A DNA stretch of 64,000 bases. Source: an uncultured bacterium. GTDB taxonomy: Bacteria > Lernaellota > Lernaellaia > JACKCT01. Position 1 is the stretch's first letter; each line of letters starts with the position of its first letter. The notes beneath the pieces are model-generated. The model had not been told where the DNA came from, did not search any database, and saw only the letters and a program-made list of their open reading frames with translations. This document shows, piece by piece, positions 1 through 64,000 of this stretch. Position numbers and translations under genes: made by a program. Where the stretch lies: assembly GCA_964591275.1 (NCBI GenBank), contig CAZQAE010000001.1:51988-115987 (forward strand), written 5' to 3'.

Positions 1-403
1 CCACCTCGTCTTCGCCGATGGCGGTGCCCATCAGCATGCTTGCTATGCCGTCGCCGTCATCTGTGATCTTGGGATCCGCGTCCTTCTCGGTTTCCAATCC
101 TTCAGCAGCCAATTCCAATGGCTTTGACACCTCAGGCTCCGGTGCCGGGGTCGGTTCGTCATCGCCGATCTTTAGCTTGGGCATGATGCCTGTGCGATCA
201 TCGGTCACTTCCAGATGTGGACCGCTTTCGTCCGGCGGCGGCTGCGATGGCGCGGGAACCGTTTGGGACTCGGACCTTTCGGAAGCTTCCGCCGTCGTCG
301 CCTTTTTTTTCTTTATCATTTTCAGACCGCAACCCACGCATTCGCCTTTGGCAATAGGCGTCAGCGTTCCGCATCGGGGACAACGAAGGATTTTATCAGC
401 CAT
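1..403 (-). CDS. Zinc-ribbon domain protein, N-terminal part (partial; C-terminus lies beyond window start)
   Basis: Minus-strand ATG at 403-401. Translation MADKILRCPRCGTLTPIAKGECVGCGLKMIKKKK... carries two CxxC pairs (zinc ribbon), then an acidic/Pro-rich low-complexity region. Frame stays open to position 1. It is absent from the ORF track because it has no stop in the window. Confidence 0.45.
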   Translation of the reverse strand, partial: MADKILRCPRCGTLTPIAKGECVGCGLKMIKKKKATTAEASERSESQTVPAPSQPPPDESGPHLEVTDDRTGIMPKLKIGDDEPTPAPEPEVSKPLELAAEGLETEKDADPKITDDGDGIASMLMGTAIGEDEV

Positions 404-645
404 AACTTCGATCCTCAAAGGTGCAGTTAAGACTTAGCTTGTTCCTGTCCCTTAAATGGCTCTTTTTTGCGATCTCGTCGTCAATCTTCGGGTTTGATTG
501 TGCGGCGTACTTTGGCACGCCTTAAGCACAAACCCTTGATTTCCTTGACTTCACAAAAAATTGCTCACTTTGGGTCGAGGAACTACGTCAGTCTCATTCA
601 AAGTTCTGGGATGGAAACTAGCTTGTTCTTCTTTGCGAAAAAACT

Positions 646-1872
646 TCAATCGACGGATTTTCCGTATAATCCGAGATCCGCTCGTAGTTTTCTGAAGAGC
701 AAAATGACGCGAAGAACCTTATTCATCACCCATACCTTGGTTTTATTAAAAATGTAGCCATTTTTTTTGTCGCTGAAATAATGGCATTCTTCCGGCTTGA
801 GAACAATGGACACTTCGACGTTGTGCGCGATGCCGATGGGCAGGCCGCAATCCATGCACCGCTCGTAGAGATGTTTGAATACCGGGATCATTTCCTCGGT
901 CGTTGGCGGCGGATCATCCTGCGCGTCGGTACCTTTCAGCGGCCTGAATACGCAGACCGTTGGAATAGCGCCCACGCTGGTTATCCAGTCGATGGCGGCC
1001 AGGGTGTCCTCGACGGGTTCGGGGCCAGCGATAATCTCCCCGTTTGTCGTGTCAAAAATATCGGCGCAGTATTCGATGGCGTCGAGATATCTTTGCAATC
1101 CGACGAAATGGCTTTTTCCGGGGCACCTTTTGTTCAAGACGTCCTTGTTGAAAAATTCAAAGCAGAAGGAAACCGTGCTGACGCCCATCTTTCTCAGGCG
1201 GTCATAACGGCGAAAATCCGGGTGGGGCGGCGTTTGAACGCCGATCAAAAGACCCGTTCTGGCTCTGACCTCTTTGATAAAGGGTTCGAGTTGATCCAGG
1301 AAAGTGTCGCCCTGGTAAAAACCCGTGTTGAAATGAACGTAGGTGATGTTGCTTTCTTCGCGGGCGGCAAGTGCTGTTTCCACAACGTCCTGCACGGCCT
1401 TGATTTCTTCTTCCTCCTTGCCGAGATTCAGTCCGATGGAGCAAAAATCACAGTTTTGTTTCGGTTTCATGATCCAATAATCGCAGGTCGCCGTCGGATA
1501 CACTCCCAGGTAGGTGCCCTGCAGCACGCCGATACGGTGCATTTTCTTTCCCCTCGACGTGACCTTTTCATAGAAACGGGGCTCGGGCGGAATGCGCGTT
1601 TTACAGACGAATTGCTCATCGCGCCGGAGGATATAATCATGGCCTTCCAAATGCAGCGTGTATGGACTTTTTTTGGTGAAGTCTTCGACGACGGGGACAT
1701 TTGTCCAGATATTGTCGGGAAGAACCAATTCGAGACCGCTTCCAAGGCCGGCTCGCGTTCTGAGAATGGGGCGGCCATCTTTATCGACGGTGCACGATTT
1801 GTGCAACCGTAAGCCCTTGCAGTAAAGATCGAGTTTGAGCAGGGCGGGATTTTTCCTGACGTCCAGATTCAT
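646..1872 (-). CDS. Radical-SAM-like protein with non-canonical Cys spacing (C-x10-C-x2-C)
   Basis: 408-aa ORF starting MNLDVRKN. It has motif CDYWIMKPKQNCDFC followed by TIM-barrel-like radical SAM core features. The overlapping plus-strand ORF 781..1812 is low-complexity shadow. Confidence 0.55.
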   Translation of the reverse strand: MNLDVRKNPALLKLDLYCKGLRLHKSCTVDKDGRPILRTRAGLGSGLELVLPDNIWTNVPVVEDFTKKSPYTLHLEGHDYILRRDEQFVCKTRIPPEPRFYEKVTSRGKKMHRIGVLQGTYLGVYPTATCDYWIMKPKQNCDFCSIGLNLGKEEEEIKAVQDVVETALAAREESNITYVHFNTGFYQGDTFLDQLEPFIKEVRARTGLLIGVQTPPHPDFRRYDRLRKMGVSTVSFCFEFFNKDVLNKRCPGKSHFVGLQRYLDAIEYCADIFDTTNGEIIAGPEPVEDTLAAIDWITSVGAIPTVCVFRPLKGTDAQDDPPPTTEEMIPVFKHLYERCMDCGLPIGIAHNVEVSIVLKPEECHYFSDKKNGYIFNKTKVWVMNKVLRVILLFRKLRADLGLYGKSVD

Positions 1873-1906
1873 GGTAGGCTCGTAATTGTGGAGAAAAAGG
1901 AACAAT

Positions 1907-1937
1907 CACGCTTTGTTTCACGAGAAAACACAGCGTG
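1907..1937. promoter_or_regulatory. Imperfect 12-bp inverted repeat (cacgctttgttt / aaacacagcgtg, 1 mismatch) flanked by direct caatcac repeats
   Basis: Seen directly in sequence, 35-65 bp upstream of the minus-strand start at 1872. It sits in the divergent promoter region with the OmpA-like gene. Confidence 0.3.
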
Positions 1938-2120
1938 CAATCACTAGATTTACTACCAGATTAGCACAATTTATACAACGAAATGGAATTTTTAATTTGT
2001 AGAATTTAGCCGCCCCTCACCCCTTGCTCTTTATGGAAAGTTCATTAAGATATACGGAGGCTAACACTTGTCAAAAGTGAATAACACATGACACTTGCAA
2101 ATCATCTAGCGGAGGATGCC

Positions 2121-2927
2121 ATGAAGGGTCGTCAGGCAGCGGTTTTGGCGGTTTTGTGCTTGGTTCTCGCCCTCGTTTCATTTGGCTGCGGCCCTAAGGA
2201 TTATCCCCCGGAACTTCTTCAGGCCAAATCGGCTTTAGCTGATTCCAAGGCTGAGGGAGCTTCGGAAAACTGCCCTGATGAATATGCATCGGCAGAGGCC
2301 ATGCTGCAAAAAGCCGAAATCCTTTGGGAAGAGGACGAAGACACGGAAATGAAGGTCGTTGCGGCCGAGGCTGAGAAGCTTGCTCTTGGTGCCAGGGAAT
2401 GCACGATTGCCAAGGCCAGCACCATGTCCACAACGGGGACCGCCCCCGGAATGGCTATTCCGAAGGAATTGGGTGAGTTTTCTGAATCGATTTATTTCGG
2501 CTTCAATGAGAATGCCATTGGGAGAGAGGATGCCGAAAAGCTCAGGGCGACTGCTGAGCTGATCAAATCTTTCCAGGAAGAAACCCGATTCTGGGTGCTT
2601 CTTTCAGCTTACACCGACAACGTCGGGAAAACGGCGGATAACATTGAGATATCCCGTCGTCGCGGAGTTGTGGTTCGCTATTTCCTGATCGATCAGGGAG
2701 TTCTGCCGGAAAACCTTCTGATTCGCCCCCTGGGTGTGAATAGTGTGACGGCTATGTCTTCCACTGCGGACGGATCTGTGGCGATTCCAGTGAAAAATAA
2801 AAAGAAAAAACTGGATCCGGAGATGCGGAAGGTTGTCATAACCATAGTTCCTCTCGGCGATATTGCCGGACATCGCGTCGGTGATCCCTACATGTCCGAA
2901 GGGTCGCTGGTGAGAAAGAAAAAATAA
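2121..2927 (+). CDS. OmpA/MotB-domain lipoprotein
   Basis: GGAGGA RBS lies 7 nt upstream of ATG 2121. Signal peptide ends in lipobox-like SFGC. The C-terminal OmpA-like peptidoglycan-binding domain has FGFNENAIGREDAEKL...YTDNVG...ISRRRGVVVRYFL. Confidence 0.8.
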   Translation: MKGRQAAVLAVLCLVLALVSFGCGPKDYPPELLQAKSALADSKAEGASENCPDEYASAEAMLQKAEILWEEDEDTEMKVVAAEAEKLALGARECTIAKASTMSTTGTAPGMAIPKELGEFSESIYFGFNENAIGREDAEKLRATAELIKSFQEETRFWVLLSAYTDNVGKTADNIEISRRRGVVVRYFLIDQGVLPENLLIRPLGVNSVTAMSSTADGSVAIPVKNKKKKLDPEMRKVVITIVPLGDIAGHRVGDPYMSEGSLVRKKK

Positions 2928-2952
2928 CAGACCATTGATTATTCGGTTCATC

Positions 2953-2986
2953 GAAACGCTTCCTGACTCCAGGGAGCGTTTTTTCC
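2953..2986 (+). terminator. Rho-independent terminator (aaacgct...agcgttt + T-tract)
   Basis: Hairpin with 7-bp stem followed by TTTTTT immediately downstream of the OmpA-like gene stop. Confidence 0.55.
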
Positions 2987-3035
2987 TGATTGTCGGGACT
3001 TCTATTATTTTGCGTTTCGTATTAGGAATGTCGCT

Positions 3036-4043
3036 ATGATTGTGCTGGGCATTGAATCCAGTTGTGACGATACTAGCGCCGCCGTCGTGAAAGACGGGCG
3101 ACGAGTGCTTTCGTGCGTTGTGACAGGGCAGGACAGCTTTCATGAGAAATTCGGCGGCGTCGTGCCCGAGATTGCTTCACGCCGGCATATCAGCGTGATT
3201 GACGAAATCGTTCGAAAGGCCGTGATGGATTCCGGCGTGCCGTTAGGCGATATTGAAGGCGTCGCGGCAACATGCGGCCCGGGTTTGATTGGGGCCATTC
3301 TCGTCGGCCTGAATTATGCCAAGGGTCTGGCATACTCGCTTGGCGTTCCGTTGGTTGGGGTCAATCACGTTGAAGCCCATCTTTTCGCCGCCAGATTGGC
3401 TGATATCCCGCCCGCGACGCCATTCGTAGGTCTCGTGGTCAGCGGCGGACACACGAATCTGTATCACGTCCAGGCCATGGATCAAATTTACTTGTTGGGT
3501 AGAACCGTCGATGACGCTGCGGGCGAATGTTTCGACAAGATCGGAAAACTTCTTGGTCTCGATTATCCGGCAGGAGCGCAGATAGATCGCCTGGCTGCGG
3601 ACGGCGACGGCGCCGCCATTTGTTTTCCCCGACCGATGATCCGAAGCGGCGATTTGAATTTTAGCTTTTCCGGGTTGAAAACAGCGGTGAAAAATTATAT
3701 CGCCAAACTGGATCATACACCTGAAGGCCGGGAATTGTGCGATATTGCGGCCGGGTTTTCCGCAGCCGTTGTGGATGTGCTCATCGCTAAGCTGCTGGTC
3801 GCCGCAAAACAATGCAAAGTGGGGCGGATTGTCATCGCCGGCGGCGTGGCCGCCAATGGACTGCTGCGGGACCGGGCCGCTAAAAGCGCCGACGAACATG
3901 GTTTGGACCTGTTTATCCCGAGCTTGAGTTTTTGCACCGACAATGCCGCCATGATTGCGGCTTCGGGAACGAGGGCATTACAATCCGGTGAATCATCTCC
4001 CTGGTCGTTGAACGCTTTCGCTAGTTTGACGAAAGGAAAATAA
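3036..4043 (+). CDS. tsaD: tRNA N6-adenosine threonylcarbamoyltransferase
   Basis: N-terminus MIVLGIESSCDDTSAAVV, then GPGLIGAILVG and VGVNHVEAH motifs. Full-length Kae1/TsaD family. Confidence 0.95.
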   Translation: MIVLGIESSCDDTSAAVVKDGRRVLSCVVTGQDSFHEKFGGVVPEIASRRHISVIDEIVRKAVMDSGVPLGDIEGVAATCGPGLIGAILVGLNYAKGLAYSLGVPLVGVNHVEAHLFAARLADIPPATPFVGLVVSGGHTNLYHVQAMDQIYLLGRTVDDAAGECFDKIGKLLGLDYPAGAQIDRLAADGDGAAICFPRPMIRSGDLNFSFSGLKTAVKNYIAKLDHTPEGRELCDIAAGFSAAVVDVLIAKLLVAAKQCKVGRIVIAGGVAANGLLRDRAAKSADEHGLDLFIPSLSFCTDNAAMIAASGTRALQSGESSPWSLNAFASLTKGK

Positions 4044-4058
4044 GTGCTGCCCAGGCAC

Positions 4059-4523
4059 ATGAAAAAATTCTATGACGCCTTCATATGCCTCAAGGGGAGA
4101 CCCAGGGACATTGCCAGAGCATTCGCCGTCGGCGTCGTCATAGGCTTTTGGCCGATTGTCGGCACGCATACGCTTCTGGCCGTGGCGACGGCGATTGTCT
4201 TTAGAATGAACATGACCTCCATGTTCCTGGCCACATGGGTCATTTGCAATCCCTTGACCGGCGTGCCGGTTTATTTGTTGGAATATCAGATCGGTCGACT
4301 GTTTCTTCGGATGCCCTACGCAATGCTGCCATCAGAATGGACCCCTACGGGAATGCTGGATCTCGGGTGGTCCGTGATTGGACCACTGCTGTCCGGCTGG
4401 TTCGTTTTATCGGTCATCGTTGCGCCATTGAGTATTCCTATCATCAGAACCAGCATCCGGCGCGTTCGCTTGAAGCACCGAATAAGGATCGATAATGCTC
4501 GAGACAAAGAAGCCGCATCGTGA
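4059..4523 (+). CDS. DUF2062 family membrane protein
   Basis: Conserved DUF2062 layout: RAFAVGVVIGFWPIVGTHTLLAVATA, with two TM segments. Start placed at ATG 4059. Confidence 0.7.
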   Translation: MKKFYDAFICLKGRPRDIARAFAVGVVIGFWPIVGTHTLLAVATAIVFRMNMTSMFLATWVICNPLTGVPVYLLEYQIGRLFLRMPYAMLPSEWTPTGMLDLGWSVIGPLLSGWFVLSVIVAPLSIPIIRTSIRRVRLKHRIRIDNARDKEAAS

Positions 4524-5349
4524 TTCCGATACTCACGGTCTGCGACTGAAAAAATCACTGGGTCAGAATCTGCTCGAAGACCCTAATATCAATCGCAAGA
4601 TTGTGGCCGCGGCCGAGGTGCGGAAGGGCGAACGGGTTCTGGAAATCGGTCCGGGCATGGGGCATCTGACTCAGGCGCTTTTGGATGCGGGGGCCGATGT
4701 GCTCGCCGTGGAGATCGACCAGCGGCTTCTGCCGATCCTTGAAGAAAATTTTGGAGACCGGCCTGACTTTGAAGTCATCCATTATGATATTTTGAAGTTG
4801 CCCGAAAAACGTATTGAAGACTTTGCGAAGGGCGATAAAATCAAGGTCGTTGCCAACCTGCCGTACTACAACGCCTCGCAAATTCTCTTTCGACTGGCGC
4901 AGTGGAAAAAATATATCAACGTGGCGGTCTTGACGTTGCAAAAGGAATTTGTTGACCGCTTGGTTGCCGGGCCAAACACAAAAGACTACGGCGCGCTGAC
5001 TTTGAAATTGAAAGCCGTAGCCAATATTGAATCGCTATTTAGCGTTAAGGCGCACGTGTTTTTTCCGGAGCCCAAGGTGGATAGCCGCACTGTGCACATC
5101 GATTTCCGACAAAGCCGTCTTCCAGAAAATCTCGACGCCGGGAGTTTTAACCTGTGCGTCACGGCAGCCTTTTCTGCCAGGCGTAAAACCATCGCCAACT
5201 CGCTTTCCAGGCAATACGACCGAAACGATGTCGGCCCTGCGCTGGCGATGTGTGGAATCGATCCGCGCCTGCGGGCCGAGAATCTGGAATTGGACGATTA
5301 TTTCAAACTCACCAAAGCCCTGGCAAAGGGGGTGAAGTATGAGGTATGA
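4495..5349 (+). CDS. rsmA: 16S rRNA (adenine1518/1519-N6)-dimethyltransferase
   Basis: KsgA family motifs LGQNLL, VLEIGPGMGHLT and NLPYYNASQIL. Confidence 0.9.
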   Translation: MLETKKPHRDSDTHGLRLKKSLGQNLLEDPNINRKIVAAAEVRKGERVLEIGPGMGHLTQALLDAGADVLAVEIDQRLLPILEENFGDRPDFEVIHYDILKLPEKRIEDFAKGDKIKVVANLPYYNASQILFRLAQWKKYINVAVLTLQKEFVDRLVAGPNTKDYGALTLKLKAVANIESLFSVKAHVFFPEPKVDSRTVHIDFRQSRLPENLDAGSFNLCVTAAFSARRKTIANSLSRQYDRNDVGPALAMCGIDPRLRAENLELDDYFKLTKALAKGVKYEV

Positions 5350-5372
5350 GGTATCGGCATCGCGTTTGCGCT

Positions 5373-6812
5373 TTAATTTTGCTTTGCGTTTACTTTGGCC
5401 AGGATTTCTTTCAGCAGCATCACTGCTCCGCGGATCATGTCGCCCGGTGAGAACACTCCGATTCGGAAACTACGAAAAATAATACGTGGACGCAGATAAA
5501 AGCGAAGCATCGCTTCACGCAGGAGCGACATGAGCTGCGCGGCGTCCAGCCCGGGTAGTTCCCACAGGGTCTCGCCTTTTTGCGGTCTGTACTGATTGTT
5601 CCATTGCCAAGGGGGCGTGTCTTCGGGCAGAAAGTCTTTATATTTTTCGTACATAGGCGTGCCGGGATAGGGCGTCACGCGGGCGAAGCTGGCGACATCC
5701 GGGTCCAGATCGATGGCGTATTGGATGGTCTGCCTGGCCTCGTTCACCGTTTCGTTCGGAAAACCGATCATGAAAACGCCGTAGGCCAGCAAGCCTGCCT
5801 TCCTGGTCATCTTCATTGTCTCGAAGGCTTGTCGGGGGTCGATGTTTTTCCCAGCGTCTTTAAGATGATGCCCGCTGGCGCTTTCAAATCCGTACAGGAC
5901 GTAGTGGCAGCCGCTTTTTTTCATTGCACGCAAAAGTTTTTCCGTCACCAGGTCTGAACGTGTTGTCGAAAACCATCGGATCTTTTCGTGGAGTCCGCGC
6001 CGGATCATCAAATCCGCAAATTCCAGGCCATCGCTTTCGGACCAGGGAAATACGGCGTCTTCGAATCCGAATGAAGAGACGCCGAATGCCCGAGCGGCCC
6101 ATTCGATTTCTTCCACGACAGAATCCATTGCGCGTTTGCGTACTTTGGGTGTCCACAAATATTGCGCGCAGTAGGCACATTTCCAGGGGCAGCCGCGGGA
6201 TGCCTCCAGGGCTAGGAGACAATCGTGAAAGATCAGACGCGGCGGCGCGATGTAGTGGTCGAGATCGAAAAGCTCCCAGCCCGGGCGGGGCAGGGCGTCG
6301 AGGTCTTCGATTTGCGGCGCCGGTTTGCCGAGATGCACTAGTTCATCTTCTCGATACGAAAGCCCCTGCACGCCCGCCAACGAATCACCGCTTTCGATTC
6401 GTTTCAAAAGATTTGTGAAAGTATGTTCGCCTTCTCCCACCACGATGCTGTCGATGGGGTTTGCTTCCAGTAATTCCTTTGCAAAGAAGGATGCGTGCGT
6501 GTTGCCCAGAACGATATGGGTACGGGGACTGCGCTTTTTTACGAGCCTAACAATCGTTTCGACCATTGGGACGTTGGGTGAAAGAACGCTGAGTCCCAGG
6601 ACGTCGATTTCCTTTTCGACCACAACATCCGCAATGTAATCGGCGCCGCGGTGCGTGGCGTATTGATCCTCCACAAAGGTTTCATGTCCCATATCTCTGG
6701 CGACGGCGGCGATGACCGCGACGCCGCGCGGCGCCATCGGATTCATCGTTTCACTGTAAACGCCTGCCGTGCTTTCTCGCCCGGAAGATGGGTTGACGAT
6801 GAAGACTTGCAT
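5373..6812 (-). CDS. B12-binding domain radical SAM protein (class B radical SAM)
   Basis: N-terminal cobalamin-binding Rossmann-like region (MQVFIVNP..., DVLGLSVLSP). Radical SAM cluster motif SRGCPWKCAYC. ATG start at 6812. Confidence 0.85.
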   Translation of the reverse strand: MQVFIVNPSSGRESTAGVYSETMNPMAPRGVAVIAAVARDMGHETFVEDQYATHRGADYIADVVVEKEIDVLGLSVLSPNVPMVETIVRLVKKRSPRTHIVLGNTHASFFAKELLEANPIDSIVVGEGEHTFTNLLKRIESGDSLAGVQGLSYREDELVHLGKPAPQIEDLDALPRPGWELFDLDHYIAPPRLIFHDCLLALEASRGCPWKCAYCAQYLWTPKVRKRAMDSVVEEIEWAARAFGVSSFGFEDAVFPWSESDGLEFADLMIRRGLHEKIRWFSTTRSDLVTEKLLRAMKKSGCHYVLYGFESASGHHLKDAGKNIDPRQAFETMKMTRKAGLLAYGVFMIGFPNETVNEARQTIQYAIDLDPDVASFARVTPYPGTPMYEKYKDFLPEDTPPWQWNNQYRPQKGETLWELPGLDAAQLMSLLREAMLRFYLRPRIIFRSFRIGVFSPGDMIRGAVMLLKEILAKVNAKQN

Positions 6813-6841
6813 AAATTTTATTTAGGTTTCAAAGCAGGGCA

Positions 6842-6855
6842 AAGTCAATTGACTT
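6842..6855. promoter_or_regulatory. Perfect 14-bp palindrome aagtcaattgactt in the 50-bp divergent promoter between the B12-rSAM and the rSAM/SPASM pair
   Basis: The sequence is its own reverse complement. It lies between the minus start at 6812 and the plus start at 6863 (TTG at 6854 is the alternative start). Confidence 0.4.
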
Positions 6856-6862
6856 GCCAAAA

Positions 6863-8005
6863 ATGTTTGACTTCAATCTCAGCGAGGGCCTACGATTGAG
6901 CGTTGGAAACCAGGAGGCGACTTTCTTGATCTCATCTGCGGGCGGATACATATCGGCATTTATGAATCGTGTACGTAAGCACCTGCCCTATGTATATCGC
7001 TATCCTGGCGTGATGCCCCGCGCGGTCGCCAACTATCTGCAAATGGCAACCGGAAAGCGGAGATTGCGGGGCGTGGAATTCGCGTTGACATACGATTGCG
7101 TTGCACATTGTGAGCATTGTTCGGCGGAATTTCTTCGTGAAAAAACGCCGAATCGTGAAGCTTTGTCGCTCACGCAGATAAAAAACGTCGCCTCGCAATG
7201 CCTTGACCTGGGCGCCTTGAACATCAATCTGACCGGGGGAGAGGCGCTGCTTCGACAGGACCTGCCGGAAATTGTGGCCGCGTGCAGGCCCAGGAGCACC
7301 GTCGTCTCCCTGGCCTCGAATGGTTGGCTTATAGATAATTCCGTGGCCAAAAATATTGCCTCGTGGGGCGTTTCGATTGTGACGATGAGCATGGATTCCG
7401 CCGATCCGAAAACGCACGATGAAAGACGCAGGCTGCCGGGGTGCTATGATCAGTTGATGAAAGCGGTGGATTATCTCCAGAGGGCCGGGGTGGAAGTGTT
7501 TTTGAATACCATTCTAACTCGGGAAAATATGGCCAACGGAGACATGGAGGAGATGGTTCGACTGGCAAAACAAAAGGATGTCGTTTTGACGGTCAATCTG
7601 GCGTGCGAAGTGGGTGGATGGCAGACCGCAGATGTGCATCCCAAAAGCGGCGGCACGGATTATCACCGCTCACTCATGAAGCATCCGCATGTGCGCTGGG
7701 AGGGATCATCCAATTATTTTCGCGAAGGCTGCCCCGCCGGACTGGAAAAGATATACATCAGTCCATACGGCGATGTGATGCCCTGCAACTTCATTCACCT
7801 GTCTTTCGGAAACCTTCAAAACCTACCCTTGGCGATGATATGGGAAAAGATTCTTTCTGATCCGACATTTAACCGAATCCATAAACGATGCCTTGTGGCT
7901 GAAAATGCCGAATTTCGCCGAGAATATTTGACGCCGATTTCAAAGAGCCCGGTTCATCCCATGCCGGTTGGCGAAGTCCCCTTGGATTGTAAGGACCGCG
8001 TATGA
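6863..8005 (+). CDS. Radical SAM / SPASM-domain protein (peptide- or cofactor-maturase-like), paralog 1
   Basis: CVAHCEHC cluster motif and GGEALL SAM-binding motif. C-terminal SPASM Cys motifs CPAG...PYGDVMPCNF. In-frame TTG at 6854 is an alternative start. Confidence 0.85.
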   Translation: MFDFNLSEGLRLSVGNQEATFLISSAGGYISAFMNRVRKHLPYVYRYPGVMPRAVANYLQMATGKRRLRGVEFALTYDCVAHCEHCSAEFLREKTPNREALSLTQIKNVASQCLDLGALNINLTGGEALLRQDLPEIVAACRPRSTVVSLASNGWLIDNSVAKNIASWGVSIVTMSMDSADPKTHDERRRLPGCYDQLMKAVDYLQRAGVEVFLNTILTRENMANGDMEEMVRLAKQKDVVLTVNLACEVGGWQTADVHPKSGGTDYHRSLMKHPHVRWEGSSNYFREGCPAGLEKIYISPYGDVMPCNFIHLSFGNLQNLPLAMIWEKILSDPTFNRIHKRCLVAENAEFRREYLTPISKSPVHPMPVGEVPLDCKDRV

Positions 8006-9054
8006 TTCCGCGATTGCCGAGCGCAGCCGATATCAAGATGATGGTGGCTTTTCCCCGCGTGACGATTCGCGCAATGCGTGGATGGCTCAGGGCCTTCGCC
8101 GGGTTGCGCAGGCCTTTGCACGGCGTGGAATTCTGCGTGACCTATCAATGTCTACTCGATTGTCCGCACTGCCTGACGAAATTGCTGATCGACGAAAAAA
8201 GGAAGGAAATGTCGAAAGAGCAGGCGACGCGCGCGATTCGGGAACTGGCCGACCTTGGGGCAATATTTGTTAATATTACCGGCGGTGAGCCGCTTTTGCG
8301 CGCGGATATTTTCGACATTTTGGCTGAAGCGACGAAGCGCCGGGATTTACTGGTGACGTTGGCGAGCAGCGGTTTGACAATTGATCGCAAAATCGCCGAG
8401 GAACTCAAAAAAGTGCGAGTCGGCATTGTCGTCCTTTCTCTGGACGGACCGGATGCCGCGAGCCATGACGCCTGTCGTGGAATGAGCGGCGCCTTCGACG
8501 CTTTGATGAAGGCGGTCCAGGAACTGGGGCGAGTGAAAATGCCGGTCTGGTTCACGACGATTCTGACAAAGGAAAATGCGCGGGACGGGAGCATTTTCGA
8601 AACGGCGCGTCTCGCGCAAAAACTTGGCGGAGTGTTGACGGTGAACTGGGCCTACGCCGTGGGAAAGAATTGGTCGGATCGTGAGGGGCTGGTCGGCGAA
8701 GCGGAGCGGGAGGCTTTCAGACGCCTGATGCTCATGCCGCACGTGCGCTGGGAGGGATCGTCCAATTTCCTGGAGGAAGGATGCCCGGCGGGAACGGAGA
8801 AGTTATACGTGACGCCTTACGGCGATGTGTTTCCGTGCGCCTGCATCCAGGCCAGCTTTGGGAATATGCTGGAGATGCCGGTTGCCGAAATCTGGCGAAA
8901 AATGGGGCGGATCAAGGATTTCGACGGGCGACATAAATCCTGCCTTGTGTCATGTGATGAAAATTTCATCCGGGATCATTTCGCGGCCATTCAAAAGAAT
9001 CCTGGAAGTCACGCTGAAGATATATTCAATGCGACTGATGGACGCGGCATGTAG
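8002..9054 (+). CDS. Radical SAM / SPASM-domain protein, paralog 2 (translationally coupled to paralog 1)
   Basis: CLLDCPHC and GGEPLL motifs. SPASM segment CPAG...PYGDVFPCACIQ. Collinear similarity with the upstream paralog (HVRWEGSSN[YF] and EGCPAG shared). ATGA start/stop overlap at 8002-8005. Confidence 0.85.
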   Translation: MIPRLPSAADIKMMVAFPRVTIRAMRGWLRAFAGLRRPLHGVEFCVTYQCLLDCPHCLTKLLIDEKRKEMSKEQATRAIRELADLGAIFVNITGGEPLLRADIFDILAEATKRRDLLVTLASSGLTIDRKIAEELKKVRVGIVVLSLDGPDAASHDACRGMSGAFDALMKAVQELGRVKMPVWFTTILTKENARDGSIFETARLAQKLGGVLTVNWAYAVGKNWSDREGLVGEAEREAFRRLMLMPHVRWEGSSNFLEEGCPAGTEKLYVTPYGDVFPCACIQASFGNMLEMPVAEIWRKMGRIKDFDGRHKSCLVSCDENFIRDHFAAIQKNPGSHAEDIFNATDGRGM

Positions 9055-9178
9055 GGGCAGACTACGCCCGCCTCAACTCATAATAAAAATTTCTATTCAT
9101 TCGCAGTGTTTTTCCCTATAATACGCGGCAGTCAGAAGAAAATGAGCCTTGGAATCAAACATGAGGGGAGAAGTTATC

Positions 9179-11491
9179 ATGAGATTAGATCGTATGATTT
9201 CAGTTTTTATCCTGGTTTTGTTCGTTGCTTTTGGTTCGGCGTGCCTTGGCTGTGGCGACGATGACGACGATAGCGGCGGGGATTCTGTTGCTGACGATGA
9301 TGTCAATGATGACCTTGACGACGACATCGACGACGACGTCGATGATGACTTGAACGACGACGTTGACGATGACGTCGATGATGACGTCGACGATGATGCG
9401 GACGATGACGTTGACGATGACGTGAACGATGACGTGGACGACGACATTGACGATGATGTCGATGACGACACAACGGAGCCGACAACGACTACGACTGTCA
9501 CCACCACGACGACCACGAGCACCACAACCACGACCATCGCTTGCGAAGGCGTGCATGCGAATTTCGACCCCAGCCCGGACGCCGGATTCTTCGACATGCC
9601 TTTCCCAAACAATTTGCGCATCGAGGACGACGGCACGATCCGAATCCTGGACTTTCCGAATCCCAGAGGCGCCGCCCTGGTAACCCGTTATCTGGAAGAA
9701 GGCGATGAAGAAGCCAAGGGCTTCGGCGCCAACTCCGGCACATTCTTTAGCTTCAACGAAGCCATTGATCCGGCATCGCTTCCGGCCACGCCCGCAGATT
9801 CGATTCTTGAAACGGCTTCGGCTTTTCTGATCAGCGTCGATTCAGCGTCGCTCGATTACGGAACGCTCTATCCCGTGCGCTTCAACTTCATGGCGGACGC
9901 CACGGTTTACGCCCCGGCCAATTTTCTGGTTATGCTTCCTGTGCAGGGCGTGCCATTGCTGCACGGCGCAACCTACGCGGCTGTGTTGACAAAAGATGTG
10001 CTGGATGACCTCGGCGCGCCGATTACAGCCTGCGAAAACTTCGAGCAGGTACTGGCGGGAACTTCGGATAACGCGGATGCCAATGTTGTGTACGCGCCGC
10101 TGAGGGATTTCCTGGCGACCGACGCTTTCTTCGGCCAAGAGGACGTGGCCATGGCCACGGTTTTTACAACGAACGATCCGCTCCCGCCTCTTTTGGCCAT
10201 GCGGGATCATATTTACAGCTATACCATGAACCCTATCGACGCCGATGCTTTGACCGTGCTGTACGAACGAACCAATTACTATTTCCTGGGAGGCACTGTG
10301 ACGGTGCCTTATTACCAGTCTGGGACATCGCCTTTCTTCCTGCCCCCCGAGGGCGGAGACATCGTTTTTGATGAGTTCGGCGTTCCCATCGTGCAAGAGG
10401 ATGTCGCGATCCGGATATCGCTGTGTATTCCCAAGGGAACGATGCCTGCCGACGGCTGGCCCATGGTGATCTATTCCCACGGATCAGGCGGTGATTATGA
10501 GTCTCTGCGCGGGAGTCATGGGCCGGCGAATATATTGGCGAGACGTGGAATCGCCAGTGTTTCCTCCGATGCTCCATACCATGGCGATCGCAATCCGTTT
10601 CCAGATGTCCTTGATCCATCCATGTTGTTCTACAACGCTCTGAACCCCGATGCTTTCAGAGACAACAACATCCAGGCCGCCGTGGAACTGATGGCCATAC
10701 AAAAGCTGGTGGCGGACCTGCGTATCGCGCAGACCCTCGTGCCTGCTTCCGACGGATCGGCGTCGCCGGACAGCCTGGTGGGATTGGACCTGGATAATTC
10801 TTTCTTCATGGGTCATTCCCAGGGCGCCATCATCGGTTCCTTGATGACCGCCGTTGATCCGCACCTCAAGGCGTCCTACTTCAGCGGCGCCGGCGCGAGC
10901 CTGATGTGGAATATTCTGACGAAAACGAGTCCCATGAATATCGGCGAACTCGTTGCGGTGACAGGACTGCTGCTGACTCCGGCGGAAGCCGCCATCGAGT
11001 TCGACGAGTTTCATTCGACCTTAAACATCATCCAGCATATTTCGGACGTGGTCGATCCTTCATCGATCAACACTTACCTGTACGAGCGGGAAGTCGCCGG
11101 CAGTGAGCCAAAACACGTTTTCCAGGCGCTGGGCGTGACGGACACATACGTGGAAAAAACCTGCCAGGGCGCTTTTGCCGCCGCGGGGTACATGGATATG
11201 GTGGGGCCCGTGCTTGACCAGGACGCCGTGGACCGGATTACATTCACCGGCGGCCAGGTTCTTGCCGACACGGGCGTGACTGGAAACAGAACGGATTATA
11301 ACGGCGACCCGATAACGGCGGCTTTCACGCAATACCCGGCGCCCGTCGATCCGGATGAGGACGGCCACTTCGTTTCCTTCGAGTATGAGTCCATGAAACT
11401 GCGCATTGCGTGCTTCTTCCGCACGATGATCGACAACGGTGTGCCGACCTTCGTGCCCCTGGTCGAGGATGAATACGCTGCGTGTGAATAA
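9179..11491 (+). CDS. Secreted/lipoprotein alpha/beta-hydrolase with N-terminal poly-Asp and poly-Thr linkers
   Basis: GAGGGGAG RBS upstream of ATG 9179. Signal peptide ends in FGSAC/LGCG. This is followed by about 75 aa of (DDDX)n, then a T-rich linker. Catalytic domain has HGSGG and the GHSQG nucleophile elbow (GxSxG). Confidence 0.75.
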   Translation: MRLDRMISVFILVLFVAFGSACLGCGDDDDDSGGDSVADDDVNDDLDDDIDDDVDDDLNDDVDDDVDDDVDDDADDDVDDDVNDDVDDDIDDDVDDDTTEPTTTTTVTTTTTTSTTTTTIACEGVHANFDPSPDAGFFDMPFPNNLRIEDDGTIRILDFPNPRGAALVTRYLEEGDEEAKGFGANSGTFFSFNEAIDPASLPATPADSILETASAFLISVDSASLDYGTLYPVRFNFMADATVYAPANFLVMLPVQGVPLLHGATYAAVLTKDVLDDLGAPITACENFEQVLAGTSDNADANVVYAPLRDFLATDAFFGQEDVAMATVFTTNDPLPPLLAMRDHIYSYTMNPIDADALTVLYERTNYYFLGGTVTVPYYQSGTSPFFLPPEGGDIVFDEFGVPIVQEDVAIRISLCIPKGTMPADGWPMVIYSHGSGGDYESLRGSHGPANILARRGIASVSSDAPYHGDRNPFPDVLDPSMLFYNALNPDAFRDNNIQAAVELMAIQKLVADLRIAQTLVPASDGSASPDSLVGLDLDNSFFMGHSQGAIIGSLMTAVDPHLKASYFSGAGASLMWNILTKTSPMNIGELVAVTGLLLTPAEAAIEFDEFHSTLNIIQHISDVVDPSSINTYLYEREVAGSEPKHVFQALGVTDTYVEKTCQGAFAAAGYMDMVGPVLDQDAVDRITFTGGQVLADTGVTGNRTDYNGDPITAAFTQYPAPVDPDEDGHFVSFEYESMKLRIACFFRTMIDNGVPTFVPLVEDEYAACE
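9254..9540 (+). repeat. Coding low-complexity repeat: 12-nt periodic GAT/GAC (DDDV/I/N/L)n followed by ACN-rich poly-Thr tract
   Basis: Tandem GACGACGA[CT]NNN units are seen directly. They generate shadow ORFs on other frames and on the opposite strand. Confidence 0.8.
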
Positions 11492-11511
11492 CCCTTAGGA
11501 TAAAAACCTAA

Positions 11512-11544
11512 AATCCCTCCGGCTTTTTTTAAGCCGGGGGGATT
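11512..11544. terminator. Bidirectional rho-independent terminator between convergent genes
   Basis: aatccctccggc-ttttttta-gccggggggatt gives a 12-bp stem (1 mismatch) with T-rich flanks on both strands. It lies between the stops at 11491 (+) and 11551 (-). Confidence 0.6.
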
Positions 11545-11550
11545 ATATTG

Positions 11551-13293
11551 TTAAAGTCTGTCCGAGCGACGCAGAACGACGAAATACTGGTTTTGGCACT
11601 TGGGATCTTCGACGTAATGGTCATCAATCCAGGATTTGAGTTCAGGATAGACCGGCGCGTGGTCCGTGAGAAAGAACCAGGGAATCTCGGCGCTTCGCGC
11701 TGAATAATAAACAACATTGATCGGCCCCGCGGCACGCAGGTCGCTTAAAAGTTCCTGCCGGGAATTGTGGACGTGCGGGCTGACGCGGTCATGCCATCGC
11801 CCGGAACCCCGCGGAAGATCGACCGCCACATCGAAGTACATGAAATGCCTAGTCGGCGCGCGCATCTGAGAATAGAAGTACAGATGCGGCGCATAGTCCC
11901 AGACGTATAGAGTATCTCCCGGCTCGCTGTGATCCCGTATGCATTCGGCCAGACGCCTCGATACGTGGCTGAGCGACGAGTAGCGCGGAACCGTTGTTTT
12001 GGTCCAGAAAAATCTCGATTCCTGCGTCCAGGCGGCGCGACCGAATTGCGTGATGTTTTGAAGAGCCTGCCGACCGAGCGTGACTTCCAGTTTCATGTCA
12101 TTGGTCGCTGCGGGGATTATCAAAAGCGCCAGCGTGATCCGCAATGCCAATGGAACCATGCGGTTCTGGCAGACCTTGCCGATCCAGGTTCCGGCTAAAA
12201 GCGCCAGCATTGGAATCAGCAGCATGAAATAGTGATCGAAAAATTTTGTGCCGGCGAAAACAGCCAGCATTGTCGCCACGATGTAGGCCGGCAATAAAAT
12301 CGATCCCGGCAAGCGCTCTGGCTCAGGTTTCTGGTTTGCGTGAAATGCAGCGATTACGCCCATCGCCGCCAGGAGCAAAAGTGTGCGTGTGTTGAAAAAG
12401 AAGGGCAGCAGACTTTCTTTGATCTGCAGATTCAAAAACCCCCATCCTTCCGTCGAAGCATATCCCACGTAGTTGGAAGGATTTAAGGCGCCCAGCATGG
12501 CTGCGAGACCGCCTTTGCCGGCGAAGAAGATCATGACAAGGGCGGTGAGGCAGGCGCCGCCGGCCACGTACAATCCCAGGGCACCTGGAATCGAGGCGAC
12601 CTTTTTGTTTCGCGGTGCGAGGTGCGTTTCTATGATGATGGCGAGGCCAAAGGCCATGACGTGCATCGCGGCCTGTTGCTTGAACATGACGCCCAGGGCG
12701 GCGAAAAGACCCGCCAGAAACAGAAGGGATCGCCATTGAACCTTGCGGGAGAACGCTTCCAGCAACAGGTAAAATGTCAAAATCGTCGGCAGAAGAGTCC
12801 AGGTTTCAAAGTTGGCGCACAGGCCGTTGCCCGCGGAATTCGCTGAGTACGCCGCGTACAAAAAAGCCGTCGCCAGTCCCGCGGGCAGGCCGCTCAAACG
12901 GCGGGCGAGAAAAAACAGCGCCAAAGCGCATAGCGCGTGGTAAATTATAGTCAGCCACGCGATGGGCAGCATCGATTCGCCGAACAGGCGAAAGACGAGA
13001 TTGAACAGCAGATACGCGCCGGGAGGTTTGGTCTCCACGGCGTTTTGATATATGGATCCCGGCTCGAAGAAAAATTGCGAACTGTAGGCGGCGCCGCCAA
13101 CGTCGGGGTCGCAAATGACGTTGTCTATGAGGGGGCTTCGCAGAAGATGCGTGAAAGCGAAAATGCGCCACAGGGCATAAAGGACGATCAATATCTTCGC
13201 GCCGCCGGTGATGGCTCTTTGATGCCTTCGCCAAAAACCGCCGATGAGTTCAGAGGCGGATTCCAGCAGGCCTGATATTGGGATCTTTCTCAA
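11551..13293 (-). CDS. GT39/ArnT-like (PMT_2 family) membrane glycosyltransferase
   Basis: 580-aa polytopic membrane protein resembling 4-amino-4-deoxy-L-arabinose / dolichyl-phosphate-mannose transferase family proteins. TTG start. Confidence 0.65.
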   Translation of the reverse strand: MRKIPISGLLESASELIGGFWRRHQRAITGGAKILIVLYALWRIFAFTHLLRSPLIDNVICDPDVGGAAYSSQFFFEPGSIYQNAVETKPPGAYLLFNLVFRLFGESMLPIAWLTIIYHALCALALFFLARRLSGLPAGLATAFLYAAYSANSAGNGLCANFETWTLLPTILTFYLLLEAFSRKVQWRSLLFLAGLFAALGVMFKQQAAMHVMAFGLAIIIETHLAPRNKKVASIPGALGLYVAGGACLTALVMIFFAGKGGLAAMLGALNPSNYVGYASTEGWGFLNLQIKESLLPFFFNTRTLLLLAAMGVIAAFHANQKPEPERLPGSILLPAYIVATMLAVFAGTKFFDHYFMLLIPMLALLAGTWIGKVCQNRMVPLALRITLALLIIPAATNDMKLEVTLGRQALQNITQFGRAAWTQESRFFWTKTTVPRYSSLSHVSRRLAECIRDHSEPGDTLYVWDYAPHLYFYSQMRAPTRHFMYFDVAVDLPRGSGRWHDRVSPHVHNSRQELLSDLRAAGPINVVYYSARSAEIPWFFLTDHAPVYPELKSWIDDHYVEDPKCQNQYFVVLRRSDRL

Positions 13294-13329
13294 ATCGCTT
13301 TCTCGTCGTTTTGCCGGATGTGGGCGAAA

Positions 13330-14802
13330 TTAATAATCCGCGCCGAAGATTTTTTCAAACAACCACTTTTCAGCAGGATACTTGAAAAAGTTTTTGGCAA
13401 ATCTGAATTTTGCAATGGGCTTCATCAAAGCGACCAGGATCATGATGATGGGAGACGAACGATAAAACAAGACTTTATCATCGATGAAAATGCTGTAAAA
13501 ATACAGCCTCTCCAGGGTGTCGCGCCGTTTTTTCGTCAGCCAGGGGGAATGGGAACTTCGCCAGCTTCCTTCGGCAATATCCGTGATGGTTTCGGGACGG
13601 TGGAAACCAGCTTGCAGGGCAATCTCGTACAGCCGTGTCCCCGGATAGGGATAATAGGCGTAAACCGGCGATATCAGCGCCTTGGGATATTTGCGTGCGA
13701 TGCCTGATATTACGCCGATGCTTCGCTCAAGGTCTTCGGCCTGTTCGCCGGGAATGCCGCTCATGAAATTGATCCATGGGATGATGTCGGCTTGCGTCAA
13801 GCGCTTGATCAGGTCCATCAGTTGCGCGGGGTTTATGGCTTTGCCAAGCGTTTTCGCCATGCCCGGCGAACCCGATTCGGCGCCGATATCCACACGGTTG
13901 CATCCGCTACGCCGCAAAGCGCGAAGATCGTCCGTGCTCATGCGCTCCAGATCAACCTGCGCTGCGCCTTGAATCTGATAAGTCAGATCAATTCCTTCAG
14001 CGATGAGTCTTTCGGTGATGTCCCGGGCGCGATCTTCTTCAAAAAAATAATTGTCATCGACAACGTATAAGTGTCTGACCTGAGGGTTTTCCGCCAATAG
14101 AAAACGAAGGGACTTCAGCACCTGGCCGGGGGTCAAAGTGCGGCGGGGAATTCTTTGCGAACTTTGATAACAATAGGAGCATCGATATGGGCAGCCGCGT
14201 GAGGTTTCAAAATAGGCCGTTGGTTTTCCCAGGGATGGGTAAAAATATCGATCTCCCACAATTTCGTAGGAAAGGTGCGGAAGCGAACTTAAGTCGGGAA
14301 GCTTCGGCTCGCCCGTGCAAATCGCATCGCCGATCTCGTTTTTCAGCCACAAACCCTTAATTTTATTTAGAGGTTGGTCATTTTTCAGCGCATGGGCGAT
14401 TGAGTGAATTGTGATTTCACCATCGGCGATCGCCACCGCGTCAACGCTGGCGTGGCGAGCAGCCAGATCACCGGCGACCATGGAATGCGGACCGCCCCAG
14501 ATGACATTGGTCGCGGGAGAAATTTGCTTGATCTGATCGCTTATGGCCACGGCGTGCCGAATCATTGGACCAGCGATAGCGGTGACTCCGGCAAAAAGTG
14601 GTTTTTTTTGTAAACTGATCCGCAAATCCCGATCAAAATTTGGGAGTCTCTGATCGAGTATTCGTATTTCAAATTCCTGATCCAAAACACGCGAGAGGCA
14701 AAGCAGGCCGAAGGGAGGGCTGGGTTTCCCTTTTTTTGAGTCGAGCGTTGTCGATTGGGGTTGAATCAGGATGGCGTAGAGCATTTTATTGAATCTTTTC
14801 AT
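13330..14802 (-). CDS. B12-binding domain radical SAM protein (second copy)
   Basis: N-terminal B12-binding region and SRGCPYRCSYC cluster motif. Start ambiguous: ATG at 14802 used, ATG at 14784 and TTG at 14853 are alternatives. Confidence 0.8.
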   Translation of the reverse strand: MKRFNKMLYAILIQPQSTTLDSKKGKPSPPFGLLCLSRVLDQEFEIRILDQRLPNFDRDLRISLQKKPLFAGVTAIAGPMIRHAVAISDQIKQISPATNVIWGGPHSMVAGDLAARHASVDAVAIADGEITIHSIAHALKNDQPLNKIKGLWLKNEIGDAICTGEPKLPDLSSLPHLSYEIVGDRYFYPSLGKPTAYFETSRGCPYRCSYCYQSSQRIPRRTLTPGQVLKSLRFLLAENPQVRHLYVVDDNYFFEEDRARDITERLIAEGIDLTYQIQGAAQVDLERMSTDDLRALRRSGCNRVDIGAESGSPGMAKTLGKAINPAQLMDLIKRLTQADIIPWINFMSGIPGEQAEDLERSIGVISGIARKYPKALISPVYAYYPYPGTRLYEIALQAGFHRPETITDIAEGSWRSSHSPWLTKKRRDTLERLYFYSIFIDDKVLFYRSSPIIMILVALMKPIAKFRFAKNFFKYPAEKWLFEKIFGADY

Positions 14803-14873
14803 GAAATTTGAAACATGACAGCCTTGTTTTACTAATTCCTTGTCGTAATGCAAAGAGATGAATTTGAATTGTC

Positions 14874-14903
14874 TTGACGCCCTAAATGGGATACGCCTAT
14901 AGT
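14874..14903 (+). promoter_or_regulatory. Putative sigma70-like promoter (TTGACG - 18 bp - TATAGT) for the DUF4388/J-domain gene
   Basis: Hexamers read directly, about 65 bp upstream of ATG 14966. Spacer is 18 bp, slightly long. Confidence 0.3.
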
Positions 14904-14965
14904 TTGAGCCTTAGAGAAAAGGTCATTTACTTCTTTTTGTTTAAACGATCCTGCGAGTGTAGATT

Positions 14966-17248
14966 ATGGCGTCCGATTACCGCGTTTCATTTTTTGGAAA
15001 TCTGAAAGACTTTTCCATCGGCGAGGTGCTTTTTTCACTGGCCTGCCGAAAGGAAACAGGTTGTCTTTATGTGTATCAGGGACAGGTCATAAAGAAGGTA
15101 TATTTTCGTGAAGGGCATCTGCGACATATACAATCGAGCTTGGCTCGCGAAAGCATATTGCGTTTTTTGTTTGTTGAAAAAAATATTGGAAAAACCGATC
15201 CCTTCGCGTTTCTGCAGGAAGTCGGAAGCCTTCGCATTCCATTGCTGGATTGGTTGACGAAAAAGGAGATCATCAGCCCTCATGAAGTGAATTCGCTGGC
15301 GTCGGAGTTGCTCGGGCGCCGAATTCTGGATCTTTTTCTTTGGGACGACGGGGAATACCTGTTTATTTTTGAAGAAGAACCGGACGAAAGAGGCAGTCAT
15401 TGGGAAATGAATATTCCTCTTCCACTTCTGATATACAAAGGCATCAAGACGCATTATCGCCTCGATAGACTGAAGGATGCGATTGAGGAATATCAAGATC
15501 GGATTCCTCGCCTAAACGCTGAACCGACTGAGATCGTGCGGACCCTTCAGCTAAAAGCCGATGAAGCGAAGTTTATTCGTTTGATCAACGGCAGCACGGC
15601 ATTATTGGAAGTCGCTTTTCGGTCCGATTTGGACATGGAGCGCAGCTTGGGCCTGCTATGGTGCCTTATAGTCACAGGGTACCTGGAATTTCCCGGCAAA
15701 ACCTTTGATTCCGATGCAAAATTAGAGGATCTGAACGAAGAGCAAACGCGCTTTGCCCAGGAAATCCTTGCAAATGTTCCAGAACTTCTGGAGAAAAATC
15801 CCTTCCAGATGCTTCAAGTCCGTCGTGAGCTTGATATCACGGATGAAGATGTGAGACGTGGTTATTATACGCTGGCTCAGCGTTATCACCGCTCCGGCCT
15901 GATGGAAAAAATGCCGCCGGAGATTCAGGATCTGTCTCAGAAACTGTTTAATCGCGCCAGCAATTTCTTTGAGGCCATCATTCGCTGGGTGAAGGCCAAG
16001 GAAGCCGGTCGTTTTGAGCATTTCACGGGTCTGGCCGAAAAGGTAATTGTTGATTTACTGGATGTTTATAAGGTCGAGGCCATATTTATTGCCGGACTTG
16101 TGAAATTGGAACATGGCGATAAAGAGGGCGCCCTGAAGGATTTTGAGATCGCCATGACTATGCGTCCCGCGGAAGGCGAGTACAGGACTCAGGCTTCGGT
16201 AACGAGATTCAAGCTGTTCCCGGCCGATGATAATTCATTCAAAAATGCGCTGAGTTCGCTTCGTAGATCATTGGACTTCGATCGAAATAACGTAGCAACG
16301 TACATGGCCCTGGGCTATTGCTACGAGAAAGTCGGTGAGTTGGAGTACGCCAATCGATCACTGATGGAAGCTCTGAAATTGGATCCTGATTCCGCCGAAT
16401 CGCGTGAAGGCTATTACAGGAACTTATTTATTAATGCCAAAGCGTCCGACAGTGGAAAAATGGACGCGGAAGAAAGAAAAAAACGCCTTGACGATCTGGG
16501 CGCTTTTATGAAGGAAAAAGAAGGCAAAACACATTATGAAATCCTCGGAATAAAGCGAAACGCCGAAGTGGTTGAAGTCAAGCATGCCTATTTTGCACTG
16601 GCCAAAATCTTCCATCCCGATACATTGGCGGACCTGAAGGGGCATCCGATCGCCGTTCGCGCTTTCGTTATGATCAATGAGTCGTACGACACCCTTTCAT
16701 CCGATGGGAAACGACGCGCATATGACCGGACTTTGCGTGCCCATGAAATACTGCAAAAACAGGAGGTTCAGGAAAAGGTTCTCAGGCGACAGCGCAAGCT
16801 CAGTCGTGCGAAAAACCTTGTGGACAGTTCTGATTTCGCTCAAAGTTTGAAGTTTCTCAAAGAATTTCTCGAAACGAATCCTGATGATAAGGAGGCGCTG
16901 ACTTACCAGGCATGGGCGCAGTTCAACCTGGATGTCAAGAATGATCCCGAAGCTCGGAATTTCGCCGAAAACAAGTTGCGGGATCTTTCAAAAAAGCATC
17001 CGGATTACGATCAGCTTTTCTTTTTTCTCGGGCGCATCGCTATGAATTTCAGCGACTATTCAAAGGCCGATGCATATTACAGAACCGCGCATGCTCTCAA
17101 TCCCGGCTCGGTTGACATCAACAGGGAGATCAGGCTTTTAGAACAGAGAATGATCAACCGCGAGCCGCCGGAAACGCCTCGCGCGCAAAAAAAGCAGGAG
17201 GCCTCCGAAAAGAAGGGGCTTTTTGGCCTTTTCGGTCGCAAGAAATAG
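14966..17248 (+). CDS. DUF4388 (PATAN) domain + TPR repeats + DnaJ J-domain protein
   Basis: N-terminal FGNLKDFSIGEVLFSLACRKETGCLYV matches DUF4388. Central and C-terminal TPR-like repeats. J domain HYEILGIKRNAEVVEVKHAYFALAKIFHPD carries the HPD motif. Confidence 0.75.
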   Translation: MASDYRVSFFGNLKDFSIGEVLFSLACRKETGCLYVYQGQVIKKVYFREGHLRHIQSSLARESILRFLFVEKNIGKTDPFAFLQEVGSLRIPLLDWLTKKEIISPHEVNSLASELLGRRILDLFLWDDGEYLFIFEEEPDERGSHWEMNIPLPLLIYKGIKTHYRLDRLKDAIEEYQDRIPRLNAEPTEIVRTLQLKADEAKFIRLINGSTALLEVAFRSDLDMERSLGLLWCLIVTGYLEFPGKTFDSDAKLEDLNEEQTRFAQEILANVPELLEKNPFQMLQVRRELDITDEDVRRGYYTLAQRYHRSGLMEKMPPEIQDLSQKLFNRASNFFEAIIRWVKAKEAGRFEHFTGLAEKVIVDLLDVYKVEAIFIAGLVKLEHGDKEGALKDFEIAMTMRPAEGEYRTQASVTRFKLFPADDNSFKNALSSLRRSLDFDRNNVATYMALGYCYEKVGELEYANRSLMEALKLDPDSAESREGYYRNLFINAKASDSGKMDAEERKKRLDDLGAFMKEKEGKTHYEILGIKRNAEVVEVKHAYFALAKIFHPDTLADLKGHPIAVRAFVMINESYDTLSSDGKRRAYDRTLRAHEILQKQEVQEKVLRRQRKLSRAKNLVDSSDFAQSLKFLKEFLETNPDDKEALTYQAWAQFNLDVKNDPEARNFAENKLRDLSKKHPDYDQLFFFLGRIAMNFSDYSKADAYYRTAHALNPGSVDINREIRLLEQRMINREPPETPRAQKKQEASEKKGLFGLFGRKK

Positions 17249-17304
17249 TCGCTCTCTTCGGATGAAGAAAACTATTCAACCTTCTAACTTCTATCTTCTA
17301 ACCT

Positions 17305-19731
17305 CTAATGAACGTATCCCCATTGCTTCAATAGGTCCTTGACCGCAGAATCCACACCGGACCCGGTAGGCATTTGATTAATCCAATCGATCCAGTTCAC
17401 AAAGCAAAGGTGTGGATGCTCGCTTCCGTCAGCCGTTTGGGGGATGTAGGCCGTTTTTGCTTTGGCTATGTTCGTCGAATCATCAATGAGGTAGCCTTGA
17501 TCGCCATCAGGCATGACAAAAGCAGGTCCGTAACGCAGTTCTGTTCTTTGTAGCGCATGACCTTGTTTCATCAGTGTGAATCTCAATTCTTCAGCGTCTG
17601 AATCCGGCCAGATGGCAAGGCGCACGGTTTTCTCCAGTTTCAACCTGAGACCTTTTTCATTGGATCGAGCAAGGATTTCGCCGGAAGCAACGGCAATCTT
17701 TTTTGCGCCGGAAATGATCACCTCGTCCGCAGAAGATTCCGGGATTGTCAAAGCCCAAACCGAGGGAAACTGCTCGGTACTTTCCTCAAATTGCCTTCGC
17801 ATTCGCTGAAGCAGTGGATCATCGGCGCCGACAAGATTCTGCGTCTCTTCAGGATCGCTTTGCAGATCGAATAGTTCTTCGCGAAGGGTTTCAGGTTTCC
17901 ACGCGCGGCGCACTCGGCGAAGACGATTGATGTCATGATGTCGAATATACTTATAACGGTCGGCAACTCGGATGCCGGTTGCATTCTTGCCGTACAAAGC
18001 GATGACAGGTTCGGGTTCAAAAGTCGGGTTGTTTGAAAGTAAGAAAGGCGCAAGATTCCTGGCGCTGGCATTCGGATTATTTTCGACCCCAACCAGACTC
18101 ATGATGGTGGGAAAAACGGAAAGAGACGAGTATTGCCCTTTGAGTATTCGATCTCCCGCAATTTCAGGGCCGTATATAATCATGGGGATTTTGAACTCTT
18201 CGTCGTAGAGGGTTTGGCCGTGGAAATGCATGGCTTTACGCATTTTGTCCGGGCCGTTCGGAGTCTTGATATCGTGCGAAATATCATTAATCTGCCCGTG
18301 ATCAGCCGTGACGAAAATAAAAGAATTTTTTAATAAACCAGTCTGCCGCAGCATCTGGTAAAAGCGCGCGAATGTGAAATCGGCGTGCGCTACGCACCCC
18401 AGGTAACGCCCATAAGCATAATCGCCGGAACCCTTCCACGCATGTTTTGAAATCCGGCGGAATCGGTTCGGCGGCGCGTCGGCGGGATTGGGCGCGTTTT
18501 GGTGTATGAATAAAAAGAGATTGGTGTCTTTGTTTTCGGCTAGCTGACGCGCAACGAAGTACTCAACATCCATTGTGGAAATATTGGAGCGCATCGCCTG
18601 CGTTGTTTGATCGAAACCGAGATCGATGCCGGCCTTGGCCCAGGGCATGATGAAATAATTGTTGGCGACGCAGAGGCTTTCCCATCCGGCTTTGCGAAAA
18701 GCGGCAGGGAGAGTTTCAATTTCCGCGCTTTCAAACAGTTTGCGAATGGCGTGATTCAGAGGTCTTCGCGGCGGGCTGGTCGGTAGATAAAGATTGGGAA
18801 CCGCCTTGCCGGTGAGCATTGTTGTCACGCCCGTGCGAGACCAGTTGCCGCCGGAAATATAGGATTCCACGACGACGCCTTTTTTTGCGAAGGAATCCAA
18901 TTCGGGCGTCAAGCCGTGCGGGCAGCCGTAAACTCCCAAATTCCTGGCCGAAAATGCATCCATCACGTAGATCACGACGGTTTGTGGCGGTCCTAGCTTT
19001 TTTTCAAGAATTTGCGGCGAACCCCAGAAAGCCTGGGCGCTACTATCGCCGGAGCATTGCGTCTGCAGTTTAAGATCGACTTCACGCCCGGCCCACGGCG
19101 ACAAGTCGATCTCGAAGGGAACCCATCTGGCTTCGCGGTCCTCGATTTCAACGTGTGCATATCGGTAATATTTCTTATAGAACCAATCTCTTTCGACATA
19201 AGGGAAAGGCAGCATGGACTCTTCTGTTTTGGAAAGAATCGTTTCGCCGTCGATGGAAATGGAAAATGTGACAGGAGCGGGTTGCTCCGGAAGAACTCCG
19301 TATGCGCCGCGCATAATGGCGTCGGGCGGAATTGTCAGGTTGTATTGAATTATTCCCGGTGGGGGGAGGTGGATGGCGCGCCTGCTGGTGCGGAAATTGG
19401 ATGAACTGCCAAAAGTCGTCAGGCGCGATAAAAGATGCGGCTCACGATAATTCGGGCGAGCGTCAAGGTTTTTCGGCAGCGCTGCAATCGCCTTGTCAAT
19501 GGACGGCGTCTCGAATTGGCTGCTGCCAAGAAGGCTTACGAGATCATGCGTGATTTCGTAGTGGTAGTCTTTTGGAGCCAGCCCCTTCTTCAGAGCCAGG
19601 GGCACGGGGTCAGGCCAGCGCTCGACGCGAGGCTGCACATAACGCATATCCCAAAAGGTTGCCGCGCCGCCATAAAGACCCAGGAGGATGAGGAGGGTCC
19701 AAACAATTTTTTTCCAATGGCGCTTAAACAA
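17305..19731 (-). CDS. Membrane-anchored sulfatase-superfamily (alkaline-phosphatase-like) protein lacking the C/S-x-P-x-R formylglycine motif
   Basis: N-terminal TM, then VVIYVMDAFSARNLG...ISGGNWSRTGVTTMLTGK. Arylsulfatase fold signature is present but with N-W instead of C-x-P. Resembles LtaS/EptA/MdoB-type transferases. Confidence 0.7.
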   Translation of the reverse strand: MFKRHWKKIVWTLLILLGLYGGAATFWDMRYVQPRVERWPDPVPLALKKGLAPKDYHYEITHDLVSLLGSSQFETPSIDKAIAALPKNLDARPNYREPHLLSRLTTFGSSSNFRTSRRAIHLPPPGIIQYNLTIPPDAIMRGAYGVLPEQPAPVTFSISIDGETILSKTEESMLPFPYVERDWFYKKYYRYAHVEIEDREARWVPFEIDLSPWAGREVDLKLQTQCSGDSSAQAFWGSPQILEKKLGPPQTVVIYVMDAFSARNLGVYGCPHGLTPELDSFAKKGVVVESYISGGNWSRTGVTTMLTGKAVPNLYLPTSPPRRPLNHAIRKLFESAEIETLPAAFRKAGWESLCVANNYFIMPWAKAGIDLGFDQTTQAMRSNISTMDVEYFVARQLAENKDTNLFLFIHQNAPNPADAPPNRFRRISKHAWKGSGDYAYGRYLGCVAHADFTFARFYQMLRQTGLLKNSFIFVTADHGQINDISHDIKTPNGPDKMRKAMHFHGQTLYDEEFKIPMIIYGPEIAGDRILKGQYSSLSVFPTIMSLVGVENNPNASARNLAPFLLSNNPTFEPEPVIALYGKNATGIRVADRYKYIRHHDINRLRRVRRAWKPETLREELFDLQSDPEETQNLVGADDPLLQRMRRQFEESTEQFPSVWALTIPESSADEVIISGAKKIAVASGEILARSNEKGLRLKLEKTVRLAIWPDSDAEELRFTLMKQGHALQRTELRYGPAFVMPDGDQGYLIDDSTNIAKAKTAYIPQTADGSEHPHLCFVNWIDWINQMPTGSGVDSAVKDLLKQWGYVH

Positions 19732-21792
19732 TCAATAAGCCCCTTGCAAGTAATTTTCCAATTGCGCTGAAAGTCTTTCAACGTCCATTGGACGCACGCC
19801 GGACAGGTCGCGTTCGCACAGGGGATCGTCGCGCAGGTCATATAATTCGTAGCCCACGCCATCGACCATCGGCATCTTGATCAGTTTCATGTCATCGGCG
19901 ATCCAGACTCTGTGCTTGGCGTAGTTGGTTAAATCTTCCCATTGACGCTGAATCACCATCTCGTGGTTATGCAGCGAATCCACTTCCAGAATCTTTGTCA
20001 CGTCCGGATATTGAATGTGGAGTTGATTGTAAAAGGCTTCGCCCTGCGCATCGTACCAAAGGCCCGTTTCCACGTAGATGCCCGTGTCGGCCATACTTTC
20101 GCCGTGCAAAAATGGCATTAGGCTGCGACCCATGAAGGATTCGCGGGACATGGCGGTGTATTCGGCGATTGTGGGTGCGATGTCGATCAATCGAATGCGC
20201 TTTTTCACATGTCGTCCACGCATGATTCCAGGCCCGGCGAAGATGGCCGTTGTCTTCATGGAAAATTCGGTGCGAAGTTGTTCGCCATGTTGCACGGGAG
20301 TATTCGGTGTTTCAAAGAGATCCTCGCCGTGATCCCCGAAGAATACGAGAAGAGTGTTTTGCGCCAATCCGCTTTTCTCAAGATGTGACAGGATTCTGGC
20401 GATCTGATCATCCACGGCTCGCAAACAACCGTCGTACAAAGCGCTGATCTGGTTCTTATCGGCAACCGTCAGGTTCTCCACTTTCCCAGGGATAGTAAAT
20501 TTGTGATAGCGGTATGCGCCTTTGTAGGTTGGGTCGGTGTATTTTTTATAGTAGGGCCAAGGCGGCGCGAAGGGGAAATGCGTGGTGGAGTAAAAAACCT
20601 TGAGAAAAAACGGCTCATCCTTCGCCAATTCATCCAGCTTTTGAATGACCTTGTCGGTCAGTGGCTTGGGGTCCGCGTTATGGGCGAATTCTTCCAGTAT
20701 GGGGAGCAACTTGCGCCCATGCGTATTATTGACATAGGGCATGATGTTGGTCATCAACTCGGCGACGCGAAGCTCGGCCAGCGTCAGGATCGTAAAGTTC
20801 GGTGCGTCGATTTCATCGAAGCCAAGATCGACGCGGGGAAAAATGTCTCCGGCGAAGTCGGAAATGACGACCGTTTTATAACCGGCGTTACGTAGTTTGT
20901 CGGCGATGGTTTCGGGCAGAAAGGCTCTGTGCTCGTATCTGGGAAACATGGTTCGCACGCCGTGCTTAAGCGGAGTCGTTCCAGTCATGAGAGAAACGAT
21001 GGCGGGGAATGTCCTGGGAAGCGGCGAGTAACAGTTTTCAAAAACCACGCCTTCATTTATGACCGCGTCAATGATAGGCGTTGTATCGCGATGATAAGCG
21101 TTGGCGGACAAGCGGTCGGGACGCAGCGAGTCGAGGCCGATCATGATGACGTTGGGTTGCGTTAAGGTCTTGCCCGCGTGCGCCGGTTTGGCGAGCACAT
21201 TGTCAAAGGGAATTTGGCTCATCCCGAAAATGCCGATGGCGATGGAAGCGGCGACAGCGGAGGCTTTGGCCGCCCGAAAACGTATTATCAACCTGATTAG
21301 CGCCGCCGCGAAAATGGCGCCAAGGAAAAATTCGATGATTGTCGGATTGAGAAAATCTGTGACGGCGCATTGAACTGCCTTTCTTGCGCCTCCCTTGGCA
21401 AGCCACAGTTCGTAATACAATTGCGGCGACTGCGCCATCTCACGAAAATAGAAAAGGAGGTGGACGCCGACAAGAATCCCCAGCCGAGACCGGAGTCTGC
21501 GGGCCAGCGCGCCGGCCAAAATGCCGAGGAGAAACCCTACAGCGAGATGAAGGATCAGTTGTTGCGACAGCACCAGGACAATATCCAGCACGAAGTTGTC
21601 CATGAAAATCGTGGTGACGGCATCCAGGCGCTCGTCCTCAACGCCCAAAACGGTAAATCCGCCGTGCAGCGCCAGAGAATACAGGAAAAGAATAAAGAAG
21701 AACCCCGATCCGAGAAGGCCGGATTTTGCGAGCCTTTTCATCTCGTGTCCAGCGAAACCGGGGTCGGTATGTTTGCTGTCAGCTTCCTTCAT
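19732..21792 (-). CDS. Polytopic-membrane sulfatase-superfamily protein (LtaS/phosphoglycerol- or phosphoethanolamine-transferase-like)
   Basis: N-terminal multi-TM region, then IMIGLDSLRPD...CYSPLPRTFPAIVSLMTG and FGDHGE. ATG at 21792 forms an ATGA overlap with the cupin gene stop. GTG at 21822 is the alternative start. Confidence 0.7.
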   Translation of the reverse strand: MKEADSKHTDPGFAGHEMKRLAKSGLLGSGFFFILFLYSLALHGGFTVLGVEDERLDAVTTIFMDNFVLDIVLVLSQQLILHLAVGFLLGILAGALARRLRSRLGILVGVHLLFYFREMAQSPQLYYELWLAKGGARKAVQCAVTDFLNPTIIEFFLGAIFAAALIRLIIRFRAAKASAVAASIAIGIFGMSQIPFDNVLAKPAHAGKTLTQPNVIMIGLDSLRPDRLSANAYHRDTTPIIDAVINEGVVFENCYSPLPRTFPAIVSLMTGTTPLKHGVRTMFPRYEHRAFLPETIADKLRNAGYKTVVISDFAGDIFPRVDLGFDEIDAPNFTILTLAELRVAELMTNIMPYVNNTHGRKLLPILEEFAHNADPKPLTDKVIQKLDELAKDEPFFLKVFYSTTHFPFAPPWPYYKKYTDPTYKGAYRYHKFTIPGKVENLTVADKNQISALYDGCLRAVDDQIARILSHLEKSGLAQNTLLVFFGDHGEDLFETPNTPVQHGEQLRTEFSMKTTAIFAGPGIMRGRHVKKRIRLIDIAPTIAEYTAMSRESFMGRSLMPFLHGESMADTGIYVETGLWYDAQGEAFYNQLHIQYPDVTKILEVDSLHNHEMVIQRQWEDLTNYAKHRVWIADDMKLIKMPMVDGVGYELYDLRDDPLCERDLSGVRPMDVERLSAQLENYLQGAY

Positions 21793-22319
21793 GTATTTAA
21801 TTTCTGATTCGTTTTCGGCCACTTCCAGGGAATGACCTTGTCGTCAAAAGTGAGGCGAAAAACATCCGGGTTGTCATTTTGATATGCGATGTTCGTGACG
21901 TTGAGGATCATGGATTCTTTTTCGCCAATATTCTGGATGCCGTGCAGGACCATCGCCGGGATTTTGACCAGAAGAGGATTTTCCGGCGTCATAATGAATT
22001 CATTGATTAATCCCGAAGTCATTGAAGCTTCCCCTTGATGACCGAAACCGAGTTTTTCGTTCCGGCAGTCATATAACACCAGCCTGATTTTTCCGCAAAG
22101 CGCGCAAAGGTGGTCGACCTGCTTGCGGTGAAAGTGCCACGCCTTTATAACGCCGGGAAAAGCGGTGCTGGTATAAACTTGGCCGAATCTTTCAAAGAGA
22201 TTGTCGTCGGAGCGCATAAAAATGGTCAGTCGCCCGCGTTCATCGGCAATGACGGGCAGCTTCTTTACACGCACGCCTTCAATGCGTTGCGATGCGGGCG
22301 TAATAGTCGGATCGTTCAA
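21789..22319 (-). CDS. WxcM/FdtA-like cupin (nucleotide-sugar 3,4-ketoisomerase / epimerase-like)
   Basis: 176-aa cupin with a KAWHFHRKQ-type motif typical of FdtA/WxcM-like domains. Confidence 0.55.
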   Translation of the reverse strand: MNDPTITPASQRIEGVRVKKLPVIADERGRLTIFMRSDDNLFERFGQVYTSTAFPGVIKAWHFHRKQVDHLCALCGKIRLVLYDCRNEKLGFGHQGEASMTSGLINEFIMTPENPLLVKIPAMVLHGIQNIGEKESMILNVTNIAYQNDNPDVFRLTFDDKVIPWKWPKTNQKLNT

Positions 22320-22414
22320 TGGCTATCTCCGGTTAATGGGAAATTCATTTCGAGGTCATCCACATGCGAGCATCCGCTTGTGGATTGCTCATTATTCACC
22401 AGGAACAGGTATTT

Positions 22415-23515
22415 TTAAATCCCTTCTGCTATCAAGTCACAAACAAGTTCGCCGATGGCGGGAGAGGCTGTAAGGCCGGGCGATTCGATGCCGATGAGAT
22501 GGATGATTCGCCGATTACCCGGTTGCCGGGTGATGAGAAAATCCGCAGCGGGCTGATCGGGTCCGACGCGCTTGGGCCGGACGCCCGATGGACCCATTCG
22601 GAGATCTTCAACACGCAGAGTGGGGCAGAGCCGCCGCGCTTCTTCAAAAAATTCTTCCGGCGGTCGTCTGTTCGATTCGTAATCGCGCTTGTCAACGATG
22701 AATTTGGCTGTTGGTCCCAGCCAGAGTTCGCCATCGACCGTTTTCGTCAAGTGAACGCCGAGGCTGTACTGCGCGGGGACGGGATAAACAAGGTTGTGGA
22801 CAAGGTGCGCCTTGCGAGCGATGACCGTGGCATATTCCCCGCGACAGGGATGGATGACGTGCTCGCTGAATCCGCACAGATTCGCCACTACGTCGGACCA
22901 GAGTCCCGCCGCATTGACTAAAGTGCGAACCCTGATATCGCCGCGTTCAACGGTATGAAGTACGATGGAGTCCGATTCAATGTCGATGCCGGCGACGTGG
23001 GAGTTTGCGCTGATAATGGCGTCCATTTCAATGGCCCTGGCTTCGAGTACGCGGATGTACTCTCCCGTGTCCATCACGCCTGTCGAGGGGGAATGCAGCG
23101 CGGCGACGCCGGCGATGTTCGGCTCGATTTTTCGCATCGCCCCCCTATCGATCAGTCGCAGATCGCTGACGCCATTGCCATGGCCGGCTTGGAGAAGATT
23201 TTCGAGTGCCGGAATTTCGCTCGTATCGGAAGCCACTATGAGTTTTCCGCCGATGCGGTGGGGAATCTTCCAGTCCTTAAGTCGCTGCGTGAGCGCCTTT
23301 CGACCCGCAACGCACAGGCGGGCCTTCAGCGAGTCTTTTTGATAGTAGATTCCGGCGTGGATGACGCCGCTGTTGTGCGTGGAAGTTTCCTCGCCAAGAC
23401 GCTCATGACTTTCCATCAAAATGACGGACCCGCCCCTCTGGGCAATGCTGTAGGCGCAGGAGAGTCCGACTACGCCACCGCCGATCACCGCCGTGCCAAC
23501 ATCAATTTTGCTCAT
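22415..23515 (-). CDS. FAD-dependent oxidoreductase (L-2-hydroxyglutarate oxidase LhgO-like)
   Basis: Rossmann motif VIGGGVVGLSCAY near the N-terminus, and HNSGVIHAGIYY. Start at ATG 23515 preferred over 23548. Confidence 0.75.
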   Translation of the reverse strand: MSKIDVGTAVIGGGVVGLSCAYSIAQRGGSVILMESHERLGEETSTHNSGVIHAGIYYQKDSLKARLCVAGRKALTQRLKDWKIPHRIGGKLIVASDTSEIPALENLLQAGHGNGVSDLRLIDRGAMRKIEPNIAGVAALHSPSTGVMDTGEYIRVLEARAIEMDAIISANSHVAGIDIESDSIVLHTVERGDIRVRTLVNAAGLWSDVVANLCGFSEHVIHPCRGEYATVIARKAHLVHNLVYPVPAQYSLGVHLTKTVDGELWLGPTAKFIVDKRDYESNRRPPEEFFEEARRLCPTLRVEDLRMGPSGVRPKRVGPDQPAADFLITRQPGNRRIIHLIGIESPGLTASPAIGELVCDLIAEGI

Positions 23516-23665
23516 CGAATTCCTTTTTGATTTGTCTCTGAGGGTCAATATTCTCCAATCCAGAGTCTGCTATCGTAGCCTGTTTTAGCTATGTCGCCAA
23601 ATGATGATCCATGCCACGTTTCACCATTGAAGCGGATCGGCTTTGAGGCTAATCTTTGAAGCGTT

Positions 23666-24526
23666 ATGCGTGACAAGCATTTTATTCTTACCATTGATGT
23701 CGAGGAGTTTTTCCAGTCGGAGAATCTTCGGGGAGCTTATCCGATTGCCGATTGGGATCGGACTCCCTCGCGCGTGGTGGAACAGGTTGAAACGCTGCTC
23801 AATCTTCTGTTGAGCGAAAATGTCGGATCGGCGACCTTTTTCATTCTCGGCTTCGTGGCCAAAAGATATCCGAAGCTTGTCAAGCGCATCGCCGACGAAG
23901 GATTTGAAGTCGCATCGCACGGCATGATGCACACGCTCAATACGGAAATGACGTCGCCTATGATTGCAAGCGACTTTGCCACGAGCAAAAAGATGCTCGA
24001 AGACATTTGCGGCTGCGCGGTTGTCGGCTATCGCGCGCCGAGTTTCACCATCGACGCCAAATGCATCGAAGAACTGCGCGCGCAAGGGTATCATTACGAT
24101 TCGAGCTTCAACGACATCGCCTGGCACGACCGGTACGGGCGACTGGACTTGTCGGAGTACGTCAAAGTTTCATCTGGAGTATTCAGGCACCCGGCAGGCG
24201 ATTTTCACGAGTTTCCCATCAGCAACCTTCAAGTCGGAAGTCGTACGCTCCCGTGGGGCGGCGGCGGATACTTCCGCCTGCTGCCCGGCGTCGTCCATCG
24301 CGCGGGCGTCATGAAGGCATTGCGCCGGGAAAGTCATTTCAACTTCTACACGCATCCGTGGGAGTACGATCCGCAGCAACCCAGAGCCGAGGGGCTTGGC
24401 GCCGCGACGAGTTTCAGGCATTACGTGGGTCTTTCCCGCACCCAAACGCGGCTCATCAAGCTCATCCGCATGTTGAAGGCGCATGATGTCCAGATCGTCG
24501 GCGTCGGGGACATTCTGCCGCGCTAA
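23666..24526 (+). CDS. Polysaccharide deacetylase family protein with DUF3473 (exosortase/PEP-CTERM-locus-type subfamily)
   Basis: CE4-like N-terminus (LTIDVEEFF, ASHGMMH). C-terminal PWGGGGYFRLLP motif is characteristic of DUF3473. Confidence 0.8.
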   Translation: MRDKHFILTIDVEEFFQSENLRGAYPIADWDRTPSRVVEQVETLLNLLLSENVGSATFFILGFVAKRYPKLVKRIADEGFEVASHGMMHTLNTEMTSPMIASDFATSKKMLEDICGCAVVGYRAPSFTIDAKCIEELRAQGYHYDSSFNDIAWHDRYGRLDLSEYVKVSSGVFRHPAGDFHEFPISNLQVGSRTLPWGGGGYFRLLPGVVHRAGVMKALRRESHFNFYTHPWEYDPQQPRAEGLGAATSFRHYVGLSRTQTRLIKLIRMLKAHDVQIVGVGDILPR

Positions 24527-24533
24527 AACATTT

Positions 24534-25238
24534 TTACTTCAAAGCCCGTCTGTAATTGTAGTTGTCGGAAACCAGGTTCTGGCCATCGCGAATCAGCTTC
24601 GCGGCGTCTTCGGGCGTGACGCCAAGTTTTCCGGCGACATGCTGAATCTCCTCCGCGTTGTGCTCGGCGCTATCCCAAGGGCAATACTGCGCTTTGGCCA
24701 GCTTGTCGCAAATGCTTTGGATTTTCCCGGCATCATAAGCCCATTCATCCCACCTCGTTTCCGGGATAAGGCGGATATGAAAGGCCCACGGCGCGATCCG
24801 CTCCTCGTCTTCGATTCGGCCTTCCCGGCACAATTGCGCCTTGAGCACCGGTGAAAAGGTTGGAGGCGTCAACCCCTGAAGGTAAATTTTTATTCGATGG
24901 CAGGTGTGGTCTGGGTGGGACAGGTACATCTCAATGAGCACTTCGCGTGTCGTTGCAATGAGCGGCGCCCGTGCGATGTCGCAGGGAACAGTGATTTTCC
25001 AAAGAGCGCCCGAGTCGCTGCCGTGAGGAGTGGGAGTTTGAGAAATGAGCTGCCAGGCAACCGCTCCAGGCTGCCTTTCGGCTTCGATGTCCAGCGTGAT
25101 CTGCTCATCAATCACCTCGTTTTTGGGGATAATGAGCCGGAGGGTGAGGTATAGGGCGACAATACCCAAAACCGCGAACAAAATAATCAAGCCGGATTTG
25201 CTCAGGTAAATGGCGTCGGCTTCCTTTTTCCGGGCCAT
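24534..25238 (-). CDS. Membrane-anchored hypothetical protein
   Basis: ATG at 25238. N-terminal TM (LIILFAVLGIVALYLTL) followed by a soluble domain with no recognisable motif. Confidence 0.45.
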   Translation of the reverse strand: MARKKEADAIYLSKSGLIILFAVLGIVALYLTLRLIIPKNEVIDEQITLDIEAERQPGAVAWQLISQTPTPHGSDSGALWKITVPCDIARAPLIATTREVLIEMYLSHPDHTCHRIKIYLQGLTPPTFSPVLKAQLCREGRIEDEERIAPWAFHIRLIPETRWDEWAYDAGKIQSICDKLAKAQYCPWDSAEHNAEEIQHVAGKLGVTPEDAAKLIRDGQNLVSDNYNYRRALK

Positions 25239-25391
25239 GACGGCGTCGCCTTTCGATGGTCGAAACTTTTCTTATTGTGTCCACGCGCCCGCCCTGCTGT
25301 CAACACAGGGCAAAGTTAGCAAGACACTGGACATTGCAGGCTTTATTAGGCTGTGTTAGTTCAGTTGTCAGTGTTGTCCAAGGAGGTCCTT

Positions 25392-26876
25392 ATGCGTTGG
25401 ATTTGCATGTTGTTTGCGTTGATTGTCTTGCCCCTGGCCGTCGCGTCCGCGGACGAGCTTGAGGATAGAGCGCTTTTGCATGAGCAGTGGTTTAACGAAT
25501 ACCATGTGTCGCCGTACGGCGGATCGGGCTACGCCTATTTCACGGCGCCCGACTCAGACGAAGTGGATCATTATTCTTTTGGCGATTCAACGATCTGGAC
25601 GGGAACCTATTTGGCCTCGGAAAGTTTCCGCTACGCCGTCACCGGAGATCAAGACGCCAAGGCCAACGCCATTCGCACCGTGAACGCGCTAGATTCTCAC
25701 CTGAAAATCACGCAGGTTCCGGGATTTATTGCCCGCTTCGCCGGGCCGGACGAAGCGCCCTGGAATACTGCCTATACGGAGCATGACCGATACGTGCCTG
25801 GCACGGGTGAATGGGCGGGATCTTTTTGGATAAACAATACGAGCCGCGATCAATATACCGGTTGGTTTTTTGGTATGGTGGTGGCTTATGACTTGATCGA
25901 CGACGAAGAAACCAGGGCCTTGATTCGGGAAGATGTCCAGGAAGTGATAGACGAACTGCGGGCGGATTATTATTGGATTCTTGGCGAAAATGGTTTGCCC
26001 ACCGACGCCGGACCGCAGGTGATCGGCATCATGCGTGTCTGCTGGCATTTGATAGCCGCGCACATTCTCGACACCCCAGAATATTGGGCGCAGTACGAAC
26101 AGGTTTTTGAAGATCAGAAATCGGGCCTTGGGATCAGTTCGTTTTCACTGATGAATAAATATTATCAGTACTATGGACTCAACCTGTCTCACGAAACCTT
26201 TTTCAACCTTCTGCGGCTTGAACGAAATCCGGTGCGCCGGAAATTCTATCTCGACATATTTCACACGCATATCCGGCACCTTGTTGAACTCACGCACAAC
26301 GTGTTCTTTGATGACATCTACTTGGCCAACTGCGAGCGGGCAGGGGAATGCCGCTATTATGACGAGACCTTGGAAGACGTTCAAAATCAGCTTTTTGATT
26401 TTCAGGATCCGCCGGTTCGGGAAGTGCCTCTTGAGATTCCTGATTGGCCTCTCGATCCTTTCACCGTGACGATTTCGGCTCTGATAGACGCCCTCAACAT
26501 TCGAGAATTAATCGACATCGAGCCGCAAACCCTGGATGCTCGTCCCGTAAAATGGCGATGTCCCCGTTCATTCATGTGGCAAAAGACTCCGTACAACATT
26601 GATTGCCCCGGTGGCGACGGGACCGAAGTGTATCCGGGGATCGACTATATGATCGCGTATTGGATGGGTCGCTATTATAACTTTATTGAGCCCGGCAATC
26701 CCAACGAGATCACCTGGCCTCCCGACGAGGCGGTCGATGACGATGACGACGCCGATGATGATGTCGATGACGACGATACGGCGTCAGATGACGACACAAG
26801 CGATGATGATGAGCAACCTTCGCCTGATGCCGATGATGACGAGGACGACGATGACGAAAAAGGTTGCGGGTGCTAA
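25392..26876 (+). CDS. Secreted hypothetical protein with C-terminal poly-Asp tail ending in GCGC
   Basis: AGGAGG RBS 5 nt upstream of ATG 25392. Signal peptide MRWICMLFALIVLPLAVASA. About 45-aa acidic tail DDDDDADDDVDDDDTASDDD...DDDDEKGCGC. Confidence 0.6.
   Translation: MRWICMLFALIVLPLAVASADELEDRALLHEQWFNEYHVSPYGGSGYAYFTAPDSDEVDHYSFGDSTIWTGTYLASESFRYAVTGDQDAKANAIRTVNALDSHLKITQVPGFIARFAGPDEAPWNTAYTEHDRYVPGTGEWAGSFWINNTSRDQYTGWFFGMVVAYDLIDDEETRALIREDVQEVIDELRADYYWILGENGLPTDAGPQVIGIMRVCWHLIAAHILDTPEYWAQYEQVFEDQKSGLGISSFSLMNKYYQYYGLNLSHETFFNLLRLERNPVRRKFYLDIFHTHIRHLVELTHNVFFDDIYLANCERAGECRYYDETLEDVQNQLFDFQDPPVREVPLEIPDWPLDPFTVTISALIDALNIRELIDIEPQTLDARPVKWRCPRSFMWQKTPYNIDCPGGDGTEVYPGIDYMIAYWMGRYYNFIEPGNPNEITWPPDEAVDDDDDADDDVDDDDTASDDDTSDDDEQPSPDADDDEDDDDEKGCGC
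26735..26858 (+). repeat. Coding GAT/GAC poly-Asp repeat
   Basis: Tandem GA[TC]GA[TC] units. On the +1 frame they read as the Met/Thr-rich N-terminal extension of track ORF 26686..27873. Confidence 0.75.
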
Positions 26877-26898
26877 TAAAGGTTATGGAGTCACCGCG

Positions 26899-27873
26899 AT
26901 GAGAAGAGTTATAATACCGATTCTAATTTTCGTTGTTTCGCTTTCGGTTTTCGGATGCGCTTTCAAACCGTCCGCGGCGGATATCTATCTCGACGACCGG
27001 CCCCGCGCCGTCAACGGCGACGCTCTTTTCGGCTATGAGGAAAAAGAGTTTCCCGTCGAAACGAAGATTGTGGAGAGTCGAGAGAAATACGATGTCATTC
27101 GCGTGCGCTTTGACGCCTATCATGATGATGATCCCGACAACCCCACTGTCACAGCCTGGTATTACCGGCAGCGCACCTCCCTGCCCACGCCCGGTATCAT
27201 TCAACTTCCGATTCTCGACGGGGACTACGGTCCAACAATCATGTTCGCGGAGTATTTTGCCGAAAGAGGATTTCACGTCCTCAGGATGGAACGAAAAAAA
27301 GGGATGTTTCATCTGGAAAAACCGGTGAGTTACTCAAGAAATCTCATCATCCGGTCAATAGTCGATGAGCGCAGAACTCTGGATTGGTGGCTGGGCAATG
27401 AAGAAGTCGATACAGACAGAATCGGGATATGCGGCATTTCCATGGGCGGTTTCCAGGCCAGTCTGCTCATGGCGGTCGATTCGCGCATCGACGCCGGTGT
27501 TTTTATGCTCAGCGGCGGTGATTTTCCGAAATTGCTGATGATTAGCCAGGAAGGGGAGATCGTTGAGTATCGGAAGATTATGAAAGAGAAATACGGCCTA
27601 AGCGATGAGCAAATGTATGCCGAAGCCAAAAAATCCCTTGGCGATATCGACCCGATGGTTTTTGCGCCGAACCTGAATCCGGCGCGCGTGCTTTTCATCT
27701 CGCCACGTTTCGATCAGGTGGTCCCGCATGAATGCGCGCTGAAGTGGTGGAACGCCGCCTCGCAGCCGAATATGATCGTCATACCCACGGGGCACTACTC
27801 TTCCATATTTTTCATTCGATACATTCAAGGCAAAGCCGCGCAGCATTTCAGGAAAATCTTTGAGATGGAGTAG
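26899..27873 (+). CDS. Lipoprotein alpha/beta-hydrolase (GxSxG: GISMGG)
   Basis: GGAG RBS 8 nt upstream of ATG 26899. Signal peptide with VFGC lipobox-like motif. Nucleophile elbow ICGISMGG. The upstream part of track ORF 26686 is a frame artefact. Confidence 0.7.
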   Translation: MRRVIIPILIFVVSLSVFGCAFKPSAADIYLDDRPRAVNGDALFGYEEKEFPVETKIVESREKYDVIRVRFDAYHDDDPDNPTVTAWYYRQRTSLPTPGIIQLPILDGDYGPTIMFAEYFAERGFHVLRMERKKGMFHLEKPVSYSRNLIIRSIVDERRTLDWWLGNEEVDTDRIGICGISMGGFQASLLMAVDSRIDAGVFMLSGGDFPKLLMISQEGEIVEYRKIMKEKYGLSDEQMYAEAKKSLGDIDPMVFAPNLNPARVLFISPRFDQVVPHECALKWWNAASQPNMIVIPTGHYSSIFFIRYIQGKAAQHFRKIFEME

Positions 27874-27898
27874 GTCTTTTAGGTCGCGCCTTTCCCAA

Positions 27899-28594
27899 TT
27901 ATTTCGTCAAACCATGAAGCCAGCGATGCAGCGGCGCCATATTCTTGAAATGGTTGTAGCAAAATTCAACGATGTCGGGAGTGTATAGCTCCTGGGGAAT
28001 TTTCATTTCAATGCCCGCATAAAGACCGTTATAGCGCAATAGGTCGGCGTTTTTTGCTTCCGGGTCGAAGCCGCGAGGCACTCTCTTATAATGCTCGCCG
28101 CCCAGCGCATAGTCGCCGGCCTTCGCCACGGATTTTATGGCTCGGTCAAGCGCCTGGCCGCGGCTTTTATCCACGACCGCTTCACGGTAACGTTGCAGCA
28201 TCGGTTTCGGAAAGACGTAGTAGCCCGCGCCCAGCATCAACGTTGGCGGCGCCAGGTGAAAGTAAAATCCGGAGCATTCCATCCTGGGTCCGGCGCCCTC
28301 CCAGAACCACAGGCCAAGGTGCGTTTTGTAGGGGCTTTTGTCGTGGGCGAATCGCGTGTCGCGGTGGATGCGAAAAAGAGATTTGTTCACGCGCGGATCG
28401 GCGTTGATGGCCGGTGTGATTTTTCTAAGCTTTTCTCCCATGGCCACAACGAAATCTTTGGAGGGCTCGAGAACGTCACTGATGTGCTTATCCTTGTTGT
28501 CTAAAAACCATGGCTTGCTGTTGTTCTTTTTTAAATCCTTGAAAAACTTGACGCATCCTTTGGGAAAACCGGAAAATTTCTGCGCGTCTGGCAT
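27899..28594 (-). CDS. DUF2461 / TIGR02453 family protein
   Basis: Conserved family architecture (FFKDLKKNNSKPWF..., RIHRDTRF). Confidence 0.7.
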   Translation of the reverse strand: MPDAQKFSGFPKGCVKFFKDLKKNNSKPWFLDNKDKHISDVLEPSKDFVVAMGEKLRKITPAINADPRVNKSLFRIHRDTRFAHDKSPYKTHLGLWFWEGAGPRMECSGFYFHLAPPTLMLGAGYYVFPKPMLQRYREAVVDKSRGQALDRAIKSVAKAGDYALGGEHYKRVPRGFDPEAKNADLLRYNGLYAGIEMKIPQELYTPDIVEFCYNHFKNMAPLHRWLHGLTK

Positions 28595-28747
28595 GCCTGC
28601 TCCTCACCCGTTGTAATATCTGGAAAATGCCTGGCAACTCCACTTGGGAAACTTCACAACAGATGGCGCATTCTTGTCAATGTTTCGGAGCGTTGTTATG
28701 GTCATGTCGGGTAGGCGCTAATTATCGTATCCGAAGGGGATGAAGCC

Positions 28748-29167
28748 ATGAAGCACTATCGCGAAGAGCTTTGGTTTGAGATTCCGTCGAGGCGCGGTCT
28801 GCGCAACATTAGCGGGCCGGTCCAAAAAGCCGTGACAAAAAGCGGCGTGCAAAACGGCCTGTGCCTGGTGAACGCCATGCACATTACCGCCAGCGTCTTT
28901 ATCAACGATGACGAAAGCGGCCTGCATCAAGATTACGATGACTGGCTTGAATCCCTGGCGCCGCACGAACCGATAGATCATTACCGGCACAATCGCACGG
29001 GCGAGGACAACGGCGACGCGCATCTCAAGCGCCAGATTATGGGACGCGAGGTCACCGTGGCTATCACGGACGGGCAATTGGATTTCGGGACCTGGGAAAG
29101 AATTTTCTATTACGAATTTGACGGACGCAGGCGCAAGCGCGTCCTGATAAAAATCATCGGAGAATAA
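28748..29167 (+). CDS. yjbQ: YjbQ/UPF0047 family secondary thiamine-phosphate synthase-like enzyme
   Basis: 139-aa protein with the characteristic YjbQ fold signature ([14 protein letters not shown]..., [13 protein letters not shown]). Confidence 0.8.
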
Positions 29168-29169
29168 GA

Positions 29170-30408
29170 TTGAGCAAAATCACAAAGGTCGAACTTTTCC
29201 ATGTTTCGCGAGGCGTAAAACCGGCGTTTTGGCCCTCGTGGATTCCTGGATATCCTCAAACGCACAGTCGATTCACTTTGATTCGCCTGACCACGGACGA
29301 CGGTATTGTCGGCCAGGCCGCCGGCAACGCTTTTTCCATGGAGCGCGAGGGCTTTGGCGATTTGCTGGGCGGTTTCATACTCGGCATTGAGGCCACGGAT
29401 ATCGCCACGGTTCGGCAGCGGATCAAGGAAGCGAGTTATTTGGGATGGCGCAATTGGTGGATCGAGCCAGCCTTTTGGGACATCAAGGGAAAAATCGAAG
29501 GCAAACCTGTTTATCAACTCCTGAGCGAGTCGGAAAAAGTTGTAGAAAAAATTCCCTGCTACGCTTCCACAGGCTCCCTAAAAAGCTTTGAAGAAAGAAA
29601 ACCCTATCTGGATCAAATTCGTAAAATGGGATTTCGTGGCGTCAAAATCCGCGTACACTCATTCGACGAAAATGAGGATTTCAATATTCTCCGAAAAGTG
29701 CGTGAAGAGGTGGGAAAGAACTTTCATCTCATGACCGACGCAAACCAGGGTTGGCTAGTGACGCTCGTTGACGATGCGCCGAAATGGGATCTGGAAAGGG
29801 CGACGCGTTTCGGCAAGGTGGCCGACGAGTTGAAACTCGATTGGATTGAGGAGCCTCTGGACATGCACGCCTTCGCCGAATTTCGCGAACTGCGTCGTCG
29901 TGTGAAAACGCCTGTCGCCGGAGGAGAACTCTTTGGCAGTCGGCAGGAGATGCAGGCGGCCATGGACAACACGGCTTTCGATATTTTCCAACCTGACGCC
30001 ACTTTTGCGGGAGGTCTTGAGGATGTGCGCTGGTGTTATGAGCAATGCAAAAAGCGAAAGCTTAAGTTTTCGCCGCACACATGGACGAACGGTATTGGGA
30101 TGATCGTGAATCTGCACGCCATGGCGGCTTCGGGTTCGAAAATGCTGCTGGAATTTCCCTTCGAGCCGCCGGGATGGATTCCGGAAAACAGGGATGCTCT
30201 TTTCCCAGAGCCGATTCGCGTCGATCAAGGCGGGTGCGTCGCGGTGCCCCAAAAACCCGGATTGGGAATCGAGATCGATGAAAAGGAGTTGCGGCGCTAC
30301 GCGAAAAGATTTCACCTAATGACGCCGGCTCGACTGGCCGTGAAAACCATTCGTGAAAAAGGTCTGAAAGCGGCCTTGGAATTGAAAAAGAAAAAAGAAA
30401 GTCGATAA
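29170..30408 (+). CDS. Enolase-superfamily enzyme (mandelate racemase / muconate lactonising enzyme family)
   Basis: TTG start with GGAGA RBS 6 nt upstream. MR/MLE-like N-terminal capping domain and barrel domain with KIRV...MTDANQGW...DWIEEP...IFQPD metal-ligand pattern. Confidence 0.75.
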   Translation: MSKITKVELFHVSRGVKPAFWPSWIPGYPQTHSRFTLIRLTTDDGIVGQAAGNAFSMEREGFGDLLGGFILGIEATDIATVRQRIKEASYLGWRNWWIEPAFWDIKGKIEGKPVYQLLSESEKVVEKIPCYASTGSLKSFEERKPYLDQIRKMGFRGVKIRVHSFDENEDFNILRKVREEVGKNFHLMTDANQGWLVTLVDDAPKWDLERATRFGKVADELKLDWIEEPLDMHAFAEFRELRRRVKTPVAGGELFGSRQEMQAAMDNTAFDIFQPDATFAGGLEDVRWCYEQCKKRKLKFSPHTWTNGIGMIVNLHAMAASGSKMLLEFPFEPPGWIPENRDALFPEPIRVDQGGCVAVPQKPGLGIEIDEKELRRYAKRFHLMTPARLAVKTIREKGLKAALELKKKKESR

Positions 30409-30451
30409 ATTCAAAAACGATGGAATACAGCGTTTTAAAGAAGGAGGCGGC

Positions 30452-30994
30452 ATGAAATATGAGCATATCGATTACGTGGACTTTCCGCTCAAGGACACGT
30501 GGCTCGTTTTTAGAAACGAGATGATGAATCTGATCGATTATCTTCCCAACATTCGCAAAATCGTCGAATTGGAAAGGATCGAAGGCAAGGGCAAGGTAGA
30601 AGTCACCATGCAGTGGTACGCCAAGGCTACGCTTCCCGGCGCCGCGGGCAAATTGATTCCGCAAAGCGTTCTCACATGGGTGGACAAGGCGACGTGGACC
30701 GATAAGGAGCACGTGGTCGAATATGAACTGACTCTCCCTGAATTGACGAATGCGGTGAAAGTTGTCGGACGCAACACTTTTGAAAAGGACGGCAAACGAA
30801 CAAAGGTTACGCTGACGGGTGAAATTCAAACGGAGATCAGCAAAATCAAGATTGCGCCGAAACTGGTCTTGAGAGCGGTCATTCCGGTTGTTGAGGTTTT
30901 TGCCGTGAAAATGACGAAGCCGAATCTCATGGAACTGAATCGGGGCATTGAAAAGTACCTGACGGAAAACAAGAAAAGCAAAAAGAAAAAGTAA
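30452..30994 (+). CDS. Hypothetical protein (Lys-rich C-terminus)
   Basis: 180-aa ORF with GGAGG-like RBS (aaggaggcggcATG). No recognisable motif. Confidence 0.45.
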   Translation: MKYEHIDYVDFPLKDTWLVFRNEMMNLIDYLPNIRKIVELERIEGKGKVEVTMQWYAKATLPGAAGKLIPQSVLTWVDKATWTDKEHVVEYELTLPELTNAVKVVGRNTFEKDGKRTKVTLTGEIQTEISKIKIAPKLVLRAVIPVVEVFAVKMTKPNLMELNRGIEKYLTENKKSKKKK

Positions 30995-31049
30995 AAACCA
31001 GATCCTGTTCGTTTGGGATCGGAAAAATGTCGCTATGGAAATCACAATT

Positions 31050-32447
31050 ATGAAAAGGCATTTCTCGCGCCTGCTTATCGTTGCGGCGATTTCGGGCCTG
31101 TTCATTCATTATGCCCTGGCACCGGATGCCTTTGCGCAAAACGTTGAAACCGGCGGGGAGTCGGATATGACTTTAAAATATCTGGTCGGAATGGGGAAAA
31201 CCGATCTGACGCCCGATCTCGACAAATTCGACGTTTCGCTCAACGGATACGGGGGCCGAAAGCGTGGATTGGCCACGGGCGTTCTCGATCCTCTTTGGGC
31301 GCGCGCGCTGGTCATCAGTGATCGCATGGGCACGTCGGCTGCACTGATTTCCGTTGATCTGTGTTACGTCAACACGGCGCTTCGGGACGCCGTCGCCGCC
31401 AAGCTTTCACAGATGGGCATTTCCTCCCACGGCGTACTTCTCGCCGCGACGCACACGCATTCCGGTCACTCCGGCTACGACGCCAGCTTTATCGCCAAGA
31501 TATTAATGGGCAAGTACAACCAGGAAATTTTCGACCACACCGTCGGCGCGATTGTGGAGTCGGTGCGCGTAGCGAAGGCGTCGATGAGACCGGCGGTCAT
31601 GAAATACATTCTGGCGGATGTTGAGGGTCTCAACCGTAGTCGTCTTGATCCAAGCTTCGATCACGGTCAGGGTGGGTATGCAGGGCAGTCGGCGCCGACC
31701 TCGATCTATCCGGTCAGCAAACGTTTGACGATCATCACATTTTCGGAATCGAAAGGAAAGCTTATCGGCGCACTGGTCAATTTCGCCGCGCATCCAACAA
31801 CTCTCTCGCCGACAAATATGCGTTTTTCCGCCGACTATCCCGGCATTCTTTATGAGCGGCTTGAAAAGGAAATGGGGCCCGAAAGCACGGCGATATTTTT
31901 CAATGGGGCATTAGGCGACGCGGCGCCCATGCCAGATTGGAGCAATCCGAAAAAAGAAGTCCGTGATATGCGCGATTACGGCAATGATTTGTCGGACGCG
32001 GTGATTCGGATGATGAAGGATCGGAAGCCGTCGAAATCAAAAGGCGTCGTGGCCTTTGCGTCTGTTAGAAAACCGATCCGGCGCATTGTTTTGCGCCCGC
32101 TGGCAAGGCTCCGTCTTCCCGAAGTGTTGTCGAAAGGGTTTTATACAAATCCCGAGGTGACTTTTCAGATTGTTCAAATCGGCGAACTTTTGCTGATGGC
32201 CGCGCCCGGCGAAGCGACCGCTTCGGTGGGCAAAGATTTTGAATCTTTGTGTCCCGATGGAATGCGCTGCATTACGGTGGCGCCGGCGAACGGATATATG
32301 GGATATCTCGTCAGCAAAGAGGAATACGAAAAAGACGGATATGAGAGCGACTCCTGCCTCTTCGGCCCCGACGCCTCCTTATGGACGAAGCGGGCTTTCG
32401 GCCAAGCCCTTGAAAAAATGGAACTCACACCTGCGGGGGAGTTCTAA
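31050..32447 (+). CDS. Neutral/alkaline ceramidase-like secreted hydrolase (N-terminal catalytic domain)
   Basis: Signal peptide, then SLNGYGGRKRGLATGVLDPLWARALVI...AATHTHSGHSGY. This matches the neutral ceramidase GYG...HTHSGP active-site region. TTG at 31035 is the alternative start. Confidence 0.7.
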   Translation: MKRHFSRLLIVAAISGLFIHYALAPDAFAQNVETGGESDMTLKYLVGMGKTDLTPDLDKFDVSLNGYGGRKRGLATGVLDPLWARALVISDRMGTSAALISVDLCYVNTALRDAVAAKLSQMGISSHGVLLAATHTHSGHSGYDASFIAKILMGKYNQEIFDHTVGAIVESVRVAKASMRPAVMKYILADVEGLNRSRLDPSFDHGQGGYAGQSAPTSIYPVSKRLTIITFSESKGKLIGALVNFAAHPTTLSPTNMRFSADYPGILYERLEKEMGPESTAIFFNGALGDAAPMPDWSNPKKEVRDMRDYGNDLSDAVIRMMKDRKPSKSKGVVAFASVRKPIRRIVLRPLARLRLPEVLSKGFYTNPEVTFQIVQIGELLLMAAPGEATASVGKDFESLCPDGMRCITVAPANGYMGYLVSKEEYEKDGYESDSCLFGPDASLWTKRAFGQALEKMELTPAGEF

Positions 32448-32597
32448 AATTCAATTTCACATGTGTGAAAATTATTCCCGTCCAGACAATCTGTTACTCT
32501 TTCATCATGGCAAATTTCATGTTAGTTTCGGGTGCCTTTTCGAGGTTTTGTTTACGTGCGGGCGCTTTGAATCGTGTTAGGCGCATGCTAAAGGATT

Positions 32598-34010
32598 TTG
32601 TCTATGCCTAAACTTCAGTTCTTGTTTGCTTTTGGATTGATTTTTCTAATCGCTCTGGGCGTCGGGCCGGCTTATGCCCAGGACGAATCCGATGGCGCCG
32701 AAACGCCGCCTGGCGGTGAGACTTCGGATGGCGGGGAACCATTGGTGGAAGAGGACAAGGAGGCATCGGAGGATGCCGCGCCGCCGGAAGTGGAGAAAAA
32801 AGACCCGCCCTTCGGCAACTATGGAAAAATGATAAAGCACTACGAGGGCGTGCTGATGGAATTGCCGCTTTGGGGTATGTCCTCGACCATCCCGGAAGGC
32901 TTCGCCGTTGTCATGTTTGGATGGCAGACAAGGCGTCCCTACAAACGCTTCGATCAGCACAGGAAGATGGTTGATATCGTCCCTGTAATTTCCGTGCCCG
33001 ATCCCTTTGAAAAAAAGGGAAAATTTTTCGAGTTGGATCTCGGCGTCAGTGGAAGCGCCTCTGGCTATGGCGGTGGATTGATATATGGCCTCACCGACAC
33101 AATCACCCTTTCACTGGACGCCTATTGGGCTGTGATGCATGTCAAGATCGACCCGATCTACACGCCCGGAACGGCGGACAAATTGGGCATCGTCACTGTT
33201 GACGATTTCTACGAAATGCTGGAAATGCTTGGGCGTCCACGACCGGTGGAGAAATACGATTCAGACCCCGCCGACATGGGCGACGCGACCTTTACGGCAA
33301 AGTGGAACAACTATCGTGGGGATCATGTTTCGACGGGCCTTCAAGGCGGAATCATCTTTCCCACCGCGCATCAGGCGGATCCACAAAGAAATCTGATTTT
33401 CGCCCTGGGACCCGAGCTGGACACAGGAGCGGGAACCTGGGGCACTAAAGGCGGCGCCATGATCGATTTCAAAATGCCCGATCCCGCCGGATTTGTGACA
33501 TTGAGCTTCGCCGCCGACGCCGCCTATTTTCTGCCCGATGAACGTAAGGCGCCGGAGTTTCCACCCCTGGAGCAGGATGTGAAGGATTATCTGGCCAGCC
33601 AGGGAATAGACGTCGAAATTTTTCCTGATTTATCCGATACAGGCGACACCTATATGTACACGCCTGGTCCCTGGTTCGCCACGACGGCCAGCCTTGGCCT
33701 GGGCATCGTCTCCATTGCGTACCGGCATGGATTCGGCGGCACAGCCAAGTACGATTCCGGCAGCGAGGGATTCAAGGATCTGGTTGATTCCATCGGACTG
33801 GTTGGCTACGGCGACGATGGGAAGATTACCGTTTCCACGAATATTCCCCTGACGCCGCTCTTTATTCCCGGCTTGGTAAACTTCAACTTCGAGTACGCCA
33901 CGGACGGTCGAAACGCCATGGTTTTCCGAGATGTATATACCGTTGGCGTTGGCATCGGAATACCTCTTGCCCTGCCAGATAAATATAAATTCAAACCTGA
34001 GGGTGAATGA
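32598..34010 (+). CDS. Secreted hypothetical protein, possible outer-membrane beta-barrel
   Basis: Signal peptide ending AYAQDE. Acidic linker, then alternating hydrophobic beta-strand-like segments. C-terminal aromatic residue pattern. Confidence 0.45.
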   Translation: MSMPKLQFLFAFGLIFLIALGVGPAYAQDESDGAETPPGGETSDGGEPLVEEDKEASEDAAPPEVEKKDPPFGNYGKMIKHYEGVLMELPLWGMSSTIPEGFAVVMFGWQTRRPYKRFDQHRKMVDIVPVISVPDPFEKKGKFFELDLGVSGSASGYGGGLIYGLTDTITLSLDAYWAVMHVKIDPIYTPGTADKLGIVTVDDFYEMLEMLGRPRPVEKYDSDPADMGDATFTAKWNNYRGDHVSTGLQGGIIFPTAHQADPQRNLIFALGPELDTGAGTWGTKGGAMIDFKMPDPAGFVTLSFAADAAYFLPDERKAPEFPPLEQDVKDYLASQGIDVEIFPDLSDTGDTYMYTPGPWFATTASLGLGIVSIAYRHGFGGTAKYDSGSEGFKDLVDSIGLVGYGDDGKITVSTNIPLTPLFIPGLVNFNFEYATDGRNAMVFRDVYTVGVGIGIPLALPDKYKFKPEGE

Positions 34011-35665
34011 TGAAAATCATGAAAACCATCACTATTTTGGCTGTATTTCTTTGTTTATCGATGGGGTTCTTTGGATGCATTGGCGAGGATCCCGACGGCT
34101 TGGCGCTTCATGACCACTTGCGTGAAGGTCGCCGCTCACTGGAAGCCAGCGATGCGGGGCAGGCCTATAATCACTTCTATGAGGCTCGGAAGATCGCTCC
34201 GCTTCATCCCGCCGCGTTGTGGGGAACCGTGTTGTCGAATGATTTGCTGGTTTGGCGAGCCATCAGCGGCATGGTCGATCTTTTGGGCGGTCCTTATATC
34301 TATTCGCCCTCTCGTGAGGAATGCTTCGATGGTTGCCTGAAAATCGACGCTTGCGACCTGTGGGATGAATTCAGGACTTCCAGAGAACAGTGCATTTCCG
34401 ATTGTCCCTGGAAGCTTCAGCCATATATGTTTGAAGAACTGGTCGCCGCTCCCACGTGTGACGCCATCCGTTACGGCGCCGGGCAGTGGATCGTGCGCAC
34501 TACGCCGGAAAACTGCCAGAAGCTGTGCGAGAGTCTCGACTACAACGGCTTGATCAATCCGCCGGAAACCTATTCGGTGGAAGAATGCATCATCAATTGT
34601 CCCTTCATGTACGTGGAGAGGCATAGCCAGTGTTATCTGAACAATGGCTACATGACGATAAACCGCTTCGACCGAACCTGCTTTGAACATTCAGTGCTGG
34701 GCGTGCAGATTCTCGAGGACGCTTTCGCCCTTAAGCGCGTTCCTGAGACAATGGAATTTTCTCAGCTTCTTCTGGACCGACCCGACGGGTATCAGTACTA
34801 CCTGAAATACTATCAGTGGGATTTGAAGGAGCCGGCCCTGGAATGGAAACTTCCAGGTCGCTTCTCCCGGTCGGAACTCTATCTGTCCCGTGCCTTGGCC
34901 CATGCCTGGGAAACCTTTATCAACTTAGCTGTTTCGCAAAATCTGGATCTGAATACCGTGGCGTTCGACCAATACACTTGGCAGGGAAGCACGTGTAAGA
35001 TCGCCTTGTGGGATTTGCGACGGGTTCTGCGCCATTTGTTGCATGACCCTATTTTCATCGACGCCTTTCGTTTGAAGCGTGAAAAATGGACGGAGGCCTC
35101 TGAGGAGCAAGTCCAGGCATCAATCGAAAAGTCATTAAATAATATGCGTGCGACAGGTTTGGCCCTGGGCAATATGTTCAAAGAATTCGCCAACATGTCC
35201 AGTGCGGTTTTAGGTAGTACGGACCGGCAACAGGGTCGGGCGCTGGGTTACACGGACGAGAACTGGAATTTCCGCTGGGACGAGGACGAAATCCTGGAAA
35301 TTCCGGATTTAGAACTGACATTCACGAAGAAACAAATGTTTGCCTTCCAGGAATTTTGCGAAGTCATGGCCGAATGCTTCCTCACGGGAACTTCAGTGGA
35401 TATGGATGACTTTAAGCTGATTCTGGAGGCCTTGGGATACGGGGAATACGCCATCGCAGTGGACCTGTTGAAACTGATAACGGAGCGTGAGGACATCAAC
35501 TTTTCCTATCCCTTTATGTATCCATCGGAAGAGGGTATCAGACCGTTGGTGCTGTCCATCGCGCAAATCTTGGACGACTTGTACGACCAATCGGACGATC
35601 TGCCTGGTTTCCTGGAATGCGACGAATTGGACTATTGGGAAGACTATCAGCCCTACTCGGAATAA
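34007..35665 (+). CDS. Cys-rich lipoprotein, hypothetical
   Basis: ATGA overlap with upstream gene. Signal peptide with FFGC lipobox-like motif. About 20 cysteines in the first 230 residues. Confidence 0.5.
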   Translation: MMKIMKTITILAVFLCLSMGFFGCIGEDPDGLALHDHLREGRRSLEASDAGQAYNHFYEARKIAPLHPAALWGTVLSNDLLVWRAISGMVDLLGGPYIYSPSREECFDGCLKIDACDLWDEFRTSREQCISDCPWKLQPYMFEELVAAPTCDAIRYGAGQWIVRTTPENCQKLCESLDYNGLINPPETYSVEECIINCPFMYVERHSQCYLNNGYMTINRFDRTCFEHSVLGVQILEDAFALKRVPETMEFSQLLLDRPDGYQYYLKYYQWDLKEPALEWKLPGRFSRSELYLSRALAHAWETFINLAVSQNLDLNTVAFDQYTWQGSTCKIALWDLRRVLRHLLHDPIFIDAFRLKREKWTEASEEQVQASIEKSLNNMRATGLALGNMFKEFANMSSAVLGSTDRQQGRALGYTDENWNFRWDEDEILEIPDLELTFTKKQMFAFQEFCEVMAECFLTGTSVDMDDFKLILEALGYGEYAIAVDLLKLITEREDINFSYPFMYPSEEGIRPLVLSIAQILDDLYDQSDDLPGFLECDELDYWEDYQPYSE

Positions 35666-35768
35666 GGCATGATTTTCCTAAGATGATTTGCGGTCCGATA
35701 GTTGAGCGTGAAAATAATAACAAATAGAATTTGCGGATAAAAGATATCTTGTAGCTTTGGAGGCACAA

Positions 35769-36557
35769 ATGGATTGGGGAATGCAGAACCGTCTTTCGAG
35801 AATCATCAACCCGAAATCGGGTAGGACGGTGATGCTCGCGGTCGATCACGGATATTTTCAGGGACCGACGACCGGCTTGAAACGACCCGGGGAAACCATT
35901 GCGCCTCTTATTGAATACGCTGATGCAATTATGCTCACGAGAGGCATTTTGCGAACGCAGATATCACCCGCTATCGACAAACCGATCATTCTTCGCGTTT
36001 CCGGGGGGACCAGCATTCTCAAAGACGATTTGTCCGCCGAGGACATCACCGTGAGTATGGAAGACGCCATCCGCTTAAACGTCTCCGCGGTGGCGATATC
36101 CGTTTTCGTCGGCGCGCCCAACGAGAAGCAAACTCTGACCAACCTGTCCAGGCTGGTGGACGAAGGGCAGAAATACGGCATCCCCGTGCTGGCCGTGACA
36201 GCGGTGGGAAAGCAAATGGCTCGCGACGTCCGATACCTGGGACTGGCCTCCCGCATCGCTGCGGAGCTTGGGGCGCACATCGTCAAAACGTATTATTGCG
36301 ACGATTTTTCGAAGATTTCGAGCAGCGTACCGGCGCCCTGCGTTATTGCCGGGGGAAAGAAAATTGGGGAAATGGAAGCGCTGACGATGACGAAAAATGC
36401 CATTGACGCCGGCGCCGTGGGCGTGGATATGGGCCGAAATATTTTCCAGTCAGATTCTCCCGTGGGAATGATCAAGGCTGCGCGCGCCATCGTGCATGAA
36501 AACTTCAGCGTTGAAGATGCCTTCAAGATATACGAGGAAGAAAAAAGCAAAGCCTGA
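35769..36557 (+). CDS. Class I (DhnA/LsrF-type) aldolase
   Basis: GGAGG RBS 5 nt upstream of ATG 35769. DhnA-family TIM barrel with Schiff-base lysine context HIVKTYY. Motifs VDHGYFQGP and GGKK. Confidence 0.75.
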   Translation: MDWGMQNRLSRIINPKSGRTVMLAVDHGYFQGPTTGLKRPGETIAPLIEYADAIMLTRGILRTQISPAIDKPIILRVSGGTSILKDDLSAEDITVSMEDAIRLNVSAVAISVFVGAPNEKQTLTNLSRLVDEGQKYGIPVLAVTAVGKQMARDVRYLGLASRIAAELGAHIVKTYYCDDFSKISSSVPAPCVIAGGKKIGEMEALTMTKNAIDAGAVGVDMGRNIFQSDSPVGMIKAARAIVHENFSVEDAFKIYEEEKSKA

Positions 36558-36596
36558 TTTCATGGCTTGAAAATGACCGCATATGGGCAGAACATT

Positions 36597-36627
36597 AAGG
36601 GGCTTTTTTAAGCCCCTTTTCATTTTT
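36597..36627 (+). terminator. Rho-independent terminator (aaggggc-ttttttaa-gcccctt + T-tract)
   Basis: Perfect 7-bp GC-rich stem followed by TTTTCATTTTT, about 40 bp after the aldolase stop. Confidence 0.65.
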
Positions 36628-36645
36628 CTTTTAGGAGAATCGGGT

Positions 36646-37686
36646 ATGACGAAAACAATGCGCGTCGCCGTGTATTACAGCAACAGCGATATCCGAATAG
36701 AAAATCGCCCCATTCCGAAGATCGGTCCTGGCGAATTGCTGATGAAGATATTCGCCAGCGGTGTTTGCGGGTCCGATGTAATGGAATGGTACCGCATTCA
36801 TAAGGCCCCGCTTGTGCTTGGCCATGAGGTTGCCGGGGAGGTTGCCGAAGTGGGCGAAGGGGCGGGGGACTTTTCGGTCGGCGACCGGATCGTCGTTTCC
36901 CATCACGTGCCCTGCATGGTTTGCGACAATTGCCGAAACGGCCACGAAACCGTGTGCGATACTCTTTTTACTACAAATTTCGACCCCGGTGGATTTTGCG
37001 AGTACCTTCGCGTTCCCGCCATCAACGTGCGCAATGGAACATATCTGATTCCCGACGGCGTGTCTTTTGACGAGGCGTGTTTCGCCGAACCGATGGCGTG
37101 CGTGCTGCGCGGGCAGCGCAGGGCGGGCGTCGGGCCCGGCAAGAGCGTGCTCGTGCTGGGAAGCGGCATTGCCGGAATCGGGCATATCCATCTGGCTTGC
37201 GCCCTGGGGGCCGGGGCGGTGGTGGCCACGGACGTTGACCCCTGGCGCATCAAGGCGGCTAGGCGTTTCGGCGCCGCGCAGGCATTTTTGGCAAAGGATT
37301 ATACGCCGGATGAATTTCGGCGGGCCAACGGAGGTCGCCTGGCGGATGTTGTTATTACAACGGCGGGCACTCGTCCGGTTTTTGAACAAGCTTTTGCCAG
37401 CGTGGCGCGCGGCGGCGTCATTCTGATCTTTGCGCCCACGATGCCGGGCGAAACGATTCCACTTTCGGTCAACGATCTGTTTTGGAAAACCGACCTGACG
37501 ATAACAACCACGTACGCCGGAAGCCCCGCCGATCACGTGACGGCATTGCGGATGATTGGCGCGGGCCGTTTGAAAGTGAAGGATATGATCACGCATCGTT
37601 TTGGTCTGGCCGATACATCGGAGGCCTTTCAAAAGGTTGCGTCCGGGACCGATTCGATCAAGGTCATTGTGTACCCGGACAAGTAA
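36646..37686 (+). CDS. Zinc-dependent alcohol dehydrogenase (MDR family, threonine/sorbitol dehydrogenase-like)
   Basis: GGAGAA RBS before ATG 36646. Motifs GVCGSDVMEW and GHEVAGEV. Structural-zinc Cys cluster CMVCDNCRNG. NAD-binding GSGIAGIG. Confidence 0.85.
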   Translation: MTKTMRVAVYYSNSDIRIENRPIPKIGPGELLMKIFASGVCGSDVMEWYRIHKAPLVLGHEVAGEVAEVGEGAGDFSVGDRIVVSHHVPCMVCDNCRNGHETVCDTLFTTNFDPGGFCEYLRVPAINVRNGTYLIPDGVSFDEACFAEPMACVLRGQRRAGVGPGKSVLVLGSGIAGIGHIHLACALGAGAVVATDVDPWRIKAARRFGAAQAFLAKDYTPDEFRRANGGRLADVVITTAGTRPVFEQAFASVARGGVILIFAPTMPGETIPLSVNDLFWKTDLTITTTYAGSPADHVTALRMIGAGRLKVKDMITHRFGLADTSEAFQKVASGTDSIKVIVYPDK

Positions 37687-37853
37687 AGTATGCGGTATGA
37701 AGTTTGAGTTTCGGAGATGCTATCCGGCGGTCCGCTCAAGGCGGCGATGGATGCCGACAAGCATGCTATTCAAATTATCGCTTAACGCTGACGCGTTCCG
37801 TCCCTCATACTTCATACTTCAAACCCCGGGCACTTTGACTTTTGGAATTTCAA

Positions 37854-38777
37854 ATGTCTTCGGATAGAATTAAATCAGGCGATGCCCCTGGCCGGGATAG
37901 CCGATCCTATGGGATGATTAGTCGCGTCACCTTGACCGGATCAGCGCTCAACCTCTTTCTAGCCCTGATGAAAATCATCGCCGGCAAGTTGTCGGGTTCC
38001 ATGGCCCTGGTTGCCGATGGAGCGCATTCATTCGGCGATTTGATTTCCGACGCCGCTGTTTTGGCCGGTGTGAAAATCGCTTCCAAGCCGAGTGACGACA
38101 GCCACCCCTATGGCCATGGGAAATTCGAGACCCTGGCCGGCATTTTCGTTGCATTTCTTCTCGTCGGCACAGGCGGCGGCATCGCCTGGTCCGCGATCCA
38201 TGCATTGATTAATGATGTGCAAAGCTTTACCGGGGAAACCGTTATTGTCGTGGCCGCTATCTCCATTGCCGGCAAAGAGTGGATTTTTTGGGTAACGCGT
38301 AGCGTCGGGAAAAAAGTGAGAAGTCCGGCGGTGATAGCCAACGCATGGCACCACCGTTCGGATGCACTATCCTCCGTGGCCGTCCTGCTCGGTGGAGTTG
38401 GTTCACTTCTGGGTTGGGGACATGCTGACCAGGTAGCCGCCGTTGTGGTGGCTATCACGATCGTTCTTGTGGGTCTGGATATGTCCTGGAAAGGAATCGA
38501 TGAACTGCTGGAAGTGTCGATTGAACCGAAATTCGTGGAATCCATTTGCGAATTGATTCATTTGCATCCCCAGGTGCGAAATTTTCATGCCTTGCGAACG
38601 CGAAAAGTCGGAAATGAAATATTTGTAGATGTACACATCCTTGTTGATCCCGATATTAGCGTTGCGCAGAGTCATATGATCACTGAGGATCTTGAGAAAG
38701 GACTCGAAACGAGGCTTTCAAATCCCGTTAACTTCCTGATACACGTTGAACCGGATGTCCCTGAACTAAGAAAGTAA
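37854..38777 (+). CDS. Cation diffusion facilitator family transporter (CzcD/FieF-like)
   Basis: Six TM helices. HSFGD and HAxSD metal-binding motifs. C-terminal cytoplasmic domain. Confidence 0.85.
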   Translation: MSSDRIKSGDAPGRDSRSYGMISRVTLTGSALNLFLALMKIIAGKLSGSMALVADGAHSFGDLISDAAVLAGVKIASKPSDDSHPYGHGKFETLAGIFVAFLLVGTGGGIAWSAIHALINDVQSFTGETVIVVAAISIAGKEWIFWVTRSVGKKVRSPAVIANAWHHRSDALSSVAVLLGGVGSLLGWGHADQVAAVVVAITIVLVGLDMSWKGIDELLEVSIEPKFVESICELIHLHPQVRNFHALRTRKVGNEIFVDVHILVDPDISVAQSHMITEDLEKGLETRLSNPVNFLIHVEPDVPELRK

Positions 38778-38884
38778 ATGGCGGGAGGAAATTCGACGGG
38801 TCCGCCGCCGGAATCATCTGACCCATAATTGCTTCTTCCATCCGCCAGGAAACAGGCGTTGCCATTGGCGAAGAATTTATTCGA

Positions 38885-41173
38885 TCAGCGTGGCAGTAAA
38901 TTGTTTTCCTGAAAACACTGGACCATCAGGTCAGACAGAATATCCGTGCCCGTTGGATTCAAGTGCACGGTGTCCCATGGGAAAACGAGGCTGGTCATGT
39001 CTTCGCGGGCTTTGGACATCCAGGAATGCGTATCGCAGAAAACCGCATGGACCTGATCGGCCGTTTCTTCCATGCTGGCATAGAGAAAATTGGCGGGATT
39101 ATTCTTCGTCGGCAAGTGGCTTGTGTCTTGTTTCCACATAAATTCGGAAGTGAAAACGATCTTCGCTTTTTGCCGTCTGGCGAGATCGGCCATGTCTTTT
39201 AGGTTCAGCACAAAGTCCTCAACGGGATTTATTCGCTTCAGAATCGAAGTTTTGGCCGTGCGTCGGCCCCTTTTTTCCACAATGGCTCTCGTCAGACCGT
39301 TGTAGAGACGGAATCGACGCAGACTGTCCTGGATTTTAATAATCCAACTTCTTTTTTCCATCAGGCCTTTGCCTGCCATGTAGTCTTCAATATCATCCCA
39401 GTCGCCGCCGGTTTTGGCCGCCCACAATTCACGGAGTGTGAAGGGTCCCCATTCATCCCAGGAAGTCGAATCGTTGAAGCCGCAATACAGAACGAGCAAA
39501 TCATATTGCAGGTCTTTTAAATAACTTTGGTGTAAAACGAGCAGTTGAAAAAGGTTGTATCCACATACGCCGGAATTTACGACCTGATATTTGACCCCGT
39601 CATCGCGGTCATTGAGTTTCTTTTCAAGTTTATATCCCCATGTGTCCTGGATATCGTCCAGCCTGTCTCCCCATACGTTGCTTCCCCCCATGATGACAAT
39701 ACGGAAGACGCCATCGGGTTTTTTGCCAGGAACGTTTCCGGAGCGGAAGTTGATTTTTTCAACGGTATAATCACTGCGCCTGTCATAATCCGCATCGGGC
39801 GCCATAAGATTCTTCGGCGCCCAAAAAAGAAGGTTGTCCGACCGAAAATCTTCGCCGATGTTATCCGGAAGCCAGTGGACGGCATAAGTCGAGTGCCGGG
39901 CGGTAAATTCCGCCCCGACGAAAAGAAACGCTACGGCGGCGATCATGAAAAGAGAAGATGCGGCAAAGCTTTTGCCGTACAAGCGCATTAGTGAGAATTT
40001 GGCCGCTGCCATCGCCGTCAACGACAGCGCGGTCAGGGCTATCAAATCCGCCGCGTCCGTCGACCGCAGTTGGTCAAGCGCCGGCAGGGCGGCGAAGATG
40101 AGGGGAACAGAGGCAATAAGCGCCCCCGCCTGCCAGGGCAGCTTGGCTGAAAAGCGCCAGAAAATCATTTCGCAGAAGATGAGAATGGAAAGGCCGCTAA
40201 AAATAAAGAGCCTTGCGCCGGTCGTGGGATCCAGCAGTTTTGCCGGGTTCGGGGGTCTCAGAAGGCCGGCAAGGGATAATGAGGCTGGAATGACAAGAAG
40301 GAGCCAAAACCAGGCGCGGGGTCGGTTCCAGTATACGCGTGGCAAAATTGCCAGACGCCAAGCCGTTGTGGCGGTGGCGAGGAATAGCATCGCATCCAGG
40401 CGCATCGGAGCATCAATGAATCCCATTGTGACAGCGAAAGGGAGATATCCGGCGGCAAAGGTTGCAATAGCATCCCCTCGTCGTGCGATCCCGGAAATTG
40501 ATAAAATGAGATGATCCATCCAGCGCGCAAGAAACAATAATGGGCATAAGCATGCGAAAAGCTTGAGGAGGAAAAGATAATTTTCAAGGTTTTCCCCGAA
40601 TCGCTCGGTGAAGAGTATCGCGCCGGTTTCGGCATCTTTCACAGTGAAGTTGTCGATGTCGAACACTGATTCCTTCGACAAGATCTCGATGGTTTCCAGA
40701 TGGTCCGTTGGACGCGCAACGGTTTTTATCCAATCTTTTTCCATGTGACGAAGGGAAAGAGATGTTTCGTCAATTTTGATTTCGATTGTCTGGCGCTTTC
40801 CCGGAATGCGGTCGATATCGTTGCCAACGATAAATGCTTCGGCGCTGTTGCCCTCGTGGTCCCATGCTCGAATGAAGATCATTCCGATCCATATTGGATT
40901 TAGATCAAACTCAACGCTAAGGTTCGTATTCGTCATTGACGCCGGAACGGAATATTTTAATGCGGATTTCCAAACCATTTTGACAACGCCGCCCCTGGGC
41001 CATTTTTCATCGCCCTCGGCGGATAGGGAAAACGGAGCTTCGATAGGCGAACGACCGTAGTACAGCGTGCAGGAAATTGTCAGAATCGCGGCAAGAAAGA
41101 TAAGGCTTGGTTTGAAACTATGCCATCGAACGGGGCCTTGGTGCGTGATATCGACAGGATTTCGATAGTCCAT
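38885..41173 (-). CDS. Polytopic membrane protein fused to C-terminal SGNH/GDSL hydrolase domain (putative exopolysaccharide acyl-modifying enzyme)
   Basis: N-terminal TM plus extracytoplasmic domain, then a multi-TM region. SGNH blocks IVIMGGSNVWG (block I), YCGFND (block III) and DTVHLNPTG (block V). ATG 41173 preferred over TTG 41191. Confidence 0.65.
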   Translation of the reverse strand: MDYRNPVDITHQGPVRWHSFKPSLIFLAAILTISCTLYYGRSPIEAPFSLSAEGDEKWPRGGVVKMVWKSALKYSVPASMTNTNLSVEFDLNPIWIGMIFIRAWDHEGNSAEAFIVGNDIDRIPGKRQTIEIKIDETSLSLRHMEKDWIKTVARPTDHLETIEILSKESVFDIDNFTVKDAETGAILFTERFGENLENYLFLLKLFACLCPLLFLARWMDHLILSISGIARRGDAIATFAAGYLPFAVTMGFIDAPMRLDAMLFLATATTAWRLAILPRVYWNRPRAWFWLLLVIPASLSLAGLLRPPNPAKLLDPTTGARLFIFSGLSILIFCEMIFWRFSAKLPWQAGALIASVPLIFAALPALDQLRSTDAADLIALTALSLTAMAAAKFSLMRLYGKSFAASSLFMIAAVAFLFVGAEFTARHSTYAVHWLPDNIGEDFRSDNLLFWAPKNLMAPDADYDRRSDYTVEKINFRSGNVPGKKPDGVFRIVIMGGSNVWGDRLDDIQDTWGYKLEKKLNDRDDGVKYQVVNSGVCGYNLFQLLVLHQSYLKDLQYDLLVLYCGFNDSTSWDEWGPFTLRELWAAKTGGDWDDIEDYMAGKGLMEKRSWIIKIQDSLRRFRLYNGLTRAIVEKRGRRTAKTSILKRINPVEDFVLNLKDMADLARRQKAKIVFTSEFMWKQDTSHLPTKNNPANFLYASMEETADQVHAVFCDTHSWMSKAREDMTSLVFPWDTVHLNPTGTDILSDLMVQCFQENNLLPR

Positions 41174-41247
41174 GGCTATACTATGCCACAATTCCGGTCA
41201 AAGAGAATTGAAATTTGCAGGTCAAAGGGTCTGGGGTGAAAAAATTG

Positions 41248-41307
41248 AGAATGGCGAATTACGAATGGCGAATTCATTCAACATTCCGCATTCGAAATTC
41301 CGCATTC
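41248..41307. promoter_or_regulatory. Structured intergenic repeat cluster: 2x gaatggcgaatt followed by 2x attccgcattc (near-inverted copies)
   Basis: Direct tandem copies are seen in sequence. The second pair is almost the reverse complement of the first (GC/CG swap). A further 2x cactgacca repeat lies at 41321..41343. The cluster sits between the TPR exporter gene stop and the SGNH gene start. Confidence 0.35.
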
Positions 41308-41344
41308 CTTTCCGCTTTTGCACTGACCACAAATCACTGACCAA

Positions 41345-44300
41345 TTAGTATTGCACCGTGTCTGGGTGCGTGCCGAATATGAAGCGGTAGTTGAGGAATA
41401 GGGTGTAGGAATAATAATTATAATCCTGATCCAAGCCAAATCCTATATCCGCAGCGGCGCTGAGGATGTGTTTCGGCTGAATTCGCCAGTTCATGCCGCC
41501 GAATAATCCGAATCCATACCCGCCGTTTCCTTCCTCGATGTTGTAGGAGGGACTGACGCCGATGGAATAGTCGAAGGGCTGCGTTGGACGGTGATACCAG
41601 GTGATGGGCAGAGCATGCCCGTAGAAGGTTTCAGGTGCCCAGTAAACAGCAGCCTGATATGGAGTTTGGTCTTCGTGATCGATATACGAGAAGACGTAGG
41701 ATGCAAGGATCGAAGAGTTCTCCACTTGGAAGGGCTGCCTGAATGTGTAGCCGAGACCGGCTGTGACGAGATTGGAGACCTGCGAATCGAGGTTGTAAGT
41801 ATCGCCGATGGACTGGCTCTTGATGCGATAGGCATATTCGCCGAAAAGCTGGAAGTGATCCCAGGAAGTTCCGATCAGTTTCTTGAGGGTGAGGACGCCG
41901 CCGTAGGCGTCGGTATAAAGCATCTCACGCATCGACGACACAGTTTCGCGAATGTCCGTTCGTTTCAAATACAGATCAATGAGCGCGACATCCAGGAGGT
42001 TGAAGCCAAGGTGGCCTTCCCAGTTTGCGGTATTGTGGCTCACAGCGTCGCCGTAGAAGTTGATCGTGTATAAGCCCTTGAGAGAGACCTCGTTGAAAAG
42101 GCCGAGTTTCAGTCCGACGGTGGGTGAAATGTTGGTGACCGTTTCCTCGTTTTCCTGAAAAAATCGTCCGGCCTGCAATTTTGCGATGGCCTCCCAGCCT
42201 TCCCAGAAACGGTATGTGCCTACCACGCCGCCCTGGATGTAGGAAACGAGATCGTCGAATCGAATGCCTTCAGAGTAACCTGCGAAAACGTCCAAGGTCG
42301 GGGCGCTGTCGTAGACCACCTGTGTTAATCCCTGTTCGGCTTCCTGATTGCCCGGCTCCAACTGTCGTACAACTTCATATTGGTGAATGGCCGAGCGCCA
42401 CATGCCTGACATACGATAAATGTTGGCTAAGGCCAACCGGTAGTATACGTTGTCGGGATTGGCCTCCACGAGCTTTTCAAATTCGTATCGCGCTCGTTTG
42501 TAGCTTTCCTTGTTGTACAATTCGGCCGCCAATTGGGCGCTGTACTTTTCTTCAGCCTCGCTCGCGAAGAGCGAGGCATCTCCCGGTGGAATGCCGCCGG
42601 GCCCTCCTTGGGCGCCGGACGAAGAGAAGAAAGATTCGAGAAGAGCCTGGTCTGTGTAGTCGATGGAATACAGTTGCAGGTATTGTATGGCCTCCATATT
42701 CGTAGGATTGATAATCAGTATTCTCTTGTATTGATCGATAGCGTCGTCCACGCGTCCCGATTGCTTATAGGAGCGGGCCAGTCCCGTGCGTCCCTCTACG
42801 TTCCAGGGATCGCTGGCCGCCACGTACTCCAGGTTGACGGTGGAATCCTGATATTGGCCGATGGCTAGAAAGCACAAGCCCACTTCGAGTCTGACCTCTG
42901 TGTTTTCAGGTTGCTGCTCGGCAAGTTCCGCGTAAATGGCGATGGCGGAATCGTAGTCTTCTCCGTAGTTATAAGCCCTTGCGAGTTCCAGCTTCAATTC
43001 AAAATCATTCGGATCCTGGTTGACGAGATATTGCAGGTGTTCGGCTGCCTTGGCGTATTGCGTTTTGTAGGCATACAACTTCGCCAAAAGGCGGCGCGTA
43101 TCGGAATTTTCCGGTTCGGCGATGACGACCTTTTCGGCGTGGACAATAGCGTCATCGTAGCGGTCGGGATTCATGGAAAGAAGCGTTGCCAGGTAGAAAT
43201 GAGCGTCCACATTGTCCGGTTCGTTATCCAAAACGGCTTTGAATTCATTTTCCGCCAGGCCATTTTTCTTCATACCCATGTACACTCTACCAAGCGCCAG
43301 ATGGGCGTCTATGTTATTCGGCTCAAGCGTTATTGCTTCCTGATAGGCCACCTCGGCTTCGGCGAATTCACCCCTTTCAAGGAGAAGGCGGCCGAGTTCC
43401 AGGCGGGCTTCGGTGTTTTTGGGATAGCGGTCATACAAGTTGCGATACAGGTCGATTGCGCGCCCGTAATATTGACGATCCCATGAATAAAGGTTGGCGA
43501 GAGCGAAGCTGGCGTCGTAGTTGTTCGGGTCCTGTTTCAGGACAACTTCATATTGCCGCATCGCGGACTCAATGTGGTTGTTGTAGGTGAATAACTTAGC
43601 CAATGACATACGCGCTGGGATGTGCGAGGGATCTTGCGCGATGATGACCTGATATTGCTTGATGGCGGCGTCGTAGCGTTTGGCAAAGCCCAGTGTTTGA
43701 GCATACTCAGCACGCAGATCCAGATTTCCCGGTCGTCGCGACAGTAGCCACTGGTACTGTTGGATCGAGGCGTTGAAGCGCTGCGTCCACGAATAAAGCC
43801 TTGCCAGGCGCAATCGCATGTCGAAATTTTCCGGGTCCTGTTTCAGGATTTCAATACACTCGTAAATAGCCGCGTTGTATGTTCCCTTGTCATAGGCGTA
43901 AATTTCGGCAAGGGCCAGTCGCGAGGCTGTATGATTGGGGTCGATGTCGAGGATGCGACGGTATTCCCGAACGGCTTCTTTGTACCTGTTGTGCGCCTCG
44001 TATTCCCGGGCGAGCAAAAAGCGGATGTCGGTGTTGCCGGGATCATCTTCCAGAATCCCGCGCATCTGCACGATGTTCGCCGGATATTCGCCGTAAACGC
44101 CGTAGATGTCTCCCCAATTGTTTGAAAAAAGCCACCAGGCGCTTTTATAATCGCCGGTGACGGCGACATACCGGCGGGAAAGCAGATAATGATTGTAGGA
44201 AAGCTCGGTGAAAGAGTTGGAGTTGTTGGGGTCAATTTCAAGCGCCTTGCGGTGCATGACGATCGCTTTTTCATATTCGCCACTTTTTCGATCAATGACG

Positions 44301-46651
44301 CCCAAACCGTAATAAGCCCCTACCGATTTGTCATCGGCAGCCAGAACTTCCCGGTATTCCAGCTTCGCCTTGTCGTATTGATCCGTGATGCGATAGACAT
44401 CGCCCAGACCGAGATGCGCGTTGATGTGCCGTGAGTCTATCTCCATCACTTGCTTATAAGTCAGTTCAGCCAGATCGTACTCGCCTTCCATCTGGTAGGC
44501 CTGGGCGAGGGCAATGCGAATTTCGGTTCTGGATGGATCCTGATTGAGTTGATCCACCAATTCGCCGATGACCTGTTCGCCGTGCCCCGCGTATATTCTG
44601 GTTCTGACCATCTCAATGTAGAGGTCTTCATCATGGGGGCTTTTTGCGATCAGGGTCTGGTATTCGACAACGGATTCGTCATATCGCTCGGTCCATGAAT
44701 AAAGTCTGGCCAGGAGCAGGCGGGTTGTGTCGTCTTCGGGGTCCTGCGTCAGAATATATCGGCATTCCTGAATGCCCTTGTCATAGTAAGCGCTGTCCTG
44801 GGCGTAAACGTGGGCCAGTTTGCGGTGAAGATCCATGTCGGAAAATCTTAGCACGAGGGCCTTTTCCAGCGTGTCGATGGCTTTGATCACGTCCTGCTGA
44901 TAAGCGTAGGCGTCGCCCAGGGCGCCGATGACTTCCATGTTTTGCGGTGCAATAGCCGCAGCTCGCCGGACGGCGTCAATGCTCTTTTCGTGGTCGCCCA
45001 TTTTGCCGTACACAACGGATAGACCCAGATAACCCGAAATATCGTTCGAATCGGCTTTGATGGCTTCATTATAGTGTACAACGGCGTTTTCGTAATCTCG
45101 GTGTTCGGTATAGATTTCGGCTAGTTTGATGTGCGGTTTGGATTCGCCCGGAAACTCCTTGATCGATTTTTCTAGGGTCCCCACGGCTTTGTTGTAGCTC
45201 ATGGTGGCTTCGATGCCGGCGAAAATCCAGCGGACTCGGTCTATGACGCCAAGCCATTGCTTCTCGATTTCGACTGACAGTTCTTCTTTGCGCTTTTTCG
45301 CCGCTACCGATTTTAAATTGTAGGCTTCGGCCAGTCCTATCTGGGCTTCCATGCGAACCGCGGGGTCGTCGGTGTCCATCGCGTCTTTGAACATGTCGAT
45401 GGACTCTTCGAACTGCCCGCTTTTCGCATGAAGATTGGCCTTGAGCAGCTTGGCTTCAGCGTCCTGCGGCAAAGCGGAAATGGCTAGGTCTACCTCGTGG
45501 ATGGCGCGTTCGTAGTCACCTGCGTCGCGCAAGGTCCTGACGTATTCCAGGCGAATACTCTGGTTTTCTGGGTCGGCTTCCAGCATGGCCTGGTATTGGG
45601 CCTCGGCTTCGGCGGTGTTGTTGGAAAGGGCATATATGCGGCTCAGCAGTTTCCTGGCCTCGAAATTGTTGGGATCGTCTTCCAGGATTTCATTGCAGGC
45701 CTTGACCGCCTTCGGATAAGTGGCATCTTCCCAGGAATACAGGTTGGCGAGGATAATCTTTGTGTCCATATTTGCCGGTTCCAGTCCAGCGGCTTTTTCG
45801 TAGGACTCAATGGCCTCGCGCGTTCGCTTCTGCGCGGCGTAGGCATTGCCGATACCGCGCAAAGCGACGATGTTGTCCGGGTCTTTTTTCAGGACCATGC
45901 GGTACGAGAGCACGGCGTCGGCGTAACGCTGGGAATAGGTGTAGGCTTCGCCCAGGCCCAAAAGAGCCCTGTCGGTGTACTTGGGTTTGAGGGAGAGGAG
46001 GTTGAACTGGTTGGTCGCCTCGTCATATTGCTTGGCGTACATGAGGACGTACGCATATTCCAGGCGCAGATCATCATTGTTCGGGTCGCCTTTCAGAATC
46101 TGCTTGTAGACCTCGGCGGCTTCGGTATGTTGTCCCATCCATGAGCGCACTCGCGCGGAAATGAGCAGTGTTTTTTTGTCCTCCGGATCCTTTTCGAGTA
46201 TTTTATCGCAGGCTTCTATTGATTTATCGTAGGTGGCTTTATCCCAGGAGTAGACTTCGGCAAGTTCCCGAAGCGCGGTGAGATTTTCCGGTTCGATCTT
46301 GAGCAATTCGTTGTATTGTTCTACGGCGTTGGGCGAATCGTTTTCCCACTGATAAACCTGTGCCAAATGCAGGCGCACAACACCGTCATTCGGATCCTCT
46401 TGAATCACCTCCCTGTATACGGAAATCGCCATGGCGTTTTTTCCGAGCGCATAATAGCAGTCGCCCAAGCGCTTTTTGGCGTCAAGGTTGGCGGGATCAT
46501 CTTCCAGGGCCTTCATAAAGAAACCGATGGCCTGGCCGAAGTTGTTCTTTCCATAGTGGCTGACGCCATCCTCATAATTGCCCGCCCATACCGGCGGCGT
46601 AAGGAAGGTCAACCATCCAAGGAAGGTGAGGAATACCGCGATGCGTTTCAT
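41345..46651 (-). CDS. Giant TPR-repeat protein with C-terminal outer-membrane beta-barrel (PgaA/BcsC-like exopolysaccharide export protein)
   Basis: ATG 46651 (TTG 46657 alternative). Signal peptide MKRIAVFLTFLGWLTFLTPPVWA. About 1400 aa of TPR repeats. C-terminal 350 aa of alternating amphipathic strands ending in the aromatic-rich ...YRFIFGTHPDTVQY. Confidence 0.8.
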   Translation of the reverse strand: MKRIAVFLTFLGWLTFLTPPVWAGNYEDGVSHYGKNNFGQAIGFFMKALEDDPANLDAKKRLGDCYYALGKNAMAISVYREVIQEDPNDGVVRLHLAQVYQWENDSPNAVEQYNELLKIEPENLTALRELAEVYSWDKATYDKSIEACDKILEKDPEDKKTLLISARVRSWMGQHTEAAEVYKQILKGDPNNDDLRLEYAYVLMYAKQYDEATNQFNLLSLKPKYTDRALLGLGEAYTYSQRYADAVLSYRMVLKKDPDNIVALRGIGNAYAAQKRTREAIESYEKAAGLEPANMDTKIILANLYSWEDATYPKAVKACNEILEDDPNNFEARKLLSRIYALSNNTAEAEAQYQAMLEADPENQSIRLEYVRTLRDAGDYERAIHEVDLAISALPQDAEAKLLKANLHAKSGQFEESIDMFKDAMDTDDPAVRMEAQIGLAEAYNLKSVAAKKRKEELSVEIEKQWLGVIDRVRWIFAGIEATMSYNKAVGTLEKSIKEFPGESKPHIKLAEIYTEHRDYENAVVHYNEAIKADSNDISGYLGLSVVYGKMGDHEKSIDAVRRAAAIAPQNMEVIGALGDAYAYQQDVIKAIDTLEKALVLRFSDMDLHRKLAHVYAQDSAYYDKGIQECRYILTQDPEDDTTRLLLARLYSWTERYDESVVEYQTLIAKSPHDEDLYIEMVRTRIYAGHGEQVIGELVDQLNQDPSRTEIRIALAQAYQMEGEYDLAELTYKQVMEIDSRHINAHLGLGDVYRITDQYDKAKLEYREVLAADDKSVGAYYGLGVIDRKSGEYEKAIVMHRKALEIDPNNSNSFTELSYNHYLLSRRYVAVTGDYKSAWWLFSNNWGDIYGVYGEYPANIVQMRGILEDDPGNTDIRFLLAREYEAHNRYKEAVREYRRILDIDPNHTASRLALAEIYAYDKGTYNAAIYECIEILKQDPENFDMRLRLARLYSWTQRFNASIQQYQWLLSRRPGNLDLRAEYAQTLGFAKRYDAAIKQYQVIIAQDPSHIPARMSLAKLFTYNNHIESAMRQYEVVLKQDPNNYDASFALANLYSWDRQYYGRAIDLYRNLYDRYPKNTEARLELGRLLLERGEFAEAEVAYQEAITLEPNNIDAHLALGRVYMGMKKNGLAENEFKAVLDNEPDNVDAHFYLATLLSMNPDRYDDAIVHAEKVVIAEPENSDTRRLLAKLYAYKTQYAKAAEHLQYLVNQDPNDFELKLELARAYNYGEDYDSAIAIYAELAEQQPENTEVRLEVGLCFLAIGQYQDSTVNLEYVAASDPWNVEGRTGLARSYKQSGRVDDAIDQYKRILIINPTNMEAIQYLQLYSIDYTDQALLESFFSSSGAQGGPGGIPPGDASLFASEAEEKYSAQLAAELYNKESYKRARYEFEKLVEANPDNVYYRLALANIYRMSGMWRSAIHQYEVVRQLEPGNQEAEQGLTQVVYDSAPTLDVFAGYSEGIRFDDLVSYIQGGVVGTYRFWEGWEAIAKLQAGRFFQENEETVTNISPTVGLKLGLFNEVSLKGLYTINFYGDAVSHNTANWEGHLGFNLLDVALIDLYLKRTDIRETVSSMREMLYTDAYGGVLTLKKLIGTSWDHFQLFGEYAYRIKSQSIGDTYNLDSQVSNLVTAGLGYTFRQPFQVENSSILASYVFSYIDHEDQTPYQAAVYWAPETFYGHALPITWYHRPTQPFDYSIGVSPSYNIEEGNGGYGFGLFGGMNWRIQPKHILSAAADIGFGLDQDYNYYSYTLFLNYRFIFGTHPDTVQY

Positions 46652-46697
46652 TCCCAATACCCCTTATCGGGTTGTCGATGACGGTGATCGGCGTTCA

Positions 46698-47852
46698 TTA
46701 GTTCGCCGGGCCGCCATGCTCGTTATAATATCTGAGCGCCAACAAGGCTTCCAGATTGTCGAACGAAAATACTTCGTCGTCGCAAAATGAGCCATACATT
46801 GGGCTGATCCTGTTTTTGCTTTGAAAATACAATAGTCTTTCGATGACTTCAGCGGCGAATTTGACGTCGCCGCAACGAAGCGCGTATCGGGCTAAAAGCG
46901 CATATACGCTTGACGACTCAAAAAATTTCGTCGCTTCGCCGCTCAGGGAGTTGTACTCGGCGTATATGGCGCCGTCTTCCTTCATTTTTTCCTTGAAAAA
47001 GTTCAGGAGTTCGTGGCGGTCGTCCGGCGACGCCGTTAAAAATAATCCGCAATATAATTGGTTGATCGTATTTTGCTGGTAACCGAAATACGCTCCCCGC
47101 GAAAAGTCATATCCCTCATAAAACAACCCTGCGCCGAGTTGCCCGTTTTTAAGCATTTCATAATTACGTTTCAATATCTTTTTCCAAGTTGGGTCGAGCC
47201 GTGAAAGTTTCAGCATGGTTGGCAAATCCAAATAAGACAACTGGACCTGTGGCGCAACCGTATGCTCTCCCCAATCGCGCCAGTTGACGAAATCCCTGAG
47301 TGCATCGTCCACGACTTCATAGTTTTGGATGCTTTGCGCTACCTGCATGGCATAATCCATATAGGGTTTCGATTTCCATTGCTCATAAGCGCCCAGGCAC
47401 GCGCCGACGATGCGCAAATCATCCACGCTGGCCGTAGAGTTTGCCGTCAGTTCGCCGTCATGCGTTATTTTCCAAAAGAACAAGCCAATTTGTCCGACGA
47501 GCTTCTTTTTCGCAAATTGAAGTTGCCCGTCAAACAGCTCTTTGTCGTCTGCCGCCACAGCGTAATTCATCATGATTCCCGTGCTTTCCGACAGGAGTCC
47601 TGAACGTCTGAAATCGTCGAGGCGGAACTTTTTGAAAAAAAGATAATTTTTGACTTCCGAGGCTGTATATATTCCTCCTTCCGCAGTCATCATGCGCTTT
47701 TCAATGAAGCGCCTGCACGTCAATTCGGCCTTGACGGGATCAAGCGGTTTCCAGCACCATGCAGCCGACGCCAGGGCTGGAATGAGCGCTGCGGCGAAAA
47801 TGATGCCATAACGGATAAATCGCGAATTCACGGCGCCGCGCTGTGCGGACAT
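46698..47852 (-). CDS. Secreted glycoside-hydrolase-like protein ((alpha/alpha)6-barrel, GH8/BcsZ-like)
   Basis: AAGGAGG RBS. Signal peptide ending ALASAAW. Position in operon matches the periplasmic hydrolase slot of synthase-dependent EPS systems. Family assignment rests on weak motif similarity only. Confidence 0.45.
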   Translation of the reverse strand: MSAQRGAVNSRFIRYGIIFAAALIPALASAAWCWKPLDPVKAELTCRRFIEKRMMTAEGGIYTASEVKNYLFFKKFRLDDFRRSGLLSESTGIMMNYAVAADDKELFDGQLQFAKKKLVGQIGLFFWKITHDGELTANSTASVDDLRIVGACLGAYEQWKSKPYMDYAMQVAQSIQNYEVVDDALRDFVNWRDWGEHTVAPQVQLSYLDLPTMLKLSRLDPTWKKILKRNYEMLKNGQLGAGLFYEGYDFSRGAYFGYQQNTINQLYCGLFLTASPDDRHELLNFFKEKMKEDGAIYAEYNSLSGEATKFFESSSVYALLARYALRCGDVKFAAEVIERLLYFQSKNRISPMYGSFCDDEVFSFDNLEALLALRYYNEHGGPAN

Positions 47853-47855
47853 TCC

Positions 47856-49130
47856 TTATTCCGCCTCCTTTTCCTGAATTCGGTATCGTACGGTTTTAAC
47901 CCACTCCGTCTTCTTTTTCCTCGTGACAATGTCGAGATAAACAGAACGAGACACGACGATAATCCATAGCTGGCAGTACGTAACGTACATAATGAAGGAT
48001 AAGACAACGTTTTTAAACGATTCCTCCTCCTCCAAACTGACGGCGATAAGGGTCTGTAGGAAAAAGAGCATCATCGCCAGGAACCAGATAAAGGCGAAAG
48101 GTCCGATGAGTCCGAGTTTGACGACTCCCAACAGACCCATGATGGCGATGACGTCCGAGAGAAGCAGGGCGAAAAAGAACATGTAATACAGGCTGAACAT
48201 ATAAAAAAGATCGACCATGATCCGGCGGTTTTTCATTTGGAATGCGACGCGAAGGAACTTTCGCACGATGTAGCTGATCCCTTGCGCCCAGCGGGTTCGT
48301 TGCCGGATGAAGGTTTTCATATCCTCCGGCTCTTGTTCCCATGTCACGGCGTAGGGAATGAATTTGATTCGATAACCCATCTCATAGAGGCGAATCGAAA
48401 GTTCGGCGTCCTCGGCGACGGCGTCCTCATCGAAGCGCCCCGCCTTGTCGAGAACCTTGCGCCAGATGACGTAATTTGTGCCCGGCAGCGTGGCGAGACC
48501 GAAAAGCTTGTAACGACCGCCTTGTATGATCCACTGGAAGGTAATGAATTCGATGTTGATGAAAGGAGGCAGATAGCCGCGATCCCTGTTGATGGTGCGT
48601 ACTTTGCCGAGAACAGCTCCCAGCTTTGGATTTTCCAAAAGGTTGGCGACCAGATTGAACAGTGAGTCCGGCTCCGGATGGTTGTCGGCGTCAAAGATCG
48701 CGATGACGTCGCCCATCGAATGCTCCAGGCCGATATTCAAGGCTCGACTCTTGCCTCTGCCGCCTTCTCCCTCCGGGATGTTGACGAGCTTGACTTCGCG
48801 GTGGCGACGAGCCATGCGCGTCGTGATTTCCTCTGTCTCATCTTCACTGCCGTCATTGATCACCAGGATCTCCATGCGCTCTTTCGGATAGAGCATGGCT
48901 AGCATGGACTGGATCGTTCTTTCAATCACAATGGCTTCGTTGTGGCAGGGTATGAGTATGGAAACGAAAGGGAAGGGGAATGGTTCGTTGGCGATTCGCT
49001 GTCGTTCTTTCTCGGCTGAAACACCGTTCAGGAAAGCAAAGAAAGTCAGAAGTACATTGAACAAAAGAAACAACCAGATGCCTATAGCAGCTGATAAAAA
49101 CGCCAAGTCGATGTAAACGCTGGTGTACAT
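47856..49130 (-). CDS. Processive family-2 glycosyltransferase (PgaC/IcaA/NodC-like polysaccharide synthase)
   Basis: N-terminal TM, then GT2 domain with SILIPCHNE, DGSED and IFDADN, plus the processive QRTRWAQG (QxxRW) motif. C-terminal TM bundle. 424 aa. Confidence 0.85.
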   Translation of the reverse strand: MYTSVYIDLAFLSAAIGIWLFLLFNVLLTFFAFLNGVSAEKERQRIANEPFPFPFVSILIPCHNEAIVIERTIQSMLAMLYPKERMEILVINDGSEDETEEITTRMARRHREVKLVNIPEGEGGRGKSRALNIGLEHSMGDVIAIFDADNHPEPDSLFNLVANLLENPKLGAVLGKVRTINRDRGYLPPFINIEFITFQWIIQGGRYKLFGLATLPGTNYVIWRKVLDKAGRFDEDAVAEDAELSIRLYEMGYRIKFIPYAVTWEQEPEDMKTFIRQRTRWAQGISYIVRKFLRVAFQMKNRRIMVDLFYMFSLYYMFFFALLLSDVIAIMGLLGVVKLGLIGPFAFIWFLAMMLFFLQTLIAVSLEEEESFKNVVLSFIMYVTYCQLWIIVVSRSVYLDIVTRKKKTEWVKTVRYRIQEKEAE

Positions 49131-49131
49131 C

Positions 49132-51186
49132 TTAGGATTCTTCCCCTTTTCGTGACGCCATCCACTTCCTGGCTCCGGAAAAGGTCTTGCGGGTAATCAG
49201 GAACACCCACAGAATCAGGAAGGTGATCAAGGTCAAAATTCCCAGGATGAGGATAGCCAGAGCCACCGGATTCGTCACCCCGGAGACGGTCGGTCTGAAC
49301 AAGGTGATGTTCGATAAACCGATTTTTGGGCGTTGATACGAACCCTGCAAGACCTGCAATTCTCCCGGACGCAATGAGACATACTTATGGATATCGCCCG
49401 TGACAGTTCCGAAGGAATAGGTTTCGCCAAGAAGCTCTCCCTGGCGACTAATAGTCAGTTCGTGTTTATATTGCGAACCCAGAGTGAGAATGACCTCGCC
49501 GATTCCGCTGACGACGACCCGATCCCTTGTGGTAACTTTATTATTGAAATCCGCGAGGGAGGCGAATTCCCATTCCTGCGCGATCAGACCGTCCACGACC
49601 TCTTCCAGCAATTTCAAGTCCAGATAGGTGTGGAAGAAAAAACTGGCCCAGCCGTCGCGAACAACTTTTGTGGCCTCGGCGTCAATGAGGATCGCCTCAG
49701 GCGTGCGTCCGACTTTGGGATTCACATAACCCAGGCTTTCCGGGATGATAATCTGTTTGTGCTTGTCGGACTTTATCAGATAGGGAAAGAACTGGTCGGA
49801 GCCGAACAATTCCACGGGCATGCGCCGTTCCACCACCGTTGTGAAGTAATTGGCAAAGACGCTGTAATCCACTTGCCCCGCCGCGTAATGGGGCGTCGTC
49901 CATGCCAGGGGAAAAATGTCGTTCAGGAAACATTCATTGAGTGCGCGCTCGATTCTTACCGAGGCGAAGGTTGCGTCCCCGGCGGAAATCGGCCCGCCGA
50001 TCTCATGACTCCAAAACTCGTAATCGACCGCCGTTTCTCCCGAAATCTGGTGCGTATAACCGTGAAGGATGACCGAACCGCCGCGGCTGATAAGATATTT
50101 GATGGTCTCCTGGAACTCGGGATCGTCCGAAAGGTAGATCGTTTCGTCCGTTGCAGGATTTTTGTAAACGGGGATTAGCGTAAAGGCGAAGGGTATGCCT
50201 CTTTCATAAAGCAGGTCAGCGGCTAGCTTGAGTGGTCCCGGCTGCCGCTTTGCGTGTATGTCCTCCAGGCGCACGAAGGCGCGATGGCGTTCTTTGTGGT
50301 TTTGGCCGAGGAAATCATGCAGAATATCCGCAAAAGCCAGATAGGCGCCGCCCTCAATGGAGTAAGCCAGCGCGTCCGAAGCCACGTACCAGAAATTGTC
50401 CGAATGCACGATGTAGGGCAATTCAATCGCGGGCGGCTCGGTGGGCGGCGGCGCGAGAAACTCTGCCAAATTTGAGGAATCGAAAAGATCATATGCCCGT
50501 ATGGGTTTGACGGCCTGGCCGATGGGCATTACCGGCAGCATGGTTTCCAGGGGATTGTTCATGGGAGATTCCGCCGTACCGGGCGGGATGTCTTTTCCGT
50601 ATTCTGCGGGTTTCAGGGGATCGGCGACGAAACGGGCTGTCGCCATAACCTTGGCCAATGCCGGTCTGGTCACGTTGATAGCGAAGGTGCGCAGATCGAT
50701 TTTCGCCAGATGCCGTCCCTTGTATTCGACATCATTCGTAAGATGATTGTCCGAATCATCCACCAGACTGATGCCCCACTTATCCATGCTGTGGCGATTT
50801 TGCATGCGTTCCAGGTTGGCGCCGATCCACATGACTTGCGCCCTGGTGTCGAAAATGTCGTCGATCAAATAACTCGGCAGAGGCTGTCCGGTTTTTGTGC
50901 CCACATAAAAAACAAAAGACGCATCTTTAGCCATGCCTTTTTTGTAGCTTGCCGTTGAAATTTTCTCCAACGACACACTAAAATGGCAAAGCAATTGTGC
51001 AAGAGATTCGGCGCTGACGATTTCGCGGTTGAGACTTTCAGCGTTAGTGGGCTCATCATAGATAATAAGAACGGGTTTTCCGCCGGGGCCGAGAACTTCC
51101 TGTTCAGGCTTAAGTTGGATAAAAATGACGTACAGCACTCCCAAGATCAGCGCCAAAGCAATGAAGGGAATTAGGACTGTGCGCAT
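49132..51186 (-). CDS. DUF2334-type polysaccharide deacetylase-like protein, membrane-anchored at both termini
   Basis: N-terminal and C-terminal TM helices. Central region FAFTLIPVYKNP...VILHGYTHQ is typical of DUF2334 (CE4-like fold). Confidence 0.65.
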   Translation of the reverse strand: MRTVLIPFIALALILGVLYVIFIQLKPEQEVLGPGGKPVLIIYDEPTNAESLNREIVSAESLAQLLCHFSVSLEKISTASYKKGMAKDASFVFYVGTKTGQPLPSYLIDDIFDTRAQVMWIGANLERMQNRHSMDKWGISLVDDSDNHLTNDVEYKGRHLAKIDLRTFAINVTRPALAKVMATARFVADPLKPAEYGKDIPPGTAESPMNNPLETMLPVMPIGQAVKPIRAYDLFDSSNLAEFLAPPPTEPPAIELPYIVHSDNFWYVASDALAYSIEGGAYLAFADILHDFLGQNHKERHRAFVRLEDIHAKRQPGPLKLAADLLYERGIPFAFTLIPVYKNPATDETIYLSDDPEFQETIKYLISRGGSVILHGYTHQISGETAVDYEFWSHEIGGPISAGDATFASVRIERALNECFLNDIFPLAWTTPHYAAGQVDYSVFANYFTTVVERRMPVELFGSDQFFPYLIKSDKHKQIIIPESLGYVNPKVGRTPEAILIDAEATKVVRDGWASFFFHTYLDLKLLEEVVDGLIAQEWEFASLADFNNKVTTRDRVVVSGIGEVILTLGSQYKHELTISRQGELLGETYSFGTVTGDIHKYVSLRPGELQVLQGSYQRPKIGLSNITLFRPTVSGVTNPVALAILILGILTLITFLILWVFLITRKTFSGARKWMASRKGEES

Positions 51187-51219
51187 TTAATGCAAAACTC
51201 CGCTTTCAATCATCATCAA

Positions 51220-52074
51220 TTAAAATGCCTGATACCGTGAGTCGATAACGTTGACGAGTTCCTCCAGGTTGCCGGCGTCTTTTGGAAAATTGGAAGCTGC
51301 AATAGTCAGATCAGGAATAATCTCATCCCATTTTGATTCGATGGCCTCAATCAATTCTTCTCTTCGTTCGGCGACGCGCATCAGCACCACGTTTGTGCCG
51401 GCGGCGTTGGTTTCAGGTAGGATCAGGCCGATTTCCGTGTCCGAGTACTTGCCGATATAATCCGTGTCGCGCAGCATCTGGCGCATGAAGCGCCCCATTT
51501 CACGGAAGAGGGCGATTTCCTCTTCGGCATCGTATCGTTTTTCAAAATCTTCGAGATTGTTGATGCGCATGAAGATGAGAGACAAAGGGATATTGTAGCG
51601 TTTGACGCGTTTTATCTCGCCATTGAGCATCCATCGGAAACTTTTGAAATTGTACAGCCCCGATTCCTGGTCGGGAATGAAAGTTTCGACTTTTGTGACT
51701 TCCCGGAAAGAATCCGAGTGCCGGAAATCCAGCACTTCGGAAATGATGCCCAGAACGAATCCCACCGAAACAAGTACGCCGATGTTTGCAATACTTTCAC
51801 GGATGAAGCCGGATTGCGCCGTTCCCTGAACGATCTTGAACAGGACAAGAGAGCCGTAAACCGCCGTGGAAAGAACGGATAACAGCGCACCGTGCTTTAG
51901 CCCTTTTGTGACCGCAAGAAAGGCAATCGGAAAAGACAGGACAAAAGTCAGCGCCTTATAAGATCGAATTTGAAAGAAGTAGGCGAAGAAAATCCCGAAT
52001 AGCAAGCCCAGTATCGTCAGCGTGAACAGATCTCGATATTCAAAAGATTTTTTCGGGCCGCCTTGTCCGTTCAT
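51220..52074 (-). CDS. Membrane protein with degenerate GGDEF domain retaining RxxD I-site (PelD-like c-di-GMP receptor candidate)
   Basis: Three to four N-terminal TMs. GGDEF fold signature GLYNFKSF...LSLIFMRINNLEDFEKRYD...MLRDTDYIGKYSDTEIGLILPET. The active-site GG(D/E)EF is replaced by YSDTE. RDTD sits exactly 5 residues upstream, as the I-site does in active cyclases. Confidence 0.7.
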   Translation of the reverse strand: MNGQGGPKKSFEYRDLFTLTILGLLFGIFFAYFFQIRSYKALTFVLSFPIAFLAVTKGLKHGALLSVLSTAVYGSLVLFKIVQGTAQSGFIRESIANIGVLVSVGFVLGIISEVLDFRHSDSFREVTKVETFIPDQESGLYNFKSFRWMLNGEIKRVKRYNIPLSLIFMRINNLEDFEKRYDAEEEIALFREMGRFMRQMLRDTDYIGKYSDTEIGLILPETNAAGTNVVLMRVAERREELIEAIESKWDEIIPDLTIAASNFPKDAGNLEELVNVIDSRYQAF

Positions 52075-52253
52075 TTAGGTTTCTCCTCGTTGTTTGGACC
52101 GCGTCGAGGCAGACTCGATTGGGACGATGAGGAAGACTGCATCCTTTTATAAACGAACTTGGCCACATCTCTGACGAGAATGCCCAAAGTGATGACGATG
52201 ATGATGACAACAACGCCGATGGCGATTGTAATTAGACAGGATTCAGATTCCAC
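52071..52253 (-). CDS. Small single-TM protein, first gene of the EPS operon (PgaD-like accessory candidate)
   Basis: GGAAGG RBS 6 nt upstream of GTG 52253. TM helix ITIAIGVVVIIIVITLGIL followed by a Ser-rich tail. ATGA-type overlap with the GGDEF-like gene. Confidence 0.4.
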   Translation of the reverse strand: MESESCLITIAIGVVVIIIVITLGILVRDVAKFVYKRMQSSSSSQSSLPRRGPNNEEKPK

Positions 52254-52290
52254 GATCAACCTTCCGTATTGCTAAATTTCCCGAATTTTC

Positions 52291-52335
52291 ATCAATATCT
52301 ATTGCAACCGCTCAATCCTTCTACCAGATATTGAT
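52291..52335. promoter_or_regulatory. Perfect 10-bp inverted repeat atcaatatct ... agatattgat with 25-bp spacer upstream of the EPS operon
   Basis: Read directly. Located in the AT-rich 180-bp region between the glyS stop (52441) and the operon start (52253). Confidence 0.35.
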
Positions 52336-52440
52336 TTATTTCGTCAAGTAATTCTTTCAAAGACAGATGCGAACCCCTTGAATTATTTAAGACATTACTG
52401 GATTTCAAACATCCGATATCTTTAGCACAGCCAGAGCATA

Positions 52441-54516
52441 TTACATTTTTCTAAAATCAGCAATATTAGAAAACATGGAAGCTATATTGAGCAACAGAGA
52501 CAGGCGGTTGGAGCGGACCTTTTCTTCTTTCGCCATGACCAGAACACTGTCGAAAAAGTCGTCAACCACCGGCCTGATCTTTGCGATAAGCTCCAGGGCC
52601 TCCAAGTGCTTTCTTTTATTGACCAACTCACCTGCTTTCGTCCGGATTCCCAGATAGGCTTCCCAAAGATTCTTTTCCCTATCGTCTTCGAACAAAATGG
52701 GATCAACCGTTGATTCCACATGGCCGCCGATGATGTTTGCCACGCGCTTGAAGGCCGCGGCGAAGGCTTCGTAGTCTTTGGATCCGGAAAATTGCGCTAC
52801 GGCTTGCGTGCGGTCGACGACCTCGACCATGTCGCTAAAACGCACGGCAACGACGCCATCGACTATCTCCGAGGGAGCGCCTTCGGTCTTGAGCATATTC
52901 GACAAGCGCAATCGGAAGAACTCCGTTGCCAGTCGGAGAAGCTCGCCGGATTCCATGCGAATTTTATCCTTTGCGGCTTTGGCGGCGATGTCGATCAACT
53001 CGTCGATAGGGATGCGCCACTGTCTTTGACGCAGTATCTGGATGACGCCCAGCGCCTGGCGGCGCAATGCATAGGGGTCTCCGGCGCCGGTGGGGGCCAG
53101 TCCGACTCCCGCGCCCGCTACGATGGAATCCATTTTGTCGGCGATGGAGCATATGGCGCCAAGCTCGGTTTCCGGAAGAGCATCCCCGGCGAAACGGGGT
53201 AAATAATGCTCCCGAATCGCATCAGCCACCGTTTTAGGCTCGCCTTGCTTCAGAGCATATTCATACCCCATGATTCCCTGAAGCTCCGGGAACTCACCCA
53301 CCATATTGGTGAGCAGATCGGCCTTGAACAGTTCCAATGCCCTCGCGGTCATATCCTTTAATTCCGGCGCGAGCTTTCCGGCTAACCACTGGCCGATGAT
53401 TTGGACACGGTCGATTTTGTCCTTATAACTCCCCAGTTTCCTGTGGAATATGACGCCGTCGAGATTTTCGGCAAACTTTTCGAGCGGTGTGCGAAGGTCC
53501 TCTGCCCAGAAGAATTTCGCATCCGCCAAGCGTGCGTTGAGGACTCTTTCGTATCCTTTCGTGACCAGGTCCTTGTCGGAAACCTCAGTTCCGCTGACCG
53601 CGACAAACTTCGGCATAAGGTCCGGCGAGTCGGGACGCAGAAAGTTGAAATACCTCTGATGGCCGGCCATCGTCGTCACCAATACGGGCTTGGGCAGTTC
53701 CATATATTGGTCCGGGATCGAACCCACATGCACGACCGGCCATTCCGTCAGGCCCGTAACTTCATCAATCAACTTATCGGCGCTTTTGGCGTCGAATTCG
53801 CCGCCGATATCCCTGGCGACTTTCTCAAGGCCGTCAGCGATGAGTTTTCGTCTTTCATGATAATCCACGATAACCCGGGCGGCTTTGAGTTTGGCGCGGT
53901 AGTCCTCGTAGCCTTCAACGGAAATGGCTTGCGGACTATGAAATCGATGGCCGTAGGTGTTTGCTGTCGCTTTAACGTCGGCGAAGGACAATTCGATGGT
54001 TTCGCCGCCCAATAGTGCGGTTATCCACTGAATGGGACGCACAAATCGCTGCGGTTCAACTGACCACCTCATGGATTTGGGCCAGGGGATATCCTTTATC
54101 AGCGTTGCCAGCATCGGCCCGACAATATCCCGGGCCGGCTGGCCCACGATTTCTTTTCTGACTCCAGCTCGCGGACCCTTCGGTGTTTCTATCTTGATGA
54201 GATCCTCAGCATTTGCTCCCTGGCTTTTTGCAAATCCCGCCGCCGCTTTTGTCAAATTGCCGTCCTTATCGAAGGCGGCCTGCCAGGCGGGCCCGAGGCG
54301 CTCGGAGATTTCATCCTTTTGCACAGGCGATATATTATGTGCGTATCCGACAAGTCGCCGGGGGGTTGCCGTGACGGCGATTTCTTCAAAGTCCAGGCGA
54401 TGATGGCGCAATCCTTCGGAAAGAAGTCGCTCAAGATCGGCCATGGCGGTTTTTAAAAAACGTGCCGGGACTTCCTCAACTCCGATTTCAAAAAATAAAT
54501 CGTGCGCCATTTTCAT
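52441..54516 (-). CDS. glyS: Glycine--tRNA ligase beta subunit
   Basis: [22 protein letters not shown]-terminus. Full-length beta-subunit, about 691 aa. ATGA overlap with the glyQ stop. The longer track ORF to 54732 is an upstream in-frame extension overlapping glyQ. Confidence 0.9.
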
Positions 54517-55409
54517 TCCCCTTTTTTCAGTAGCGGGAACCCGAGTTTTTCTCGGGTTGCCAGGTATCCTTCGGCGCACAATTTGGCCAGGTTCCTCACG
54601 CGACCGATATAGGATACGCGCTCGGTGACGCTGATGGCGCCTCGCGCATCCAGGAGATTGAATACGTGCGAGCATTTCAGGCAATAGTCGTACGCCACGA
54701 GGGGAAGCGCATTTTTGGATATGTTTATGCACTCAGATTCAAATTTTTTGAACAGATCGAGAAGCATCGGAATATCGGCCAGCTCGAAGTTGTATTTTGA
54801 AAACTCCACTTCGCTCTGATGATAGACCTGCCCGTATGTCACATCGTTCACCCAGATAAGGTCATAAACGCTATCGACTTTCTGCAGGTACATCGCAATG
54901 CGTTCGAGGCCGTAGGTGACTTCAACGGAAATGGGATTAAGGTCAATCCCGCCGATCTGTTGGAGATAGGTGAATTGTGTAATTTCCATGCCGTCCAGCC
55001 AGACCTCCCACCCCAGACCCCAGGCTCCCAGCGTCGGGCTTTCCCAGTCATCTTCCACGAAGCGGATATCGTGCGCGCTCATGTCGATGCCGATTTCACG
55101 CAGACTGCCCAGGTATAGTTCCTGGATATTCTTCGGGCTGGGCTTCATCACGACCTGGAATTGGTAATAGTGCTGCAGGCGGTTGGGATTTTCGCCGTAG
55201 CGACCATCTGTCGGGCGTCGCGAAGGCTCCACGTAGGCCACGTTCCACGGTTCGGGACCAATAGCACGCAGAAAAGTGCTGGGATTGAAAGTTCCGGCAC
55301 CCACTTCCAGATCATAGGGCTGAACTATCAGGCAATTTTGCCTCGCCCAATAATTCTGCAACGTGAGGAATAGATTTTGGAAATTCAAGGGGTTCTCCAT
55401 TGGGATCAT
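54513..55409 (-). CDS. glyQ: Glycine--tRNA ligase alpha subunit
   Basis: Highly conserved [24 protein letters not shown]...GAGTFNP...[23 protein letters not shown]. Confidence 0.95.
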
Positions 55410-55732
55410 TTGCGATGGAGCTCAAACGAAGCTCGTTTCTATACAGATAGCTTTATCGACTGTCAATTGAAAAGGCAACTCCGAAATTCACTAGTGGAAC
55501 GAGTGAACAAATCCTGTCATTGCGTTTTTTCGCATGATCGTTTTTTCGTCCGATATGCGCTGCTTCGCCTGAAATAAGAGAGCAAAAATCTACGGTATTT
55601 CTTTTTAAAATCACAAATATTGTGTCGGAATCCTTAAGTATTTTCTGATTTTTGCCGATAAGAAATATAGGGGAAGGCTCGGCAAAAAAATATTCAGGAC
55701 GTAAGCAGAAATTAAGCAAGGAGGCTTGGGCC

Positions 55733-56164
55733 ATGACTGTGGAATTTCGCCGAATCGTTGATCACTTCGCCAATGAGGCGGAAGCGGTTGTGCGTGATGA
55801 GGATTCCATCAGGCGCAGTTCGATGGAAATAGAGTTGCTCAACGGAGTGGACGAAGAGGGCGGCCAGATGCTCCACCGTTTCTTTGGGGAGCCGGTGAAA
55901 TCATCCGGGAGTCCCGCGGAGGCGGATGTCATCAACAATCCCGTCGTTAAGCAATTGGGCGGCGTGTACGTCGATCAGACGGTTTATATCAGGCGGGGTG
56001 AGGACAAAGAGTGTTTTTATGCCGCGCTTTGGCCCTGGCACATACGCCCCGGCATCGTCACTCTACATTTGGGCGTCCATGACGGAATGCAAAACCGCGA
56101 TATGAAACGGATGCTGTCGGACTGCCTGGAAGAAAATCCTAAACAAGTCAGAGAGAGTGCCTGA
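55733..56164 (+). CDS. Hypothetical protein
   Basis: AAGGAGG RBS 8 nt upstream of ATG 55733. 143 aa, no recognisable motif. Confidence 0.45.
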   Translation: MTVEFRRIVDHFANEAEAVVRDEDSIRRSSMEIELLNGVDEEGGQMLHRFFGEPVKSSGSPAEADVINNPVVKQLGGVYVDQTVYIRRGEDKECFYAALWPWHIRPGIVTLHLGVHDGMQNRDMKRMLSDCLEENPKQVRESA

Positions 56165-56496
56165 GCTTTAAACCGCATATTCCGCACAACAAATGTCCCA
56201 ACAGTTTTTCGATAAGTCCAAACTCCGCAATGGGTTTGTTGCGAGGTTCATCTATTACTTGAAAGATTCAATCTCGCTAGCTGGAACGGTTCTCATACCG
56301 AATACTATCTCGATACGCACGCCTGCCGGAGAGCTGGCTTTGGTCGACTGCGCAGAATTTGGCACAGCCGTCCCGGCTGTGTTTGGAACTCATCGGCGTC
56401 TATCGCCATGTTGGGAATGGCAAAGAGCCATCTTTTTTAAGCCAGTTTTTTCCTGGCTTGGATCACTTTCTCTATCTTGCTCCCATGACTTCTTTC

Positions 56497-56526
56497 TTGA
56501 CACTTTCGGCGTGTGCCTTGTATATT
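56497..56526 (+). promoter_or_regulatory. Putative sigma70-like promoter (TTGACA - 18 bp - TATATT)
   Basis: Consensus -35 hexamer read directly, about 115 bp upstream of the lipoprotein gene start at 56643. Confidence 0.3.
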
Positions 56527-56642
56527 TTGATCAGAAAAGAAAAGCAGTGACGTGCGAAGCAAATTTTCAGCACTAAGGGCAATGAAGCCAAAGCCCACAA
56601 TGGCCGATTTTGTTTTTCGGCCAAAAGAGAGGAACAGACAAG

Positions 56643-57617
56643 ATGACAAAGAAATTCTGGATATTGATGCTGGCTCTGATTATGGCTCTGGCCGTGGCGT
56701 TCGCATGCGGCGGCGACGACGACGACGACGATGATGGTGATGATGACGATGATCCGGGATTGGGAGATTCGGGAGTGATTCATGGTTTCGTTCGCGATTT
56801 CCAAACGAAGGTGGAAGTTAATAACGCCGATGTGGAAGCCGTTAACGATGAGACGGGCGAATCTTTCGACCCACCGCTGACCTTTACAACCGGCGCCGAC
56901 GGCGAGGTGAGTTTTGAGATTTCTTCGGAAGAGGAGTTCGTTGGAATTCTCGTAAAGAAGGAAGGCAGCCTGGACACAATCCAATTCCATTTCAAGGTTG
57001 GATTGGCAAATGAGGAGTTCCTGCTTATCAACGAAGGCACCAGGGACCTGATGCTGCTTTCATTGGACATTGACATGGATGAGTCGAAGGCAGTTGTCGC
57101 CGGGGGCATTTATTGGGGCGATCCTTTGGATGAAGACGCCGTAGGATGTTCTATGGTGAGTTTTGAGCCGGATGATGGCGTGGGCGTCTATTACTTTGGC
57201 CCGGACGCTTTGCCGAACGCGGCCCGCACCGTTCCTGACGGCCAAACATCCTCAAACGGCCAGGGAACCCTGGAGGGTTACGCCCAGTCCGATGACCATG
57301 CATTAAGCTATTACGTGAGCGTCAACAAAACTCCCGACACCGATGTGAAACTCTTTGCATCCATTTATAGTGTGGAGAACGCCGACTTGGATGGGGCAAA
57401 GGACGACGACGTCGATGGCGATGTGGATGACGACGTAGATGATGACGTCGATGACGATGCGGATGATGATGCGGATGATGATGAACCTTCGTTCACGTCG
57501 GTGAGGGAAAAAAACGTTATTCCGTTGCTCAAGGCCAACACGGCGACCATCGTGAATGTTTATTTTCCAAGGACTACGTATGACGCAAATCCCACTCCGG
57601 CCTGGTGCACGGAATAA
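56643..57617 (+). CDS. Lipoprotein with poly-Asp linkers and carboxypeptidase-regulatory-like beta-sandwich region, paralog A
   Basis: Signal peptide with AFAC lipobox-like motif, then GGDDDDDDDGDDDDD. Central region GVIHGFVRDFQTKVEVNNADVEAVNDETGESFDP. Second DDDV repeat near the C-terminus. Ends TPAWCTE. Confidence 0.6.
   Translation: MTKKFWILMLALIMALAVAFACGGDDDDDDDGDDDDDPGLGDSGVIHGFVRDFQTKVEVNNADVEAVNDETGESFDPPLTFTTGADGEVSFEISSEEEFVGILVKKEGSLDTIQFHFKVGLANEEFLLINEGTRDLMLLSLDIDMDESKAVVAGGIYWGDPLDEDAVGCSMVSFEPDDGVGVYYFGPDALPNAARTVPDGQTSSNGQGTLEGYAQSDDHALSYYVSVNKTPDTDVKLFASIYSVENADLDGAKDDDVDGDVDDDVDDDVDDDADDDADDDEPSFTSVREKNVIPLLKANTATIVNVYFPRTTYDANPTPAWCTE
57403..57484 (+). repeat. Coding GAT/GAC poly-Asp repeat (internal, paralog A)
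   Basis: Tandem GACGACGTNGAT units. A shorter tract lies at 56711..56752. Confidence 0.7.
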
Positions 57618-57740
57618 TCAACCCAATTGTGCCGTGAGGTTTTTTGCCTTATCACTTTGGGACGAAAAATCTTTTGATCGAAAGAGAGAAAAACCTGACA
57701 TGGAAACAATGAGTCCAAAATTTCAACGAAGGGAAATCAA

Positions 57741-58691
57741 ATGAACAAAAATCTGTTTATGGTCCTCGCATTTCTGATGATGGGGATATTTGCCGTAACG
57801 GCTGTATTTGTCGGCTGCGGCGACGATGACGATGATGATGACGATGACGATGATGTGGTTGACGATGACGCTGACGACGACGATGTCGATGATGATGTCA
57901 ACGACGATGTCGATGACGATGTCGATGATGATGTGGATGATGATGTGGATGACGATATCGCGGACGACGCCATCGCTGGTGTTGTCGTGGACTTCAAGGA
58001 AAGGACTATCCTGGCCGGCGCAACGGTCGAAGCCATTGATGATGCCACAGGCGCTTCATTCGATCCGGCCATTACGGGCGATTCGAATGCTGAAGGCTAC
58101 GTTTTGCTGGAAGGCATTCCCGCAGGCAAAGGCGCCGTTGGACTTAAGGTGACCAAGGGCGGTTACGTTGACACCATTCAATACCATTTCCCGACCGGCG
58201 TAAGCGACACGGAGATTCTGGCCGTTTCTTCCGCTACGCAGACCTTGCTCGCGGGTATTTTGCTTCTTCCTGTTCAAGCCGGCAAGGGATTCGCATCCGG
58301 CGGCGTGTATTGGGTTAATGAAGCTGGTGAAGAAGAGTACATTGGCTGCGCTGAAGTGACCGCTGATCCCAATACGATCAACGACGGCATTCACTACTTC
58401 CAATACATGGCATTGATGGACACTTTTGTGCCGACCCTTGATCGCGACATCGCTACGTCCGGTGATCCGCAGGACGGCGAAGGAACGAATCCCGATACGA
58501 GTTACTTTCTCGGCGCCAACGCCGATCCCGGCGCATACACGATTACGGCGACAGCCGGCGACAACAACGATCTGACAGCCACCTCGGTCATTCCGATGGT
58601 TTTCGCCGACAGCATCGTTATCACAACCGTGCTGTTCCAGTTCGAGGACTACCCCACGAACCCGACAGCGACCTGGTGCACCTCCAAGTAA
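57741..58691 (+). CDS. Lipoprotein with poly-Asp linker and carboxypeptidase-regulatory-like region, paralog B
   Basis: Signal peptide with FVGC, then 50-aa (DDDV)n tract. AGVVVDFKERTILAGATVEAIDDATGASFDP aligns with paralog A. Ends TATWCTSK. Confidence 0.6.
   Translation: MNKNLFMVLAFLMMGIFAVTAVFVGCGDDDDDDDDDDDVVDDDADDDDVDDDVNDDVDDDVDDDVDDDVDDDIADDAIAGVVVDFKERTILAGATVEAIDDATGASFDPAITGDSNAEGYVLLEGIPAGKGAVGLKVTKGGYVDTIQYHFPTGVSDTEILAVSSATQTLLAGILLLPVQAGKGFASGGVYWVNEAGEEEYIGCAEVTADPNTINDGIHYFQYMALMDTFVPTLDRDIATSGDPQDGEGTNPDTSYFLGANADPGAYTITATAGDNNDLTATSVIPMVFADSIVITTVLFQFEDYPTNPTATWCTSK
57822..57970 (+). repeat. Coding GAT/GAC poly-Asp repeat (paralog B)
   Basis: 12-nt periodic GATGACGATGTN units. 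The opposite strand reads as the Ser-rich shadow ORF 57737..58072. Confidence 0.75.
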
Positions 58692-58699
58692 ACATGTGC

Positions 58700-58735
58700 A
58701 ACCGGGCGGCATATTGCCGCCCGGTTGTTTTCTTC
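58700..58735 (+). terminator. Strong rho-independent terminator (12-bp perfect stem aaccgggcggca/tgccgcccggtt, loop tat, then GTTTTCTTC)
   Basis: Read directly, 9 bp after the paralog B stop codon. Confidence 0.75.
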
Positions 58736-58838
58736 TAGTTTGGCGAATTTTTTTAAGCGATTTCTTCTGGTTAAGCCGAATTTTCTTGTGGGACAACCAA
58801 CCTTTATTCAATGATGAAACAACCGCGGGAGGTGCTCA

Positions 58839-60587
58839 ATGCGCTGGGGCCGATTGTGTGTGGTCGCCTTGTTCGCCGTCGTTCTTTTGCCATCGCTGGC
58901 TGCGGCGCAGGCTGACAAGTTCGACCTGAACGGATACTTCCAGGCTCAGTATGGATTGTTTACCAATACGGAGTATCACAACGAATCGGATATTGACGGT
59001 TTCCCGTCGAATCACGGCGACAGAGTGGGGAAGCCGTCGATGCTCAGGCACACGCTGCTGTTGGAAGCGGACTGGCGACCTTTTGACAACGTCAAGGTTC
59101 ATGCCGTTTTCCGTGGTGTCAGATCGGGGGCTTTGGGCGCGGACCGTTTCGCGCAGACCCCGGATATGGAATACGATTTAAAGTACAACCACGCCCCCGA
59201 AGTCATGGACGCGAAAATCCAAGCGACGCATAAGCGTTACTACAACGAAAACGAACTTCGTGAGATCTACGTGGACATCGACGCGACGGATAAGATCAAC
59301 CTTCGCGTGGGTCGCCAGCAAGTCAGTTGGGGCGACATGGCGACCTATCGACTTCTGGACGTGGTCAACCCCGTGGACGGAAGCTGGCATTTGCCGCCCT
59401 TTGAAGCTTTTGAGGACACGCGCAAACCCCTATACATGGCCAAGCTCCTGATCGACGTTCCGTGCCTGGAGGGAAACCTGGAAACTTTGTACATTCCCCT
59501 GATGGACGATCCTGAGGACACGGTGACCACGCCGGCCACATTTTACGGTGCATGGGGTTTGCCCGTTGGGTCGAAAAACGATTACGTTTCGGACCTTAGG
59601 GTCGTCAATAAGATCACGCAATATCCCAAGAACGATCTTTCAGATGCACGCGTCGGCGCTCGTTGGAAAGGAATTCTTGGTGGATTGACCTACACGTTGG
59701 TCGCCTATCACGGGCATCAGTTGACGCCGCCGATTCCGGATTACGTCGTCAAGTCCTGGGAAACCGACGATGAAGGGTTCCACAATGCTGATGTCTATTT
59801 GCGTGTTCCAAGGTTGAACACTTACGGTTTCTCGGTCGATTACGCCTTCGAGTCTCCGGTGGGAATGGTGGTGAAACTGGAAGCGGCGGTGACTCCCGAA
59901 GTGCAATACGCCGTTAACTCGCCTCTTTCGGCTGGATTCACCACCGACAATCGCGTGGACAGCACATGGGAGGCCATTGATCCTTCGGCGGGCGCAGAGT
60001 CCGATCTCCGGGCCGATATGCACAGCGAAGAGAGGCACCACGCAGCCTACGCCCTGGAGCTGTTTCGCTCCAACCAGATTCGTTTCATCAATCCCAAGTC
60101 TTCCATCATCACCGTTTTCCGTATTTTCCAGGATTACTATTTCAATCCTGAAGACATCAACGAAGATGAGTACAAACTGGGGAATCCCTACGTCCTGGAA
60201 ACACTCGAGGATGGTTCGCGGGAAAGAAATGAAAACTGGTACATCGTTTACGTGCCCGGGTATGACAGCGCGCTGGCTGCTCCCATCAAAACGACGTTTG
60301 TGGCCGCCGCCTTCACGTCATATTTTCACGGCATGTTTACGCCGGGCGTCGTGGCTGTGTACCTGCCGCGCTATCCTGCGGAAATCGTTGACAGCAGTGA
60401 TGTCTTCGACTGGGAAACCATGGAAAATGGCTCCGGCTTCGTGAGCGCAACAATGAAATTCAGTTTTGGAAACCACTGGCGATTAGCTACGGGATATAAT
60501 TACCTGCAGGGGGCTGATCCCTATTACGATTTGGGATTCTTCCGGGATCGCGACGAGGTTTACGCAAAGGTTCGTTATCAATTCTAG
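58839..60587 (+). CDS. DUF1302 family outer-membrane protein
   Basis: Signal peptide, then the family-typical GYFQAQYGLFT...LRVGRQQVSWGD...LLDVVNP architecture. 582 aa. Confidence 0.75.
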   Translation: MRWGRLCVVALFAVVLLPSLAAAQADKFDLNGYFQAQYGLFTNTEYHNESDIDGFPSNHGDRVGKPSMLRHTLLLEADWRPFDNVKVHAVFRGVRSGALGADRFAQTPDMEYDLKYNHAPEVMDAKIQATHKRYYNENELREIYVDIDATDKINLRVGRQQVSWGDMATYRLLDVVNPVDGSWHLPPFEAFEDTRKPLYMAKLLIDVPCLEGNLETLYIPLMDDPEDTVTTPATFYGAWGLPVGSKNDYVSDLRVVNKITQYPKNDLSDARVGARWKGILGGLTYTLVAYHGHQLTPPIPDYVVKSWETDDEGFHNADVYLRVPRLNTYGFSVDYAFESPVGMVVKLEAAVTPEVQYAVNSPLSAGFTTDNRVDSTWEAIDPSAGAESDLRADMHSEERHHAAYALELFRSNQIRFINPKSSIITVFRIFQDYYFNPEDINEDEYKLGNPYVLETLEDGSRERNENWYIVYVPGYDSALAAPIKTTFVAAAFTSYFHGMFTPGVVAVYLPRYPAEIVDSSDVFDWETMENGSGFVSATMKFSFGNHWRLATGYNYLQGADPYYDLGFFRDRDEVYAKVRYQF

Positions 60588-60631
60588 GCTGTTGCGAAAA
60601 GCTTCGACAATCGCCAAATGGAGGTTATGAA

Positions 60632-61909
60632 ATGAGGTTAAAAAAAATTGCTCTGTTATCGGCTGTGGCTGCGCTGGTCATAGGGGTAGCGACCGTGGCC
60701 GTGGGACAGGGGAAAATAACGCGCGGCAACTGGGCTGAATCCGTTGGTTTCAAACCTGACTTGTCGGGTATGCCCAAAGCCGGAGAAGTTATCAGCGCCG
60801 GCAATCTCGACCAATACAAGTCCGTCATCCCCGGCGGCGTTCAAATGCTGATCAAAAAATACGGTTTCAAGGTATGGACGAAGGATTACGAGTCAGTAGC
60901 TCCTGCCGACAGCTATATCGCCGCGACAAATAAGCATATGGGAACGGCAAAAACCTTGGATCCGAATGCTCATTATCGCAAAATCGGGCTCAAGGGCTAC
61001 AAGGCCGGACTTCCTTTCCCGCATCCTAAAACCGGTGTTGAAGTGGCATGGAACTATACTTATTCCTATTCCGGTGACGATGCAAAAAACTGGTTCGGCG
61101 TTTATTGGATCAGCGCCAAAACCGGCATTGAACGCTCCGAGGATTGGACCTGGAACTACATTACGCGAGGCTGCTTCCGCACGGACATCGAGCCCATGCC
61201 CGATATCCCCGAAGCGCGTGCCAAGCGCATCCAATATTATTCGGTCACGACGGCGCTGTCGCCGCTCGACAAAAAAGGTTTCTCCGCCATGTACACGCGG
61301 AAAATCGAACCCAAGGATCAGCAGGGATACATCTACGTTCCGGCTCAGCGAAAATCAACGCGCTTCGCTTTCGGAACACGAGGTGACTCTTGGAACAACA
61401 CCGACATGCTCTATGAGGATGTGCGCGGATATATGGGTTATCCCGAATGGATGACATGGAAGATCGTCGAGAAAAAGACGATGCTTCTGCCCATGAACGC
61501 CGACGTCCCACACGGGAAGGCTAATATCAGCAAGGTTTACGATTTCGACAGAGCGCCCCATTGGAACTTCAAAGCCAAGTGGGAGCCGCGACCCGTATAC
61601 GTCGTCGAGGCCAAAGCCAAATTCCCGGATTATCCTTATAGCAAGATGGTCTTCTACTTTGATGCGGAGCTATCCTATGTTTGCGTGAAAGATGCTTACG
61701 ACAAGAAGGGGCAACTCTGGAAAGTTCTTGTCAACGCCTGGAATAAGGCAGACGATCCGCACTCTACGCCGTCGCCCGTCGGCACCTCCCTGGTCGTTGA
61801 CTTGCAAGCTGAGCACGCGACGGCCTTCGGTTGGCACAAGTCCCTGTCCAATGTGGGCCTGACGCCTGGGGACTTCAGCCTAGCCAATCTCCGCAAGCTC
61901 GGGAAGTAA
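60632..61909 (+). CDS. DUF1329 family (LolA-like fold) periplasmic protein
   Basis: GGAGG RBS. Signal peptide. Typical DUF1329 length (425 aa). Conserved pairing immediately downstream of a DUF1302 gene. Confidence 0.75.
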   Translation: MRLKKIALLSAVAALVIGVATVAVGQGKITRGNWAESVGFKPDLSGMPKAGEVISAGNLDQYKSVIPGGVQMLIKKYGFKVWTKDYESVAPADSYIAATNKHMGTAKTLDPNAHYRKIGLKGYKAGLPFPHPKTGVEVAWNYTYSYSGDDAKNWFGVYWISAKTGIERSEDWTWNYITRGCFRTDIEPMPDIPEARAKRIQYYSVTTALSPLDKKGFSAMYTRKIEPKDQQGYIYVPAQRKSTRFAFGTRGDSWNNTDMLYEDVRGYMGYPEWMTWKIVEKKTMLLPMNADVPHGKANISKVYDFDRAPHWNFKAKWEPRPVYVVEAKAKFPDYPYSKMVFYFDAELSYVCVKDAYDKKGQLWKVLVNAWNKADDPHSTPSPVGTSLVVDLQAEHATAFGWHKSLSNVGLTPGDFSLANLRKLGK

Positions 61910-61913
61910 TCGC

Positions 61914-62978
61914 ATGAACAAAAGTCGCCTGACAGGGGGCCTCATTCTGAGGCCCTTGATCCTTTGCATCATCGTTTTGCCGTTTATTACGACCTCCCTG
62001 GCTTTGGCTTCGGATTTCGACCCGAAGGTCCCCGTCGCCTTTCGTGACCGGCTCTATGATGTTCAGTTTATTTCCGAAACCGAAGCCATCATTATTGGCT
62101 ATCCGGGTAAGATTTTCAGAAGCGCCGACGGCGGAGAAACTTGGGAACGCATCACCATCGACACAACGGAGCCGCTGTTTTCGCTGCATTTCATCAATGC
62201 GAAAACCGGCTGGATCGCCGGAAGAAGCGGTTTGATCTTCATCACGGGAGACGGTGGAAAAACCTGGACGAAGCAGGACAGCGGCGTGAGTGAGCATCTT
62301 TTCGGCATTCATTTTTTCAATGAAAAAGTCGGCGTCGCCGTCGGCAACTTCGGCGTCATTGTTAACACTGTTGACGGAGGAAAAACGTGGTCTGGTCAAA
62401 TCCTCCAGGAGATGTCTTCGGCGACTATATACGCAGTGCAAATGCTCGACGAAAACACTGGCTTTCTGGTGGGTGAGTATCCAATATGGGAAGCGGATTT
62501 GGAAGAAGATGTCGAGGCCTCCACTTTGAGTAGTGTTTTCAAAACCTCCGACAGCGGCGTTACATGGGAGCGCGTGGAGGTTCCGACCGAGTCTCACCTT
62601 TTTGATCTCGAATTTGTCAGTGCGCTGGAAGGATACGCCGTTGGGACGAAGGGATTGGTGCTCAAGACTCTGGATGGCGGAGTGACCTGGGAAGTTTTCA
62701 AAGCGCCGACGCCCTTCCATCTTCTGAGCGTTGAAGCTCATGGCGATACTGTTGTGGCTGTGGGAAACGCGGGGACCGCCGTTTACAAGAAAGGCGGCGA
62801 AATCAAAATTCCCCCAACGGGAGCCTATTCCTGGATTGGGTCTGTGAGCTTCAATAAAAAAGGCCGGGGGATTCTCGTGGGCGACCACGGCCTCATCATG
62901 CTCTCGGAAGATAAAGGCAATACGTGGACTTGCCTGTCGCCGACATGCAAAGGCGTTGACCAACAAAAAACGAAGTGA
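61914..62978 (+). CDS. BNR/Asp-box repeat protein (Ycf48-like beta-propeller)
   Basis: Repeated S/T-x-D-G-G-x-T-W Asp-box motifs (SADGGETW, TGDGGKTW, TVDGGKTW, TLDGGVTW, SEDKGNTW). Confidence 0.75.
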   Translation: MNKSRLTGGLILRPLILCIIVLPFITTSLALASDFDPKVPVAFRDRLYDVQFISETEAIIIGYPGKIFRSADGGETWERITIDTTEPLFSLHFINAKTGWIAGRSGLIFITGDGGKTWTKQDSGVSEHLFGIHFFNEKVGVAVGNFGVIVNTVDGGKTWSGQILQEMSSATIYAVQMLDENTGFLVGEYPIWEADLEEDVEASTLSSVFKTSDSGVTWERVEVPTESHLFDLEFVSALEGYAVGTKGLVLKTLDGGVTWEVFKAPTPFHLLSVEAHGDTVVAVGNAGTAVYKKGGEIKIPPTGAYSWIGSVSFNKKGRGILVGDHGLIMLSEDKGNTWTCLSPTCKGVDQQKTK

Positions 62979-62989
62979 AGAATACGAAT

Positions 62990-64000
62990 ATGAAACCATC
63001 CGAAAAGCAGAAAATCGGGACCTTCTTTATTAAGAATCGAATCCTCGTCGTGGCTGTCGTTTTGATCCTGACGACCTTTTTCGGGATTATGACCACGCGC
63101 GTGCACATGAAGACACCGACGATCGACCTGTTTCCGAAAAACCATCCTTATGTTGAAACTTATGCCGAATATCAGGATGTTTTCGGCGGCGCGGACCACG
63201 TTGCAATTTCTCTCGAAGTCTTTAAGGGCGATGTATTCAACACAAAGACACTGGAAAAGCTAAGGCGCATAACCAAGGCCATTGAACTTTTGCCTGCGGT
63301 GAACAACTACTCTGTTCTGTCGTTAGCGCAGCGCAAAATTAAAATCACCACGGTGGACGAGATCAAAGGCTTTAAGTCCGATCCCGTTATGTGGCCCGAC
63401 GTCCCGCAAAGCGAAGAGGAACTGAGTGAACTTCGCCGCAAGGTGTACGCCAGCGGTCGCTATCACGGTTCACTGGTTTCTACGGACGACAAGTCGCTGA
63501 TGGTTTATGCGGGCTTTTTTGAAAAGGGTTTGCAAAGCGCCGGCGACACGATCGAAGAGGTTGTACGCTACATCGCGAGCGTCGAGGGCCAGGAACCGGA
63601 CGAGGCTGTGGAAATCATGGCAAAGGTTGCTTCCGATCAGAAGTGGTCGATGGACGACACGCTGTTCACCGCGATCCGCAAGATTGCCGTTTCCGAGGAA
63701 GATGAGAATCACAAGATTCGTATGATCGGCCGTCCAATCATGCTGGGATGGATCGCGCAGAAGTATCCTCAGCTCGCCTACATTTTCCTTTTGACCGTTC
63801 TGGTCATCGTTATCAGCCTGATCCTGTATTTCAAGAATTTCGTGGGCGTCGTCATCCCAATGCTCACTGCGACCTTTTCAGCCATATGGGGCATCGGCTT
63901 CCTGGGATTGCTCAACTACTTGGCAGAGGTCAAAGGAATTGACTGGTTCGGACTGGGCGACTACCACTTCAATCCCCTCGTGATTGTTGTGCCGTTCATC
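62990..64000 (+). CDS. RND-superfamily (MMPL/HpnN-like) exporter, N-terminal part (partial; runs off window end)
   Basis: ATG 62990. TM1, then large periplasmic loop, then TM cluster LTVLVIVISLILYF...AIWGIGFLGLLNYL. Frame stays open through position 64000 (337 codons, no stop), so it is absent from the ORF track. Confidence 0.7.
   Translation, partial: MKPSEKQKIGTFFIKNRILVVAVVLILTTFFGIMTTRVHMKTPTIDLFPKNHPYVETYAEYQDVFGGADHVAISLEVFKGDVFNTKTLEKLRRITKAIELLPAVNNYSVLSLAQRKIKITTVDEIKGFKSDPVMWPDVPQSEEELSELRRKVYASGRYHGSLVSTDDKSLMVYAGFFEKGLQSAGDTIEEVVRYIASVEGQEPDEAVEIMAKVASDQKWSMDDTLFTAIRKIAVSEEDENHKIRMIGRPIMLGWIAQKYPQLAYIFLLTVLVIVISLILYFKNFVGVVIPMLTATFSAIWGIGFLGLLNYLAEVKGIDWFGLGDYHFNPLVIVVPFI

What the first reader, a model, noticed from the sequence alone, without database searches (positions are those of the whole stretch)
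51220..52074. Degenerate GGDEF domain with intact RxxD I-site: candidate PelD-like c-di-GMP receptor controlling the EPS operon
The cytoplasmic domain aligns collinearly with diguanylate cyclases (GLYNFKSF; LSLIFMRINNLEDFEKRYD; EIGLILPET). The catalytic GG(D/E)EF is replaced by YSDTE. An RDTD motif sits exactly 5 residues upstream, where the inhibitory-site RxxD lies in active enzymes.

That is the configuration used by PelD and other receptor-type GGDEF proteins to bind c-di-GMP without synthesising it. Unlike PelD there is no GAF domain.
Basis: partly seen in the sequence, partly recalled or inferred. Interest (0 to 1): 0.7.

Follow-up and report, generated by a model that had tools for sequence, protein, structure and literature searches.

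The report
YdaK-type c-di-GMP receptor of EPS operon
This gene encodes a membrane-anchored, catalytically dead GGDEF protein that keeps every c-di-GMP inhibitory-site residue.

Summary
The ORF at 51220-52074 (minus strand, 284 aa) is real. It has four N-terminal transmembrane helices and a GGDEF domain (Pfam E 1.4e-12). RDTD (R202-D205) aligns with the I-site RxxD of c-di-GMP-bound cyclase structures.

All catalytic residues are lost: PleD D327, N335, D344 and E370 become R, E, I and T, and K442/R446 lie beyond the C-terminus. The four I-site residues (R156, R202, D205, R233) are invariant in 22 homologues of 42-76% identity.

The protein matches published YdaK features nearly residue for residue: 283 aa, 4 TMH, RxxR 157-160, RxxD 202-205, SDERI. 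Its profile aligns full-length with Firmicute GGDEF proteins of ydaJKLMN-type operons (hhalign 99.8%).

The neighbours are YdaL (DUF2334), YdaM (GT2, 42-46% identical) and YdaJ (GH8). The BcsB-like YdaN is missing. A 1770-aa TPR protein with a weakly BcsC-like C-terminus and a conserved 60-aa membrane protein are added.

Verdict: a predicted I-site c-di-GMP receptor that gates a synthase-dependent EPS machine. It is a new member of a known kind, YdaK/PssE rather than PelD. Binding is untested.

The parts
51220..52074 (-). YdaK-like receptor gene (284 aa): 4 TM helices plus a degenerate GGDEF domain
   Evidence: ORF. Pfam GGDEF E 1.4e-12. AF2 model has pLDDT 84. Foldseek top hits are all GGDEF domains, probability 1.0. 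hhalign 99.8% to Firmicute YdaK-like proteins over 259 columns.
51715..52050 (-). N-terminal membrane module, residues 9-120: four TM helices with N and C termini cytoplasmic by inference. Carries a conserved YG(S/T) motif in TM3 and a KG(F/L)(K/R)xGA loop.
   Evidence: AF2 helices H9-33, H38-57, H59-83, H88-120. Hydropathy scan. Invariant G58, G62, A63, G74 and near-invariant Y73. The YG(S/T) motif is shared with Firmicute YdaK-like proteins.
51223..51678 (-). Degenerate GGDEF domain, residues 133-284. It ends before the phosphate-binding K442/R446 helix of PleD.
   Evidence: Pfam match covers positions 4-150 of the 161-position profile. Constant offset of 157 to PleD numbering. PleD residue roles taken from PMC7288161.
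51460..51471 (-). Primary I-site RxxD: R202-D-T-D205
   Evidence: Translation. Aligns with RxxD of 3IGN, 6ZXM, 6D9M and 5EUH and with PleD R359/D362. Invariant in A1 and in the Firmicute set A2.
51430..51444 (-). Remnant of the GG(D/E)EF active-site motif: S211-D-T-E-I215
   Evidence: Translation. Lies opposite GGEEF in the PDB alignments. S/A-D-x-E-(I/L/V/M) is conserved within the clade. B. subtilis YdaK has SDERI (PMC5422440).
51598..51609 (-). RxxR (R156-V-K-R159), the secondary I-site. R156 is the equivalent of PleD R313, which acts in trans.
   Evidence: Translation. Both arginines are invariant. R156 lies opposite PleD R313 in the ungapped BLASTP alignment. YdaK has RxxR at 157-160.
51376..51378 (-). 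R233, equivalent of PleD R390 (third residue of the primary I-site)
   Evidence: Translation. Invariant in A1. Lies 13 residues after the P of LPET, as in 3IGN and PleD. The BLASTP gap that would shift it to R237 is not supported by the ungapped phmmer alignment or by conservation.
52071..52253 (-). Conserved 60-aa single-pass membrane protein (GTG start after GGAAGG). Its stop overlaps the ATG of the receptor gene (ATGA).
   Evidence: Sequence. Homologous ORFs occupy the same position in 8 or more related loci, and three independent annotations call it a gene. Alignment A4 has invariant VV...RD..F...R.
49132..51186 (-). YdaL-like DUF2334 protein (684 aa): N- and C-terminal TM segments and a putative periplasmic CE4-like polysaccharide-modifying domain
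   Evidence: Pfam DUF2334 E 9e-47. A 95%-identical homologue is named 'uncharacterized protein YdaL' by JGI. It is 34-36% identical to Firmicute YdaL. TM segments.
47856..49130 (-). YdaM-like GT2 processive synthase (424 aa) without a PilZ domain
   Evidence: Pfam GT2 families. PgaC_IcaA TIGR03937 scores 169 bits, below the 422 cut-off. It is 42-46% identical over its full length to the GT2 of Firmicute yda-type operons.
46698..47852 (-). YdaJ-like GH8 glycoside hydrolase (384 aa) with an N-terminal signal/anchor
   Evidence: Pfam GH8 E 3.4e-9. It is 34% identical (E 3e-47) to the GH8 upstream of the Caminicella ydaK-like gene.
41345..46657 (-). 1770-aa TPR protein with a signal peptide and a roughly 320-aa C-terminal domain that is weakly BcsC-like; inferred outer-membrane exporter
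   Evidence: TPR families. The profile of the C-terminus hits BcsC 9B8A with whole-sequence E 1.7e-7; the stretch inside the BcsC C-terminal barrel region (1010-1071) scores only i-E 0.067 on its own. Syntenic 1759-1768-aa homologues exist. The AF2 model of the C-terminus was unusable.
38885..41191 (-). Multi-TM SGNH/GDSL protein (768 aa); possibly a polymer (de)acylating accessory enzyme, with uncertain membership of the operon
   Evidence: Pfam Lipase_GDSL_2 E 1.4e-9. About 9 TM segments. Found in the same position after the TPR gene in L014 but not in L015 or L016.

Best explanation
The gene encodes a YdaK-type I-site c-di-GMP receptor, the regulatory subunit of a synthase-dependent exopolysaccharide machine.

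Shown: it is a 4-TM protein whose cytoplasmic GGDEF domain has lost every residue needed to bind GTP/Mg2+ and to catalyse. The complete allosteric product-binding site of diguanylate cyclases is kept under strict purifying selection: R202 and D205 of RxxD, R233 (PleD R390) and R156 (PleD R313, which acts in trans). The gene is translationally coupled to, and strictly syntenic with, YdaL-like (DUF2334), YdaM-like (GT2, no PilZ) and YdaJ-like (GH8) genes.

Inferred: an intercalated c-di-GMP dimer binds the I-site. It probably cross-links two GGDEF domains through R156 of the partner. The resulting change passes through TM4 and the membrane module to the GT2 synthase, licensing polymerisation and translocation. 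B. subtilis YdaK is required for YdaLMN activity and needs both its TM helices and R202/D205.

Also inferred: the polymer, possibly rich in N-acetyl-hexosamine, is modified in the periplasm by the DUF2334 protein, trimmed by the GH8 enzyme, and exported through the TPR protein with its weakly BcsC-like C-terminus. That protein takes the place of the BcsB-like YdaN of monoderm systems.
For: - **Domain and fold.** Pfam and NCBIfam GGDEF hits. AF2 model with pLDDT 84, 4 TM helices plus a GGDEF fold. All Foldseek top hits are GGDEF domains.
- **Residue mapping.** Alignments to c-di-GMP-bound 3IGN and 5EUH and to DgcR place RDTD on RxxD and SDTEI on GGEEF. An ungapped 157-residue offset to PleD gives R156=R313, R170=D327, E178=N335, I187=D344, R202=R359, D205=D362, T213=E370 and R233=R390, with K442/R446 beyond the C-terminus. 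Residue roles come from PMC7288161.
- **Conservation.** The four I-site residues are invariant in 22 homologues, while the catalytic-site equivalents vary. In ten Firmicute YdaK-like proteins only 11 columns are invariant. These include RxxD R and D and the second R of RxxR, while the GGDEF position is hypervariable: DEDLF, NEDVF, QKDMI, EKDKF and others.
- **Family.** hhalign of the two alignments gives 99.8%, E 1e-29, 259 columns including the TM module.
- **Published YdaK features.** 4 TMH, RxxR 157-160, RxxD 202-205 five residues before SDERI. R202A, D205A and deletion of the TM helices each abolish EPS. The isolated GGDEF domain binds c-di-GMP in vitro (PMC5422440). PssE binds c-di-GMP with Kd 0.79 uM (PMC4125290).
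- **Context.** GGDEF-DUF2334-GT2-BcsB(-GH) occurs in Clostridium sp., C. difficile and C. perfringens. GH8-GGDEF-DUF2334('YdaL')-GT2-BcsB occurs in Caminicella. The window GT2 is 42-46% identical to theirs and the GH8 is 34% identical. Small ORF-K-L-M-J-TPR synteny holds in 11 related loci. DUF2334-GT2 fusion proteins exist. The GT2 has no PilZ domain and there is no c-di-GMP riboswitch, so this protein is the only recognisable c-di-GMP input.
Against: - No binding or genetic experiment exists for this clade.
- Identity to Firmicute YdaK-like proteins is only about 20%. With the clade profile, generic active cyclases score as well as Firmicute YdaK-likes. Orthology therefore rests on the profile-profile match, the TM-module motif and the synteny.
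- The B. subtilis YdaK sequence itself could not be retrieved, so the comparison with it is feature by feature from the literature.
- Within this clade the remnant motif SDxE is itself conserved (D212 and E214 invariant). That hints at some function at the former active site that the model does not explain.
- YdaN, which is essential in B. subtilis, is absent.
- No diguanylate cyclase gene was found among the window ORFs scanned.
- In B. velezensis, deleting ydaK rescued biofilm formation at low c-di-GMP, so the sign of regulation (activator when bound, or inhibitor when free) is not settled.
Confidence: 0.75

Rival explanations
1. It is a c-di-GMP-independent scaffold. The degenerate GGDEF domain is only a protein-protein interaction module that assembles or localises the synthase complex, as S. 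aureus GdpS uses its GGDEF domain to recruit DgkB. The conserved arginines and aspartate would serve that interface, not nucleotide binding.
For: Degenerate TM-GGDEF proteins that act without c-di-GMP exist: GdpS (PMC11962490, listed; Holland 2008, cited). There is a weak NCBIfam hit to GdpS (E 1.2e-4, 21 bits against a cut-off of 400). Much of the surface is highly conserved, for example the invariant GLYNFKSFRWML, which suggests protein contacts. No cyclase gene lies nearby.
Against: Exactly the four residues that form the c-di-GMP I-site in PleD are invariant in this clade. RxxD and RxxR are among only 11 invariant columns in Firmicute YdaK-likes. In YdaK, R202A and D205A abolish function, EPS production needs diguanylate cyclases, and the domain binds c-di-GMP in vitro.
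Confidence: 0.1
2. It is a receptor with inverted logic. The ligand-free protein is a brake on the synthase, and c-di-GMP binding merely releases the brake, rather than the bound form being an obligatory activator.
For: In B. velezensis, deleting ydaK rescued biofilm formation and colonisation in a low-c-di-GMP background (PMC9800504).
Against: In B. subtilis, ydaLMN without ydaK gives no EPS, and ydaK is required in trans (PMC5422440). Listeria pssE deletion abolishes EPS even at high c-di-GMP. The gene is strictly retained in every operon examined.
Confidence: 0.08
3. The I-site binds a different nucleotide, for example (p)ppGpp or another cyclic dinucleotide, so the operon responds to a signal other than c-di-GMP.
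For: PleD structures with ppGpp or pppGpp bound in addition to c-di-GMP exist in the PDB hit list (9G85, 9G86). Hypr GGDEF enzymes show that nucleotide specificity within the fold is plastic (PMC7288161).
Against: The RxxD + R390 + R313 tetrad is the canonical site for the (c-di-GMP)2 dimer. The homologous receptors YdaK and PssE bind c-di-GMP. Hypr specificity concerns the active site, which is destroyed here.
Confidence: 0.04
4. It is a residual or unconventional diguanylate cyclase that supplies local c-di-GMP to the synthase.
For: It has a significant GGDEF-domain match, and sources annotate homologues as 'diguanylate cyclase'. E214 (PleD E371) and D212 are conserved.
Against: Both glycines of GG are lost. 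The Mg2+ ligands D327 and E370 become R and T. The guanine-binding N335 and D344 become E and I. The K442/R446 helix is absent. YdaK, with the similar motif SDERI, cannot synthesise c-di-GMP.
Confidence: 0.02

Closest known systems
YdaK of Bacillus subtilis / B. velezensis (c-di-GMP receptor of the ydaJKLMN EPS operon)
   Same: - Size: 284 vs 283 aa.
- Four N-terminal TM helices followed directly by a degenerate GGDEF domain.
- RxxR at 156-159 vs 157-160.
- RxxD at 202-205 in both, five residues before an S-D-x-x-I remnant motif (SDTEI vs SDERI).
- The gene lies immediately upstream of a DUF2334 gene (YdaL) and a GT2 gene (YdaM), with a GH8 gene (YdaJ) in the operon.
- Full-length profile homology to Firmicute proteins in the same operon position.
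   Different: - About 20% pairwise identity to Firmicute members.
- The host is a diderm, known only from metagenome-assembled genomes labelled Deltaproteobacteria or Myxococcales.
- Gene order is K-L-M-J instead of J-K-L-M-N.
- The BcsB-like YdaN is absent.
- A 1770-aa TPR protein with a weakly BcsC-like C-terminus and a conserved 60-aa single-pass protein are added.
PssE (Lmo0531) of Listeria monocytogenes
   Same: A membrane-anchored degenerate GGDEF protein (DKDDA) with RxxD five residues upstream. It is encoded in an EPS operon with a PgaC/BcsA-like GT2. It is essential for EPS synthesis and binds two c-di-GMP per protein with Kd 0.79 uM (PMC4125290).
   Different: pssE is the last gene of pssA-E. 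That operon has a BcsB-like PssD, and its glycosidase is encoded elsewhere. The remnant motif differs. No sequence comparison was made here.
PelD of Pseudomonas aeruginosa
   Same: An inner-membrane protein with a degenerate GGDEF domain that binds c-di-GMP at an RxxD I-site and activates a synthase-dependent EPS system with a TPR-porin exporter (established knowledge; cited as precedent).
   Different: PelD has a GAF domain between its TM region and the GGDEF domain, and it works with PelF (GT4), PelE and PelG. Here there is no GAF domain, the synthase is GT2, and none of the pel genes is present.
Active diguanylate cyclases with product inhibition (PleD, WspR, DgcR, GcbC)
   Same: The same fold and the same I-site tetrad: RxxD, R390 and R313 equivalents.
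   Different: All substrate, metal and catalytic residues are lost and the C-terminal phosphate-binding helix is missing. The I-site is therefore used for signal reception rather than for feedback inhibition.
Cellulose (BcsA/B/C/Z) and PNAG (PgaABCD) secretion systems
   Same: A processive GT2 synthase gated by c-di-GMP, a periplasmic polymer-modifying or hydrolysing enzyme (a GH8 like BcsZ; a CE4-like domain like PgaB), and a TPR outer-membrane exporter like BcsC or PgaA.
   Different: c-di-GMP is sensed by a separate GGDEF-type subunit, not by a PilZ domain (BcsA) or a PgaC-PgaD interface. There is no BcsB. The modifying enzyme is DUF2334. The GT2 scores far below the PgaC and CelA equivalog cut-offs.

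Membership tests
GGDEF domain superfamily (PF00990) | Significant match to the family HMM, above the curated cut-off | tested here: met
   48.1 bits against a cut-off of 23.8, E 1.4e-12, residues 135-280. TIGR00254 scores 44.7 bits against 37.4.
GGDEF domain superfamily (PF00990) | GGDEF/nucleotidyl-cyclase fold | tested here: met
   The AF2 model (pLDDT 84) matches isolated GGDEF domain structures with probability 1.0, TM-score 0.6-0.75 normalised to the target, and rmsd 3.4-4 A.
Catalytically active diguanylate cyclase | GG(D/E)EF signature | tested here: not met
   SDTEI lies opposite GGEEF. The clade consensus is (S/A)DxE(I/L/V/M).
Catalytically active diguanylate cyclase | Mg2+ ligands and guanine-binding residues (PleD D327, E370, N335, D344) and phosphate-binding K442/R446 | tested here: not met
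   The equivalents are R170, T213, E178 and I187, and the protein ends at the equivalent of PleD 441.
I-site (RxxD) c-di-GMP receptors with degenerate GGDEF domain | RxxD exactly five residues upstream of the (degenerate) GGDEF motif | tested here: met
   R202-D-T-D205, then YIGKY, then SDTEI. It aligns with RxxD in five solved structures and is invariant.
I-site (RxxD) c-di-GMP receptors with degenerate GGDEF domain | Additional arginines that complete the (c-di-GMP)2 site (PleD R390; R313 in trans) | tested here: met
   R233 and R156 occupy these positions and are invariant in 22 sequences. Residue roles are from PMC7288161.
I-site (RxxD) c-di-GMP receptors with degenerate GGDEF domain | Specific binding of c-di-GMP | not testable with these tools
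   This needs purified protein (DRaCALA, ITC) or ligand-aware structure prediction.
YdaK family (ydaJKLMN-type EPS operons) | About 280 aa, four TM helices directly followed by a degenerate GGDEF domain | tested here: met
   284 aa with helices 9-33, 38-57, 59-83 and 88-120. YdaK architecture is taken from PMC5422440.
YdaK family (ydaJKLMN-type EPS operons) | Full-length sequence homology to YdaK-position proteins of Firmicute yda operons | tested here: met
   hhalign A1 vs A2 gives 99.8%, E 1.1e-29 and 259 aligned columns including the TM module. Pairwise BLASTP to the Clostridium protein gives E 1e-9.
YdaK family (ydaJKLMN-type EPS operons) | Direct alignment to B. subtilis YdaK itself | not tested
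   The sequence could not be retrieved. Only published positions were compared: RxxR 157-160, RxxD 202-205, SDERI.
YdaK family (ydaJKLMN-type EPS operons) | Adjacent to ydaL (DUF2334) and ydaM (GT2), with ydaJ (GH8) in the operon | tested here: met
   The homologue is named YdaL by JGI and NCBI. The GT2 is 42-46% identical and the GH8 34% identical to the Firmicute operon genes.
YdaK family (ydaJKLMN-type EPS operons) | BcsB-like YdaN in the operon | tested here: not met
   No PF03170 gene is present in the window operon or in L014-L016. One is present in all four Firmicute loci. This is a system-level difference; it does not affect membership of the receptor protein.
PelD family | GAF domain between the TM region and the degenerate GGDEF domain | tested here: not met
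   Only a ~12-residue low-confidence linker (121-131) separates TM4 from the GGDEF fold. There is no GAF Pfam hit.
PelD family | Encoded in a pel operon (PelA-G, GT4 PelF) | tested here: not met
   The neighbours are DUF2334, GT2, GH8 and TPR genes.

The most novel reading that the evidence does not exclude
The locus represents an undescribed diderm version of the Yda/Pss-type synthase-dependent exopolysaccharide system.

Its core is YdaK-YdaL-YdaM-YdaJ. The BcsB-like YdaN subunit, essential in Bacillus, has been dispensed with. Two parts are added: a ~1770-aa TPR protein with a weakly BcsC-like C-terminus, and a conserved 60-aa single-pass protein translationally coupled to the receptor. That small protein may be a new subunit of the c-di-GMP-gated synthase complex.

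A UDP-GlcNAc 2-epimerase gene lies next to the operon in several relatives and in C. difficile. This would point to a ManNAc-containing polymer like the Listeria Pss EPS.
Probability: 0.5. Interest if true: 0.5.

Novelty: new member of a known kind. Interest (0 to 1): 0.35.

Why it matters
Databases annotate this gene and its homologues as 'diguanylate cyclase'. That is almost certainly wrong: it is a sensor, not a source, of c-di-GMP.

Recognising it as a YdaK-type receptor extends a regulatory module so far studied only in Bacillus, with PssE of Listeria working the same way, to uncultured Gram-negative lineages. It also links the poorly understood DUF2334/YdaL family to a conserved four-gene core.

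The diderm and monoderm versions form a natural comparison. It can show which subunits of this EPS machine are dispensable (YdaN) and how an outer-membrane export route was grafted on.

In practice, the locus predicts that biofilm-matrix production in these fen and sediment bacteria is switched post-translationally by c-di-GMP.

Tried and rejected
**Retrieving the B. subtilis YdaK sequence for a direct alignment failed.**
- The homologue search with the window protein found only the narrow clade.
- The profile search of 1.84 billion representatives gave unnamed hits.
- The cluster look-up gave no organism names.
- The two DUF2334 searches listed no Bacillus entry among the 120 shown.
- The genome-contig scan returned only nine metagenome-assembled genomes.
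- Gao et al. 2013 is not held, and the B. velezensis supplement was not useful.

**Structure of the TPR C-terminus could not be modelled.**
- The single-sequence AF2 run gave pLDDT 38, so it is unusable.
- The barrel assignment rests on a weak BcsC match only.
- The afdb50 fold library was unavailable.

**Scans that led nowhere.**
- The promoter/terminator scan of the operon did not exceed shuffled controls.
- Rfam found no c-di-GMP riboswitch or any other RNA family in the window.
- No GGDEF, EAL, HD-GYP or PilZ gene was found among the other window ORFs scanned.

**Readings rejected.**
- PelD membership: no GAF domain and no pel genes.
- Active cyclase: all catalytic residues are lost.
- R237 as the R390 equivalent: this is a BLAST gap artefact. 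R233 is the invariant residue and fits the ungapped register.
Full report
**Observation.** The window contains the stated ORF at 51220-52074 on the minus strand, encoding 284 aa. GGAG precedes the ATG, and the ATG overlaps the stop of a small upstream ORF (ATGA). Pfam GGDEF (PF00990) matches residues 135-280 at E 1.4e-12 (48.1 bits, cut-off 23.8), and TIGR00254 agrees. phmmer against PDB sequences aligns residues ~130-280 without internal gaps to solved cyclases: 3IGN, DgcR 6ZXM/6ZXB, 6D9M and GcbC 5EUH. Each time 'mlRDTDyigkySDTEIglilpet' lies opposite 'niRqsDsagryGGEEFgiilpet' or its equivalent. RDTD (R202-D205; window 51460-51471) is therefore positionally the inhibitory-site RxxD. The GG(D/E)EF position is SDTEI (211-215; window 51430-51444), not YSDTE.

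**Anatomy.** An AlphaFold2 model built from a 22-sequence alignment has mean pLDDT 84. It shows four long helices (9-33, 38-57, 59-83, 88-120), a low-confidence 12-residue linker, and then an alpha/beta domain. A hydropathy scan finds the same four hydrophobic segments. Foldseek against the PDB returns only GGDEF domains. Isolated domains match with TM-score 0.6-0.75 normalised to the target. There is no GAF or other sensory domain.

**Catalytic site and I-site.** Residue roles in PleD were taken from PMC7288161.
- Mg2+ ligands: D327 and E370.
- Guanine binding: N335 and D344.
- Phosphate binding: K442 and R446.
- I-site: R359 and D362 (RxxD) plus R390, with R313 contributed by the partner domain.

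The NCBIfam PleD-family alignment (query 128-274 to profile 288-434) is consistent with a constant offset. So is a BLASTP alignment to the PleD GGDEF sequence. The alignment is ungapped from residue 135 to 226, with an offset of 157.

The mapping gives:
- D327 to R170
- N335 to E178
- D344 to I187
- E370 to T213
- K442 and R446 fall beyond the C-terminus
- R313 = R156, R359 = R202, D362 = D205, R390 = R233

BLASTP inserts a 4-residue gap that would pair R390 with R237. The ungapped phmmer alignment to 3IGN, the fixed P+13 spacing, and conservation all favour R233.

In alignment A1 (22 homologues, 42-76% identical to the query), R156, R159, R202, D205 and R233 are invariant. The catalytic equivalents 170, 178 and 187 vary. 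In the GGDEF part 41 of 152 columns are invariant, so four invariant I-site positions by chance is roughly 0.005. The protein cannot be a cyclase, and its product-binding site is under strong selection.

**Family.** The clade is narrow. The word-indexed search found 31 proteins, all from metagenomes or MAGs labelled Deltaproteobacteria, Myxococcales or 'bacterium', and annotated 'diguanylate cyclase'. In a full HMMER scan of 1.84 billion representatives the clade collapses to one full-length 50% cluster. After that, scores drop to the level of generic GGDEF proteins, E about 1e-27. Among those lower hits are ~280-aa proteins that share the architecture, have degenerate motifs and keep RxxD.

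The literature gives the key. B. subtilis YdaK is a 4-TMH protein with a degenerate GGDEF domain (SDERI). It has RxxD at R202-D205, five residues upstream of that motif, and a putative secondary site RxxR at R157-R160. It is required for EPS synthesis by YdaLMN. R202A, D205A and deletion of the TM helices each abolish function, and the soluble domain binds c-di-GMP in vitro (PMC5422440). The window protein has RxxR at 156-159, RxxD at 202-205 and SDTEI at 211-215.

**Context.** Downstream on the same strand, with 0-40 nt gaps, lie four genes.
- A 684-aa DUF2334 protein (E 9e-47).
- A 424-aa GT2 with no PilZ domain. Its best NCBIfam hit is PgaC_IcaA, far below the cut-off.
- A 384-aa GH8.
- A 1770-aa TPR protein.

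A 95%-identical DUF2334 homologue is named 'uncharacterized protein YdaL' by JGI.

I then fetched Firmicute loci around DUF2334 genes. Clostridium sp., C. difficile and C. perfringens have GGDEF (264-281 aa)-DUF2334-GT2-BcsB-like, followed in the first two by GH113. Caminicella sporogenes has GH8-GGDEF-DUF2334 (NCBI name 'YdaL')-GT2-BcsB-like, which is the J-K-L-M-N order.

The window GT2 is 42-46% identical over its full length to these YdaM-position proteins. The GH8 is 34% identical to the Caminicella YdaJ-position protein. The DUF2334 domain is 34-36% identical.

Ten Firmicute YdaK-position or YdaK-like proteins (alignment A2) share only 11 invariant columns. Among them are R and D of RxxD and the second R of RxxR, while the former GGDEF motif is hypervariable. 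Profile-profile comparison of A1 with A2 gives 99.8% probability, E 1.1e-29 and 259 aligned columns. It runs from TM1 to the end and includes a shared YG(S/T) motif in TM3. That motif is absent in active 4TM-cyclases of similar size. I therefore file the protein as a YdaK-family member. The B. subtilis sequence itself could not be retrieved and aligned.

**The diderm variant.** In 11 related loci the order is small ORF - receptor - DUF2334 - GT2 - GH8 - TPR protein of 1759-1770 aa. No BcsB-like gene is present.

The small ORF (window 52071-52253, 60 aa from a GTG preceded by GGAAGG) is a single-pass membrane protein with invariant VV...RD..F...R. Independent annotations call it a gene.

The TPR protein has a signal peptide. 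A profile of its last ~390 residues hits E. coli BcsC. The whole-sequence E is 1.7e-7, but part of that score comes from TPR repeats. The stretch inside the BcsC C-terminal barrel region (residues 1010-1071, 'GvYWSPeryqSH' against 'GGYYSPQEYLSF') has an individual E of only 0.067. Structure prediction of this part failed. The outer-membrane porin role is therefore an inference.

A multi-TM SGNH/GDSL protein follows in the window and in L014 only. A UDP-GlcNAc 2-epimerase-family gene lies divergently upstream in L004, L006, L015 and L016, and downstream in C. difficile. This hints at a ManNAc-containing polymer.

**Mechanism.**

Shown:
- The catalytic site is dead.
- The I-site tetrad is intact and invariant.
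- The protein is membrane-anchored.
- Its gene is strictly syntenic with a PilZ-less GT2 synthase.
- There is no riboswitch and no other c-di-GMP domain among the window ORFs scanned.

Inferred from YdaK, PssE and PelD precedent:
- A c-di-GMP dimer binds R202, D205 and R233, and probably R156 of a second protomer.
- The change is transmitted through TM4 and the 4-TM module to the synthase complex and switches on polymerisation.
- The DUF2334 and GH8 enzymes act on the polymer in the periplasm, and the TPR protein exports it.

I give this explanation 0.75.

Rivals:
- A c-di-GMP-independent scaffold like GdpS: 0.10.
- Inverted logic, with the ligand-free protein acting as a brake, as the B. velezensis data suggest: 0.08.
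- A different nucleotide ligand: 0.04.
- Residual cyclase activity: 0.02.

One point is unexplained. D212 and E214 of the remnant motif are invariant within the clade.

**Comparison and novelty.** The closest known protein is YdaK. PssE of Listeria works the same way (Kd 0.79 uM). PelD is a functional analogue but fails two defining features, the GAF domain and the pel context.

The receptor is a new member of a known kind. The operon is a variant not described in the literature I could search; the yda papers found there concern only Bacillus.

I score interest at 0.35. The most novel reading not excluded is a distinct diderm Yda-type secretion system with a new small subunit and no YdaN (probability about 0.5, interest 0.5).

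Noticed in passing
window 52071-52253 (-): A conserved 60-aa single-pass membrane protein gene lies immediately upstream of, and overlaps by 4 nt, the receptor gene. It occupies the same position in all related proteobacterial loci examined, with invariant VV...RD..F...R. No equivalent was seen in the four Firmicute loci. It may be an extra subunit of the synthase/receptor complex.
   Followed up: partly
L004 ~6461-7783, L006 6374-7519, L015 7534-8652, L016 7555-8655; L011 12253-13377: A UDP-GlcNAc 2-epimerase-family gene (PF02350) lies divergently upstream of the operon in four related loci and downstream of the C. difficile yda-type operon. In the window, glyQS takes that place. This hints that the polymer contains ManNAc, as the Listeria Pss EPS is reported to.
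   Followed up: no
window 38885-41191 (-): A 768-aa protein with about 9 TM segments and a C-terminal SGNH/GDSL domain lies directly after the TPR gene. It is also present there in L014 but not in L015 or L016. It may be a polysaccharide O-acyl-modifying enzyme.
   Followed up: partly
proteins P0208-P0214, P0218, P0219, P0249: Natural fusion proteins joining DUF2334 and a GT2 domain (about 720-960 aa; those with a source name are from Actinobacteria). Stand-alone DUF2334 proteins are also abundant in Streptomyces. This independently supports a functional coupling of YdaL-like and YdaM-like proteins.
   Followed up: no
window 646-14853: A cluster of five radical-SAM genes. Two have B12-binding domains and two have SPASM domains. 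A PMT_2-type glycosyltransferase and a 780-aa protein with no Pfam hit lie among them. This looks like a peptide- or lipid-modification cluster unrelated to the finding.
   Followed up: no
window 17305-21822 (-); L016 3749-7548: Two tandem membrane 'Sulfatase'-family genes (PF00884). A similar tandem pair sits just upstream of the yda-type operon in L016. They might decorate an envelope polymer.
   Followed up: no
window 58839-61909 (+); L014 1-1762: A DUF1302/DUF1329 gene pair is syntenic with the glyQS-yda region in the window and in L014.
   Followed up: no
window 23666-24526 (+): A CE4 polysaccharide deacetylase with a DUF3473 domain is encoded about 25 kb from the operon. It is another envelope-polysaccharide gene in the window.
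   Followed up: no
window 49387-50178 (+), 41591-46681 (+ strand ORFs), L006 13348-16800 (-): Long ORFs antisense to the DUF2334 and TPR genes appear in the mechanical ORF lists. The one tested (L006 13348-16800) had no Pfam hit, and homology lies on the other strand, so they look spurious.
   Followed up: partly
homologues P0001-P0028: Public annotations call the clade 'diguanylate cyclase (GGDEF)-like protein'. Given the loss of all catalytic residues, this is a systematic misannotation.
   Followed up: yes

What the first reader, a model, noticed from the sequence alone, without database searches (positions are those of the whole stretch)
58839..64000. DUF1302 - DUF1329 - BNR beta-propeller - RND(MMPL) exporter cluster
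This four-gene order is a conserved outer-membrane/periplasm/inner-membrane module of unknown function in Proteobacteria. The DUF1302/DUF1329 pair has been linked to uptake or surface handling of hydrophobic substrates, for example the Marinobacter AupA/AupB alkane-uptake system. That link rests only on my recollection of the DUF assignments, which I could not confirm here.

Its presence in what appears to be a non-proteobacterial-looking genome, preceded by two poly-Asp lipoproteins, is notable.
Basis: partly seen in the sequence, partly recalled or inferred. Interest (0 to 1): 0.55.

Follow-up and report, generated by a model that had tools for sequence, protein, structure and literature searches.

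The report
Five-gene envelope transporter for hydrophobic molecules
This is a real, natively inherited copy of a known but poorly understood bacterial envelope-spanning transporter for greasy molecules, and in this uncultured lineage and its relatives it always comes with an extra tethered lipoprotein that has not been described as part of the system.

Summary
Window 58839-64000 (+) encodes DUF1302 (outer-membrane beta-barrel), DUF1329 (LolA-like periplasmic protein), a Ycf48-like BNR propeller and an MMPL/HAE3-type RND pump. The pump is cut by the window end; the full gene encodes 841 aa on the source contig.

This is the four-component cassette described by Price et al. and studied as AmeABCD in Castellaniella. 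Its biochemical function is still unresolved.

- **HGT:** it is not a recent transfer. GC, GC3 and codon usage match the rest of the window. A related MAG keeps the whole neighbourhood, including glyQS.
- **Host:** a deep uncultured lineage, not Pseudomonadota. The nearest named relatives are Lernaellota, Myxococcota and Desulfobacterota MAGs, where the cassette is common.
- **New point:** the two "poly-Asp lipoproteins" are tandem paralogs of a small family. A member lies directly upstream of DUF1302 in all 30 loci of this clade that contain DUF1302, and in 5 of 5 loci found by searching with the lipoprotein. It is absent from the three proteobacterial examples checked.
- **Lipoprotein fold:** two beta-sandwiches, best matched across both domains by A. 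fulgidus lipase.
- **Poly-Asp tether:** a habit of this lineage, not specific to the cluster.

Most likely it is a proton-driven exporter or shuttle for hydrophobic molecules.

The parts
56497..56526 (+). Sigma-70-like promoter candidate upstream of LP1 (TTGACA-18-TATATT)
   Evidence: It matches 11 of 12 consensus positions at L001 5866-5895, which is window 56497-56526. The scan as a whole found no more sites than in shuffled sequence, so this is weak evidence.
56643..57617 (+). LP1: lipoprotein (324 aa) with a signal peptide and lipobox Cys, a short poly-Asp tether, a two-beta-sandwich core, a second poly-Asp insert, and a C-terminal ...NPTPAWCTE
   Evidence: The sequence is. It is a paralog of LP2 (29% identity, E 3e-29). 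It scores E 4e-63 against the LP-family HMM. Orthologs are present in L002 (64%) and L003 (41%).
57741..58691 (+). LP2: lipoprotein (316 aa) with a signal peptide and lipobox Cys, a poly-Asp tether of about 50 aa, and a two-beta-sandwich core ending ...NPTATWCTSK
58698..58728 (+). Terminator-like hairpin (14-bp stem, 10 G-C pairs, T-rich tail) between LP2 and DUF1302
   Evidence: at L001 8067-8097. It suggests that the LP pair is a separate or attenuated transcript from the four downstream genes.
58839..60587 (+). DUF1302 outer-membrane beta-barrel (582 aa; Sec signal peptide; C-terminal ...YQF)
   Evidence: Pfam PF06980, 63.2 bits. The AF2 model has pLDDT 88.3, pTM 0.84 and about 20 long strands. 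Foldseek hits are outer-membrane barrels: MOMP, OccAB1, AlgE and OpdO.
60632..61909 (+). DUF1329 LolA-like periplasmic protein (425 aa; signal peptide)
   Evidence: Pfam PF07044, 189.9 bits, and LolA_like, 58.6 bits. It is 84% to 49% identical to homologs in 32 genomes.
61914..62978 (+). Ycf48-like BNR beta-propeller, periplasmic (354 aa; signal peptide)
   Evidence: PF14870, 119 bits. It matches Ycf48/HCF136 in the PDB at E 1e-20. It is below the Ycf48 equivalog cutoff (118 against 326 bits).
62975..64000 (+). MMPL/HAE3-type RND inner-membrane pump, 5' part only (the full gene, 841 aa, would end at window-equivalent position 65500 on the source contig)
   Evidence: Recovered on the source contig. 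The full protein scores MMPL 114 bits, TIGR00921 132 bits and TIGR00833 137 bits. Hydropathy gives 12-13 peaks read as TM1, a large loop, TM2-6, TM7, a large loop and TM8-12. It is distantly related to MmpL4/5, HpnN and MmpL3 structures.

Best explanation
This is a chromosomal, vertically inherited AmeABCD-type envelope-spanning system built around an MMPL/HAE3-family RND pump. In this clade it is extended by a dedicated lipoprotein, present here as two tandem paralogs.

**Proposed mechanism**
1. The proton-motive-force-driven RND protein takes a hydrophobic or amphiphilic molecule from the inner membrane or its outer leaflet. Its periplasmic loops are bound by the Ycf48-like propeller.
2. The LolA-like DUF1329 protein receives the molecule and carries it across the periplasm.
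3. DUF1329 docks on the DUF1302 beta-barrel, which passes the molecule into or across the outer membrane.
4. The LP lipoprotein is held on a long acidic disordered tether. Its two-beta-sandwich domain acts as an accessory at the barrel or shuttle step, binding the ligand or capping or positioning the barrel.

**Shown here:** the identity, order and completeness of the parts; the predicted folds; native inheritance; and the strict LP-DUF1302 linkage.

**Inferred:** the direction (export), the shuttle step, the role and location of LP, and the substrate. No catabolic genes are conserved around the cassette in this clade, so the substrate is most likely an endogenous envelope lipid or a general hydrophobic toxicant rather than a specific nutrient.
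For: **Parts and architecture**
- All four families pass their Pfam cutoffs.
- RND hydropathy is consistent with the canonical 12-TM plan with two large periplasmic loops.
- The nearest solved relatives of the RND are lipid or siderophore exporters: MmpL4/5, HpnN and MmpL3.
- The DUF1302 model is a large outer-membrane barrel.
- DUF1329 carries a LolA_like domain.

**Published support for the model**
- Deleting AmeABCD lowers monoterpene tolerance and raises Nile Red accumulation (PMC6394551).
- The four genes are cofit in Shewanella, Kangiella and Pseudomonas (10.1101/072470).
- AlphaFold co-folding predicts a DUF1302+DUF1329 complex and a separate DUF1329+BNR+RND complex (PMC10866462). A second study reports ipTM 0.84 for DUF1302-DUF1329 (PMC13499233).

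**Native inheritance**
- GC, GC3 and codon usage lie inside the window's range.
- L003 keeps DUF2334-GGDEF-GlyS-GlyQ-hyp143-LP1-LP2-DUF1302-DUF1329-BNR.

**LP linkage**
- 30 of 30 loci that contain DUF1302 have LP directly upstream.
- 5 of 5 loci found with LP as the query have DUF1302 directly downstream.
- LP is absent from the Aromatoleum and Pseudomonas examples.

**Context**
- No gene outside LP-A-B-C-D is conserved next to the cassette across the clade.
Against: - No member of this cassette has a biochemically defined substrate or a solved structure.
- The P. putida phenotypes (needed for growth on Tween 20 and butyl stearate) fit uptake as well as export.
- The window proteins are only 28-34% identical to the proteobacterial cassette checked here (Aromatoleum), so function may differ.
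- The HAE3 TIGRFAM score is well below its curated cutoff (132 against 352 bits).
- The LP-lipase similarity is fold-level only (9% identity). That it maps to the lipase's C-terminal lipid-binding domain is my inference from LP being all-beta.
- A strong terminator-like hairpin separates LP2 from DUF1302, so co-transcription is not assured.
- Two loci (L024, L031) have DUF1329 with no DUF1302 or LP detected upstream, and in L024 BNR and RND follow it.
- No complex prediction or localisation of LP could be done here.
Confidence: 0.55

Rival explanations
1. It is an uptake system for hydrophobic nutrients. DUF1302 is an import channel and DUF1329 (with LP as a surface or periplasmic capture protein) carries fatty esters, terpenes or aromatics inward. 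The RND-BNR pair serves a separate or regulatory role.
For: - P. putida DUF1302 and DUF1329 mutants fail on Tween 20 and butyl stearate.
- ameB is needed for growth on monoterpenes.
- A Delftia DUF1329 mutant grows poorly on phenanthrene, and the cassette is highly expressed in a benzene-degrading Desulfobacterota culture.
- The LP core resembles the fold of a lipase whose C-terminal domain binds long-chain substrate.
Against: - RND/MMPL pumps are exporters, by established knowledge of the family. The pump is strictly co-clustered and cofit with the other three genes.
- Deleting AmeABCD increases dye accumulation, which points to efflux.
- In this clade no catabolic genes are conserved beside the cassette.
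Confidence: 0.15
2. It is a dedicated lipoprotein or envelope-lipid biogenesis route in which the LP lipoproteins are the cargo. The LolA-like DUF1329 would carry their acyl chains to the DUF1302 barrel for insertion or surface display.
For: - DUF1329 matches the LolA_like 'outer membrane lipoprotein-sorting' domain.
- LP is always encoded immediately upstream of the barrel gene.
- Price et al. proposed export of a cell-wall or envelope component.
Against: - The cassette works and is conserved in Proteobacteria without any LP gene, so LP cannot be the general cargo.
- An RND pump is not known to energise lipoprotein release.
- LP appears to be transcribed separately (hairpin).
Confidence: 0.1
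3. DUF1302 and DUF1329 are enzymes (an esterase), as Thompson et al. suggested for P. putida.
For: The hypothesis was raised from fitness data on fatty esters.
Against: - The DUF1302 model is a porin-like outer-membrane barrel.
- DUF1329 is LolA-like.
- No hydrolase domain was detected in either protein.
- A later co-folding case study on the same P. putida proteins (PMC10866462) favoured a transport role.
Confidence: 0.03
4. The cluster is a recent horizontally acquired island from Proteobacteria.
For: The Pfam families are best known from Proteobacteria, and some copies sit on conjugative plasmids.
Against: - Cluster GC is 0.505-0.539 and GC3 0.59-0.66, against a window background of 0.529 +/- 0.024 and 0.613 +/- 0.041. 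Codon-usage correlation is within the background range.
- Identity to proteobacterial copies is only 26-34%, against 44-61% to Ca. Lernaella and 49-84% to MAGs of the same clade.
- Synteny with glyQS and neighbouring genes is kept in a relative whose GlyS is 52% identical.
Confidence: 0.02

Closest known systems
AmeABCD of Castellaniella defragrans (DUF1302 AmeA, DUF1329 AmeB, COG4447 AmeC, HAE3 RND AmeD), which is the same four-gene cassette Price et al. found cofit in Shewanella, Kangiella and Pseudomonas
   Same: It has the same four protein families in the same A-B-C-D order. Signal peptides and topology match an outer-membrane barrel, two periplasmic proteins and a 12-TM RND pump. The RND is 34% identical over its full length to the MMPL of the related Aromatoleum EbN1 cassette.
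   Different: - Identity to the proteobacterial proteins checked is only 26-34%.
- This copy is not embedded in a catabolic island.
- It is preceded by a clade-specific lipoprotein, duplicated here, that none of the three proteobacterial loci checked contains and that the AmeABCD and Price et al. descriptions do not list.
HpnN (hopanoid) and MmpL3/4/5 (mycolate and siderophore) RND exporters
   Same: They belong to the same MMPL/HAE3 branch of the RND superfamily. They share the 12-TM architecture and the TM10-type 'GxGxDY' motif, here GVGLGVDYGLY.
   Different: The relationship is very distant (E 6e-11 to 1e-5). HpnN equivalog scores are far below cutoff (32.5 against 1100 bits, and 69.7 against 752 bits). 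As described in PMC6394551, HpnN works without a dedicated outer-membrane barrel or co-transcribed periplasmic partners.
Marinobacter AupA/AupB alkane-uptake system
   Same: It is also an outer-membrane plus inner-membrane pair linked to handling of a hydrophobic substrate.
   Different: AupA is a FadL-family protein, not DUF1302. AupB is an inner-membrane protein of unknown function, and no RND, BNR or LolA-like component is involved (PMC5989066). The window's barrel protein hits DUF1302 and no FadL-type family.
The 'Nanopod' gene cluster of benzene-degrading Desulfobacterota ORM2a (porin-like protein, DUF1329, USP, hypothetical, YCF48-related, MMPL)
   Same: It is a non-Pseudomonadota example of the same module. 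It is highly expressed and was interpreted as a transmembrane complex for a hydrophobic compound (PMC13101534).
   Different: It has extra USP and hypothetical genes inserted, and no LP-type lipoprotein is reported. I did not compare the sequences here.
C-terminal domain of Archaeoglobus fulgidus lipase AFL (PDB 2ZYR)
   Different: Sequence identity is 9-14%. LP has no hydrolase domain. Whether LP keeps a hydrophobic binding groove was not tested.

Membership tests
AmeABCD-type DUF1302-DUF1329-COG4447-HAE3 RND cassette | DUF1302-family outer-membrane beta-barrel | tested here: met
   PF06980, 63.2 bits against a cutoff of 23.2. The AF2 model is a barrel (pLDDT 88.3) that matches MOMP, OccAB, AlgE and OpdO. 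It has a signal peptide and a C-terminal Phe.
AmeABCD-type DUF1302-DUF1329-COG4447-HAE3 RND cassette | DUF1329 / LolA-like periplasmic protein | tested here: met
   PF07044, 189.9 bits, and PF17131, 58.6 bits.
AmeABCD-type DUF1302-DUF1329-COG4447-HAE3 RND cassette | Ycf48-like (COG4447) BNR beta-propeller with a signal peptide | tested here: met
   PF14870, 119 bits. PDB Ycf48/HCF136 match at E 1e-20. One N-terminal hydrophobic segment.
AmeABCD-type DUF1302-DUF1329-COG4447-HAE3 RND cassette | RND pump of the MMPL/HAE3 branch with 12 TM segments and two large periplasmic loops | tested here: met
   PF03176, 114 bits. The hydropathy profile has 12-13 peaks consistent with 12 TMs, with loops at 42-266 and 490-668. 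The best NCBIfam subfamily hits are TIGR00833 and TIGR00921, but both are below their curated cutoffs, so the HAE3 label itself is only approximate.
AmeABCD-type DUF1302-DUF1329-COG4447-HAE3 RND cassette | The four genes are adjacent and co-oriented | tested here: met
   Gaps of 44 nt and 4 nt, then a 4-nt overlap. The same order is found in nearly all related loci.
AmeABCD-type DUF1302-DUF1329-COG4447-HAE3 RND cassette | Efflux of or tolerance to hydrophobic compounds | not testable with these tools
   This is known only for C. defragrans. It needs genetics or transport assays.
AupA/AupB alkane uptake system | Outer-membrane component of the FadL family | tested here: not met
   The window's barrel hits DUF1302 (and weakly Porin_O_P), with no FadL-type family. 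AupA is described as FadL-like in PMC5989066.
AupA/AupB alkane uptake system | AupB-type inner-membrane partner | not tested
Nothing in the cluster except the RND is an inner-membrane protein.
HpnN hopanoid transporter | Equivalog-level match to HpnN | tested here: not met
   NF052374, 32.5 bits against 1100. TIGR03480, 69.7 bits against 751.85.
Classical tripartite HAE1 RND efflux pump (AcrAB-TolC type) | AcrB-type pump with an HlyD-type adaptor and a TolC-type outer-membrane factor | tested here: not met
   ACR_tran scores 18.8 bits, below the 28-bit cutoff. None of the cluster proteins hits an adaptor or OMF family.
Ycf48 photosystem II assembly factor | Equivalog-level match | tested here: not met
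   NF010237, 118 bits against a cutoff of 326. It shares the fold and family but not the function.
LP family (clade-specific lipoprotein, unnamed) | Signal peptide with lipobox Cys, a low-complexity tether, a two-beta-sandwich core with two invariant Cys, and a gene directly upstream of DUF1302 | tested here: met
   The window's own copies have no Pfam match. Some homologs carry a precomputed PF13620 hit.

The most novel reading that the evidence does not exclude
In Myxococcota-, Lernaellota- and related 'delta-like' bacteria the cassette would be an obligatory five-component machine. A tethered lipoprotein with a lipid-binding two-sandwich domain would work with the DUF1302 barrel, giving a previously unrecognised housekeeping route for moving an endogenous envelope lipid from the inner membrane to or through the outer membrane. 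The route would run RND+propeller, then the LolA-like shuttle, then barrel+lipoprotein. It would be analogous in logic to LptDE or Lol but unrelated in its parts.
Probability: 0.15. Interest if true: 0.75.

Novelty: new variant of a known kind. Interest (0 to 1): 0.4.

Why it matters
The DUF1302-DUF1329-BNR-RND cassette is widespread. It gives phenotypes in several bacteria and is often highly expressed on hydrophobic substrates, yet its substrate and mechanism are unknown.

This work shows that a large non-Pseudomonadota clade carries a divergent, chromosomally stable version. That version has a strictly linked extra lipoprotein with a confidently predicted fold that resembles a lipid-binding domain.

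This gives two things. First, it supplies an additional handle for working out the mechanism: a candidate ligand-binding or barrel-associated subunit to test by co-folding, pull-down and lipid binding. Second, it corrects the record on two points: AupA/AupB is not this system, and the cassette is not an oddity outside Proteobacteria.

On the evidence gathered here, this is an incremental rather than a surprising advance.

Tried and rejected
**Searches that found nothing**
- Rfam scan of the whole window: no RNA family.
- NCBIfam: no model for DUF1302, DUF1329 or the LPs.
- PDB sequence search: nothing for DUF1329, and only chance-level hits for DUF1302.
- Pfam on the trimmed LP cores, hyp143 and the 780-aa poly-Asp lipoprotein: nothing significant.

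**Searches that worked poorly**
- The word-indexed homolog search with the LP2 core gave only 7 hits. The exhaustive profile search was needed to size the family: 475 representatives at E <= 1e-3.
A 4-sequence alignment worked but returned only 5 loci.

**Ideas tested and dropped**
- I looked for genes conserved beside the cassette that might point to a substrate pathway. None is shared beyond close relatives. The downstream genes for a lytic transglycosylase, a secreted GDPD and an enoyl-CoA hydratase are not conserved elsewhere, so I do not count them as part of the system.
- I asked whether poly-Asp is a cluster-specific feature. It is not. Another lipoprotein at 9149-11491 has the same DDDVDDD tether, and another ORF has an internal one. 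Most homologs outside the window's closest relatives use D-, T-, G-, P- or Q-rich linkers instead.
- The HGT-island idea is rejected on composition, synteny and identity.

**Left unresolved**
- The phylum could not be named. The closest genomes are labelled only 'bacterium', and GlyS barely separates Lernaellota (46%) from Syntrophales (44-45%).

Full report
**1. Observation**

The + strand of window 58839-64000 carries four tightly packed ORFs. Pfam assigns them as follows:
- DUF1302 (582 aa): PF06980, 63.2 bits, E 3e-17.
- DUF1329 (425 aa): PF07044, 189.9 bits, plus LolA_like, 58.6 bits.
- A Ycf48-like BNR propeller (354 aa): PF14870, 119 bits.
- The N-terminal part of an MMPL-type RND transporter.

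An exact-sequence look-up with the DUF1329 protein recovered the source contig, ENA ERZ27317826 k141_452316 (165,665 bp). The RND gene is complete there at 841 aa. It starts at window 62975 and overlaps the BNR stop codon by 4 nt.

The full RND protein scores MMPL 114 bits, TIGR00921 (HAE3) 132 bits and TIGR00833 137 bits. Its hydropathy profile is consistent with the canonical RND plan: TM1, a loop of about 225 aa, TM2-6, TM7, a loop of about 180 aa, TM8-12.

**2. Known counterpart**

This is the cassette that Price et al. found cofit in Shewanella, Kangiella and Pseudomonas. They proposed that it exports a cell-wall component (10.1101/072470).

Puentes-Cala and Harder studied it as AmeABCD in Castellaniella defragrans, with the same A-B-C-D order. 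Deleting it reduced monoterpene tolerance and increased Nile Red accumulation (PMC6394551).

In P. putida the split cassette (PP_0765/6 plus PP_2018/9) is needed on Tween 20 and butyl stearate. AlphaFold co-folding there suggested two alternative complexes, DUF1302+DUF1329 and DUF1329+BNR+RND, which amounts to a shuttle (PMC10866462). Another study reports an 18-stranded barrel and ipTM 0.84 for DUF1302-DUF1329 (PMC13499233).

A Desulfobacterota benzene degrader expresses a similar cluster very highly (PMC13101534).

AupA is FadL-like and AupB is an inner-membrane protein of unknown function (PMC5989066).

**3. Structure checks done here**

An AF2 model of the window's DUF1302 protein (60-sequence alignment) has pLDDT 88.3 and pTM 0.84, with about 20 long beta-strands. 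By Foldseek it matches outer-membrane barrels: C. jejuni MOMP, OccAB1, AlgE and OpdO. The protein has a Sec signal peptide and ends in ...YQF.

The BNR protein is sequence-related to solved Ycf48/HCF136 structures (E 1e-20) but falls far below the Ycf48 equivalog cutoff.

The RND protein's nearest solved relatives are MmpL4/5, HpnN and MmpL3 (E 6e-11 to 1e-5). It is not an HpnN equivalog.

No adaptor (HlyD-type) or TolC-type gene is present, so this is not a classical tripartite pump.

**4. Host and inheritance**

Composition does not mark the cluster as foreign:

| Measure | Cluster genes | Other window genes |
|---|---|---|
| GC | 0.505-0.539 | 0.529 +/- 0.024 |
| GC3 | 0.59-0.66 | 0.613 +/- 0.041 |
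| Codon-usage correlation | 0.79-0.93 | 0.77-0.95 |

A scan of one genome per GTDB species with the DUF1329 protein gave 32 loci. The closest are MAGs labelled only 'bacterium' (84%, 67%, 60%). The rest are Myxococcota, 'Deltaproteobacteria' and Bradymonadales MAGs at 49-58%.

L003 (67%) keeps the whole upstream neighbourhood: DUF2334, GGDEF, GlyS (52%), GlyQ (78%), a 143-aa hypothetical, LP1 and LP2. That argues for vertical inheritance.

Ca. Lernaella stagnicola (phylum Lernaellota, formerly FEN-1099) has the same cluster. Identities to the window proteins are DUF1329 61%, RND 55%, DUF1302 44% and BNR 42%.

Proteobacterial copies are far more distant. DUF1329 is 26-28% identical. Against the Aromatoleum EbN1 cassette, the RND is 34% and the other three proteins 28-29%.

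The window's GlyS has these best hits:
- 92% and 70% to unnamed MAG contigs.
- 51-55% to 'Deltaproteobacteria bacterium' or 'bacterium' MAGs.
- 46% to Ca. Lernaella and to a 'Myxococcales' MAG.
- 44-45% to Syntrophales and Smithella.

The host is therefore a deep uncultured lineage outside Pseudomonadota. I cannot name its phylum. The cassette is common in these lineages, so its presence here is not exceptional. The HGT alternative is refuted.

**5. The lipoproteins are part of the system**

LP1 (56643-57617) and LP2 (57741-58691) are paralogs (29% identity, E 3e-29). Each has:
- a signal peptide and a lipobox Cys;
- an acidic low-complexity tether;
- a core of about 230 aa with two invariant cysteines and a C-terminal ...NP.P..WCT motif.

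tblastn showed a homolog just upstream of DUF1302 in most related loci. An HMM built from these homologs found one in all 30 loci that contain DUF1302, counting the window and Ca. Lernaella. Four of the copies are partial because they lie at contig edges. Four loci have two tandem copies: the window, L002, L003 and L027.

The remaining loci are accounted for as follows:
- L004 and L032 begin within or at DUF1329, so no upstream region is held for them.
- L024 and L031 have DUF1329 with no DUF1302 or LP detected upstream. In L024 the gene directly upstream is proS.

The reverse test was a metagenome scan with an LP alignment. It returned five loci, and all five have DUF1302 immediately downstream. 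Four of them have tandem LP copies.

The HMM finds no LP in the Aromatoleum or Pseudomonas plasmid loci.

The family is small: 475 representatives at E <= 1e-3 among 1.84 billion, with the domain nearly always at the C-terminus. The window's own copies match no Pfam model. Some homologs carry a precomputed CarboxypepD_reg hit.

**6. LP fold**

The AF2 model of the LP2 core is confident (pLDDT 90.8, pTM 0.87) and all-beta, with two sandwich domains.

[quoted passage not shown] 2009, as cited in PMC6501381). LP is all-beta, so I infer that it maps to that C-terminal domain. This mapping is not shown by residue ranges. The similarity is a lead for hydrophobic-ligand binding, not proof.

**7. Poly-Asp tether**

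The poly-Asp tether is not specific to this cluster. A 780-aa lipoprotein at 9149-11491 has the same CGDDDDD...DDVDDDV tether, and another ORF near 26736 has an internal run. Most LP homologs in the other lineages use D-, T-, G-, P- or Q-rich linkers instead. Poly-Asp is thus a habit of this lineage for tethers.

**8. Transcription hints**

A near-consensus promoter-like site lies upstream of LP1 at window 56497-56526. A 14-bp G+C-rich hairpin with a T-rich tail lies right after the LP2 stop at 58698-58728. The LP pair may therefore be transcribed apart from, or in excess of, the A-D genes. These are pattern matches only.

**9. Context**

No gene outside LP-A-B-C-D is conserved beside the cassette across the clade. 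The downstream genes on the source contig are not conserved elsewhere. They are an MltD-like lytic transglycosylase, a secreted GDPD and an enoyl-CoA hydratase.

Unlike the proteobacterial examples, which sit in catabolic islands, this version looks like a self-contained envelope function.

**10. Mechanism and verdict**

Best-supported model (confidence about 0.55):
1. A proton-driven MMPL/HAE3-type pump with a bound Ycf48-like propeller extracts a hydrophobic molecule from the inner membrane.
2. It passes the molecule to the LolA-like DUF1329 shuttle.
3. DUF1329 delivers it to the DUF1302 barrel.
4. The tethered LP acts as a ligand-binding or barrel-associated accessory.

The parts, folds, linkage and native inheritance are shown here. 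The direction, hand-off, LP role and substrate are inferred.

Rivals are uptake of hydrophobic nutrients (0.15), an LP-as-cargo lipoprotein route (0.10), an enzymatic role (0.03) and a recent HGT island (0.02).

In terms of novelty this is a new variant of a known kind: a divergent clade of a described cassette with a strictly associated fifth gene. None of the papers consulted here lists such a lipoprotein among the cassette's components. Interest is moderate (0.4).

Noticed in passing
window 9149-11491 (+): A 780-aa predicted lipoprotein with no Pfam match. It carries the same long poly-Asp 'DDDVDDD' tether after its lipobox Cys as LP1 and LP2. This suggests that poly-Asp tethers are a general feature of lipoproteins in this lineage.
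   Followed up: partly
window 26736-26858 (+): Another poly-Asp/Glu run (DDDDDADDDVDDDD...DADDDEDDDDE) lies where two long ORFs overlap (25353-26876 and 26686-27873). The second of these has a weak alpha/beta-hydrolase hit.
   Followed up: no
window 41345-52074 (-): A probable exopolysaccharide operon: a 1769-aa all-TPR protein, a GH8-like hydrolase, a family-2 glycosyltransferase, a 683-aa DUF2334 (deacetylase-like) protein and a GGDEF diguanylate cyclase. It lies directly upstream of glyQS. Part of this arrangement (DUF2334, GGDEF, GlyS, GlyQ) is syntenic in L003.
   Followed up: partly
window 5373-9054 and 13330-14853: Four radical-SAM genes (two with B12-binding domains, two with SPASM domains) flank the poly-Asp lipoprotein and a PMT_2-family glycosyltransferase (11551-13293). 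This may be a peptide or lipid modification cluster.
   Followed up: no
window 31035-32447 (+): A homolog of neutral/alkaline ceramidase (PF04734, 150 bits), followed by two 470-552-aa ORFs with no Pfam match. It hints at sphingolipid metabolism in this organism.
   Followed up: no
window 17305-21822 (-): Two tandem large sulfatase-family proteins (807 and 695 aa). The catalytic domain starts near residues 220-250 in both, so each has a long N-terminal extension.
   Followed up: no
window 55733-56164 (+): A 143-aa protein with no family match lies between glyQ and LP1. It is conserved at the same position in L002 (60%), L003 (41%) and L039 (39%), but not in the Myxococcota loci. It could be a lineage-specific regulator or partner of the cluster.
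   Followed up: partly
L040 2241-3506 and L041 2245-3528 (- strand): In two metagenome relatives a second DUF1329 paralog (about 51% identical to the window's) lies divergently upstream of the tandem LP pair.
   Followed up: no
L001 14903-18258 (source contig, beyond the window end): Directly downstream of the RND gene are an MltD-like lytic transglycosylase, a secreted glycerophosphodiester phosphodiesterase and an enoyl-CoA hydratase. These are not conserved next to the cassette in other genomes.
   Followed up: yes
L024 7700-9628: In a Sandaracinaceae MAG the gene directly upstream of DUF1329-BNR-RND is proS. No DUF1302 or LP is present nearby, so the cassette is split there as it is in Pseudomonas.
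   Followed up: partly
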